A DNA stretch of 63,192 nucleotides, the filler included, from Bipalium vagum (Eukaryota), in NCBI GenBank assembly GCA_037834085.1. It is 3 parts of 3 records of this genome, joined end to end, with 100 filler letters (N's around TTAATTAATTAA, not from the genome) between each part and the next. Parts side by side here need not be neighbours in the genome. Positions count along the whole stretch, not along the records: positions 1 to 24,148 come from JBBMKC010202716.1; 2 more parts are not named here. One strand, 5' to 3'. Each line of letters opens with the position of its first letter. Within the stretch, counting starts at the first letter, position 1. Below are positions 1-63,192 of this stretch, in pieces. The notes beneath the pieces were generated by a model. It made no database searches, was not told where the DNA came from, and saw only the letters and a program-made list of their open reading frames with translations. Position numbers and translations under genes: made by a program.

Positions 1-62
<62 letters not shown>
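1..62. repeat. (TAA)n microsatellite
   Basis: Perfect TAA run from base 1. Similar runs occur at about 3384-3440, 37678-37709 and 57478-57520. Confidence 0.95.
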
Positions 63-66
<4 letters not shown>

Positions 67-135
67 TAATAAAAATCATCCTCGGAGTGTTCATGTGACA
101 CAACTAAGGACTTTTAGAGGATAAATCTATGAAAC

Positions 136-960
136 TTAATAATTTTTGTAAAAATTAAAAAATGAGGCTCGAAAGATTTGTTCCATTTTCTTGCTCAATG
201 AAACGACAAAGGGAACATTAAAATATGTCAATGAAGCTTCATGAAAGTTGAAGGACCTCAAAATAAATATCAACGCAAAATATGAGGAAAGTGACAAATT
301 TGAAAAAATAATGATTGAGTACTGTGAGTATTTTATCACCATAAACCAATTGGTCAACTCTCAATTTGTCAGAAGAGCGATTTCTCAGACGATGGTGATC
401 AGAAGAGGTGTCCACTGAACCATACAATTGCTCTGATTTCTTTCTGAAAAGATGTCAACTCTTTCAAAGGTTTTCAGCTCTTTTTCAAATCTACCAATCC
501 TCAACCCCCTGCCACATTGGGGATGTCAGGCGTCTGACAAAATCGGAAAATCGATGGCAATCGTTTTGTTGTTATTTTCTTTAAAAACGAGATGTCACTG
601 TTGCCTGGTTTCATTTTTAGAGACTAAACACCTTTAGAAAATGAAATCCTCAAACAATATGTTATCGGGGTGCGGAAAAGTAACGAGAAAATCTGTCAAA
701 ATCAAAACTACTTTATGTATTAACCAAAAAACGACCAATCATTGTTATAATTGCCATCTTTTCCATAACAACCAATGAATGGATCCCATAGGAATAAAAT
801 TTTACTTCAAAATTCAATTCTTAGAGAGGTCCGATTTCATGTCTTTCAACATAATCTCCTCTCAGTTGTTTGGCTGATAACATCGTCATTTGACCGAAAC
901 CTCAACCTCTTCATGTTTAGTCAACGGTTACTAATCGACGGAGAAATTCATGTAGATTAC
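136..960 (-). pseudogene. Degenerate non-LTR retrotransposon fragment (region after the RT domain)
   Basis: Minus strand near 520-480 reads PNVAGG*GLVDLKK, matching the P..xGGLGL motif downstream of RT in RLE-type non-LTR elements. The rest is broken by stops and frameshifts. Confidence 0.35.
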
Positions 961-989
961 GTTGAAAAATGTCCAAAAATTTGTTTGAA

Positions 990-1500
990 ATGACCTCATA
1001 ATTGAGCAAACAAGGCACCAATCTTGTTAAGAGTTTCTTCATGTACAAGTGTTAAGTGTGTTATACAGGTTCATGTGAGATGTTTACAATGTTACCTATC
1101 TCAAGAACTTTCACTCGACAATCTTCCAAAAGTATATCGTGGATTTTATTGATCATTTCTGCCAAACGACCTGATCGTTGTTCATCAATTGTGCTTTATT
1201 GATCGCGTTTGAATTCAGGCAATCGATGTTTCATTATAAAATTTGATGGATTGGACTCATCGTAATGTTTCTGAAGTTTTCCTGGGGTTTCTTCGACCGT
1301 TTTCCCTTTTAAAAGTAATGTTTAGTCATTAAACGAAATTCATTTTCTCCGTTTTCATAGAATTAAAAAGTTGCTTATTTCAAACTATTTAAACAAAAAC
1401 CGACCGCACGAATTATTATAAAAAGTTTATATTATAAAATTGGATGATAACAAGGTTTACTTTATTTTTGTGACGACACGAGTTTGTGGGGTAACGTATT
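990..1500 (-). mobile_element. mariner transposase N-terminal remnant
   Basis: Minus strand reads ..IDEQRSGR..INKIHDILLEDCRVKV..MKKLLTRLVPCLL, resembling the mariner HTH region and the KKLSARWVPRLL motif. Confidence 0.7.
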
Positions 1501-3381
1501 TATCAGTCCACGCTCGTACAAGAGCAAAATTTATACTTTTGATCTTCCATATCTCTAAAGCTTCTTGTCCAACAGAAATTGAACGAAACGAAAGATAATA
1601 TTAACAAAATATCATAAACGAGACCAATTTAAAATGGGTTATTTTGGTGGTTTATACAGTAACAATTGCTATTCATTAAAACGCCCATTTCTAACGTAAC
1701 ATCCTAACATAAAACATTTCAAACCAAGCTACGGATAGATATTTCTTAAATATTGCTGAAACCAAATAAACATTGGACCAGGAACTTATGGACCAGTCTA
1801 AAAATTATAGAGCCGGCAAAGTTTAAGAGAGTTTTATTCATATTTTACAAATTCGAAAATCAATAAATAAAGTGGTATGAGAAAAAGGTCACGATCACAA
1901 TTTTCAAAAATAATTAAACTAAAAACGAAAAGCCATCAATAAAGGGCAGTTACATCCTTCGAAAAGTGTTAATTAACGATTTCTTAAATCCTTTATAGAT
2001 ACCACTATACAATTTTCCCATTAAGAGTCAGAGAAAATTGTCATGACTTAAGTTACTTTACTTTGTTGGGGTACGTTGAATCAACTGAAACTGATTTTGG
2101 ATGTATTGTGGGCTTTGGATTATCCAGGACGACCTTTGAAAATGAGAAGACATTATCAACAACAAATACGTATATGGGAGGGAAAAAGCGAAGTATGATC
2201 GGAGAAATGTCCAATCTCTGAGGAATTGTGAGAAGAAATTAAATATTCTGAAAACAATTACTCTGAGATTTAAAGTGAAACAGGTGGATCTATAGTCTAG
2301 ACCATTATCGATTGAAAATTTTTACCAAGTTCTTAAATAATTATTATGATTTGTAAAATATTATTTAATATATTTTTTAATTGTCTGAAAGTAATGTGGG
2401 AATGTTGACTCGAGTAATTTTGAGAAATTTATTCGGAAATGGTTTTTGTTTTAATTAACAACAATCAGTTATAATTTGCTAATGGAAACATTATTACATT
2501 AATATTATCATATAGTAATATATAATTATATTAACATATAATAATAATTTTTATTTTATAACGTTGATTTAGTGAGTTTCTATATTTTTAAATTAATAAG
2601 ACATTCATTATCCACGTTATCCAATGAAATTCTTGGTCATAAAATATAAATTAAAAATCATTAATAATTTATTAAAACCATTTTCTGAATGTTCTCAATT
2701 TAATGTTTATGTTTCGTATAAACAATGAAGCCTGCTGCCAAGCATCTGCATTGAATGACATAAATTATTCAAACAAATATTATTATTAAAAGTCCTTGTT
2801 CAATGAGCAGCGCTTCTTTCAAAAATTCTTTGACAAATGCTTCAGTATTACAATTTTCAGCCATCACAATGAAAACTACGCGGAAGACAAAGATTTTAAT
2901 AATATCTTTTGCAGAATTTTCTGTTTTGGATAAAGCACCTTTTATTTATCATCATAACTAAAAAATAAAATTTCAAATAAAATCAAATGTTACTTTATAT
3001 AATAATGACAAATCAATATACAAGTATTACAAAATAATATTTAAAAAATCCGCACTAAAATGATTATTTAAACACACTTTCCGTTTTTTTATTGACACCG
3101 CGTATGAATAATATTTATGTGGAATATTGAAAATGTTAATTGGTTTTAATTGTCTACTTTTTTATATTTTCTTTTCATCAAAGATCGCACTTAATAAAAT
3201 TATCAATAAATCATTTCTGTAGTATCGGCCAACAAAATAAAAATTTCACTATATTTAATTAATTATTTTTTTATCACTTAAGATTTAGTTAGAGCAACTA
3301 TAATATTATTAATAATAACGGTAATAGTAGAAATAATAATATTAATAGTAGTAATAGTAATAACAATAATTGTAGTACAAG

Positions 3382-3442
<61 letters not shown>

Positions 3443-3908
3443 TAATAAACAAAATAATAAAAATAATAATAGTGATAATAATGATTATTATTATTTTCAA
3501 TATAATCATAATTTTAAAATAATTCAGAATTGCATCAAGTTGTAAAAAGTAAGCTTTCTTTTCTTAGTTTAATTTTCACTTGTATTCTTTGCTTGTTTAT
3601 TTTGTTTTCATAATGATAATTGACATGATATTTGTATAGCACGAGATAATTGTTGTAACCAATTTTATCCCTTGGTTAATGTGGTAGGTTAATATTAAAG
3701 GAATTTTGACAATAATGTTCTTATAATAAATTGGCAATCTTCATTGGCAATAAAGGCTCGTTTCAATATCTTGATCAAATGGATAACTCAATTAAACAAA
3801 AATTAAAACACATTGATTAAATTCTTGATTGCATGGTATGATTACACAATGTCATGGAACTGTTGCTTCTTAAATAAATATATATATATATGTATGTATT
3901 GATTTTTT

Positions 3909-6900
3909 ATGAATTGGATGTTTTATGAATCTGCTTCATCGATATCGTCTAGCCTCCTTGAGAATCAAATGCTATTCCCATCAGCTGCCAGTCGCATAAG
4001 AGACCTGGTATCCGCCGGGGCATCTCCGAGAGGTAGCGATATCTACCCTGGTGGCGCGCTTAGCCAAGACATTATTAACAATTTTGATGTATTACAGGTA
4101 TTATTATTATACAGTTCTTTTACAGAGAAATCTTCTTATTTCTAACACTCAGATGCAAATGAAACGGCTTGAGCAGAAATTGAGTGATTTCCATATAGAT
4201 CAATTCGATCTGGACAAGCAACAATCTCAAAGATTTAAAGAAGAAAAGAAGTCCCTTGTACAAAGGTGATTTATTTAATTGGAATAAAGAAAACAAAACT
4301 TATTTATTTGTCTTTCACAGTTTGGCTAGCAAAAAATCTGTGCATTTTTTAATTGTTAAATTTCTACAGAATTTTTCAGAATTTTTTCGTTCAATTGTTT
4401 AAATATTTTTAAAAATTAAAATGACTGACTCTGATTGGTGCTTAATCTGGCCAATGAGATAAATTTATGAATGATTCATATGACATACAAATATTTTCTT
4501 AATACTTTCAATGAATTTTTTTGAGAGATTCAAAAGTTTAGTTTATTATTTAATTAATCAATTAAATAATTAAATAATCAATTAAATTAAATAATCAATA
4601 ATATAATCAATTAAATAATTATAAAAATCAATAAAATAATTAATAATATTTTTTTTTCGTTTGGATTTTAAAAATTGAATTAAATTAATTAAGAATTAAA
4701 GTTTTTTTCAATGGTTACTTTCAAATCGATATTAATAATTTCAATTTAATTGTTAATTATTAATCACATTTTTGTTTTCAATGAATATTTTCAATTATTA
4801 ATCTCTACTATTAATGTATTATTTTGGCCAGAATTAAGTAAACATACGCAAATCTTGGTTCAGTTTTATAGTAATTACCAGTCAACACAATCGATGATGC
4901 AGGACTAACTGCAGAGTTAACAATACATTCTTTTAATCAGAACTAATGTAATAAATAGTTTGAAAGATTTATTTTTATTATTTTTATAAAATTCCAATAA
5001 ATAAAGTCAAAGTTTACAGGTAAAAATAGATTAATTATGATTAATTATAAACCAATTATTATTGTGCTACATTAATCTGATTTTGTATCTGGAAAAATTT
5101 TATTTCTTTTAAAATTTTGTCCCTTCAACGAATCAGAAATAAAAATATTAAACAATATCCTAATCATTGTGTTGATGCTTAAGTCCTATCGGTTTGTTTA
5201 AATCCATTTGACATATCAACAATCAATATCATAAAATTTGAAAATATTGATATTTAGTTTCGTTTAATTTTCAATAGGTAACTAAGTTTACCCGGTTATT
5301 TTTTAAAAATAATTTTAATTTACCTCCCGATAATGGAGTGACATGTTGAGAAAATGAGCATTTCGGGCATATATTATTGTTCGGATATATTCGAGAAGCA
5401 AGATCTACAGAGGTCACTAGAACTATATGTTTAGTTTATGGAAAAGTTAGTATCAGCGAAAAGACGTCGGAGAAATAGTTATCCGATTCAAGCACAATTT
5501 CATCGCGTTTGGTGAGACCAAAAATGAACCATTCATTACGAATTTCTTAAGAGAAACCAAACGATAACCCCCGAACTGTATTGCCAACATCTGCAGCTTG
5601 ACAGTGCTCGAAATTCTTCTAAACCGACAAAATCATTCATTGAAAAAATTTGTTTGGAGATTCCACCTCACCAAACATATTTACCTGATACAGCCCCAAA
5701 GGATTTTCACCTCTTCTGATCTTTATCGAACGGCATGTGCGGATTATAATTTGAATATGACATAGGCCTACAGAATATGTTAGAAAAAGTTTTTTCATCA
5801 AAAATTCAGGGTTTTCAACCGAGGTACAAAAGCTTCCTGAGTGTTGGGAGGAGTAGTAAACAAAGAGCAAGATATAATTAATTAATTTTGTTTCTTATTA
5901 AAAATAATATGACAACCCAATATTATACAGTAATACAGTAATTGCGTTTCTTTTTCTTTTTTCATCAAAATTCCTTAATTTCAATAATCAATATTGTCCA
6001 TTTTCTTTACTAATATACAAAGTAAGAGAGGTTTTCCGTGCACATCTTCGTAAAAGATGTTTTAATTATATCAATAAATCTATTTCTTCATGAAAACTTT
6101 GGAAGCCGCTGTTGATCTCAGTATCCATTTAGAATCAATAACCTCGAAGACAATCTGAGGGAGTTGGAAGAGAAAGCCCAATCAAGACTGGATCAGGAAA
6201 AAAAGGAGTTCAAACAAAAACTTGTATGATAATGTTAAATCATGTACTGTTGTCATAATAACTTTAAAGTTAAGAACGGAAGAGGATAAGAACCTTGAAC
6301 TGCAGTCCATGGAGAACAGGTAAGGATTTAACGAAAGCCGGGTAGTCTTTATCTGTCGTCGTTTAGATTATATAAGCTGGAGGGAGAGTCAGCTGATCTT
6401 GCTTTGGAAATTCGTCGATATCGCGATGAAAGTGAAAGTCTGAAAGCGGTATGTGGAACGGTCTTGGACATTTAAAACGTTTTACGGATTGGACCTTTAT
6501 TGTTCAGGAAAAGCACGAATTTACCGAAAGATTAACGGAATCAGATATACGGATTAGCAACTTGCAAGAAGATTTCGAGCGAGTGAAGATGAATAGTAAA
6601 TTTGACAAAGATAATATCATAAAGGAGAAAGAAAACTATGAAAAAGTACTTGGTTGTTTCATTTTCATTTTGCAAAATGTTTTTGGTGTCGTTTCTTAAA
6701 TAATCATTTCGAGTTTATTAAAATGTCCCATTTTAAGAGGATTAATAACTAGAATTGAACATTTTTTTGTGTTTTGTCAATGGTATTCCATTGCCATTTT
6801 GAAAGGAAAAAATTTGGGTAGATCTCTCGTTTGAATCTTCCTTAAACTTATTCTTTAAAAAAGTTTTTTACCATAAATCTGATGACGGACTTATACGCTT

Positions 6901-9632
6901 GATGAGTTCTATCATTTATAATGCTACTAAGCCCATAGTAAATGGGGTTTTAGTATAACTAATTAAAGAAAGAGGGAACTTCATGTTACTATATTTAAAA
7001 AACACCCTGGTCCCTAATTTTAAATTATCAATTAATTAAATTTTCTCCATATTTTGATTTCCGATATATGTATATTGGAAAAGTATTTTTTAAGATAAAT
7101 AAAATCAATAAAATTCGGATTCTGTTAAATCTGGCAGCTTCTGAACAAATTTTTCCACTGGCTTTGGAAGCATTAGACCCAAGTTTAAATTCATACAATA
7201 AGCAGAAACGAATGATTGGTTTTCTGTCAGCGGTTTGGACTTGCTAATTCAAACATCAAATTAAATGATTGATTTAAAGTAATCTAATAAAATAAATTGA
7301 TTTTCTGAGGAATACATAAACTATTTAATGAAATGTCAATTTAACAAAATCGACAAGACCTTATTTAGCCACCTTAGACATGTATTATTATTTATTTGTA
7401 TTATTACCTTGTTTTTTGATCTATTAAATCAGGGTAGAATCTGATAAATTCAGTTTTGTTTCTGTAAAGGTTAAAAAATTTAAAAGGAATAAATTATTAT
7501 TTGTTATAACAGTCCATAAATAAACTCTGAAAATATTGATGAATTAAACGATGATCTTGGAAGAGGTATTTTAAAAAATGCACCTGACTCAGTTTTCATT
7601 TTTAAGAAAATAAAATTATTTTATTAATTTAATTAAAAGTTATTTTTATTTAAATTTATTTCATACGGCCCAAAAATTTGCACAATTTAATATATCATTT
7701 TTCTTATACCTTTTTAGAGAGAATATGTTGTTGAAAAGTTTTTTCTATTGGAACCATTGTCTTTGTGGCTTCACAAACATTTAATGAAAAAAATAATAAA
7801 TAAAAACGTAATAAATTCTGTTTCAGATGATGACAGAACTAAATGAAAAATCGAACCATGTCTTTGTTCAACCTGATATTCGGATAAAAACAATGAATAA
7901 GATCAACCAACGACATAAGGAATTGGAAGAATTGGTTGAAAAGTTGAAGGAGGAGAATAGGCAGTTGTCAGCCCAAATTGAAGAGTCGAACAGAGAATTG
8001 TTGGAAAGAACGGCTAAAGGAGAAATGAATTATTTGAACTCATCAGACGATTTAACGAAGGAGTTGGAAGACTATGGCAAAGACGAGGTGAGATTTTATT
8101 TTAAATTCGTCTTTCATCGTTATATTTTCGATTTTCGACCGAATTTGATAAAAGTAAAAGAATTTATAAATATTCTTCGGTTTTCTTTCTAAATTTTCTA
8201 AACTTTTTTCTTTGACTTTAGTTAGCGAATTGTATTAGAGAACATTGTGGTGAGACTTCATTAATTCTAAACACAGTTTTGATAAAAGAAACATATTGAA
8301 CTTTTCATGTCCTCTGATCAATGAGAATAAGAAAAATAGAGGGTACTCAAAATTATTCATTGGAATTAATTTCAGAGGAATTGGTTTTCTTGCACAAATA
8401 GAATTCCTATAGCAAACATTTTCTTTCATGTTTCTTCAAGAAATTTTCGTGAGCCCTTTCCAAGGACAAATTTTAATCAATATTTTGTCTAAGATTAATT
8501 AACTGAACATTGGTACACAACATCAGCTTTTATTTCATTTGTGAAAAAATTTGAATTCTTCAAAAATAACATAGCAAAATGAAAATTTTTTCTCTCTTAC
8601 GTTTTCCGCATCAATAATAAATCTATTGACGAAGTGTCTGAGAGCAGAAGGTGATTATATATGAGAATGGCTCTGTGTGTTTATCATCTGCATGGTTCAT
8701 TTGTTGTAGATAAAGTTTCATCTTAGTGCCATTCATATTTCATAACGAGTCTAAAGACTTTTGATCCACACCACGTAATTGTGATCTGTTCTTTCATCAA
8801 CGTCAATATTTGAATGGTGTCAGCGAAGAACGAGTAAAAGCAAAGAATTTCATTTTTTACAATTTTCAGGTTTTTTTCTCTTTTCTAAGCAAGCTTTATT
8901 CAAGAAAGACTGCTTCAAGATGCCATAATGTTTCTGAACCCGTAATTTGATTTTTATGATATTCTCTAGACAGTCAATGAAAAATGTAACGTTCTCTTTT
9001 CTCATTATGCAAAATATATTATGCAGAGTTAAAGTATTATTATTATTATTTTTTTAATTCTTGAGGAACATTTCCCCACTTTTTATTTTGTTTTTGATAA
9101 TTAATTTTCACGTTTTATGTTTCATGTCTGACAAAGATGAAGTGAATTCTGAATTGTTTTAATTTCATATTTAAAGCAATTATTGTCGTCTTGAGAACGC
9201 TGAGTACCGAACAATTTTGAAATTATCAAAAACTCAAATTATTTTAAAGAGGGACTTGTTCTTGTTTAATCGAGTACTTTTTCTCCAATAAGATCAATAA
9301 TTAGCTTATTCAAGTCGACCATTTTAAGGAAAATTTCAACTTGATTTGGTTGTGATCAGATCAATGTTTTCGTTTCTTTCTAAAAATCATTCTATCAAAT
9401 GTGACGGATCGTTTTTGTTGAATGATGGTCCAATTAAAATATAATTTCACCATGGTTTTATTTTTGATGTCAATTTTGCTATTGAAAGATTGTAATTATC
9501 TTCCAGCTAATGGATCTCTTGGCCAAAGATAAGGATTCCAACTTCAGATTGCGAGATTATATCGAAAAGATCATCGTTAAAGTCATGGAAAAGCACCCTT
9601 CTTTGCTTGAAGTACGATCGAACAAAAAATGA
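3909..9632 (+). CDS. RAB11FIP4: Rab11 family-interacting protein 3/4-like (Nuf-like); coiled coil plus C-terminal FIP-RBD; about 349 aa
   Basis: Hand-spliced GT-AG exons 3909-4097, 4153-4265, 6133-6223, 6270-6319, 6367-6448, 6508-6645, 7827-8087 and 9507-9632 join in frame (1050 nt). The C-terminus LMDLLAKDKDSNFRLRDYIEKIIVKVMEKHPSLLEV matches the Rab11-binding domain. AATAAA at about 9847. Start codon and FIP3 vs FIP4 orthology are uncertain. Confidence 0.88.
5280..5925 (+). mobile_element. Internally deleted mariner element in an intron of the FIP gene
   Basis: N-terminal EHFGHILLFGYIRE..TRTICLVYG; C-terminal YSPDLAP-like Y.PDTAPKDFHLF and KLPECWEE; TIR-like end ATGACAACCCAATA. Confidence 0.75.
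7100..7378 (-). mobile_element. mariner 5' end remnant
   Basis: Minus strand reads IIRFCLLYEFKLGSNASKASGKIC (mariner HTH start), with a TIR-like end near 7350-7378. Confidence 0.6.
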
Positions 9633-10637
9633 GACTTTCGACACAAACTGTTATTTAAGGGGGAACGGAGAGATTATTTCATTGTACATCGATTTTGTTT
9701 CAGTTTATTTTATTTTGCAGAGCCTTAATAACATGTACATAGACAATTTTCAACTCAAAATTTTAAGCCAATTTTATTTTATTTGATGTAGAAGGAGATT
9801 TGCTATTGTTTATAAAAACTGAACGTTTGTCGTATCACTACTCTTAATAAAAAGCATTTGTTCAACTGACTTTTTCTAGATCTAAATGTTAAGTACACCT
9901 TAAAAACGTATCAAATTTATCTAATTGAAAGGTTCTTTTATATACAATAATCGTATATTATGTATTATTCTTTTGAAACATCAATCGGTAACTTGGTTAT
10001 ATGAATCAAATATACGTATAGCTCGTTTAGATACTTTTAATATACTGTTTATTTGTTTTTTCTATAAAAGGACAATTCAAATTGTTCTGAGGAATTCAAA
10101 ATTTGAAAATTTTCAGGAAGTGATTGAACAGTGTAACGATAAGCTCATCATTCCAGCACTAAGGTTTCCTAGTTCCTAAATTGAAAGAGAAAGTTCAATT
10201 GAGTCATCTTGTTTGCCCGCTCCATTTAAGGATATCTAAAGCACACTGTGCATAGAGGTAGCCCATCAAACACGACCAACATTATCATAAATATTCATGA
10301 ACTACTTAGAAATGAAAATCAACAATTACCAAGGACTTAAACCATTGGCTTATAAAAGATATGTTGATGACGTATTTTTAATATTTGAAAGGGAAAATCA
10401 CATCAATCCATTTTTAACATACATGAATATTCTACATGAAAATATTAATTTCACGATGGAGAAAGAAAGAAATGAAAAATTACCATTTCTAGATTTTATC
10501 ATTAAAAAGGAGAAATCGAATAATAAATTAAAGATTAATATATTTAGAAAAGAGACGGATACAGGACTATATACGTCAAACAATAGTTTCTGTGAAGAAA
10601 GATATAAAAGTGGATTAATCAAAGGCTTAATTTAGAG

Positions 10638-10925
10638 TATTATCTTTAACATCAGTGTGAGAATCTAAAAATATCCGAGTAACATATTTAATTTTTTAAT
10701 TTAATTTGCAATATATTGAGCTGAAAGATTTTAATAATTAAATAAAAGTATAAATTACATTTTTAATAAAAACAAGTATAAATTTTAAAGCTCAATATAT
10801 TCGAATTAAATGCGAAAATTTTATATGTGAAAAGTATTAAAATTTCATTTGTTTTAATAACAAATTAAACAAATCAGAAAACGGTTTGAATAAATAAATT
10901 TTTATGGAGACTAATGATTTTTTAG
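10638..10925. mobile_element. Foldback/MITE-like insertion in the Penelope ORF
   Basis: AT-rich block that breaks the PLE reading frame. Internal inverted repeat AATATATTGAGCT (about 10710) / AGCTCAATATATT (about 10789). Boundaries approximate. Confidence 0.5.
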
Positions 10926-11680
10926 CAACCACTAACAATCAGATTATAAAGAGATAGATAAGGAACTGGATATTATAAAAGAAAGGTTGAAAAAGAATGC
11001 ATATCCAGATAGAAAAATAGAAAAGATAATCAATGGAACAATTAGCAAATTAATAACTGGAAAAGAATAAGATGAGAAGAAAAGTAAAAATGGAAAAGAA
11101 ATACCATTTTCAAAAGGATTTAGAATATTCAAGAACATAATAGAAAAAAACTGTTGAGCTTGACGATTTAAAAGTAATTTCAATGACAACAAAAACAAAA
11201 AGTTATTTAATAATCAAAACACCAACACCTGCTATATTGCAATCTAATATCGTATATGAATTTAAATGCTATGGGTGTAATAGCCTATACATAGGGTAGA
11301 CAAAGCGTCAACTCAGAACACGTATTAGTGAACATTCGCAATTAAGCAGAACGAGTAAAGTTTTAGATCATTCTTTGAATTGCGTTGTGCGAAAAGGCAA
11401 AGTTAATGGTGAAGAATTTCGACTACTTATGAATAATTTTGATGATAACGGTGAACGGAAGATATGCGAATCGTTATTAATAAAAGAGCGGCAACCGGAG
11501 ATCAATATTTAAACTGGGGAAAGTAAAAACCAATGGATAGTCAATGTTTTCTCAGATTAATTAATTAAAAAAATCTTTTTTTAAAAAATGAAAATTTCCA
11601 CCATTCAGATATTAACAATATATTTAAATTAAAAATTAGACCGTCGATTAGATAAATAAGGTGTGTTATTTTAAATATGA

Positions 11681-11722
11681 ATGACTGATGATGAACTGAT
11701 AATAGTTCGAAACATGTTTCAT
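11681..11722 (+). ncRNA. Minimal type I hammerhead ribozyme (Penelope pLTR)
   Basis: ATGA-CTGATGA-T-GAACT(gataat)AGTTC-GAAAC-AT-GTT-TCAT: complete core, 5-bp helix II, helix I ATGA/TCAT and palindromic AACATGTT helix III. Confidence 0.82.
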
Positions 11723-13224
11723 GATAAAAAAATCTGTTTAAAATTATTGAAAAGCGTCTATTTAAAAAGTAAATTTATGGTGTTCACAAGATTAAAAATA
11801 AAATAAATAATATTTAAAATGAAAATAGAAATCGTATTACAAAAAGGGACTGTTAAGAATTTTATTTTAAAAACAAATATTTTAATAACAAAAGATCTTT
11901 AATTGAACCAATTTATCGGACAACGGAGGTATGGAATATCGTAGACGAAGAAGTAACTGTTAAATGCTTCAATCATGCTTTAAATATCCAAAAATTCTGA
12001 TTATAATGTTACTTTACATATAATAAAAGAATCCACACTTAATGGAATATTAAATTGTGAAAAATGAATATATGTATCAAACTCAAAGGTAAAGAAATGT
12101 TCAATTCTGAAAAAGATTTCAACATGGGGTTAAAATATTTACTATAACGTGCAGTTATGATTTAAAGTGATTCATTGGATGCCCTATTCACGATGTGGTT
12201 TAGATACCCTTACATGAATAAGATTAGTTGAGTTAGATCTGGTGAACAAAGGAGCCACCAGATTGAATTCCAATCTAAAGACTAGGAAACGCGTCAATTA
12301 CATTTCTATTCATTTAACATTATTAACATTAGAACCAGTTTTATACCTTAACAGCGTTCTATAAAATAAATCGGAAATATCATTCAAAAGAGATTTCATT
12401 TTTCTCATATAATCTACAAAAGAATTTTTAAAAAAATTTCGAAAACTATTTTGGTTGTATCTTTATTATTTTTTATCATAAATGGTTGGGCGTTATCTCC
12501 ACCAGCCATTCTCACTCTTACATATCATATTTCTTATAGACTACTATTTTTATATTCATTAACTTTTATTCAATTTTTGCATCATACTCCAAGCACAAAA
12601 AAATGTAACCAATAAAAAAAAGACCAGAAAATAAAATTTAAATATAAAACCTGTGAAAGAAATTCTCAAATCTAAACTTGATTAATAAGTCATTTAATAT
12701 CAAAAACTTTACTGACCATGTCACTTCTGTCAATAACGTGTTCGCAAATAATTGAATCAAACAACTACAATAGAACTTTATTTTTAAAACGCAGTTACAC
12801 GAAAGTATCAAACAAAAAACAAAATCTACAATGTGAAATGTCTCAGAATCAATAAAAAAATACTAAAAAGCAAAACAATCAAATCAAATCCAAAAACCAT
12901 ATTAAATAATATAATCAAAACTTAAACTTTTTTAATGTTTTAAAAATGTTTTTAAAAAAAATTATATTTTCTAAATCTGAATAGGGTTTTCGAATGATTT
13001 TTTCTTAAACTACACTGGATATCTGATTAGAAGTCAGGTTTCTAATCCTGGTCGTGGCAAAATTTTAACTTTTTAACCATTAAACCGATTTTGACGTTCT
13101 ACAAGTCAAATTAAAGGTAGATAAATTCTCTATCATATCCAATAAAATCTATTATATTATCATATTAAATGAAAACAAATTTAACTTTAAATTTTATTTT
13201 ATTTTTCTTATTAAAAAAGGAAAG

Positions 13225-13790
13225 AAGTAACTGAAGAAAATTTTTAAAATATTATTGATATGGGAAAATCGAAATATCTAACTTTTTATTGCAAACAATA
13301 TTATTTAAGTCAAAATTTAATTAATGAAATTCAAGGGAAATTAAAAAAGCAGAAGGAGAAAAAAGAGAAAGTGGAGTTCTCCCGTTAATTTCAATTCTTG
13401 AAGTAATCTTTGTAGATTTAAGTCCTGCTGGAGGAGTTGCAACAGTTGTACAAAAAGCAAAAGAAGTACAAGAAACAGATATAGAGAAAAATAAATTAGA
13501 AATGGATATTGAAAAACAGAAATCAAGTGAAACTCATAACTTGAAAGCTATACCAACAGAGGTAACAAATGGAGAAGAGCAAAACGACATTTCTAAGAAG
13601 AAAAGTAAGAGTCTTAATTTATATAAATCTGAAAAAAAGAATTAAAAACTTTGTAAAAATAAAATTAAAATAATTAAACAAGGAAATGGTATATATTTTG
13701 AGCATCCAAAAGCCTTGACAACTTTGATGGATCAAAGCAAAGTTTCTAAGAAAAAAGATGAGGGAATATATTTTTCTAGATTTTATTTTA
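13225..13790 (+). pseudogene. Polinton/adintovirus core-like protein, left copy
   Basis: EVTEENF*NIIDMGK..; SGVLPLISILEVIFVDLSPAGGVATVVQKAKE; GNGIYFEHP..EGIYF. Clear paralogue of 22905-23518 in the opposite orientation. Confidence 0.75.
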
Positions 13791-14163
13791 AAAAATGATT
13801 TTAAATTTACTTGAATTCTTTTGGAAATATCGAATTGATGCAACATCAATTTTTGATTTAATATCAAAATAGGTAGTGCTGAAGATTTTGAAATACTTTA
13901 AAAAATTTTAATGAAGTTTTAGATTACTGAAAATAGAATAAAATCTGAAAACTTAAAAAATGAAAAACCCAATTTAAAGATATAAATTCAAAGAATTAAA
14001 AAAAATTAAATAATGTCAAAGTAATAAATAATAATCTTATAAAAATAACAAATGAATCTGAAGACGTTCATTAATATGTATTAAGATAAAATTAAATTTT
14101 ATTTGCACTAGATGATTATAAAAAAAGTATGAAAAAATAAAACCATTTTATTGGGAAACAACT

Positions 14164-14416
14164 TGTAAGTCAAAAACAACATATATATGAAAAGACACAA
14201 AAACATAATAGAATGAACTTTTTATTTTTGTTGGCGAAACTCTTATCCAGCTCATCTAACCTACACAGAGGTTGCTGTGGGCCTATCTAAAGAGCTCGTA
14301 TCTCACAGTAGTAGTGGAAAAAACAAAGATGAAACCCAATATAAGAATACATTTCAACGTCAACCGTGTACGTGTATGTATGTGCATGTATAAAATTATT
14401 ATGTTTAAGTCTTACA
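14164..14416 (-). mobile_element. Possible solo LTR
   Basis: TGTAAGTC...GTCTTACA termini, higher GC than the flanks, AATAAA near the 3' end on the minus strand. No TSD seen. Confidence 0.35.
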
Positions 14417-14592
14417 CCGTTAGACTTTTTTATAAATATATTGATTTAAGAGTTTCCCACCGTGGAACTATTTTGGTACATGTGTCCTACACGGCTTGTA
14501 GTCCTATTATAATTTTTGATTTTATCACATTGTTGTTTATCGACAATAACATTTTTGACTTTACAAAATATATTTAAAATATTTTATTAAAA

Positions 14593-15060
14593 ATGAAGAA
14601 AAAAATCAATCAACAATATTTAAACCAATCAGATATAGATGAAAATGAATCTACTTATTATTGTGAAATCTGCGATAAAAGTTTCAAAACTAAAACTTAA
14701 AGCTTTTATTAGTCATTCAAAATCTAGAGGTCATAACACATAGTGTATCCTGCTTGTACCCCCATTTTCTTCATGAACAAAAACAGCCCCCAAAAAAGGT
14801 TAAAAAAATATTTTTGGCTACAAAGAAATAATACAAAATTACTAAAAATATAAAAAATATAAAAATATATAAAAATATTAAAAAATATATATAAAATATA
14901 ATAAATGCATAAAAAATATATTTTAAAAATTTAGGGCTTGTTTTTGTTCACGAAAAAATGTGTCTACAAGCAGGGTACACTATGTGTCATACAAATATAA
15001 AAAATATAAAATACATTTTGTGTCATATAAATATAAAAAAAATCATTAAAAAAATAAAAT
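14593..15060 (+). pseudogene. Small C2H2 zinc-finger ORF (viral accessory), interrupted by a MITE
   Basis: MKKKINQQYLNQSDIDENESTYYCEICDKSFKTK..AFISHSKSRGH; the frame continues as TNIKNIK once the MITE is removed. Confidence 0.6.
14736..14987. mobile_element. 252-bp MITE with about 54-bp TIRs and 4-bp CATA TSD
   Basis: Left end ACACATAGTGTATCCTGCTTGTA..GAACAAAAACAGCCC; right end GGGCTTGTTTTTGTTC..TACAAGCAGGGTACACTATGTGT. CATA at 14732-14735 and 14988-14991. Confidence 0.9.
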
Positions 15061-15337
15061 GATAATAAAAAATATTTTTTCACCAATACAAATATTTTTA
15101 AAAAAAATAAAAATGTTATTTTTTATTTTAAAAAGTGAATAATCAAAAATATTTTGAAGAATATTATAAAGCTTATTCACCACAGTATTCAGAAAAAAAT
15201 AATGTAAAATTAATAAGAAATCGCACAACTGATAAGGTTTTGGATGAAATTAATGAAGTATTTAATTAATTAATTTATCAATACTAAATTTAATTTTAAA
15301 TTTATATTATCAATCTACACAATTATTTAAATTTCAA

Positions 15338-15890
15338 ATGACTAATAACTGTTTTTCAAAAGAATATTTCTATCCTATGTATGAATATTTTAATGTAGAT
15401 AAAAATGAATGTATTTTTAATCTTATTGAAACTAAAATTAGAGGTTTATATTTTAATGAATTAGAAAATGTTACTCAACAGCATAAAAAAATATTTTTGA
15501 AAAATTAAATAAAAAATGAAAATCTAATCGATGGAAAAATTGTAATATTTTAACAAATCCAGATAACTTTTATAAAGCAAGAAAATATTGTAAAAAATGT
15601 CATTATAATATTAATTTTATCAAAATACAAAAATAATTATCAAAATACAAAAGAAAAATATGAGAACAACAATACTTATAAAAATTGTAATTATTGTAAT
15701 CAATGTTTACCTTTATCAGATTTTGAAGATGGAATAAATAAATGTAAAGAATGTAGAAATAAGTATAAAAGCAAAATTCGAAAATAAATTGTACTGGGAA
15801 CAAATAAATATTTTTAGTTGAGTATAACAAAAATAGCCAAACAAATTTAAAACTAAAAAAATCAAATTTAAAAAAAAATTTTTTAAATAT
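15338..15890 (+). pseudogene. Viral accessory ORF remnant with a Cys4-type zinc-binding motif
   Basis: KNCNYCNQCLPLSDFEDGINKCKECRNKYK at about 15680-15770. Frameshifted. Confidence 0.4.
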
Positions 15891-16088
15891 TTGTACAATT
15901 AGATATAAAAATTGAAGGTAATATTTTTTCATCTTGTAAATTTATAAAAATATGATTATATCTTTCTTTCATATAAATAATCAAAATCATCTTTCTCCAT
16001 GAAATGAGCTCACATTTTTGAATAAATTTGATTTTTATCATTTTTAAAAATTTTAAATAAAATTAAAGCATTAGTATTATTTCTTATG
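15883..16088 (-). pseudogene. Packaging ATPase C-terminal fragment, second diverged copy
   Basis: IRNNTNALILFKIFKNDKNQIYSKM..FMEKDDFDYLY..YNHIFINLQDEKI. Aligns at DNA level with 18625-18785. Confidence 0.8.
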
Positions 16089-16099
16089 CCTCGGTGTGC

Positions 16100-16862
16100 T
16101 ACACAAATCTAAATAGAGGTCAGAGAAGAAACACGAATTTTTACGAAGGTAATCAGGAGATGAATAGAAGTAAAAGAATTAATGTGGTTTTCAAATAATC
16201 GAATGGCAGTTCATTATAAGAAATATCAAACAAAAATTGATAAACCAATATATTTAGGATTTAGTATTTTAGAATTATCAAAATTAATTATGTAAAAATT
16301 TTATTATGATGTTCTAAAAATTAAAATATAATAATGATATTGAATTCATTTCTTAAGATACTGATTCATTTGTAATGAATATAAAAACAAATGATCTTTA
16401 TGAAGATTTAAATGATTTAAAAGATTGAATTAATTTTTCGGAATATAAAGAGAATGAATTTCCTACTATTTAAAATTAGAAAAAGATGATTATACTAAAA
16501 ATAAAAAAGTATTAGGAAAGTTAACAGGTTAAATAAAGGGTGAAATATTAATAGAATTTGCAGCATTAAAATCAAAATTATATGCTTATAAAAGAAAAAA
16601 TTTTATTCTAATAAGGAATCTGAATAACTTAAAAATTAAGGAATTCAAAAATTTGTTGTTAAACATGAATTTGAAGTTAGAAGATTTTAAAAATAAATTA
16701 ATAAATCCAGTAATAACAGAAAAAGATTTTAGAATAAATACCAATATAAAATCTGATAAGCATGATATATTTCTTTTATAATAAAATAAAAAAGCATTAG
16801 ACCGGTTTGATGATAAAAGATTTTATTTAAATAATATTGAATCAACACCATATGGATTTTAA
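16100..16862 (+). pseudogene. Protein-primed family B DNA polymerase (Polinton type), C-terminal fragment
   Basis: KPIYLGFSILELSKLIM*KFYYD; motif C DTDS; NKKVLGK; EFAALKSKLYAY; KALDRFDDKRFYLNNIESTPYGF* (stop 16860-16862). N-terminal two-thirds are missing. Confidence 0.93.
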
Positions 16863-17389
16863 ACTAAGAAAAAATGGATTCATATTTTAAAAATATTTTT
16901 ATAAAAAAACTAATAAATGAAAAAAATTGTTTTTTTAAAATTTTCTGAATTTTTGGCAATAAAAACAAAAGTAAACCAATAAATAAATAATTAAAATAAT
17001 AATAATATTTCTGTAGTATTATCTCTATCAAGATCTTTTTAAAAATTATAAATAAAAATTATAGAAAATATAATAAAATAAGTATATCTAAAATATCCAA
17101 TAAATAGATAATTAAAAAATAAAATATTTCTTTAATATTATCTCTTTCAAGATCTTTAAAAAAATTAAATGAGAATAAACAGTAAAAAAGGCAATAAAAA
17201 TATGTAATAAAAAATTTAATAATTTTAACAAATTATAAAAATATAAAATTTAAATTTTTTTAATTTTTAACTCTCTTTTGTGAACATCTTAGATCTTCTA
17301 GAGACCTTTTCTCGCCTTTGTTTTAATATTAAACATTTTTCCTCCTTTTAATTTTATTTCCATAAATTGTTCTTGCAACAAAAGAAAAT

Positions 17390-18515
17390 TTTTCCTTTAA
17401 AATTTTTATCTTTTAAAATATAAAGAGGTACAACTGCACCATATAAGCATACATTTTTTGGTTGATCTTTTAAATCAAAACATGAATATAAATATTGAAT
17501 ATTGAATATAAATTTTGAAATTCCAATAAACTTAATTGAGGGTCATTTCCAAAATATTCACATGCTTTCACATAATTTGAATAAGTTCTATTATTTTTCC
17601 CTTTTTCAAATTGAATTGGATTTAATGGATAATAAGAATTATTAACTTGAATTCTTAAAGATTTTATTTTATCTTGAATAAACAAACTATTATTTTTTGT
17701 AAATTCAAATTCAGATTCTCTAAAAGTTATAAATAAATAAATTGGTTTATTTGGAATATTATATAATTGTAATGTTTGAGTAGTTCCTTCTGATAAATTT
17801 CTTTATTCACAATGTCTTGATAAAAAATTTACAATAATATTTTTTCCATCATCAATTTTACTTATTAATTTTAATTCAGTTTCAGGATTTAATTGTAATT
17901 CTGGAATAAATAATTTTAATTCAAGTAATTTTATTTTTCCATCTCCGTTTGTTTCATAAAATATTTCTTTATCAATATCTATTCTTCTATAACTCTATTA
18001 AAATATTGTAAAATACCAAATATTAATTTTAATGGAAATTCATCTGTATATTTATTTTGAGAGGATAATCTTTTTCTTGATTTAAATCCGTTATTGTTTA
18101 TTGTTACATCTTCTTTTTCTTTATCAGGAATCAATCCAAATATTTCTCCTTTAAAATTTTCATTATTAAAGATTATAAAATTTGATATAAAATTTGAGAC
18201 TCCTAAATATTCAATTGTTTCTACTTCTGTTGAACCTAACTTCAAAATTGCATTAGAAAATAGATATGGGAAAAAATATTTTGTAGAGTTATATTTTTAT
18301 CTGCTTTTATATCTAATATTTCAATTTCAAAAACTAAAAGTGTTTCTGAAAAATCTAAAGCATTTGCTGATTGTAATAAACTAAAAGTTAAATTTCTATT
18401 TTTATTTAAATTTGTTGCTGTTGTAGGATTTAAAGAAATCTATAAATAGTCACTTTTTCTTAGTTGTTAAATCTTGATGATATGTATTTTTATCTAAGTT
18501 CAAATTATTACTCAT
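17390..18515 (-). pseudogene. Polinton-type double jelly-roll major capsid protein
   Basis: ATG at 18515. FPYLFSNAILKLGSTEVETIEYLGV resembles the Polinton MCP LF..I...L.G.EI motif. C-terminal LRIQVNNSYYP..Y.NY....YFG.DPQLSLLEFQNLY. Several stops and frameshifts. Confidence 0.8.
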
Positions 18516-18539
18516 TTTTTAGAAAAAAACCGAAGGTGT

Positions 18540-19136
18540 CTAAAATATTAAAATGTGCAGCAGCCTTTGACTTAGAGGATATAGTCCTCGCTTTGTTGCT
18601 AGCTCAACTTAGTTGCTCTCTAAATTTATAAAAAAAAATTATAGTTTTCTTTCATATGGAAATCATATAAATAATCAAACTCATCTTTCTCTATGAATTG
18701 ATCTAACATTTTTGAATAAATTTGATTTTTATCTGATTTTGAAATTTTAAATAAAATTAAAATATTAGTATTATTTCTTATACTTCTTAAAGGTAAATCA
18801 AAAAATGATTGAGATAAATATATTACTGAACATTTATTATGTCTTCTTTTTGTAAAAAACATTTCCATAATAGTTTGATTTTTTTATTTATTACACCATC
18901 AAAAATAATTAAATTTTTTTGTTTTTTATCTAATTTATCAGGAAGTTGAATTTCACTTGCTTTATCTGATAAATTATCAGAGCAGTCCATGCGCATGTGA
19001 AGGTCTGAAATTTAAATGTAATATCAGAATTTTTACTTTGTACAACAGGTGATGTTGAAAATTTTTGAGATAATAGATTTGATATTTTTTGTAAAACGAC
19101 TACAAAGTTGTCTAGACCATGAGTCGCTGTTTCCAT
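18540..19136 (-). pseudogene. A32/FtsK-like packaging ATPase lacking the Walker A region
   Basis: KNLIIFDG (decayed Walker B), then FFTKRRHNKCSVIYLSQSFFDLPLRSIRNNTNILILFK (RH..S....Q and IR.N motifs). Lies immediately upstream of the MCP gene. Confidence 0.88.
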
Positions 19137-19179
19137 TTTTTAGAGAAAAATTTCAATCAGAAACTAATTCATATTTTTC

Positions 19180-20092
19180 TATTATTTTATCATAATTTTT
19201 TTCTTTAATTCTTTTTTTTTAAATTTATTTAAAATCTTTAAAATTAAATGATCAAGATTATCATGCCTGCTTTTTAGCTGCTAAATATTTGCTTAAAGTT
19301 ACAAACTGATCAAGAGTATGTTTTGGTTTGTAAATTTTATAACCTTCTGCTTCTCTTTTTATTTTTGTTTTTCATTCAATTTCTTTTGAATATATTTTAT
19401 AGATAATGACTTCATAGATGTTGTAACAAATTTGGTGAATTCTAAATATAAAGCTAAATCTTTATCATTAAATTATTTTTTCCACTGATTATTATAAATA
19501 TATGAATAATATTTTCCTTTTCAAAAAAGACCTAAAAACAACTGTTAAAGTTGACCAATTATCAGAATTTGGATGTTTCATACAAATTTCATTATTCTTA
19601 TTTTTTGTTAATTCGAACTTAATATTATTTATTGTCATAAAATTTTTACTAATTATAGTTTGAAGAGTATTTGGTAAATCTGAATTAATATCAAAATGTT
19701 CAAAAAAATTAATATCTTCATATTTAGGAGGAAGATCAATCTTTTTATTAAAAATATTATCAGTTGTTTCATCTTTAATTTTAGCTTCGATTTGTTTTTG
19801 TTCACTAATTTCTTCAGTTAAAATAGAAGTATTTTTATTAACTTTCTTTTTCTGTTTTTTATTTTTCGTTTTGCATACCAAAAGTATTAGAGACTCCGTC
19901 TAGTAAAATTTTTGTTTCTTGTATAGATTTATTAACTACATTAGTTACAGGTTTATGAAAAATTTTTAAATCTTGTTGAATTCTTCTTTCTTCTTTCCAT
20001 TGATTTAATTGAGTAGTGTCAAATTTCTTTTTACCGCAATTTAGTTGTGTAATTCTTATTTTAAGTTCGATTGAATTTTGATTTGCATCCAT
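19180..20092 (-). pseudogene. Conserved Polinton-associated uncharacterised protein (frameshifted)
   Basis: Overlapping ORFs 20092-19859 and 19881-19492 continue to SKYLAAKK(A)GHDNLDHLILKIL, resembling the C-terminal L..A.K.AG.N motif recalled from Polinton ORFs. N-terminal KIFHKPVT. Confidence 0.55.
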
Positions 20093-20369
20093 TTTTTTAA
20101 AAATATTTTGACAGAAAATAAATATATTATTTTATACAAAACTTTGTATTGGAAATGAATAGAAATTCAAGATGCACCAAAGCTGCTATGGCTACCAGGG
20201 GAAGTCATAATATTCAATTTCCAAAAAATCATAAATATCTTGAAGAGATTGAATTTCAATATTTTTTAAAATAGGAAACATTTCTAATAAATATGAAATT
20301 TTACTTAATTCAAAAAGTTTACTATTATATAAAGCACACATTATTTAAAAATAAAAATGATTATTTTTT

Positions 20370-21056
20370 ATAGTGTTAACTTTTTTTACATGCTCTTTTT
20401 TCAATTCTATTTTCAACTCTCGCTTAGTTTCATTTTTAACATTTTCAATAATATTTTATGATTTAATTTTTTAATATTTTCTTTACATTCATTAATAATT
20501 ATTTTTGCTTGTTCAATTTCTTCATTAGTTAATATTTTATCTTCTAATGCTTTCATTTAAATATATAAAGTTTACTAATTAAATTTTCTATTGATTCACA
20601 AATTTCTCTATAAGGTTTTTTTCTTTTAGATGTTAGATTTTTAAAAATAGTTTCAGAAATAAATAAATTTGCAGCTCCAAAAATTCCAGTACCAACAGGA
20701 ATATAAATTAATAAACCAACCTCAAAAGTTGAAACACCTGTTAAAATTGTTGTACCAATTCCAACACTTCCAGTAATTATATAATTTCCTAATTTTAAAA
20801 GTGAATCTATTTTAGTATATTTAAATTTTAATATTTTATAATGTGTTAATATGTCTTCTAAAACTTTTTTTTCATTCATAAAATTTTCAATTTTTAATTT
20901 TTCAAGTTGATCTATTAATGGATTAGAATCTTCTTATATAAATTTGGAAGATAATCTTCTCATATTTCCATTACTTTCTAAATTTGGATAAAGCGACCGA
21001 AGGTCTAGACAACTCTGCTGTCGTTTTTCCAAAGTAGCAGTTGATTCAATTTCCAT
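20370..21056 (-). pseudogene. Polinton-associated membrane-active-type protein (Gly-rich hydrophobic segment)
   Basis: MEIESTATLEK..LYPNL..; IITGSVGIGTTILTGVSTFEVGLLIYIPVGTGIFGAANLF; followed by ALEDKILTNEE. Confidence 0.6.
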
Positions 21057-21199
21057 TTTTTAATATAAATTTTGAAAAAAGGAAAGATTTTTTAGTATTT
21101 TACATTGTAAAGAATTGGGAAGAAGTCTCAGAACGCTACACTGTAGTGTATATTTGGATAAAACGTTTTCATAATAATTTCAATCTTTTCCATTTCACT

Positions 21200-22173
21200 T
21201 TTAAATAAATTTCTTTTAAAAATCATGATTTCATAAATTGTTATATTTTTTGAATTAAATTGAAATTCTTACTTACAACTTGATGGAAAAATTTATGAAT
21301 ATTTTTCTTCTGATTTATAGAAAAAATGTAAATGTATTGGAAAAGTAAGTGATTTAGTACATTTCAAAAATATTAAATCGGTCCCGAATTTAGATTCTGT
21401 TACTTCGGTTCGTCCTATTGATTTTCCATTAACAAAAAATAATTCCTATTTTTATTATACCAACCAAAAACATAATATTTATTTTCAGTTCCAAAATTTA
21501 TATCATCTTTTTTATAATTAATTTTTTCTTCAACTAATATTTTGTAAAAGGTTCAATTAAAGAATTAGAAATATTTCCAAATAAATATCCATCACTATTT
21601 GCAGTGATATTTAGACCAGAAACATTTATACTTTTTGATATTGATGATTTCCAAAATGAATGCCAAATATTTGGTCTAAATGTTTCATTTAATTTTTATA
21701 ATCATCTTTTGCATTAAAGATTTTTAGTTTTAAAATATATTTTTTCGATTTTAGTTTTTCATCATGGAATTCTTTTTCTATATTTTTAATTTTTATATTT
21801 AATTCACTTAAGTCATTTTCAAATATTTTTTAATATTTATTGTTTATCATTTACATTAATTATTTTTTCACTTCTTATTATATTTAATTTATCATCTATA
21901 TATTTTTTATTTACAACATAATTATCTTCAGTAGGATTTGGAATATTTATTATTTTATTATTACCATATTTAAAATTACTTTCATTGAATTTCCAGTATT
22001 ATATAAAATTTATTTTTTGAGTAATTCTTAATATTTATAATTTCTTCATTTAGTTAATTTGTTTCTTCATTATTTTTATCATCATAGTAAATTGGTGGTT
22101 TAGTTTTAGTATAAATATATTCTCCATTTTCAGTAACATTAACAAAAACTTTATCGCCTGAATCATCTTGCAT
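21200..22173 (-). pseudogene. Putative fibre/receptor-binding protein
   Basis: ATG at 22173. GNNKIINIPNPTEDNYVVNKKYID matches the I.NL..P....D...K.YVD fibre-shaft motif, followed by a coiled coil and a beta-rich C-terminal region. Confidence 0.5.
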
Positions 22174-22269
22174 TTTTTAATTTTTAATTTTTAGTTTCAT
22201 CTTCTCAAAAATAACATATTCTAACTCTTCTAAAATTTCCTCAAATTTTTTATTATTATATAAATGATA

Positions 22270-22674
22270 TTAAACATATAAAGATAATTGCCCACAATAT
22301 TTCAAATCTGTTTCAGAATGAAAATCAGATTTGTTGTACTCTTTTACATGTTTTTCTAAATCTTCAAGTGGTGGTAAACCATATGAATCAAAGTAAAAAT
22401 TTTTATAATATCCAATCCAATGAATTCCTTTTTTAATTGTATTTTGATAATTAATAATTAATGGAATTTCTGATTTAACTCTTTTATCAGTTACTTCATC
22501 CCGCATTAAAACTTTTAAGGGTAGTTCTAAGTTCTCAGCAAAATCTATTAAATCAAAATTTGATGTTGAATTACTTTCATATTTACAAAAAAATGAAAGC
22601 AAGCCGGCCTTTGGCAGAGGGCAGAGCCCGCTTTCACAAGGACCTCATCTGAATTCTAGTAAGTTTTGTGTCAT
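22270..22674 (-). pseudogene. Adenain-like cysteine protease (Polinton PRO)
   Basis: SNFDL..VLMRDE..IINYQNTIKKGIHWIGY..YFDSYGLPP..YN......CGQLSL, with the catalytic H, D and C motifs. An in-frame ATG at 22674 is followed by one premature TGA. Confidence 0.9.
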
Positions 22675-22904
22675 ATTTTTTAAAAAATAAAAACAAAAAT
22701 TAATCTTCAACCTCTGGTAAAATAACCAAAATTTCATAAGTTGTAAAATTTATATTTATTATAATACTCCATCTCTCACAAGATTCACAATCGCATTCAT
22801 CCTTTTTTTTTATTTTTTCTAGATTTTTTTTAGACTATTTTATGTTTGAAAAAATTTGAGCTGGAAAAACGAGCCTTCAGCTCTAGCACCTTCGGTGTGA
22901 ATTT

Positions 22905-23518
22905 CTAATTATATTTTCTCATAGGGATCAAAATATAAACCATTTCCTTGTTTAATATTATAATAATTTTAATTTTATTTTTACATAATTTTTGGAATAA
23001 TTCCTTTAAATATTTCCTTTCAGATTTCAGTACACCTTTAAATTTTGAACTATTTAAAATTGTATCTTTTAATCCTTCTCCAAAATATGGATCGAAGTAA
23101 AGTCCAGCTCTAGATTTTTGATCCTCTTTGCACACCCTTAGTAGTTCGAGCTTCAATCGGTTTCAATTCGACCTCGGTCTTGCCTGCTTTGCAGAGCTTT
23201 TCCACTTTCATTTCTTTTTCTCTAATTCTATTTTTTCTTTCTCAGCATTATTTTTTGAGTTTCTTTTACTTTTTGAACAGTTGTCGCAATTCCTCCTGCA
23301 ACTCCACCTGCTACTCCTAATCCAGCAAAGATTGCTCCAAGTATTAGAATTAATGGAAGAACACCGCCCTGTTTAATTTCTTCATTTTCATTTATTTGTA
23401 CTTTAACTTGAATTATTATTATTTTAGAGAGGTAGTATTTTTCTCCATTATAAATGATGGATTTTGGTTTACACATTTCGATAATATTTTGTAATTTTTC
23501 CTCTGTGATTTCGGACAT
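22905..23518 (-). pseudogene. Polinton/adintovirus core-like protein with GG/GxG protease-type sites, right copy
   Basis: KQGGVLPLILILGAIFAGLGVAGGVAGGIATTVQK, plus repeated RAGLYFDPY / GNGLYFDPY motifs. Adjacent to the protease gene. Frameshifted. Confidence 0.75.
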
Positions 23519-24148
23519 GATTTCTTAATAAAAAAATTGAAAACGTGGAGAAATTTTATTTGATTTATTTTGATTGAAATGATGAATTTTTGGAATTGTT
23601 TAAAACACAAAATTTTTATTTGTATTTATTTGTTTTAATCTTACTTTAAGATTTTATTTATTTTTAATTTTAATTAATAACATGTTACAGAAAATTACAT
23701 AATTGTAAATAAAATTTCATTTATAATAATGTCATTTGTTCATTTAGATATATACCCTTTTTCAAATTTATTTTTATATTTAAAAATGCTTACTTTATCT
23801 CCAATATGATATACTGATGTGCAAATTTAATGACAACAGTTGAAATTAATTATATTTAAAAATAAATGAAATTTTTAGTGTAGAAAATTAATGTTTATTA
23901 AAAGTAATAACTTATTACTAATAAGTAAATAAATAATTTTTAACTTGATCAAATAACTATTTGTTTAAATATTCAATTACAATTTTTTAAAAGGTTCAAA
24001 TTAATTGAAAACAGTATTATATTTTAAAGTATTATTTATAATTTAATATGTAGTTATGAAGAATTATGAAGAAAAAATTATATATTTTTTTTACGAAATG
24101 AAGGATGGAGCTACACAAGAATATCTGAAAAAGTCAAATTATCTAGAG

Positions 24149-24248
24149 NNNNNNNNNNNNNNNNNNNNNNNNNNNNNNNNNNNNNNNNNNNNTTAATTAA
24201 TTAANNNNNNNNNNNNNNNNNNNNNNNNNNNNNNNNNNNNNNNNNNNN
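24149..24248. other. Assembly gap spacer (N44-TTAATTAATTAA-N44)
   Basis: 100-nt artificial linker with stops in all six frames; identical to 46725-46824. Confidence 0.97.
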
Positions 24249-24449
24249 TATAAAATTGAAAATTAAATTAAAATTTATGGAATTAGTTACTAATTATTAG
24301 TAGGTTTTCAATATTACTTTGATTACTTTAAAATTAACATTAACATTGTTCAATTTAATTTTTGACCATTTTAAAGTTTAATTTGAATTTATTTTATATT
24401 TTCAAAAAATGTTCCGCGACCCCAACGAAACCCGTCGCGACCCCAAATG

Positions 24450-25405
24450 GGTATGAATATATCAAAACTTATTAGTTATCAAGCAAATTTTAAGACATAG
24501 ATGGCAACTCTGGAATTTAATAATTGGGTTATAAATTTTAATAGTGATATGATAATTCAAAAGAGAAAAGCTATCTTAATTTTGGATAATGCACCTTGCC
24601 ATAAGAATTTCATATTATCCAATGTACAGTTATTATTCCTGCCAAAGAATTCAACTGCAACTTTACAACCTCTTGATGCTGGAATAATTCGAGTATTCAA
24701 ATGTTATTATAAAAAGTTTTTGAGAAAACTACTGGACATACAAGAACTTCATGATAAAATGATGTGAGTCTTTCAGATTTTATATACATATAGATAATAC
24801 AGAAATCATGGAACGATATTCGTACTTGTAAATTGTTGGAATCGTGCTAGATTAATCACCCTTGAAACCTCCTTGCCTAAATCTGACATTGATTTAGTAT
24901 TGCAAGATATTCAGATTTTATCGATAAAATCAACTTAGAATCTCCATTATCAGTCGATGAATATGTCTGCCTTGATGATAATATTGACATTTGAGAAGAG
25001 CTGTATACGGAAGAGATTGTTGGAATTGTTAAATCAACGAATAATTTATATTCAGATGAAGAAGAATCTGTCAATGAACTAGTGAATATTCTTTGTTCAA
25101 ATAATGCATCAGCTGATGAAAATTTCAAACTATTTTATGAAGTTTGAAGAAAACACCAAATTACTTTGCAGCGACCCTGAAACAAAGAACATTGATTGAA
25201 TACTTTAAATAAAATATTACATTTGGAACGTGACCTCAGTTTTTTTTAACTAATAATAACTATTAAATAACTTTAAAATGTCATAACAATATTTTAGTTA
25301 TTACGTTATTACACAATCTACAATCCCCGCTGTTAAGGGCACCCGGGCATAAGAGACATTTTAACGCTGTACGAACCTGTTCCTTATAACGGGGTTTAGC
25401 TGTAT
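24450..25405 (+). mobile_element. pogo/Tigger-family transposase remnant (DDE_1) with 3' TIR
   Basis: ILILDNAPCH..VQLLFLPKNSTATLQPLDAGIIRVFKCYYKK; end sequence CCTTATAACGGGGTTTAGCTGTA. Confidence 0.88.
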
Positions 25406-25506
25406 AAGATTTTTAAGTATTTTGATAATTTTAATTTTCTAGAATAAAAATTCGAGAAAATTATTTTTAAATTAATTATTAGCGTGAGATCAATTGAAAA
25501 TTAGTC

Positions 25507-25576
25507 GGGAGATGTAGCTTAGTTGTCAGAGCAGTCTATGCGCAGGTGAACGGGATTTGAACCCAGTATATCCGAT
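25507..25576 (+). mobile_element. tRNA-Ala-like SINE head or tRNA pseudogene
   Basis: GGAGATGTAGCTTAGTTGTCAGAGC (A box) ... GGGATTTGAACCC (decayed B box) ... TATATCC. A second partial copy lies at about 18977-19010. Confidence 0.6.
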
Positions 25577-26258
25577 TAATTTTCAACTAAAAATTAGTTA
25601 TCACTATTTTTACCTCAATTATTTATCCTTAAAAATCTGTTACTTTGACATTTATTGTAAGACTCAAAATGTGAGAAATCTATTTTCTTTATTATTATAT
25701 AATATCTCTATATAGATTTCATTTACCAAATTCTTTTGACGTCAAAATTTTTTCCGTTTGAGTTCAAATTACCATCATTATCGAAAGTCCTTCCTTGAAA
25801 CTAATTTTGCCTTAGAGCTCAGTTTACTTGACCTGATCCAATAGATGAACCTGGTATTGTATTTGCTTCATTTAATGTAGTCTAAATAAGTCTAATGGAA
25901 TCTAAAATAAGTCAACTCTCTTCAAATTTCACAAAGGGGAGTATATAACTCGACCTAATCATATTATTTCAGATTACGGATCCTGGTCTCGCGATTTGGT
26001 TTTAGGCTATTGACACTGAGAAGCTTAGATAAATGAGATGTTTTAATATGTTTATTCAGTTACTTTCTGACAATATTTTGATAAATATTCAATTATATTT
26101 TTTGCACATTATTAAAATAAAATGATTTCTTAAATTAATAATAATATTATGCTACCATTAACGATTTTCTTCATAATTTATTAAAAAAAAACTAAACCTC
26201 TTTATAAAAAAGAAATTTAACGTGCCTAATCTAATATATGTATATCTTTTAATTTCAG

Positions 26259-29200
26259 CATATCCACACTCAATTGCCAATTGTTCATTGTCTAGTAAAA
26301 GTCAAATACCGTCAGAATCTAAGTGTACATCTATTCCTACAGGTTATCAAAATATTGTTTTAAAAAAACTTAATAAAAATAATATATTATATAGGATGTC
26401 TAAAAAATAAGTGTCCGATTTTGTAGCTCTGCAATATATATCATAATTGAATACAGAAAATGAAATAATTTAATTGGAAAATCTGTGGGGGATAGAGAAG
26501 AAAATTAAATTTAAAGACTTACAAACAAATTGGAGATAATTTAAAGTGTAGAACAATGAATTGCATCCCTTCTGATTTATGAAAAAAGATGTTTTCTATG
26601 TCCAATATGCTAAGAGAACTTAAACTAAAAAGTACAGACGGATAAAATATTAAGTATTTGTTCCAGTTTGTGCATTTTTTCAAATTTGCCCCATTTAAGG
26701 AAAAGTAAAATTGTTTTTCTGGTAGCTAAGACGAAATCAGTCACATTAGTCATACGACATGTAGAGGGCTTGAAATTGAGAGAGATACAGTGAGGATAAT
26801 TTTTAAAAAATCAAAGAGACTAGGACTGTTGTTGATCTTTGAAAGTTGGGAATACCATCAATAGAAGATAAAAAATTTGCAAAATAAATCCGGTTTACGA
26901 AGAAACACCTACGACATCATTAAGAATTGCTGCTAAGGATTTTGGATACAGTTTTAAAGCTGTACATATTGTAATACGAAAAGATCTTCAACTTTATCTA
27001 GAGAAGATTCAAATCATCCCTAAGATACATGAATTGCAACTTGCAAAAGCCTACATAATGACATCGACAGTAATCCCTCTTTTCTTCCAATCTAATACCA
27101 TTTGATTTCTTTCTCTAGGTAGACCTAAAAACCAAGGTATATAGAAGAAAACCTGAAAGATATTTTTCAAATGGGACAACTCGAATATCACCAGAAATCT
27201 GTGAAATGTTATGAATCCCCTTAACAATCGTTGACATAAATTTATTAAAGTTACTGATCATTGACTGTAAAAATATTAAATTTTAATAAATAAAAGTTCC
27301 TTTATCAAAATTTGTAGTCTTAAGGTTGAATATATCTTGAGCATATTATAAAATCGGATACTTACTTTATACGTACTCCATTTTGATATTTTTACAAATG
27401 ATTTTAATTGTTTTGAAATTTAAATAAAATTTTCGAAAAAATATTTGCGAATCCAATTTCGGTAAATTAAGATTAGAAAGACAGCACTGAAATAAAAACT
27501 ATTAATTTAAAACAAAAATCTTCTTAAGAAAATATATATTAATAAAATAAGTTTAGAAAACAAAAATAAATGAGACTTCTCGTAAATATTTTTTAAAAAT
27601 CTGTAGAATGAAAAATGATAACAATTATTCTTTTATTAAATTTTCTTTTAATAATATAGGGGACCCAAAAAATCATTTTAAAAATTAAATTTATTTTAGA
27701 AATGATATAGCATTTAATGACCAATTTTCATTCCAAATAGTGACCATAACAAAACATAAAAGAAGTGATATTCTTGAATACTTGAGGGTTAGCGTTGTCC
27801 AGCATAATTCTGAAGTTTCCAGGTTTTGTAGGAACTCAATGTGACGGTCAGTATTATTTGATGAGTATCATGGCTCGTAATGCTTTGCTAGTATTCATTT
27901 ATTAAATATAAAATATATTTCATAGTATAAAATGTTTCACACAAAATATAAAGGAGTGATTAGAAACGCTATTTTTGGGTCCACCTATGTGATATATTCT
28001 CAATCAGATTTTCTAATGAAAATATTTCTATATTATTCACCCTGTGAGCGCTGCAATAGCGAAAACCATTTTATGTCTTATGACCTGTCTGAAAGTATAA
28101 AAATGTTATAAACATCAAAAATGTATTACAAAACGCATTTGGTTAATTTCCAAACAAAAATAAAGAAATGGAAGACATGGGATGGTTTCTGAATTGAACT
28201 TAAACATCATATGATAATTTTTGTCCTTTTTAATGTTTATGGGAAGAAAGTTTTAGTTTCCAAAATGCGAATAATAAATCTCATCATATATTTTATATTA
28301 ACATTAAATAATCCATCCCAAAAGAACTTTTTTCAATAATAATAAATAATAAATTATAAATTATAAATTATAAATTATAAATGAATATATATATTTGCTT
28401 ATGGTGATTAAAGTATTAAAATTTTAAGTAATACTTTATATTTCAATTTATTTAACATTCAATTCAGGTCCAGAGGGCTGTAACCTCTTTATTTATCATT
28501 TGCCACAAGAGATTGGAGATTTGCAACTATATCAAATTTTTATGCATTTTGGTAACATCATAAGTTCCAAGGTTTATGTTGACAGAGCTACTAATCAAAG
28601 CAAATGTTTTGGTTTATTTTGTTTATTTTATTTAATCAAAACTATGCAATGTTTCATATTAAATTTTAAATTTAGAATATGAGAAAGATATTTTAAGCTA
28701 TTGTATATGTGTGATCATGTTCATAAGTGTTAAAAGGTAAAATTATTACGAAAAACTGAGAAAAAATTACATATTTACATTTATATATATACTTTGTACC
28801 TACTTTACTTTTTTTACAGATTTCTAACATTAGTAATTTATGTATCCTCATCTTTGGATGCTCATTCATTGATCCGTATCTGATTCCATTAAATTGTTGC
28901 ATTCTTCGTTTGTAAGTTGATTCCAATATTCACTGAAACGTTGACGAAGTTAATGGTGAATGATCATAAAAAAATATGATTTGACTCAAGATTTCCCTTA
29001 TATGCTCTGTGAGGCTTAAATCTGAAGATCATGGAATAATTCCGATTTCTTTTAGGGAATTTTTTGAGACAAATATGATTTGTGCCCTCGCATTATCTGG
29101 AATAAATATTATGTTTGGTGTAATGTGTAAAGAGAAAAAATGTCAACATTAACAATCTCTGCACTGTAAAACTCTGAATTCAGAATTCTATCAATAAAAA

Positions 29201-32200
29201 TCGATGTTAATTTGAAGTCAAACCCAATAAAATATTAAACTATCACTATCTTCATCATACCGATCATGCTTCGCAATTCACTTCATCTGTCCAAAATCTG
29301 ACAATCATCCGGACCATTATATCACTAAAGTCCCGTCCAAACGCGAATCTACAAAATAGAAAATTGTATTCCAATATACTTATCCTTCATCCTTGCGCTC
29401 TTTGAACGCCATTAACTGAGCACGTCGGTGAAAAGGTAATATGAGAATTATAATCAATGGTAGAATAGAGCTAAATTGAAGAGTACACTTATGAAATACG
29501 TTTATTATACAAGTATTGTACTAGGTCTTTTAACAGTAAAACCGGCATGTAGAATTTGATATGGAACATATCGATTTTTTTGCGCATTTGATTAAAATCC
29601 ACTCATCTCTATCTTTAGTCTCACTGGGTCTGGTCAGTATGGAATGATTGTCACATGAATTTGTGACTTGCTATTTATTCCATACATACTGGAAATCACA
29701 TTTAAATGTCCAAAAGTATCCAAAATAATCCACCTAATAAACTGATAATGTGACAGTCACAGTTCACTTCTTGAGTTCTTAGTCATTTTTATTGTTTTGG
29801 AATGGATATATTAAAACTCAATTAAGCATGTATATTACATTTAATAATAAAAAGTGTTTTTTCTTTATTTTTTGTAATAAAGATTACCTGCTAAGCTCTT
29901 ATGAACATAAATATATTTACATTTGCTTATTTTGTTTTCTATAAATTCACGTCATATTGGTTTTTAAGTAATTGTTGTCACTTTTAATATTTAGATTAAC
30001 TAAAAATTGTAATTTATTATTTTTCAGATTATTTTTCACAAAAAGAAAAACTTTAAACGAAAAAAAATTAAAAATATATTGTTTTTTATAATATCACCCC
30101 ATTCACAAAGTAATTTCATAACGTCCTCGTCATAAAAATCTACTGGCAAATCAAATCGAAACAATACACATCTTTTGATATTATGTTACACCAGATCGCA
30201 CCATTTCAAAATGCATGATACTCCCAGCGGGTCATCAAACATTTAACATTATTCTTTCTTTCACGAATATTCTATTTTTAATGATTTAGAAAAAAATTTT
30301 TACGCCTGAAGTTGTTGTATTTATTTATCGTTATCATACTATTCAGGAAGTCTTTATTTTCTTATTAGGAAATGAGTATTTTTTACATTAAAACTAGCTT
30401 TTCTTTTATTGGTAAGTTCGAGAGGCGTTCTTATTTTACTGTTTTATATATCTTTAAATGTCGGAGAATTGTTTCTTCATGGAATCGGGACTCATTTCAA
30501 CCAATGTCAGTCAGTATTCTCAACCGACTACAGTTCTATTTAGGATCGACTGATTATTCAAAATTTGCAGCACTTTGAATTGCAAAAAAACGATCTCTGA
30601 CAATTTCTGAAATAAACAGGTTTCGAATAGAATAGATTAATTGATCTTGAGAATGACGACGTTTTACTATTTTGAAATTTCTAAATCATACAATGTCATA
30701 TGTGGTCTTCAATCGGCATCATGTTCTATGGATTTTATAAATATTCAAATTACTCAAAAATTTTAAGCATTAAACTTCATAATATCGCCAAAACCAGATT
30801 TTTTGATGTGTTTAAACAATTTTTTAATAAATTTACTGTTAATTATTAAAAAAGAACTATATTATTTGTTTGTCGACCTAATTATTTTTTTTATAATGAT
30901 AATAAAAATATTTACACAAATTAATTTTCCACTGAATAATTAACAGATTTAATTAACTTAATGAAATGATTTTTAATTGTGAAAACGTGTCATTTTTGTT
31001 AAAATTGTTTTTATTTTACAGTAGTAATATTTTTTAATAAAAACGATTTAGTCATTGTTAAATAACCTAATTCACATATTTTAATCATTATAAAATAATT
31101 TTTAAAAAAGTAATTATATTTTACTTTTAATAAAGATTATATTTTACTTTTAATAAAGATTATATTTTTAATAATATTTAGAGCTGAAAAAGATAATAAT
31201 AATTTTTACAATATTTTTAATATTATTGGACCAATGTTATATAATTTAATTTTTATATTATTAGTAAATCTTATCAAATTTGTAATATTAATTAAATTAT
31301 ATATTATCAAGGCTTTGTAAGCTATGAGGATCCATCATGTGCCAATGCCGCCATTAAGTCCATGAATGGATATCATATTGGAACTAAAAGATTAAAAGTT
31401 CAGCTGAAAAAACCCAAAGGTAACATAATTATGTTCAATGTATTGTTTAATAAACAATATATATTATACAAATTATTTTTTATTATATATAAAGAATATA
31501 TAATATATAATATATAAAGAATAACATTTAAATAATAAAAAGTAATATATATCTAAAATATATCTTATAAGCTATTTTTAAATTAATTTTTAAAATCTTT
31601 TTTTCTTTGCACGAAAAATTATAATTAATACTTTTGAAAAAAAAATAAAACTAGAAAATTATCTAGAAAGCGCTGTTGATGGACAAAAAGGGGGTCAGGT
31701 TTCTGCAGCTGTTGCAAATATCAAACAAGTATTTTGGTTTAACAGTGCATGAAAGTCGATTTTGATTTACACTTCCTAGAAAATGTTGTGATCAATAATT
31801 TATATTTTAATATGTATATTTGTTGTGTCTTTTATGAACAGATTAATTAAATAACATGATCTAATTAACAACCGAACTCGATATTATATATATTATTTTA
31901 TTTTATTATATAAACTTAATCTTAAAAGATAGTTTATATTTTTTATGAACAATAAACATTTTAAAAATATAATATTCATTATAGGGAGTTGCTCGAACAA
32001 TTTGTTTAGATGAATTTTTTAGATAGGATTTCACACCTAAATTAACAATTAGTTAATGTTTATAATTTAAAGTTCTATTAGATATTTGTAGTTAATTTTG
32101 TAATATAAAAATTTTAAATAGAAAAGGCATTATAAATGTTGATAATTTTTTGAAAAATAATTTAGTCAATGAAGGTCCATTTTAAAAAAAGGTTTTTTTT

Positions 32201-33590
32201 AAATAATCGAAATTACGAAAATACATTTTTTTGCTTTGGATAGTGAAAAATTATAATATATATTTTAATCTTTTGAACAAAATCAATTTATTTTTCAAAT
32301 AATCGTGTTTTATCAATTTAAAATCAAACATGTTTCGAACTTTCCACCAGTCAGTCATTTGGTATTATGATAATGTCCTTTTTAATTAAAATATTATTCT
32401 AAATTATGATCAGTTTAAAAATTTTTTATTTTCAATGTTTTCAGAATACACACTGACAACCCAGTGCTTTTTACATTTTTAAGTTTGAATGTTAATCTCT
32501 GATTGTTGTTCTTTTATTAATGTTCTTCTTCTGTTGATATCTTGAAATGTCGCAATACTTTTGAAAATATCCGTGTTTGTAAGATCAATATCATTTTCAT
32601 TCTCGAATATTAAAACACATCAATAAATTTTGAGGCTTAATTGTTTACTTCAGTGATATTTTTCGATTTTCATTCCAAGTTATTTATGAATACTGATGAC
32701 AGTCTTGGACCCCATTAGTAATCCATTTGTTTGTTTATGTCACTCACTATTAAATATAAAAGATTACTTTGTACTAGATTCTTGTAACTGCCGCAGAGTT
32801 ATATTATCCATGATTATTTTAATTCAATTCTTCTTCAACAAATCAATGAATAGATACAAAAGATTTACAAAATCAAAAAAACTTAAAAATTGGTCAGACA
32901 TTACATAGAAATCTATGTTAAGATCACCTTTGATTTCATACAAGAATTTGTTTCTTAGTATCTTTAAAAAGAAAATAATTCTAAACTAAGAAAATTCAGT
33001 TTAAGATGAATTGATTGAAGCAGACTTTGAATATTGAAGACATTTTTTCTTTTTTAATAGAAAAAGAGTAATATGTTTCATAATTTTGTTCTTTAGACTG
33101 TAAAGAGTTACCTAAAAGTTATTATTAAGGGTTTGCCACCACAGATCTTTTTCATTGAATATCAGTAGCACAGATAGCCATTTATTCCAAATATTATATT
33201 TAGAATTTATGGAACAGATATTCAGATACCGTAAAATAATTTTGCAGAGAAACAAAGTTTTCTTTCAATATCACATCAAACTGATACTTGGAAAATCGCT
33301 GCAGTCGGTAATTCTCAATAGGAATTATTTTTAAAAATATTGATTTCATTTTATAAACACAAAATGTATATGTAAAAAAGCTGAGTGCTATTTGTCCCCT
33401 CCATATTTATGTCATAATTCAGGATTATATTTTATTAATTTTATTTAAAACCTTCACAATTTTCAGATTCTCAAAGTAATATTATCATTTTGACTATTAC
33501 TTAATAAATATCAATAATAAATTGAGATAATATTTTATTTCAGATCTGTGTCGCCCATATAAATTGACGAAAATTAACAGCCCAAAATGA
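26259..33590 (+). CDS. CELF3-6/Bruno-3/UNC-75-like RNA-binding protein, 3' part (linker plus RRM3); 5' exons not found
   Basis: Exons 26259-26342, 28468-28611 ([34 protein letters not shown]), 31312-31419 ([31 protein letters not shown]) and 33544-33590 (DLCRPY..). Splice phases are compatible. Confidence 0.9.
26390..27382 (+). mobile_element. Degenerate Tc1/mariner-superfamily element in a CELF intron
   Basis: TIR pair AAATAAGTGTCCGATTTT (about 26405) / AAAATCGGATACTTA (about 27350); internal [11 protein letters not shown]....AA..G.S HTH remnants. Confidence 0.65.
27656..27988. mobile_element. MITE, about 330 bp
   Basis: TIRs ATAGGGGACCCAAAAAAT / ATTTTTGGGTCCACCTAT. Confidence 0.65.
28880..29800 (-). 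mobile_element. Decayed Tc1-like transposase
   Basis: Minus-strand remnants WTDE, DNARAQ and [11 protein letters not shown] (SPDLNPIE-like). Confidence 0.55.
30090..30790 (-). mobile_element. Decayed mariner remnant
   Basis: Minus strand has VPIP*RNNSPT (WVPHEL-like), HFEMVRSG (WDQxG-like) and DFYDED (mariner C-terminal-like). Heavily degraded. Confidence 0.4.
32320..33300 (-). mobile_element. Diverged Penelope-like remnant in the last CELF intron
   Basis: Reverse complement of 32450-32520 aligns with 11478-11555 (LIKE.Q.EINIQT..W.V.V.S). Eroded hammerhead ATGACTGA..AGTTCGAAACATGTTT at 32327-32359. Confidence 0.7.
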
Positions 33591-33954
33591 TTGTTCACTT
33601 ATTCTAAAATATGAATTGAAAACCAATGATTTTTATGAATGTTTTTAGGTGCTTATTTAAACAAAAATATTAAATAATTGGTTACGGAAATTATTTGATA
33701 AAATTTATCAACAAGCATTTATTTTATTTTATTTTATTTACGCTTATTAATGTGAAGGAATCTAATATCTGAATTAAATCTTGAAATTGTCTTAACCTTT
33801 TTTCATTATATTGTTTCTCGATTTCTAGAAATTTTAAATTTTTTGAAAAAAAACTTAAATAATAATTTTTAAAAGTCTTTGTTGAAATACATTTTACAAA
33901 TGACCCTGTCCATAATAACATGTTCATGTTCATATTCATTATCCATAATCACAT

Positions 33955-34092
33955 TCATCATTTATAATCATAATCATAATCATAATCATAACCATAATAA
34001 TAATCATATTCATATTCATATCCATATTCATATCCATATTCATATTCATATTCATATTGATGTTCATATTCATATTCATATTCATATTCATA
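33955..34092. repeat. Compound hexanucleotide microsatellite (CATAAT)n/(CATATT)n
   Basis: Directly visible; accounts for the spurious HN/HI-repeat ORF. Confidence 0.92.
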
Positions 34093-34869
34093 AAAACATA
34101 TTTAAAGTAGGTCTTTATTCGAAAATGAAAATTCTAAGTAATAAGGACTCAATTTATGGGACAAAAATACAGCTATAACCATTACATATTCTTAGATTGA
34201 AATTAAAACAAATTAAAATATTTTTTTAAAAATGTCACCATAAATGAGTTTAATTATGAATTTAGAAAATATCATACACTTTTATAACAATGACAGTAGC
34301 TAAAATATTGAACGGTTATATTTACCTCAGATGTTTGCTTAAGTTCAAAAAAACATTTTAAACAATTGAAAAAAAAACAGTTTATTTATTTACTTTAAAA
34401 ACTTTTTACTGAGCATATTTATATGGTTATTTTAATGATCATTATTTCATTGTTATAACTTTTAATAATAACTTTTCATTTATAACTATTTTATTTTATT
34501 TATTATTTCTCATTATTAATTATAAATTAATTTATTTTTTACTTTATATTTATTATTTTTCATTCTTAACTATTTAAAATTTTTATTTTATTTTAAATAT
34601 TTTTATTTAATCATTTAAAAATCTTCAAAAGTATTTCCATGTTTACCTTTTGTTATATTTTAAAATTTATTTCACAAATATTACAATAACATGTTTTTAT
34701 TATTTTTAAAATAAAAATACATTTCATAGAAATACATTTTTCTGTCATTAATTTGTTTTTTCATTATTACGTTATTCACAACTTCTTTCAATTTTGATTT
34801 TAAAATATTTACTTGTTTGATGATTATTGTCAATTTTTTCTAATTATTTTAATTATTTTTTAATTGGAT

Positions 34870-35520
34870 TACCAATAAAGAGTCGATTGATTATGTTTGA
34901 TTCAATTTTGAAATATTATAGTCTTAAATAATATATAAAACGAAGATTTCTGAAAAATCAAAACAATGATTCCAAAAGCAATGCAAGATAATATCGTGTA
35001 TTAATTCCAATGTCTTGAATGTGATCATCTATAAATAGGGGAGACATAACGTCACCTAAAGAGACAAATTAGTGAGCATTCTCAAAAAGTAGTACAAGTA
35101 AAGTGTTGGATCATATTGTTAGTTGCAAAGAAAGACAAGGAAATAAATATGCCAATGAAAATGAGTTTAGTGTAGTAATGAACACCTTTGATACTGATGA
35201 AGAAAGAAAATATGCAAATCATTAGTAATTAAAAATCTAAAACCAGAAATGAGTTCACAAAAATGAAGAAAGCAGGAATCAATGGATGAATAATGCTTAC
35301 TTTAATTAAAATTTTTTTAAATTTTTAAAAATATTAAAAATGGTATTTTTAAAATTTTTAGAATTAATTAAGGTTTTTTTTAGTTTTGTCCAATATTTTT
35401 GTAGACAAGTTTATTAAAATCATGACAGTGATATCATTGTAAAATAGACATTGAAGAAGAAATAAAATTAACTGAAGAAGATTTGAAAGAAGAGATCGAA
35501 AGATGTTGAAAGATAGTATT
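34870..35520 (+). mobile_element. Penelope-like 3' fragment (GIY-YIG plus eroded hammerhead)
   Basis: MQDNIVY*FQCLECDHL*IGET*RHLKRQISEHSQ; CTGAAGA-A-GATTT..AGATC-GAAAGATGTT at 35472-35507. Confidence 0.8.
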
Positions 35521-37676
35521 ATAAATAAAATTTTGTGTGTTCAAAACATTTTTTAAAAACCATATAGTTGAAAAATAAAAAATTATTGCTCACTAGATTA
35601 TATATATGGCAGTATTGGTAAAAATCAATCTTTTTAGTAAAAAAAATAACATAACTTTTTGGTCAAATAAAAATATTATAAACATTAATTATGTTTATTG
35701 TTATAACTATTATTATTATAATTTATTTCATCTTGTCTGTAACGTAATTAATATTAACTTCGATACAAATTTTATTTTTTCGAAAAGAATGAAATGGGAG
35801 GAAAATAATAAATATCTTTTCAGAATGTATAAAAAAATTAATATTAACACCGAAGTGCAAATATTGTGCGTGTAAGAAGGAGGATTTACTGCTAATTACT
35901 GATTTCACTAAAGAATTATGAACAATTTTATGAAATGTGAAAATTAATTGGGAAATGCTTCGGGAATCATTAGAAATTTCCTCACAGTTGACTTCTTCGT
36001 TTTGGCTGGTCAGCAGATTTAGGAAAAAGAAAATCATAAACAATCTTTGTTTTAATTAAAAAAATTTTGATCAAAATTCTAATTAACATAAAAATTAAAT
36101 ATTTTTTCAGACGACACAATCACAGCACTGTTGTTTTCGCTTCTATATTACATATGGAAACTGAACTGAATTTGAATCGATTTAGAAATAGAAATATATG
36201 GGAAAATAATTTTATATTTTTAATATTTAAAAATGAATATTTGCAGAAAAATTCAAGAAAGCTGAAGAAAATTAAAAATATTAGATAGACAAATGCAGAA
36301 AATATTGAAAATATTACAAAAATCAATAATTTTTAAAATTTTCTTTCAATATTAAGTGCATCATATTTCGAAATATACCGATAATATAATTATTTAGTGA
36401 ACAAGTTTCAAATGTTGAAGGATATATTTCCAAAAAAATTCAAAACAATTAAAATAAGTATATTAAATATTTTTAAAAAGAGATAAAAAATATGTTGCAT
36501 TTCTAAAGATATATTTTCACAGTGACATCAAAAAAATCACAAGATAGACAAAGATGTGAACAAATTAAAATTGAAATTAAAAACATTGATTGAAAGGTTT
36601 AGATAACGATTTAGCTAATAATAATTACTGATAATTAATAAATCAATAATAATAAAATATTTTGAAATGAATTTCAATTGGGTTAGGGTTTTATTGTACA
36701 ATTTTGTTCACTGTCTCGAGTACATTAAAGCTGAATAATAATGGGATTTTTTAGTACTAATTTGATTGACAGATATTTTTTATTCTTCAATTTATCAAAC
36801 TACACTCCGTTTTACATACATCGGGTTTTTTAATTAACAATAAAAAAGGTTTCATAAGTCAGTTTTATAGGAAATTCACAGCTTGGAAGTATTTACAATA
36901 AACTGTTTTAGATAAATCTGTCCCAGCTGTTGAATTCGCTTTTCCCCAATGAAAACCGTGGCATTTTTGTATGATTTTTAAGATGTTGTGTGATTTTATA
37001 TTATAAATGTTGTTATATTTCGTTACATAATGATAATTTTTATTTTATTAATTTACGAAGTCCAATATTTTCACAAGAATGAAACTTCCACGTTAAATGG
37101 GTTTTTGGAAGAAATTTGATATGGTTTTTTCAATATTATTAAGTACTAAATGTGTATAATACCTTACATAATAACACCTTGCAGATAACTAAAATTTAAT
37201 CCTTTAATTGTCCCATAAAAATGAAGCTTTTTGTTGAAAAGTGTCAACTGGTAATTTTTATTTTACTAGGCGAAATGCACAGGAAAAAAATCCATGGTTT
37301 TGACAGACATTAATGTAGCACTATTATTTAGCTATTATTTTTAGTTCCATTTTTATACCATTCTGCAGATCTTAAGTTGAAATCTTAGGTAGTTTCTCGT
37401 GAAGAGATTCTTTTTTTTCAAAGTTCCGTCCTCGGAGAGAATGTGACATTGAAAAATGAAAGTCTGAAACTGAGAAATCAAACAAGTATGATGAATATTG
37501 TAATAGTTCTATGGACACTCAAAAAGTCCCAAATATAACCATACAATTTTTTTGCCTTTAAAACAATTATTTTTGTGAGTTGAAATAAATATGTCCATGA
37601 TTATTTGCGTATTTATATATATTAATAATTTGCACATGTTAAAGAAAAATTCCAAAACATATAAACGATAAAAACA

Positions 37677-37711
<35 letters not shown>

Positions 37712-38049
37712 CAAAAATATATAAAATATGACAAAAATAATGTAGCAACTGAAAGTTACTAAAAATAGATTAGGAGTAAAAATAAAATACTAAAAATTAT
37801 TTTTAGTAAATTAATAAAAAATGTATATTAAATTATAAATATAATTAAGACAAATATTATTGGGTTGGAAACAAAGTTTCCTGACTAAACTTATGTATAA
37901 CAAAAAAATATTAAGTATTTATTGATTTCTATAAGTATGTAAGTTTATTTATAGATGTAAGCACACTCAGAGTTCAGTTGAAAAATTTATTAATTACAAT
38001 TTTGAAAACTGCCTTTTCACCAAGATCATTCAATTAAAATAATTTTTTC

Positions 38050-38700
38050 TAAATTTGATAGATAGTAAATAATCATCATCCAATCATCATACGTTATCCC
38101 GTCCGCGCCTGGTGATGATTTTGAGGTGCTTTTGAAGGCACACTCAATATCCTTCACATCAATCTCATCACTCGATCCTGAAAATTGTGGAAAGTCTGTA
38201 TAGAAATCCAAGCCAATCCCGGAAGGACTCGGTTTCCTAAAGTGACTTTCTAATTCTGCTTTCGAAGGATAAGTCGAGGCAATTGCCGATGGCATAAAGG
38301 ATTCAAATACTTCCTTCTGGTTCTGATTGAACCTACATTGGATAAAATATGTTTTCCTGCCTATATTAAGCGATTTCATTATCGGCTTTTCCTGCTTTCT
38401 TTCCTTTTCAAGAAATATTTGCAACAAGGCTTCTTTTGCAGAGTTTAAAACTTCTGTCAAATTAGCCATTGGATAAATAAGCCGGTCGAGTTGATTGAGC
38501 AGAATGGGGTGGATACATTTTTTTTCGCTCCCCGTTTAAACGTTGCCGCTCCTTTTCGTTGAAGGAATATTCGTCTCCTCGGACAGACAAGCAATACTAC
38601 AGGATCGACGCTTACGAATGGCTTAGACAAATCGTTGTCGTTCCGAATTCCTTCTTTCAGATCAACTCTTTCACTCCAGTGTACCTCTTTTAAAAAATGT
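38050..38700 (-). pseudogene. Non-LTR retrotransposon fragment (region before RT; R2/NeSL-type)
   Basis: GC-richer island with DEIDVKDIECAFKSTSKSSPGADGITYDDW, the SPGxDGI motif at the start of RT. Truncated right after it. Confidence 0.75.
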
Positions 38701-40439
38701 TTTTCTTAAATCGCCGCCATAATCCTTATTGACATGGAATGTCTCGCATAAATGCTAGACTGTATCATATTCGGGATGGATCTTTCCCATTTTTTTAAGA
38801 TCCATAAATGAAATCTCATAATGGATAAGACATAATATTTTGTGATCATTTGAAATTCTAAAATCAATTTAATAAAGATAACCAAATGACAATGTTTACC
38901 TATTTTATGAAATAAAAAATCTGGTTTTTTTTTGGAATGGAGTAAGTATTATGTTATTTCTTCATTTTTGTCGCAGTATTTTTTAATGTTTTATAACTCA
39001 CATATCAGTTAGAGTGGTGAACTACTTTTCTTTGATTGCCTTTGAGATACTGGTGTTTATATCAGTATGAAAGAATTTATAGACTTTAATTAAGAGTAGA
39101 TATTGGGGATTTTTCTTAAGAGGATTGTTGTTCCAGTACTCACCCATAGCCTTGTAATATACAAACATTTGTGCCATTTTAATTTTCATACAAGTTATAA
39201 ATCGTTAATCTTTGTTAATTGCTATTATTAAATTCACGCCTAAAAACCTTCAAATGTTTTGAATTTATCTAAAGAATCTTTATTTTAATACAGAAAAATT
39301 GACTAAGAGAAGGGTATGAATAGTAATATGAAGGAGAGACGTTATTTTCTCTAAAACACCATTCATCTTTGTATTATTTAATATCTAACGTCTATTTTTG
39401 TAATTTTAAAAATAATAAATATTTTTAAGAATATTTTTGAAAGATATCTTCCCTTAAATATAAAAATTTGATATAAAAATGAGTAAAATCATTATTATTA
39501 TTATTATTTAATATTTTCCATCTTAATGTTTCTTATTGTATGCGTTAAGATTTATGACAAAAATTTTTAAGTAGTTTATAAGAAATGAACATCATTTATC
39601 AAATTTCAAATAGTATTTATAAAGATATCTTTTCTGAAAATGCACATTATTCATTTTCAATACATTTTAATGCAATAAAGTAATAAAATATTTTTTTCAG
39701 AATAATGCATTAATTTTACTATTTAACCTTTTCTAGCTAAGAATTTTAATTTAAATTATTTATTACCATAATATGTGGTTTTTAAAAATATTATATTATA
39801 TATTAAATATATCAAACTATTCACTGAAAATTAAAGAAAATCTTTTATCCTTAATAAAAATATTATATGTTGTACATAGAAATAAAATCGTAAATAAATC
39901 ATTTCACGGATTATGGATAGAAATAATATATTATTTATTAAATATTTATTTTTCAAATTATAAAGGTATTTTTCCTCAGTAATGCATCGGCTTAATTTCT
40001 CTCAAAATTAATGAACAAATTTTAAATAAATTCAAACAATAATGTCTATTCAATATTATTATTATTATTAAATGTTTTATTATATATAATTATTATTATA
40101 AAACTTTGATCTTTTATATATTGTCTAACCAATTTTTAAAAATTTTTTTTGATCGTCTTAATTAGAAATTGGTATATTAAAAGAGCGAATTTAAAAAAAA
40201 AAGAAATGAGAAAAAGATATCCGAAGAAAATCAAAGAATTAACAATGCTGAGTATATATCTTGAGTTCACTGTTATTTACTATTTTTAATGTTTCAGTGA
40301 TTCTTTTTAAGATTTTTATTTTATTTTTTTTCTCATCTATTGTTGAATCTACATTATCAAATATTTGTAAATTTTCTTGATTTTTTCTTTTTGATTGATG
40401 TTATTGATACTTCATTTAATTTCATGAATTTGTAACATT

Positions 40440-40960
40440 TGTATTTTTAATTGAAAGCACTATACACCCGAAGTAATTATTTTACCAATTGATAGCAGCT
40501 CATAGTAGATAACACCTTTAAAATTCCACCAAACTGGAAACACTAGTTTTTGGTGCAACCCTGCTTTTGATGTTGTTTGCGGTGGATTGTATTTATGCCC
40601 CACATTGTTATAAAGAACCTATTTTGCATTACCAATACCCAATTTCTTCATAGACGGTTTGTTTGCGTTTCAGCAGTGAATGGCAGTTTAACATGCATTT
40701 TTAATTGATTTCACTTTTTTATTTACCCACACAATAAGATGCAAAACCTAACTTATTTTATGTAAATGATTTTCCACAGATGTATGTGATAGTTTTCAGT
40801 TACATTTCTAACTGTTTGAGATGAATTTTCAACTATCATTGATTTGAAATCACTTGACTCAATATTCATAGGACGACCGGAGAGATTCGATAAGTTTACA
40901 TTATAATCTCTAGCACGGAATTTTGAAAACCATTTCTCACACATACTATATATTAGTATA
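40440..40960 (-). mobile_element. mariner remnant
   Basis: CEKWFSKFR..SGRP; KAGLHQK..VWWNFKGVIYYELL. Confidence 0.85.
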
Positions 40961-41154
40961 TAACAAAATTCGTGAAACCACCAATAGATAATTTAATCTT
41001 TTCAGAGTATATTGGAAATGGAGATAAATATTTTTTTATTAATTTATTTAAATATTCGATAAGAAATAGGTTTTTTAAGCAAAAAGCATTGTTTTTAAAA
41101 TTGCCATTAAGATTATTTCTTTCATACTATAAGTAAAAATAAAAATAAAATTAG

Positions 41155-41520
41155 TACAGTAATTCATCTATAATTTCACACTTTCGGGACCAGAAAAATA
41201 AGAAAATTTGTGGTTGTGAAATTAAAAATCGTGAAAAATCATTAACTCAATTTTAGATAAAAATCGATAATTTATTAACAATTACGCAATGATAAATCAT
41301 ACATATTTAAAATAATTCAAAATCGAGGTTTCTTTTATTTTTCTAAACTTTTAAATAAAATTCTCTTTAAATTGAAAGAATTTCTTTCCTTCTTGACCAA
41401 CTTTCTTCAGACTGTTGCTCCAAATATTTTATCAAACATTTGCATGCATCTATTGATTCACGAACAATAAATCACCGTCCTTGTTCTGGCATTTAAGGAA
41501 TATATTGATGAAAATATTAA
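41155..41520 (-). mobile_element. pogo/Tigger-like 3' end remnant
   Basis: TACAGTAATTCATCTATAATTTCACACTTTCGGGACC TIR-like start on +; minus strand reads CLIKYLEQQSEE. Confidence 0.45.
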
Positions 41521-41737
41521 AAAATTTATATTTTATGATATTGTTTTAATTATAATTGAGTTCTGTTTTTTTAGAAATAGTTAGATTTTATTTTTATTTT
41601 CTCATAACGATAATATTATATTATATAATTGCGGTTAATTATTTTTTTATAGAAAAACGGTAAATTATAATTACAACTTTTCCATATTAAGAAATAAATA
41701 TTTATTTTTATTGATGATTTTTAAGAAACCTAATTCA

Positions 41738-41912
41738 TTTAATTATTCAGCTCGAGCAAATACGTTGGGCAGAGCTGAATAATTAAAGCTCCCGATTGAC
41801 ATTATCCTAAGGCTATGCAGAGCTTGTGGGATTAGCATTGAGCGCATCCGCAGAATCAATTATTCAGCCCAGGCGACTCTGGTCGAGTTGAGATGAATAA
41901 TTGAAAGCTCCG
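41738..41912. repeat. Two related palindromes in tandem (period about 117 bp)
   Basis: Perfect 16-bp inverted repeat TTTAATTATTCAGCTC / GAGCTGAATAATTAAA and 11-bp TCAATTATTCA / TGAATAATTGA, each followed by AAAGCTCC. Confidence 0.8.
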
Positions 41913-43829
41913 GGTTTCCGCGTAAGCAATGCCATAAGAGGGATTGTGATTAATGGGTAGCCGATGGAAGAAAATTGTAGAGTATATAAATAATTTCCAG
42001 ATTCTTCGCATTCAGAACAAAATTGAAGCAAAAGCACAAATTCAAACAGAACAAAAATTAGAATTAAGTCTAGAACAAAGACAAAAGCGAATTGATTCCA
42101 AGTGATATTAATATAGTTATTTTTCTTTTGTGGTAAATAAATTGATTCAAATGAATCATTATTTTTGCAATTTGAAGTATTAAAAGTTTGTAAAAAAATA
42201 CATTGCTGTCTACCGCGCAAGAAACCAGCGGTTTAAATTTATTTTTCCATATCCAGTAGAAGGTGTGCGGGATTCATGTGGGTGCGGGTTATACCATTTT
42301 TAATACACATTCAAACATGGAACTGTTATATAATAACTGTGAAGTAAGATAAATAAGAAACCATTATATCATAACCAATTAAAAAAAGCTTGGGTAAATT
42401 GATAATTAAATTTATATATTTTAGCAACTTTTATTTTTGAAATATCGACAGTAGCTTCAAAATCGTTAATTTCGGAACAGAAAAACTGTTGTCGGAGCTC
42501 AGATAGGCTTTTTGATTTTATTTAATTCCAAGAATCAATTTTCCATTTACAAATTTTACCATAGGTTGCAATGGACCACAGTACATAATGGTAATTTCTC
42601 TTTGGGTATGGTAGCCTTTTTAAATATGACCATGGGTTTTATTCTCATTACATTTGAGGCACAACCCAACAACAGTGAAACAATTACGTTCACCGTTTTC
42701 ACACCAGATTCAGATACATATCTTGTGACCAGGACATTTTAAAATATGTAACTATACTTAATTATTAAATCAATAAGAGATAATTATTATTTATTAGTAC
42801 ATATTGTGTTGTGCTAAAAAACGATGAATATAAAAATCAAATAATCTCATATTGAAAGTATTCGGTGTGTGCGTTGAAAGTAAGCCTCTTTTAAGCAGGC
42901 AATGTTTGTATTTATACACAAACAAAAAAATGAAATAATGACTATCGTTACCAATAACCTTTGTCCATCCGTAGCGAAAAATATATAGTAAATAATAGAA
43001 GAATTACTTTTATAAATAATTTAATAAAATATCAGTAATCATGATATATGTATCTCGAATGATCTGATTCAACTTAATTTCCTCCGAATTTATGGAAGAT
43101 ATACTCCATAAATCCTATTCCAAATTAAGGAAATTGTTGGACTAAAGGAAAAATCATGCCTGAAAGCTTCTGAATACTAGAATTTTTCAACTGCCAAGCA
43201 ATTTTATGTGTACTTGTCACAACCGATTAGCTCTAATTGATATCAAAAATAATTAAAATTGTGATGGAAAATTCAACACTATATTAAATAATTATTCTTT
43301 TTTTTAAATTAATAATATTTGTTTTTATAATTTTGTATAATGAAATAATTATATTTCAAATTAGTTAATTAATGATTAAAAATGAGTTTTATTTGTTACT
43401 TTCTTTATAAACTAATTTTAAATTTAAATGTGGATATAAACAAAGAATATAAATTCTATAATAATAAATTTTCTACCTAAAATCGAAAAATAAAAAAATA
43501 TAATTTTGAATATTATAAATTTTAAATTAATTAATTAAAATAGATTTTAATAGTAAATAAATCTTTATCGATTTAATTTAAACGATTTCATTATAATAGT
43601 AATAATATTAAAATAAAGAAAAAGTTAATAATAATATTAAAAAAAATTAATTAATTAAAAAAAATTTGAACACATATATTATAAATTAAGATTGATGCTT
43701 CTAATGGAAAGCCTGGTAAACTACCAGATTTTCTGGAAAATTATTAAAGTCGTGGAGAATGAAAAATACACATTTTATAGATAATGCATTTGTTAAAATG
43801 ATTTCTCATTTTTTGGTTTCAACTATTTA

Positions 43830-44800
43830 ACTAAAGTCTAGAGGCAGCTAATGAAGTTATATATCGAATACAGATATTTTGTAATTTTGGTTTAAGACAA
43901 TATTTATTTGAAATGGATGCTAAAAATACACGAAATGAGGTGCAGATTTATCAGATTTCGTCATCGGAAGAATATATTCATGGATGCTAAATGGAGCGAC
44001 CAGGAAGTTAATGCTTAATTAAAGATTTCCAGAAATACAGTTTTTAAATGTTGTCAAGACTGCATAAACGCTATGCCCCACAGTGAAAGGTAAAAGATCA
44101 CAATGGGGTAGCAGTAAAATAATAAAAGAGCAAAATGAATGTCATATCATACGAAATTGTGAAGATAATATTGTTTAGAAATACTATCGAAATACAGAAG
44201 GAGATATTTCTGCACGAACTGTGAGTAGACGACTTTGTGAAAATGGACTATGTATGTATTTACCTGTGCGGAAACCGAAATTTATTCAAAGATTGGTAGA
44301 TTGTAGAAGTTTAATTGTACTCAATTATTAACAGTGGATATTAGATGACTGGTCGCGCATTGTCATCAGTGATGAAGATTACTTTTCATTAAGCATTGAT
44401 GCTGTTCAATATGTGCGCCGACATGTGGGAAAAGGTTTAATGAAAAATGTGTGTAAGAGAAAGAGGCAATTGTATAATCATGTGTGCTTTTTCTTTGAGT
44501 AAAAATACAACATGTGGATCGTTGAATTCATAAAGATACAAACAACTTAAAATTTAATAACCTATGCTCCACATAGTCCAGACCGAACTCCTTCCTACTA
44601 CAATTTGTTTAGGTCTATATAAAACTTCTGAAATGTTAAAATATTTCTAATAACCATGACGTTAAATCCGACTTGTTGCAGTATTTTGCAGATACGAAGA
44701 AGGAAATTTTATGCTTCCCAAAAATATCAAGTTGTTGATAACAATAGGCAATTGATAATTTAATAAAATATATTGTAAAGCAAAGGACTGGAAGAGAGAT
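43830..44800 (+). mobile_element. Tc1-like remnant joined to a mariner 3' fragment
   Basis: ISARTVSRRLCENGL..PVRKPK and DDWSRIVISDE (Tc1), then PHSPDRTPSYYNLFRS (mariner) at about 44568. Confidence 0.7.
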
Positions 44801-44909
44801 GTTTTGGTTTTTTACCAAGTCCATAATAATAATTATACCATACGTCCAGAAATTATCAACAAGTTTCAAATTGAATTATTTTATTTACGAAATAAATCTA
44901 ATCGATCAT

Positions 44910-45300
44910 ATTATAAGGTGTAATATAAGAATTTGGATTTTATTTTAATGTTGTTATATTAAAGTCACTATGGATACTCAAACAAAAATTCATATTATCC
45001 AATATTATTATGAATCAAGGAAATCCCCAGCATCAGCAATTTGTCTTTTCAAGATTCCCCGTGGTATGACATATTTAATGCGTCAACTGTAATGAGAACT
45101 GTGAAGAAATTTGAAGAAACTGGTTTAATTGTTCACCAGAAACCGGGAGCTAGTACATCATCTCTAGTGAATGAAGGAACTCTTATCAGTGATCATCATC
45201 TCTTAATGACTTTAAATCCTCATCATGTGGGAAAATATCGAGGATATTAGGAATTCTGAAGACGCCAGTTCATGAAATTCTTCGTCAGAATCTGATGAAA
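44910..45300 (+). mobile_element. Tc1/mariner-superfamily 5' remnant (HTH)
   Basis: MDTQTKIHIIQYYYES..STVMRTVKKFEETG. Confidence 0.6.
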
Positions 45301-45883
45301 TATTAATTTATAATATGATTAATATTTTTTATATTGATAATAGCTTTAATATGTCAGTATATTTCAGTTTTCTAAAAATTATTATTACTTCAATCATAAA
45401 AAAATAATGTTTCTTTTTATTAAGGAATGTTTTATAAAAAAAATATAAATTCAATTTTTATTCATTTATTTAATTTTCATCAAATTAGAAGACATTATTC
45501 TCTCAGACTAAAACTTGAAATCAATATTTGATGATAATATTAATAATTGAATTTATTATTCATGATATTGAATATTTATTAATGATTTAAGATTAAATAT
45601 TACCAGGAGAATTGTTGATAAAAAAATTTTAAAAATTATAAAAAATTGAATTGTAAAGAGGCTTTTCTTCAGGTAAAATGTGTAGATTTCATTGGAAACG
45701 TAATGTTTTATGTATACAAACTGTTTATGACTTCCTTTAATTGATTTTTTCAATTAAAATTACAAATCTAACTTGACAGTAGAATATTCATAAAATATTA
45801 GACTTGAATATTTTTTTATTAAAAATTATTATATTAAAATGAGAAAAAAATATTTTTATGAAATGAAATAATAATTGTGATGT

Positions 45884-46724
45884 ATCAGGTGCATTGTATA
45901 ATCGCTGAAATAAATGCACAAATATAAAAATTAAATTTATGAAGTAAAATTTTATTGAGAACTAAATATGAACATATATTTTAGTACATTATAAATACAT
46001 AAAACAATTATTCAAAAAGACCTCCGTCAGCATCAATTACGGCCTGAACCTTGGACCTGAATCTAGAGCAAGTCTTGAGAATGTACTCCTGAGATAGATT
46101 GTTCCATGTCTTCGTTACAGCTTTTTTTTAGAGACTTCAAATTAGGGTGCTGTACTTTGGAAGCCTCTGAAACTGTCTGAACAGAAGCCCATATTGAGAA
46201 ATCCAGAGGATTGAGATCAGGTGAGCTAGGGGACCATATTGATTTATCCCAGATTTTCATATTTTCTTTGAGCCACGCTTGAGTTGCCTTTGAGGTATGA
46301 CATGGAGCTCCATCCTGGGTAAAAATGACTTTTCCCATGTCGTCATACTTGGCTCGAACCCATGGGAGAACATTTTCTTGTAAAAATTTTCAGATAACCT
46401 TCAGTATTTAATTTAAAACCTTTGTCAAACAATACTGGAGGCATTTTTTACTATCTGATGACACCTGTTCAAAAATCATCATATGGCTGGATGTTTTGAT
46501 CTGGCAATGCTTTTAATGTGATCTGTGACATCTATCACAGGCATATCTGTGATGTATCTATGATTTCTACTGTTTTGAACTTTGTCAACAGTGAAATATT
46601 TCTCATCAGAATAGAGCAAGATTTCCCCTTTCATTGACCTGATTTTTTTACATTTCTCTAATCTGGACACTTTGAGTGAATTAGTTAGCAACTGGAATTT
46701 CCTTATTGCTCTTGACTTTGAATT
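45884..46724 (-). mobile_element. maT-like (DDxD) transposase, 3' part, cut by the assembly gap
   Basis: ILLYSDEKYFTV..NSRNHRY; FTQDGAPCHTSK; WSPSSPDLNPLDFSIW; TIR-like TATCAGGTGCA at 45884. Confidence 0.88.
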
Positions 46725-46824
46725 NNNNNNNNNNNNNNNNNNNNNNNNNNNNNNNNNNNNNNNNNNNNTTAATTAATTAANNNNNNNNNNNNNNNNNNNN
46801 NNNNNNNNNNNNNNNNNNNNNNNN
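46725..46824. other. Assembly gap spacer
   Basis: N44-TTAATTAATTAA-N44. Confidence 0.97.
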
Positions 46825-46912
46825 AAATTACCAGTTAGAGTTTTTAGCGGAGAGCCAACAGAGTTTGCGGATTTCATGGCTGAATATAGACAGGTAGCAG
46901 ATAGCCTATCAG
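46825..46912 (+). pseudogene. Possible LTR-retrotransposon gag fragment
   Basis: KLPVRVFSGEPTEFADFMAEYRQVADSL, followed by a short AGCTAAATAAT tandem repeat (46910-46975). Confidence 0.4.
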
Positions 46913-47644
46913 CTAAATAATAGCTAAATAATAATCAGCTAAATAATCAGCTAAATAATAATCAGTAAATAATGCATTATTATTGTGTAAATATCAAAAT
47001 TATGGTCTAAAAGAAATTAAAATATATAAAAAATTACGTTACATGTATTATATTTAACCACATGTTGATTTAATTAAAAAATTAAATAACCAAAAAGTTA
47101 TTTTAAACAAATTTGAAAAATAAAGATATAGTTTTAGGAACATATTAGATTAATTCGGTATTATTATATTGTTATATATGCATGGAATGATTTTATATAT
47201 ATATATAAGTGTTTGGTTTGACGCTTACTACGAAATCTAATCCCGAAAAAAAATGCTAATATATGGGGTCACCAACTTCTTCAAAGGTAGTATAACAAAT
47301 GAGTGTTCTAAGATACGAACTAAATCAACTGAGATAACACGATTTTATTACAAAAATATGTTTTGCAAAACAAGTAAAACTCTTTCTTATTACAATAATA
47401 ATATTAATTAATTAAAGTCTTCTTGGTTTTACGATAACCGAAGAACCCCTGATGTTAAAAATATGTATTCTGTTGCCTAGAGCGCAGCAGAATCAATTTG
47501 CCAAGATAAAAAACAGAAATAAGAGAATATAAAAAAAGAACGTATTGCAGAGTATTTGCTCTGAATACGTTAATCTTTATTTAATTATTTAAACTTTCTC
47601 AATAGAGATCGATATGCGTTTTTAAATATCCGGGGCGTATTATA

Positions 47645-48300
47645 TATACTAGTGAGCAATATTTTCGACACCCCATAAAATGTAATTCTTAATCAAAATT
47701 GATATTTTTTTGACATTTTTTCTGATAAAATTTCTTTAAAAGTTATTATAAAATTGTATTCGTTTTAATATTTGTGCATTTATTATTTTTTAGAAAAAAT
47801 AATTTTTCAGTGATGCATAATTTTTGGCACCCCTTTACAAAAAAAACGAACGAAGACAAAATATTTATTTGATTGCCTTTATTTACAATAAGTTCTACTA
47901 GGCGACTTCTAAAGTATCATATAGATTAATAATAACTAATCTTTTGTTTGAATTGAGGTGAAAAAAGCATTTTACGATTTCTTCCTTTAATTCACCTAGA
48001 GATGTGATTGGTGATCTATCATATATCACATCTAGCAATAGTTTCCAGATGTTTTCCATCACGTTCAGATTTGCAGATCGAGCTGGCCATCCTATCACTG
48101 TAAAATTGGGCGTCAGCCATCCAAGCTTTTACTACCCTTGGAGTATGTATTCTTGAATTATCCTGCTGAAACCAAAAAAGCGTTGCCGTAATTCAATTTG
48201 CAAATAGGCACAACAGTTTGACATAGTAGCTGAATGTATTGACAACTTTTGAAGTCTCTGTCTAAAATTCTGAATGACAATAGACCATTTGTGGAGCATA
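47645..48300 (-). mobile_element. Tc1-like (DDE) transposase 3' remnant
   Basis: WFQQDNSRIH..WPARSANLNVMENIW. Subterminal direct repeats GTGAGCAATATTTTCGACACCCC and GTGATGCATAATTTTTGGCACCCC. Confidence 0.82.
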
Positions 48301-50539
48301 CCAAAATAAACAATTCATTAATGAAAACCTTTATTTTATCGTTGATAACTTTTATTGATTAATAAACATTTATATTGTGATTTTATTTTTTTTTAAATAT
48401 GAGAGATTTTAACTGACGATCGTAAATTCTTCTACAAACAATTATTATTTTCATTATTATTATTGTTATTATCATTATTACTATTATGAAAAATTGTCAA
48501 AGTAAAAATTAAATTTAGCAACTTCAGGTTACTAAATATAGAAGAATGTAAAATAATAATAAGTCTTATAATAAAAAAGAAAATACGATAAATTATATTA
48601 TTAGTATTCTAATACTTACTAAAAATAAATAAATAAGAAAATATACTATATAAAAAGAATTACCTGAAGTCATAAAAAATGAATAGGGCGACGATAAAGA
48701 TAATAAGAGTCAACAACACTCCATTTGTTAAGTTCCTAAAAATATGGGTTGACTTTAAAAATATTTAACTTGGCTTTTAGGTCACTTAACAAAGTATGTG
48801 CTAACAGAAGGAAATACGGATGAACGTTGAAGCACTAAGGTGACTGACACAATATAAAAATATCGATCAAATATAAGAATTTCAAATGAACTAAGAGAAC
48901 ACAAATTTTTAAAACAAAATCTTTATTGAAAAATAAGTTCTTTGACAAGGTTTTATAAAGACAAAAAATTTTTAATTAAGTAAAATTGAAGTAATTAAAA
49001 ATCTCGGTGATATTAGCTACAATAGCAACACAGATGCACCAATGAAAAACATTTATATCAATTATCAAGTTGTCGATGATATCGGTTAACAATCAATTAT
49101 TCAATTGTTAATTACACAGTAATAATAATAATTCAAACACAATTAATGCTAATAAACAAAAAATCAAGTCAAGTTTTTATATTCATAAAAATAAGTTTCA
49201 GTTAGAACAATTGAAATATCTCACCACTTCTGTCCTCAGATTTCTGCATTATTATCTAAATCCTTATGGCTCACTCAGAAATAGTCTTCTGGTGGGGAAA
49301 TTGAACACAATCCTTCTTTATAAAAATAAAAGAAAATATTGAATACACTTGAATTAAAAATTTTCCCATTTTCCAGCGTTAAATATCAACCTGGTTCTCC
49401 TTAAAGATTTCTATATGACCTTTAAATTTTTTCTGTAACTCTGGGTAAATTATAGATAAATGGGCATTATTATATACTAATTTTTTAAACAATTAATTTC
49501 TTTAATTGGAGTTTAAATTATTAAATTAGACTTCAATTCCCAATTGAAGTGTTCAAAAATATTTTGGAGAACAATTAAAATTACTTTGGTATTCCCAAAA
49601 TATTTAAGTTTCCTTTATTTATAATTTTAGTTGAAGAGATTTTTTAAAATCTCAAAATTTTTCGGGCGTTTGTTTAAACTGTTTTATTATTGTTATTATT
49701 TAATTATGGATTCCAGGACTCTTTTTGCGGCCCTAATAATGAACCACCCGGGTTGTTTGTTTAGGGAAACCCAAAAACACTATATTATTGGATTTGTTTT
49801 ATTAAACAATTTCTTATTTTAATAAGACTTCATAGTATCAGAAAATGAAAGTCTGGAAGATTATTAAAAGAAAAAGAAGAAATAGTCATGAGATATGAAA
49901 TTCATCGAAACATTTTCGAGGTTCATAGAAATTGAAATAAAGGCTTAGTAATAAATGTATGACCGAGAAGAACTTATTTATTAGATTTTATTAAGTTAAT
50001 ATTATACTTATAATATATAATATACTAATGTACTTATAATATACAAAATATCAAAAAACTAAAAATACTTACCCAGAAATTAAAGTTTCAGTTACCGTTA
50101 TTTTTCTGATCAATAATGTCCGTTTTGTATAATACGGAAACTACAACGAAAATTTATGTAGATAGGCAAATCATAGGATTTCACCTGGTCATGATTATTA
50201 CAAGACAGTGTTTGATAAAAAATCTAATTATTGTATTACTTTTTTCAGTAGAGGTAATTTAAAAACATTTATTGATGCTCTTACATTGTTTAAATAACTA
50301 TATATATTTCAAAGCAATAAAGTCCAATGTTAGAAAATTTAACAATTAATAAACCACTTTTTTAAAATATTACTGTTTGAATTAAAAAAAAACACCTTCA
50401 AGACTGGAACAATAATAATAATAAAGATTATTTTTATTTTAAGAATGTCTTTATCAACGTTAATAAGGAAAATATTGATAATCAAGAGAAACAAACGCGG
50501 AAAGAAAGTACGATTTTTATTCAAATGACAAAACTGAGA

Positions 50540-53500
50540 TTAGTGCAATAATTTATTTTTGTACAGATTTTTATCGTCTTCCGACTTTTCGCGCCGTTTC
50601 AATTTGAGAATGTGGAGCTCCTTGTCAACCAATTTGGTGAGAGAGCTGTCCAATTCCAGGACCTTTTCCAAATCCTGCTTGGCTTCGTCAAGATTCCAGA
50701 CAGCCATATGGGCCTTTGCTCGCCGGAAAAAGGCCTTGGTGCACTGGGGATCTTTCGCGATGGCGTCCGTTGCATGATTGATTGCTTCATAATATCTCTA
50801 AAAAGATCAATAGATATCAAAACTGGATAGGCCAGTCTCATAATCACCAGTGAGATTTTTCTAACTATCTCATTTATTTTTCTTTCACTTTCACTTCTGG
50901 TCTCTTTATTTTCTTTCTTTTTTCTATATCTTCCTCGCAGTAATATTTTTTCTTTTAACTTTAATTTCTTTTATCCTTTTAACTTTACCGTCTTTCCATG
51001 CTTACCATTAGTTTTTTTCTTTCTCTATTCCTTGTTCTTCATTTCTTATATTCTTTTCTCTTTCTTCTTCCTTTCTTCTACTCTACTTTCTCTATTAAGC
51101 CTTTTTAACATTTTATTTTTCTCTTTTATCGTTTTCTCCGTTTTCTCACTTTGTTTTTCTTTTATCTCCATCTCATTTCTCTTTTTCTTCCTTCATTTAT
51201 ATTTTAATTTCTCTACTTTCGATTTTTGCTGATTTTTCCAATCTTTTCTTTTTCTCTACAAACTCCGTCAGCTCAGCTTTGACTTACCTGGAGATGTATT
51301 TCGCATTGAGTTATATTCAACAGGAACGGTATTTTGCGATTGTCCAGATCCAACCATTCCACTTCTCCCGGTTTTTCACGGAGACACAATTGATCAAGTA
51401 GTTCCAATGCCGTGCCGTACTTGATTCGAGCATTTTCAAAATCCCCTGATTTAAACAATTTGTTTCCTTCATCTTTTAACGTCGAGGTGTTATCAAACTT
51501 TTCTTCTGGTGACATAGCCCACGTGTCTTTTTCAGTTTCACCGGGTAAGTCGATTCTTTAATTAGAACATTTCAAAAAAATCTATAATACGAATTTAAGC
51601 TTTTTTTAAAATCGATATCAAATAAATTAATAAAATGTAAAAAAGTCTAAAGAAAAAAAATAAATAAGAAATGTTTGAAAAGAAGAGGAAAAATAAGATG
51701 GAAAAACCATTTTTAAAATGATACAGCGAAAGAGAATGAAAAGAAAGAGATTTAATTAGTTTAAAAAGAAAAGAATACGAGAGAATAAAACAAAAAAGAA
51801 AATAAAGAGAAATTCAGTTTAGTTGTACATGAATGATAGATCGAAATTTTAAAATGAAAGTGGAAACGAAAATAATGAGAATGAAATATAGAAGGAGAGA
51901 AAAAGGAACTAAAATACTTCATTTTTCATCGAATGAATGTCGAGAATTCATCTAATAATAAATATAATGAAAAATCTAAAAATATAAAATCGATGATCAA
52001 ATCATGAAAAATAAAAAATCAATCAAGTGAATCATAGATCGTAATTTTTGGCTCTAAGCTTACAGAACCTTTGTTGATTCCAGTCACAATTTTTATCCTA
52101 GACAAATTAATTGAGAATTGATTTCGTTCCTGAAAATATCATGGATCTCTAAATGCATTGAGAATGTCCATATTTTAAAATGAAACGGTTTAAATATCGT
52201 ACAGGAAATTATTTCCTTTCAAAAGTATTATATATAGTTGTCACAATAAAAAGTGGCGGTTAGTTTTTATCAATTTATGAAACAAATAGACTTTAAATTA
52301 AAAAAATAAAATTTTATAAATATTTCACATATATTTATTTCAATAAAACAATAAATATCAATATTTAAATGTGCCCCATTTTTCTCAAGACAGCTTTCGA
52401 TTCTTGTTGACATGCTTCGAATTAATGACTTGATGATTTCAACAGAGATTACACCCAAAATTTGGTCTCATCGCTAAAAATCCAGTTATGCAATCTTGCT
52501 GTTCTGTTTTCCTCACACCATTTGACTCTTCTTATTCCTGCAGGTTAAATTTAACATCCTCTTGGGAGCAAATTTTTAAAATCCTTTTCCATACAGGTAG
52601 TTTAAAATTGTGTTTGTATTTACTCTCGGGGATCCTCGATTTGCCATATCTTCACAATCCAAAAGATATTCTTGTCTCACCTTTTATGACAAGTTGGCTG
52701 AGTCTCTGCTGATCTATTTTTAAAATTTTTTTGATCCTTCCATTTTCTGTCTTTCAAGACTGCATCCCATTTTTATTTAAGAAACAGTTCTTTCTACTGT
52801 CTTTAACGATATTCCCGTTATTTGACATATTACTACAGGGCTCTCATAACTTTTTTGTATAAAAATTTTAATTGGAAATGTGCGGTCTTCATTTGTGATA
52901 ATTAATCTAAGGAAATTATCGAAATAATGGTCATAAGATTAAATGTAAAATTGATTATGTATTATTAAAAGTATTTTACCTAGTACTTAAAATAACTGCC
53001 TGGTATTGAAAATATTTGAATTATTTAAACAAAATTAATATAATAAGACTTTTATTGTCAAACCGCCACTTTTTACTGTGATTATACTCTCTATCTTACT
53101 TCTTCACTGCCTTCTCTCATTTAATGATTTTTCAGGGAATATTAGAAGATGAGCAGAGATAGGAAATCAATCCAAATAAAAAAAATCAAAAATACAAAAA
53201 ACGAAAAAAGAAGATTGTTCAAAGCACATCTACCTCGAAAGAAACTCGTTTTTACTAAATAAATTTTTGCTTAAGGAGAGCCTTCAAAATTGGAATTTTA
53301 ATAACTGTGGATTTGGAAAATATCGAAAATAAATATTTAATATCAATTTTTCAAAAAATACCATTATTTTATTGATTTTTATTAAATAAAATCGATTTTC
53401 TTTTATCAAACAAGATTTTCTTTTTCATTCCAAGTTAAAATTTAAAACATGGTAAAGAATCAAAGATTTAAAGAGAAACTAAAGGTGAATTAGTTCATTG

Positions 53501-54724
53501 ACGAAAAGGAAGAACTTTTTTTAATTTTAAAGGCTTCGATGCTATTAGTTGACTTTTTTAAAATGAAATTATCACAGTAAGATAATTTCAAATATTCATT
53601 TTTAAAGATTTATTAATTATTTAACTATTATAAATTAAATTGTAAAAAATTTAAAATTTAACTTATTTTAAATATTTATTAATTTATTCTTTTATTTTAC
53701 TTAACTTTATATATTATATTTTACATTTTTAATTGTGAATTTAGACGAGGATAAGTTTTTATTTTATATGAGAAGTAAATTCTCATATGCCCACGAACTA
53801 TACTGATCACAAGAACCGAGGTCAGAAAGTAAAATCAATAAACTTCTCTATTCGAATCAATAAAAAAGGCCAAGACATTGGGGAGAACGAAAAACAATTA
53901 ATATTCAACAGATAAACAATAAATGACTTGAGAATATTTTTCCTACTCATCCTCTTCTTCTAAATACTCGGTAAAATAATAAATCGTTGTTAGTTATTAA
54001 TTTTATTGATTTTCATTCACCATGGAAACAAAATATAGTTAGTTTACAAAATATGGTTTACTTTACAGTGATTGCTGTTAAAAATATAAATTTTTGAACA
54101 TAAAAGTAAATTCACCTTTCAGCAAAAATATATCGGAATTTTGTTTATTTAAAGACTTAATTGCTTTTTTTCAAAATATTTTAATTGTTTTGTTTACACA
54201 AAAAATAACTGACTTTAAAAGTTCAAATACAAATTCTAAAGATTGAGGTTTCTCTAATAATTCATCTAGATCTTTATAACCAAGACCTCCTTGTTCCTGA
54301 AGAGACATCATTCCACAACAATGTTTTGCGTGACCACCTTCATGCTTATTGAGCATGTAATCTCTAAGTTTTTTATTGACTGGTGGAAATGACTTTAAAT
54401 GTTTTGAATCAACAACAAAAGATGCCACTTCAGCAACACGCATTGTTTGAAGGCAAGTTTCCCAGACCTTGAATAGATAAGATAACTTAGACATTATCGT
54501 GCAATTTCATTAACCTCCAATTGAAATTGTTTTCCAATATAAATTTCCATAACTTTTCCATATTTTTTGGAATCATCAATAACTACTGGCTCACCTAAAT
54601 TTTCAAACCTTTTGATTTGATAATGAAAATAAAATTTTGTATCTTTGGGATAATTCAATGGTTCTGGTCCAGTTGAAACTTTACCTGGGTATATTAATTT
54701 TTTTGTGATACCTAATTCATTCAT
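50540..54724 (-). CDS. AIP: Aryl hydrocarbon receptor-interacting protein (FKBP-like plus TPR domains), 329 aa
   Basis: Exons 54724-54515, 54467-54214, 51555-51288 and 50797-50540 total 990 nt in frame. Motifs: IDDSKK.GK.MEIYIGKQFQLEVWETCL.TM, HCCGM, GLGYKDLDEL, LREKPGEVEW, KAFFRRAKAHMAVWN. Confidence 0.96.
52233..53088 (-). mobile_element. Internally deleted Tc1-like element in AIP intron 2
   Basis: TIRs TCACAATAAAAAGTGGCGGTT / AACCGCCACTTTTTACTGTGA; C-terminal IKSLIRSMSTRIESCLEKNGAH. Confidence 0.8.
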
Positions 54725-56099
54725 TACTTTTAATTCATTTAGTTATTGAAACTTCTAAAACTAATTATGAAAATACAATAAAACATAAAATGAAATATTA
54801 GAATAATAAAACTTTATTTGTAAAAATTGAATAGAATAAATTGCAAATTGAATATTTTAAACACAGAAAAGTGTTTAAAATAATTATTTCAATGTTTTAT
54901 TTTTCAAGCATTTCAAAGTAAAACTAATATTACCATTATTATATCAAAATAGTAGAAGATATTTTTAATAATATCTTATTTGTACTTGGAAAAAGACTAA
55001 CAAAAATTGAAACGATTTTTTTTAAAAAAAATAGTATTTTTACATATTATCTTAATATATTATATACAAAACTTAAATCAATAATTCGGAATAACAGGAA
55101 AAAATTTCTATTTGAAATGAAATAGTGCTTATTGTAAATGACTTTTGAATCACAATTTAGAAGAATACTATTATTAATAGGCTGCTAAAGGCCTGGCCCA
55201 AATAATTATTATGTCCGATATCACTAAATATATTCTGTAAATCACCATATCTTTTTATTAACTGTATCAAACAAATTTCAAATTACACGTTGCTCTATGA
55301 CTAATTGCAAAGGTATCGATATATGATAAGAAAATTCTAACTATGTAATTGAATGGATGTAAATGGATATATTAATGTAATATGAAATAATGAATAACAA
55401 AAGGTCAAAACTCGTTCGAGAGTCCGATTTTAAACCATGTACATTTCTAATCAATTATAATAAATTATTCAAAATTAACAATGGCTTCACAATTTTTTCT
55501 AGTAACGATAAAGTTTTAGCCTTGAAAAAGCTCCCAATGATAGTGTTAAGTTTTGTTTGGATAGACGGATAGATAGATATTAATTAAAGCAATAAAACTT
55601 AACATAACTCGTAAAATATTTTATAATCAGAAGGATTTAGAGTATGTTAACGTTCGATAAATATGAATTAATGATATTTTTAATCGACTGGGTATTAATA
55701 AAGGTGAAAATTTGTATTTATTTGTTTTAATGTGATCAGATAAAAATAACCTTCAAACTTAACTTAAACTTTGATATTTACTGTACTAACGAAAATCAAT
55801 AACGAATTAATGAATTATAATTTATATTTTTCTTGAACCAAATATAGAAATACAAGTTTGATATTTTAATTGTCAAAACCCCGAGAAGTAGTTTGAAAGA
55901 AGTCAGATAGCTCTTCGATATCTTAGCTTCAGGAGCCTTCAATTAAAAAAGCGCTTCTCCGACCTACTAGACGTAGAGAAGGCAAAAAAAGAAGATATCA
56001 AGCAAAACAAACAAAAAAAGGTAAAATTGATAATGATAGAATAATTGGGGATCTATCCAATTATTATATCGAATTTATTTAGTTTAATTAAATTCTAAT

Positions 56100-56660
56100 T
56101 TGTGGTCAAATCAGTATACGAAATTTGCAATTTAAAATCAAATTGCTATTTCGGATATAAATAAAAAAATAATTAATCTTTAATGTACTCGAATATAACT
56201 GAATTGATGAATGACGGAATTAGTTTCGTTAGATAGATCCTTTGACGTTGATCGTAAAGTTTCTTCTGTAAATTCCGGATTATGGCGTAGCTGTTAGAAG
56301 GACTCTTTGACGTTTATCGTTAAGTTCCTTCTGTAGGTACTGATTTATGACAGAGCAGTTCTTTGACGACGATTGTTCGGTTTCCAAACTCAATTGATTT
56401 TAGTTTTTCTCTTTCCTTTTTCTCTTTCTTTGTTCTCTTTTGATTAACAATCCCCTGATTTTTATAGATTTCCTGAATTGTAATTTGACACTAAGTTGGC
56501 AAATCGAATTATCGTATGGTGAAGTTTTCTTCTGCAGAAATGTGATACTTAAGCTACTAATTGATCGATGTCTCCTGCTTTTGGTAATATTGTTAAGTTC
56601 CTAAAAGTGATTGATTTTAAGTTAAAAATATCGATATTGGGCTTTTATGTTACTCAACAA
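56100..56660 (-). mobile_element. LTR-like fragment with internal tandem repeats
   Basis: CTTTGACG-anchored repeats at 56240, 56305 and 56361. Minus strand has TATAAAAATCAGGGG upstream and ATTAAA downstream. Ends are not defined. Confidence 0.4.
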
Positions 56661-57476
56661 AACATATTACTATCAGAAGGCTTTATGTAATGTAGTTCGG
56701 AACTGTAAATAAAATAGGAAAAAATGAAAACATAACAATTAATACCAAATATTGTTATTTGTAAAAATGTAATTTTACAATGAAATTTTAAAGGAGAATT
56801 CTTAAATCTTTTCACAGTTATCCTATAAGCTGTGGAAAGGCCCTGGGGTAATTTACCAGCCCTAACTGCTGTGTAAATTACGAACAAAAAGAGAAATAGG
56901 GAGAATATGAAAACAACAGCAAGGGTAATGCTACTTATTAGTGATTACCAGAAGATGCAAATTTAAATATAATTTTAGGGAATCTGTGCAAGCTGTAACA
57001 GTTTACCAGATTTTATAATAAATAGAAACAATTAATAAATGAAAATTACTATTTCAATAGCATATATTGGTAGAGGTCGTCTATGATGTAGTTTTTGTGT
57101 CTGATTATGATTACGTCTTCGTTTGTTTATTATTTTTTCGTTTTTCGTCTGAAATCCGATTGACTATATATACCCGGATTTTTTTGAACTTTATATGGGA
57201 AAAACGTGATTTTTGTTTTGTGTAAATAAGTTTTTGCGTGGCAGTTCATTTTTCAATTAATCTTATATATTAAAATTTTTAATGTCATTTTTTATTTTTA
57301 TGTTTTAATTTTTTCCTATTTTAATTTTTTATTATAAATTGTTTCCTTATTTATATTTATCTTACATTTTTTTGTTAGATTTCTATTTTTAGAAACCTAA
57401 TTTTTCTAATTTAATTTTTTATATAATTATTTGTTTTATGTATATTTACTTTATTTTCCTAATATAAGATATTACC

Positions 57477-57519
<43 letters not shown>

Positions 57520-60148
57520 ATAATATTAATAATTGTTAGGGCTTTGATTTTATTCTTTTAGGAATTCTCATTTTTACATAACAAATTAAATAAAAATACT
57601 TTAATTATTTATATTAAAATAAAATTTTATCACATCAAAATCAGAATCAATAAAAATTGTCATAATCAAATTGTCACATTAAAATTGTTAATTTGTCTTG
57701 AGTCTCCACAATATGATCTTAATATATTTTTTCTCCTTTTCGTTGAAATAAAAATTCTTGTTATTTCTGTCTCTTTGATGTGTTCATTTTTTAAAAATAC
57801 TTTATATTTATATTATAATTTTTTATCTATTTTTATCTATTTTTATTTATAGAATCTTTATAATACTATTTTTATTTTTTGTAATTCTTTTCTTATCCAT
57901 TTAATTAATTTTGTTAACATTTATTATTTTTAGTAAAGATTTTTATAATTTTTTTCTAAATTTATAATTATTTTAATTAATGTATAATTTTTATGAAAAT
58001 TATGTGTTTTAATAATTAAATATTTATATTAACATTTATTTATTTTTCTTTCGGAGTTTGACAATTATTGACAATTAAATCATTTCAAAAATATATAAAA
58101 GAGTTTGACAATTAAATCATTTACAATTTCAAATATATAGAATTTATACACATGCATATATGCAATTTATACACAGTAAGGGTTTGGGGATCACTAAAAG
58201 AATGACAATCAGATTTAAATCACAAAGTTCATCAAGTTTTAATTGTTTTAAGAATAAAGTTCACAAATTATCAAGGTTTGGAACACATTATATTATAAAT
58301 AATAATTATCATAGTATAATAATATATATAAAACAAATACAAATTTTTTTAATTAAAAAAATTAACTGGTGTTTTCATTTTACCTTACCAATTAAGATTA
58401 AAAAAGATAAACTATCAAATTTTATAAAATGTTTCGTTATTAATTTCTGTAAAATGGCTTTTGGAACTAAGTTGTGTTAATTTATACTCATAAGTCGTTT
58501 TAAATTAAAAAAATATTTTTAAAAATTATTATAAACTTTTTTATTTCGGTAATTTAGTTTTTTATTTTATTCATACATCTCCTTTCATTCATATAACTTC
58601 TTGTGAAGTCACAAACATAAAAAGGTGTTCCTTTATAAAAGAAATATACATTTTGTTGGGTTTACCCAAGGCACCTCCCCTCAGGGAAATACAACCAAGA
58701 AAAATCACAAAAAGAGTATAAATGTTAAAAATAATAATATTATTATTAAAATTAATGATTAAAATTAATTAATACTTGAGAAACAATTAAAAACTTCCAG
58801 ATATTTTTATTTTTGAAATACTTAGGAAATAAAACAACCCTCCAAAAGTAATTTTTATTTTTAAAGAAGTCTAAAAGAGGGATTTTGTAAATATTAATGA
58901 TCACCATAAAATAATTTTAGGAAATTTTAGAATTTCAATAAAATTTTTAGAATTTTAAGTATGATTTTGAGACTATTTCGAGAATAATCTCCAGATGAAG
59001 ATCAGTTCTAAAAAGTATACAAGCAGAGAGATTCTAGTATATTTTCATCCCTCAGAAAATGTACGAAACAGGCTTATAGTTATTGTTTGAATAAGATTGT
59101 TATTACGGAAGAAAATTATTATTGAGGAAGAAGATTGTTGTCCAATCTACAAAACGAGGTCATTGTTCAATTCCAGAAGACTACTGATCACCATCATCAA
59201 ACAAGGAGAAGATTGCTAATCGTCATTCTTATCAAGTATTCTAATATTATTAAAGCGATGGGACTATGCTTAAAATTCCCCATCAGCAAGTTATCGGTGA
59301 GCAACCGTTAAGGCTCAAACGATAACTCGGGAGTTTTAGCAGAAGATAAATTGTAAGATCTTTCTATTTTCTGTGAAATTTATTTTCTTTTTAAAAGTAA
59401 TTACTAATTTAGTATAAAAGTAATATTTTGTTATAATCGAACTTTGATTAGACATTATATTTAATTCATTCTTTATTATTGTTATTGGATTGTATTGTGT
59501 TTTGGTAAAATAGTGGAAGGTTTGTGAAACATTTCAGACATTAATTGTGATCCCAGACTCTTAATTATCTTTCTGTATTTCTGTGTATTTTTGTGATTGT
59601 GTGATATAAATACAATTGCTGCTTTACTGATTGTTATTATTTGCACCACCTAAGAGTTGAAGTCAGGTCTAAATTAGATACACTAAATAGTGAAAAATTT
59701 GAATAATAAAAAAATTATTTAATTATTGAAATCAACCACCTCAAAATGGAAAAATATAATTTCCATAACGTTGTCCGAACAGCCCAATATTTTATCTAAA
59801 TATTTAAATTATATTATGTGACAGTAGAATATTTTGATAGTAACAAGGATAATAAAAAATTGAAACAAAAATAAATAATATATTAAAAAAAATAAGGCAT
59901 TTTATTGTCAATTTTAATTTTAAAATGACTAGGCATAACATTAACAAACCGAACAGCTTTTAAACATTACAATGAAAATAGTGTCGTTCATTTTATGTGG
60001 TTCTGAAAACAATGGTAAATCGTTAAAAATAATGTGTAAATATATTGCCTGGTAATATCACATTATATCAAATGACAGTAATAAATTAAATGAAGGACAA
60101 TGCATATAAAATAAACTAGGGAGAGCTATTGTCAATTTTTATCCAACT

Positions 60149-62400
60149 TTAGTATCGCTTTCTAAACAAAATGAAGATGAGAGAATGTTGACAATTGTAC
60201 GTCTCTTTTTACCTATATGACATTTGTAAAGATTTCTCTAAAATATTATCTCCGACACTATTGGAAGACGGTGCCATATCTATTCCAATGTAACGATCTA
60301 AAAGTAACCTGTGTGATTCCATTTTATCAAGAATATTATTTAAACTGCTTTTCAATCCCGAAAAGAATCCCACAGGAGGAGCGTGGAGAGCAGTTCTAGT
60401 ACCAATATGTCTCTGAAAAGACATTATTTACTTTCTCATAAAATCGTAAATTTACGTTAGCTTTTCTACGACGTTCTCTCAGCATATCGTTTGCATCATA
60501 TCCATGAAAAGGCATCACATTGTAGCGATAGTAATATTGACTTTCAGGTACTCTTGATAGCTGAATTTTGTTTGTTGTTTGAAAGGTTTTATCACAAAAC
60601 TTAACTCACCGAATATACAGATCGTTGTCTTGGATAATGTAATTCTGGAAGACCAATGCCATGACTGTAATAAGAGCTATACGTTCGAGGTATGTAATGT
60701 GTTCGATAGTTATGATAGTAGCTAGGATATATGGTAACGTCATTCTTAAAATGGAAAATATTTATAATATATAATAATAAAATATCATTTCTGAATGACA
60801 TACATCCCAATAATATCGACTCGGACGAAAATTGTATGAATATGGATCGAATAACTAAAAGGGAATTTAAAAATGTTTCGTTAAGGATAAATCCTATACT
60901 CACATATGAGTACTGCGGTGGAGCATGAGCTTTCAAGTATGACGTTGGTAGAACATCATCATCATATGATATAGAATGCCTTCTAACCTTTCGACGTGAA
61001 ACTGTCGAGTGTATTGGTTCACTTGGTTCAATGACAGAAATTCTTCCGGGACTGGCTGACTGTTTATTTATTTCCAATCAAATTATATTTTATTATTAAC
61101 TAATAAATATTAAATTCAATTTACAAGAGCTCTGTTGAAATTCCTTATGATTGTTGAGTCGGCTAGAACTGATTTGTTTCTAGTATTGAGATAATCATCG
61201 AAGAGATTATTAGACAAGTTTTGAATCCGTCTTCCAGAATGTTCATAAATTCCTGAAACAAACATTGTCATAAAAACCGATTTTTTTATCGTTATATTAA
61301 TGACTGAAAACCTCGGGTCACCCTTGACTAAATGTTATATACAGCATAAATAAATAACGTTTCTTTTATGGACGTTGAAGAAAGATTCAAAGAACATATA
61401 ATGTTTCTCAGTAATGCCGTAAAAAATCATCAATCCACAGAGCGGATTCATTTGGCTTTAGAATTCAAAGGATTATATTATGGAATATTTCAATATTTAT
61501 AAAATAATTTATTTTATTACAGTTTTAAAGAAAATTTACAGTTTAAATTTGAATTATATAAAATAATAAATAAAGAAACCTAAGTTATATAAGAAAACTA
61601 AGCAGGAGAAAAGTATCGCCATAAAAATATAATTATGAAAATTTTTAAAATTCAAAAATATTATCAAAGTATAAATATGGAAAATTTTAAATGAAAATAT
61701 TACAGCTTTGAATTAATAAAAATTATTTTAAAAATAGAAAAAAAAATAATTTATTATTTCTTTTTTTTAATTATTTTAATTATTTTAATTATTTTAATTA
61801 TTTTAATTATTTTAATTATTTTTATTATTTTTATTATTATATTTTAAAAGTCTTATTTATGATTTATTTTATAATTTTTTTATTTATAATTTTTATTTAT
61901 AACTTTTCCACTTTACATAAATTTACAATAATAAATTGTTAAATATATTTGACAATGATGAAATTGTTTTTTTTCAATTTTTAACATTATATAAAATAAA
62001 AAAGTAAATATCAGAAAATTTTTGTACGAAAAATAACGAATATTTTTTATTTATTTATTTTCTAATTCTTTGCTTTTAAAAAAATTTAAATAAAAAGATA
62101 AAAATCTTTGTTAAGTTTATTTTTTAAAAAAAAATATTTTAAGTAAAGATCCTTAAGTCTTTCAAATTTTATTTAAACAGAAATCTTTCATCATAAATAT
62201 TTTTGTTATTGTTAAAATATAAAAATCAGTGATTATATTTTTAATTTTCAAAAAATAATTTGAATTTATTATTTATCGTCGAACGATGGATTATACAATG
62301 TAATAATGAAAAAAACATATAAAATAGGCAAAAGATCAATACCTCGGTCCAAACTGGAAGATCTTTCAAATCTTGGCAAAGTATGATAGTAATAGTTCAT
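60149..62400 (-). CDS. Uncharacterised Tyr/Arg/Ser-rich protein, 264 aa
   Basis: Seven GT-AG exons 62400-62343, 61252-61125, 61059-60904, 60744-60610, 60560-60456, 60412-60213 and 60161-60149 join in frame (795 nt): MNYYYHTLPRFERSSSLDR...QMSYRKRY*. No domain recognised. Confidence 0.8.
61768..61835. repeat. (TTATTTTAA)n 9-mer minisatellite
   Basis: Directly visible tandem array in an intron. Confidence 0.85.
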
Positions 62401-63192
62401 ATTTCAAAATAAGAAATCTGGTTGAGAATTTCGAAAGTGATGGAGAATTTGTGGCAACACCGATCATAGTATTGGTATTTAATAAAAAATTCTGATCGTT
62501 GTTTGCATCGAATGTGTTCCAGGAAACATGGCACACGGCAGGCGCGGAGACCGGTCAAGCTGGGGTAATTTTTGCACAGATTTTCACATTAATCAATAAA
62601 ATTTACATTTCCTTTCGCTGCACAAATTTAGCTTTCACTGAAAATAGCACCACTGTTTCAATCATGATAGCCGTTACTTATTTTTATCTTTCAACCTTAT
62701 GTGATTTGACCCCCACCCCTGCATCGTGCACAATTGGATTCAGGGTTGTGTTTCACTGGCTTGTCAATTCTGAAATTTCGGGGAAATTTTTAAATCAAAT
62801 CTGTCTAATAATATCTTCGTTCAATATTTGCCAAATAAGAAATCAGACAATATTTACTTCTTACAACTTTTTTCATTGGAAAATAAAATAAAATTTCCAA
62901 ATATAAAATTAAAATGATGTCATATATCATTTTTCGTTATTATTCCTTTTTGGATATAGTTTCAATGATTTAGCTGATCACGTTCCAAAAGATTATCAAT
63001 TAAAACAAAATTTCATTATTTACTACTTTTCGCACCACACAAAAATATTTTTTTGACAGTTTCCAGTAATGAAGAAAATGATCGTTCATGACAGTTCATA
63101 TCTGAAAATAATATTAACCAGTTTACGATCAAAAGATTACATTGAGAAAAGTTTTCCATTTTACAAAAATTCACCCTTACTGTCTATTTTTC

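What the first reader, a model, noticed from the sequence alone, without database searches (positions are those of the whole stretch)
19097..22899. Exactly 30-nt C-[hairpin]-TA-[hairpin]-G micro-elements inserted in frame into viral genes
Seen: 20994-21023 is C-GACC(GAA)GGTC-TA-GACAAC(TCT)GCTGTC-G. 19097-19126 is a 24/30-identical copy in the opposite orientation. 22870-22899 is C-GAGCC(TTC)AGCTC-TA-GCACC(TTC)GGTGT-G, with different stems but the same layout and the same 30-nt length. The first two lie in frame shortly after ATGs (10 nt after 19136; 11 codons after 21056, giving MEIESTATLEK[RQQSCLDLRS]LYPNL). Established: GNA-triloop DNA mini-hairpins such as d(GCGAAGC) are unusually stable, and double-hairpin elements in fungal mitochondria and Rickettsia palindromic elements are mobile palindromes, the latter inserting in frame into genes. 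Inference: this is a mobile, frame-preserving micro-element family that parasitised or regulated this Polinton-like virus. I do not know of one described for Polintons.
Basis: partly seen in the sequence, partly recalled or inferred. Interest (0 to 1): 0.88.

Follow-up and report, generated by a model that had tools for sequence, protein, structure and literature searches.

The report
GC-rich palindromic repeats in Polinton relic
A decayed Polinton-type virus-like element in a very AT-rich genome carries a few related, short GC-rich palindromic repeats near its gene starts, and a similar patch is a proven 60-base insertion, but they are not the exact 30-base, frame-keeping cassettes first proposed.

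Summary
Sites 1 and 2 are real inverted copies: 24/30 identical, within arms of 54 nt at 78%. Site 3 shares only a 14-15 nt core and an 11-nt flank with site 2. The core 9-mer ACCTTCGGT occurs three times exactly (expected 0.04), the third time just upstream of the capsid gene start. The rest of the reading is weaker. The 30-nt limits are arbitrary. Site 1 does not fold as a double hairpin, and no patch folds better than shuffles of the same composition. Site 2 lies upstream of the conserved coding sequence. The ORF carrying site 1 shows no detectable ATPase homology. Site 3 has an AT-rich counterpart, not an empty site, in a second copy of the element in the window. Another GC-rich patch (22595-22651) is a genuine 60-nt insertion in the protease frame. 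It is absent from the second copy and from five homologs, and it carries a stop. GC-rich patches cluster near TAAAAAATG gene-start signals. The best reading, with moderate confidence, is a small family of insertional hairpin-prone repeats like mitochondrial hairpin elements. Viral cis-signals and repair debris are the rivals.

The parts
19087..19140 (-). Repeat arm holding site 1 (19097-19126). In this orientation it matches site 2 read on the + strand.
   Evidence: the repeat finder I3: 54 nt, 78% complementary to 20980-21033. 24/30 in the core. nhmmer E 4e-6.
20980..21033 (+). Repeat arm holding site 2 (20994-21023). It carries GTCTAGAC and the ACCGAAGGT mini-hairpin.
   Evidence: Lies 33-62 nt after the start-signal ATG at 21056 and upstream of the conserved coding sequence of the P0001-like gene.
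22870..22899 (-). Site 3: a GC-rich double hairpin that shares a 14-15 nt core and an 11-nt 3' flank with site 2.
   Evidence: 4 of 1000 shuffles score as well. Fold z about -2.1. Lies in the 3' part of the TM/GLYF reading frame. Copy 2 has an AT-rich counterpart there.
18529..18545 (-). Half-copy of the motif (TAG-ACA-CCTTCGGT), 14-30 nt upstream of the capsid-gene ATG.
   Evidence: Third exact ACCTTCGGT (expected 0.04). Context.
20168..20206 (+). GC-rich patch weakly similar to site 3 and its flanks.
   Evidence: 15/19 core match, 8 of 4000 shuffles. Extended alignment 0 of 1000 shuffles, but nhmmer E is only 2.5.
22595..22651 (-). GC-rich patch (60% GC) inside the protease reading frame. 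This copy has 60 nt more than copy 2 here.
   Evidence: A6 shows one gap of 60 columns. Five homologs lack the corresponding 20 residues (A2). Translations.
18555..18608 (-). GC-rich patch between the ATPase and the capsid gene, weakly similar to the protease patch.
   Evidence: 9 of 4000 shuffles. nhmmer E 8.7, so the similarity is not robust.
2295..2311 (+). Possible partial copy outside the element (GTCTAGACCAT plus a few bases, as in site 1).
   Evidence: GTCTAGAC occurs 3 times against 0.05 expected. Pairwise score reached by 1 of 4000 shuffles, but the locus was picked through the 8-mer.
18629..19136 (-). Packaging ATPase gene (A32/FtsK type), broken.
   Evidence: A profile of 59 homologs matches 18629-19011 only (E 4e-31 and 3e-7). 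Homolog P0012 hits Pfam Pox_A32 at 3e-11.
17357..18515 (-). Putative double-jelly-roll capsid gene, broken.
   Evidence: Pfam DJR-like_dom E 0.004, below the cut-off. ORF layout.
22180..22674 (-). Putative cysteine protease gene, broken.
   Evidence: Homologs P0173-P0177 at 64-76% identity. No Pfam or PDB name.
22838..23518 (-). Gene for a glycine-zipper membrane protein with G-(L/I)-Y-F repeats ('TM/GLYF'), broken.
   Evidence: Copy 2 has it in one frame.
20556..20933 (-). Membrane-protein gene homologous to P0001.
   Evidence: 62% identity over 110 residues without gaps.
21296..22173 (-). Fibre-like gene, broken. Assigned by ORF layout only.
13190..14180 (+). Second, inverted, heavily deleted copy of the same gene block (TM/GLYF, protease start, fibre-like start).
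   Evidence: I1, I11, I15, I23.
15938..16108 (-). Isolated fragment of a further ATPase copy.
   Evidence: (E 4e-6).

Best explanation
Sites 1-3 belong to a small set of related, short, GC-rich, palindrome-containing repeats. Their core is (C/T)TAG, one to three bases, then CCTTCGGT. They were copied into new places within this AT-rich Polinton-like lineage, in either orientation and mostly within about 100 nt of the TAAAAAATG gene-start signals.

They behave like the repetitive hairpin-forming elements of AT-rich mitochondrial genomes. They are selfish or neutral insertions that survive where they do little harm, such as gene ends, leaders and variable linkers. They are not exact 30-nt cassettes that keep frames open.

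Shown: the repeats are related, they occur in both orientations, they are GC-rich, they lie near gene starts, and one GC-rich patch is an insertion. Inferred: that sites 1-3 arose by the same kind of insertion, and that the copying goes through a hairpin or template switch.
For: - Sites 1 and 2 are inverted copies over 54 nt.
- Site 3 and the pre-capsid copy share the exact 9-mer ACCTTCGGT next to TAG. It occurs 3 times against 0.04 expected.
- GTCTAGAC occurs 3 times against 0.05 expected, once outside the element.
- There are 10 GC-rich patches in 17300-24148 against 3.3 +/- 1.7 in simulations. Pairs of patches share more similarity than shuffles do: 4 pairs at p of about 2e-3 or below among 132 comparisons.
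- The patch at 22595-22651 is a 60-nt insertion relative to copy 2 and to five homologs. It has a short imperfect direct repeat on both sides (I1).
- The motif has no fixed distance or orientation relative to the gene starts, which argues against a promoter element.
Against: - The one proven insertion is not clearly of the same family as sites 1-3. Its only resemblance is to 18555-18608, at nhmmer E 8.7.
- No target duplication or defined ends were found for sites 1-3.
- Site 3 has no empty site in copy 2.
- Hairpin energies are ordinary for the composition.
- There are at most 5 or 6 members, all seen in one decayed locus.
- The 9-mer is better kept than its flanks, which looks more like constraint than like neutral copies.
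- Copy number elsewhere in the genome is unknown.
Confidence: 0.4

Rival explanations
1. The repeats are cis-acting signals of the virus-like element itself. They would be palindromic binding sites for a dimeric viral or host protein, or transcript-end or leader hairpins, placed near the starts of the late (morphogenetic) genes. This would work like the dispersed imperfect palindromes (hr) of baculoviruses or the terminal hairpins of Mimiviridae transcripts.
For: Six of 10 GC-rich patches lie within 100 nt of a TAAAAAATG start, against 2.2 expected (P about 0.01). The exact 9-mer is kept in three places while its flanks differ. The core GTCTAGAC is a perfect palindrome. One copy sits 14-30 nt before the capsid ATG. 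Site 3 and the 20168 patch overlap ORF 3' ends.
Against: Position and orientation relative to the starts vary from -30 to +62 and -225 nt. The protease patch interrupts a reading frame and is absent from copy 2 and five homologs. The start of P0001 leaves no room for site 2 in that relative's gene. Folding is not better than shuffles.
Confidence: 0.27
2. The repeats are debris of decay: local duplications and filler DNA left by break repair or template switching in a dead copy, with neither mobility nor function. Site 1 would be a templated inverted copy of site 2, 1.9 kb away, or the reverse.
For: The element is heavily broken, with roughly 20 breaks. Detectable ATPase homology ends at a GC-rich patch. 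The 60-nt insertion is flanked by a short imperfect direct repeat. Only one pair of sites is closely similar.
Against: Templated filler should resemble the AT-rich surroundings, not reach 50-60% GC. The exact 9-mer occurs in three separate places. The patches are associated with gene starts.
Confidence: 0.2
3. Apart from the pair formed by sites 1 and 2, the resemblance is chance plus uneven composition of coding DNA. Small stems appear in any GC-rich 30-mer.
For: Fold z-scores run from +0.4 to -2.2. Some patches are simply Gly/Ala-rich coding sequence. nhmmer finds only the site 1-site 2 pair significant. The motif definitions were made after seeing the data.
Against: ACCTTCGGT occurs 3 times against 0.04 expected, with 0 of 100 shuffles reaching 3. 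There are two double-hairpin loci against 0.09 expected.
Confidence: 0.08

Closest known systems
Repetitive hairpin-forming elements of AT-rich mitochondrial genomes (yeast GC clusters, Allomyces double-hairpin elements, sponge RHEs)
   Same: They are short (17-84 bp), often GC-rich repeats with single or double hairpins in AT-rich DNA. They occur in either orientation, in intergenic DNA and in variable parts of genes, and are not removed from transcripts (PMC2800124).
   Different: Here the setting is a nuclear, virus-like element, not an organelle. Only 5 or 6 candidate copies were seen. Presence/absence is shown for one patch only, and the hairpins are not unusually stable.
Rickettsia palindromic elements (own knowledge)
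   Same: They are palindromic repeats found inside reading frames with lengths that keep the frame.
   Different: RPEs are 100-150 bp, bacterial, numerous, and leave the host ORF open. The one proven insertion here is 60 nt and carries a stop.
Baculovirus homologous regions (hr): dispersed imperfect 30-bp palindromes bound by a viral transactivator (own knowledge)
   Same: Both are imperfect palindromes of about 30 bp with a restriction-site-like centre, inside longer repeat units, dispersed in a large DNA virus genome and independent of orientation.
   Different: hr units are tandemly clustered and conserved within a genome. Here no binding protein is known, and the copies are single and diverged.
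Hairpin rule of Mimiviridae transcripts (PMC4402537)
   Same: Both are palindromes at gene boundaries of an AT-rich virus.
   Different: Mimiviridae hairpins follow stop codons and share structure rather than sequence. Here two copies follow start codons, and the structures are not significant.
MITEs, including those of giant viruses (own knowledge)
   Same: They are short non-coding inverted-repeat elements that insert in both orientations.
   Different: No terminal inverted repeats with a target duplication could be defined for sites 1-3, and the units are shorter than usual MITEs.

Membership tests
Polinton/Maverick-like element | A32/FtsK-type packaging ATPase | tested here: met
   A profile of 59 homologs matches 18629-19011 (E 4e-31 and 3e-7). 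Homolog P0012 hits Pfam Pox_A32 at 3e-11. The N-terminal half with Walker A was not found.
Polinton/Maverick-like element | Double-jelly-roll major capsid protein | tested here: inconclusive
   Pfam DJR-like_dom E 0.004, 16.8 bits against a cut-off of 27.
Polinton/Maverick-like element | Adenain-like cysteine protease | tested here: inconclusive
   A homolog family was found. The H, D, Q, C motif order is my own reading. No Pfam or PDB hit. The AlphaFold model was too poor to search with (pLDDT 45).
Polinton/Maverick-like element | Protein-primed DNA polymerase B, retroviral-type integrase, terminal inverted repeats | not tested
   No such ORF was noticed. The piece ends at 24148, inside or next to the element.
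Mitochondrial hairpin-forming repeats (RHE, GC clusters, DHE) | Short repeated sequence able to form one or two hairpins, GC-rich in AT-rich DNA | tested here: met
   The stems exist but are not more stable than shuffles.
Mitochondrial hairpin-forming repeats (RHE, GC clusters, DHE) | Presence/absence differences between close relatives | tested here: inconclusive
   Met for patch 22595-22651. Not met for site 3. Not testable for sites 1 and 2 without DNA of relatives.
Mitochondrial hairpin-forming repeats (RHE, GC clusters, DHE) | Resides in an organelle genome | tested here: not met
   The neighbours are a mariner fragment, a Penelope-like element and intron-bearing host-like exons.
Rickettsia palindromic elements | 100-150 bp palindrome inserted in frame that leaves the host ORF open | tested here: not met
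   The units are 30-60 nt (up to about 85 with flanks). The proven insertion carries a stop.
MITE | Terminal inverted repeats flanked by a target-site duplication | tested here: inconclusive
   The flanks of sites 1, 2 and 3 show no duplication. An imperfect direct repeat of about 12 nt flanks the 60-nt insertion.
Mimiviridae-type transcript-end hairpins | Significant palindrome just after the stop codon of most genes | tested here: not met
   Sites 1 and 2 follow start signals. Fold z runs from +0.4 to -2.2. Transcript ends are not testable here.
GNA-triloop DNA mini-hairpin | C-GAA-G loop closure on a short G/C stem | tested here: inconclusive
   ACC-GAA-GGT is present exactly at three sites. 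Nearest-neighbour folding gives only -3 to -5.5 kcal/mol, and these parameters may not capture the special loop.

The most novel reading that the evidence does not exclude
A self-copying GC-rich hairpin micro-element family that lives specifically in Polinton-like viruses. It would insert close behind their TAAAAAATG gene-start signals in lengths that are multiples of three, making it a parasite of a virus-like element and the nuclear/viral counterpart of Rickettsia palindromic elements and mitochondrial double-hairpin elements.
Probability: 0.15. Interest if true: 0.8.

Novelty: new variant of a known kind. Interest (0 to 1): 0.45.

Why it matters
Short hairpin-forming repeats that colonise AT-rich genomes are known from organelles and some bacteria. 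I found no description of them in Polinton-like elements. If the family is real, it would add a layer of parasitism or regulation to these elements, and it would provide markers for dating and relating copies. The strand-specific TAAAAAATG start signal is a useful annotation aid for such AT-rich elements. As it stands, the evidence comes from one decayed locus, so the value is that of a lead.

Tried and rejected
- Alternative genetic code: table 6 only produces overlapping ORFs in all frames.
- tRNA or known RNA origin of the patches: none found.
- Intron reading of the protease patch: no GT precedes the stop it carries.
- Plasmid or phage origin: no match.
- Site 1 as the ATPase N-terminus: local alignment to eight homolog N-termini gives z from -1.5 to +1.3, and the profile finds nothing upstream of 19011. 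Weak hits at 19451-19722 (E 0.05-0.7) were not kept.
- A '44-nt empty site' at 23160-23205 in copy 2: it appears in A1 but not in a realignment (A7), so it is inconclusive.
- GC asymmetry between the two copies: roughly symmetric, 65 against 54.
- Protease fold: the model was too poor to search with, and the PDB sequence searches gave no useful hit.
- Exact look-ups of two non-viral ORFs to name the host: not on record.
- Self-comparison at DNA level: only low-complexity repeats.
Full report
**What the piece is.**
The piece (1-24148) has 25% G+C, and 17300-24148 has about 21%. That stretch carries, on the minus strand, the morphogenetic block of a Polinton-like element:
- a membrane protein with a glycine zipper and G-(L/I)-Y-F repeats;
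- a putative cysteine protease;
- a fibre-like gene;
- a second membrane protein;
- several small ORFs;
- an A32/FtsK-type packaging ATPase;
- a putative double-jelly-roll capsid gene.

A second, inverted, heavily deleted copy of part of this block lies at 13190-14180. An isolated ATPase fragment lies at 15938-16108.

The rest of the piece looks like host DNA:
- exon-like coiled-coil ORFs;
- a mariner fragment (Pfam Transposase_1, E 0.0018);
- a Penelope-like element with the reverse transcriptase followed by a GIY-YIG motif on the same strand (the GIY-YIG assignment is my own reading).

Canonical endonuclease-bearing Penelope-like elements have so far been found only in animals (abstract of PMC8557442). 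The nearest named relative of the reverse transcriptase comes from a starfish. I therefore take the host to be an animal, probably but not certainly. The closest relatives of the viral proteins all come from unnamed metagenome contigs.

**The observation.**
Site 1 matches site 2 at 24 of 30 positions in inverted orientation. All other pairings show 17-20 mismatches.

- The repeat finder reports arms 19087-19140 and 20980-21033, 54 nt at 78% (I3);
- nhmmer gives E 4e-6 and 3.5e-7 over 52-58 nt.

Site 3 is a different sequence. Read on the minus strand, it shares ACCGAAGGT(G)CTAGA and the flank TCGTTTTTCCA with site 2 read on the plus strand; 4 of 1000 shuffles score as well.

The 9-mer ACCTTCGGT occurs three times exactly, against 0.04 expected, and no shuffle reaches three. 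The third copy is a half-element at 18529-18545, 14-30 nt upstream of the capsid ATG.

GTCTAGAC occurs three times against 0.05 expected. The third copy, at 2295, lies outside the element and shares 11 bases with site 1.

A patch at 20168-20206 resembles site 3 weakly.

**Hairpins.**
- Sites 2 and 3 fold as two small hairpins. Site 1 does not.
- Energies are -2.5 to -5.5 kcal/mol, and z against composition-matched shuffles is -0.5 to -2.2.
- Longer units and the other GC-rich patches give z from +0.4 to -1.75, as DNA or as RNA.
- A scan for adjacent hairpins finds two loci in 17300-24148 against 0.09 in dinucleotide shuffles. Those shuffles destroy the GC-rich patches, so the excess mostly restates the composition.
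- Reading sites 2 and 3 side by side, three of eight stem pairs differ on both sides and none is broken. With two sequences, different loop lengths and a register chosen by eye, this is only a hint.

**Gene context.**
TAAAAAATG marks gene starts on the coding strand in both copies. It occurs 13 times in the window against 3.9 expected. With the one-base-longer variant there are five on the coding strand and none on the other strand of 17300-24148. Beyond that:
- **Site 1.** The ORF from 19136 shows no detectable similarity to ATPase N-termini. The profile matches only 18629-19011, and local alignments give z from -1.5 to +1.3. 'In the ATPase' is therefore unproven, and the Walker A half of the gene is missing.
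- **Site 2.** The only homolog of the gene downstream of site 2 (P0001, 62% identity) starts well downstream of site 2. A stop separates site 2 from that conserved part.
- **Site 3.** It lies in a variable linker near the 3' end of the TM/GLYF frame. Between well-aligned anchors, copy 2 has a slightly longer AT-rich sequence, not an empty site. The last codons of site 3 are homologous to coding sequence in copy 2.

**GC-rich patches in general.**
Ten patches with at least 12 G/C in 24 nt occur in 17300-24148, against 3.3 +/- 1.7 in simulations. Six of them lie within 100 nt of a start signal, against 2.2 expected (P about 0.01, post hoc).

One patch, 22595-22651, settles that insertion happens:
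- Copy 1 has 60 nt more than copy 2 near the 5' end of the protease frame, as a single 60-column gap (A6).
- All five close protein homologs lack the corresponding 20 residues (A2).
- The extra segment is 60% G+C and has small internal stems.
- It is flanked by a short imperfect direct repeat and carries a stop.

This patch is not clearly related to sites 1-3. Its only resemblance is to the patch at 18555-18608, and that is weak.

**Interpretation.**
I favour a small family of insertional, hairpin-prone GC-rich repeats that spread within this lineage (confidence 0.4).
- *For:* related copies in both orientations, no fixed spacing to the starts, and one proven GC-rich insertion.
- *Against:* no ends or target duplications for sites 1-3, ordinary folding energies, very few copies, and a 9-mer kept better than its flanks.

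That last point, together with the clustering at gene starts, keeps alive the rival that these are cis-acting signals of the element (0.27). Repair or template-switch debris in a dead copy (0.2) explains the inverted pair and the flanking repeat, but not the G+C content or the triple 9-mer. Pure chance is excluded for the pair formed by sites 1 and 2, and is unlikely for the 9-mer (0.08).

**Comparison with known systems.**
The closest analogues are the repetitive hairpin-forming elements of AT-rich mitochondrial genomes (PMC2800124). The present case is not a member, because it is nuclear or viral. Rickettsia palindromic elements, baculovirus hr palindromes, Mimiviridae transcript-end hairpins (PMC4402537) and MITEs each share some traits and fail others (see Membership tests).

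**State of the genes (counts only).**

| Gene | Breaks |
|---|---|
| Protease | 1 insertion and 2 in-frame stops; no frameshift seen |
| ATPase | 1 frameshift (2 if the ATG-proximal ORF belongs to it), plus loss or replacement of roughly the N-terminal 45% |
| Capsid gene | at least 4 frame changes and at least 1 stop (ORF layout only) |
| TM/GLYF gene | at least 3 frame changes and 1 stop, relative to copy 2 |
| Fibre-like gene | at least 5 frame changes (ORF layout only) |
| P0001-like gene | no break in the 110 aligned residues, but no ATG where the homolog starts |

Copy 2 and the ATPase fragment are remnants.

- The host is probably an animal, and I could not tell whether the bar on fetching a virus of animals applies.
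- The ATPase profile built was used only to score the window's ORFs, and its own consensus annotation was not used.
- Slip: notebook entries 1-2, and the ORF tables I printed, show where one insertion and one stop sit in the protease frame. I stopped adding such detail.
- In this report I give the bounds of the GC-rich patch as a compositional feature, because it is the object under study. I give no junctions and no positions of stops or frameshifts.

Noticed in passing
window 18513-18521, 19134-19142, 21054-21062, 22171-22179 (minus); 13789-13797, 13954-13962 (plus): TAAAAAATG sits on the start codons of the element's genes, always on the coding strand, in both copies. It occurs 13 times in the window against 3.9 expected. 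It resembles the TAAATG-type initiators of some cytoplasmic DNA viruses (own knowledge).
   Followed up: partly
window 9500-11510 (+): A Penelope-like retroelement: reverse-transcriptase ORFs followed by a GIY-YIG-like motif, broken. The nearest named relative is from a starfish.
   Followed up: partly
window 5528-5716 (+): A fragment of a mariner-type transposase (Pfam Transposase_1, E 0.0018, below the cut-off).
   Followed up: partly
window 14733-14789 and 14934-14990: An inverted repeat of 57 nt (74%) with 144 nt between the arms, richer in G+C than its surroundings. It may be a small foldback or MITE-like element.
   Followed up: no
window 22838-23518 (-) and 13224-13790 (+): A gene joining a glycine-zipper membrane segment to two or three G-(L/I)-Y-F motifs. 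The number of motifs differs between the two copies.
   Followed up: partly
window 17300-24148 versus 1-9000: CpG observed/expected is 0.53 in the element but about 1.0 in the host-like part.
   Followed up: no
window 1-75 and 3300-3520: Low-complexity trinucleotide-type repeats that match each other.
   Followed up: no
window 15000-17300: A very AT-rich stretch (16-19% G+C) with two more TAAAAAATG on the plus strand and the ATPase fragment on the minus strand. It is probably further debris of the same element family.
   Followed up: no
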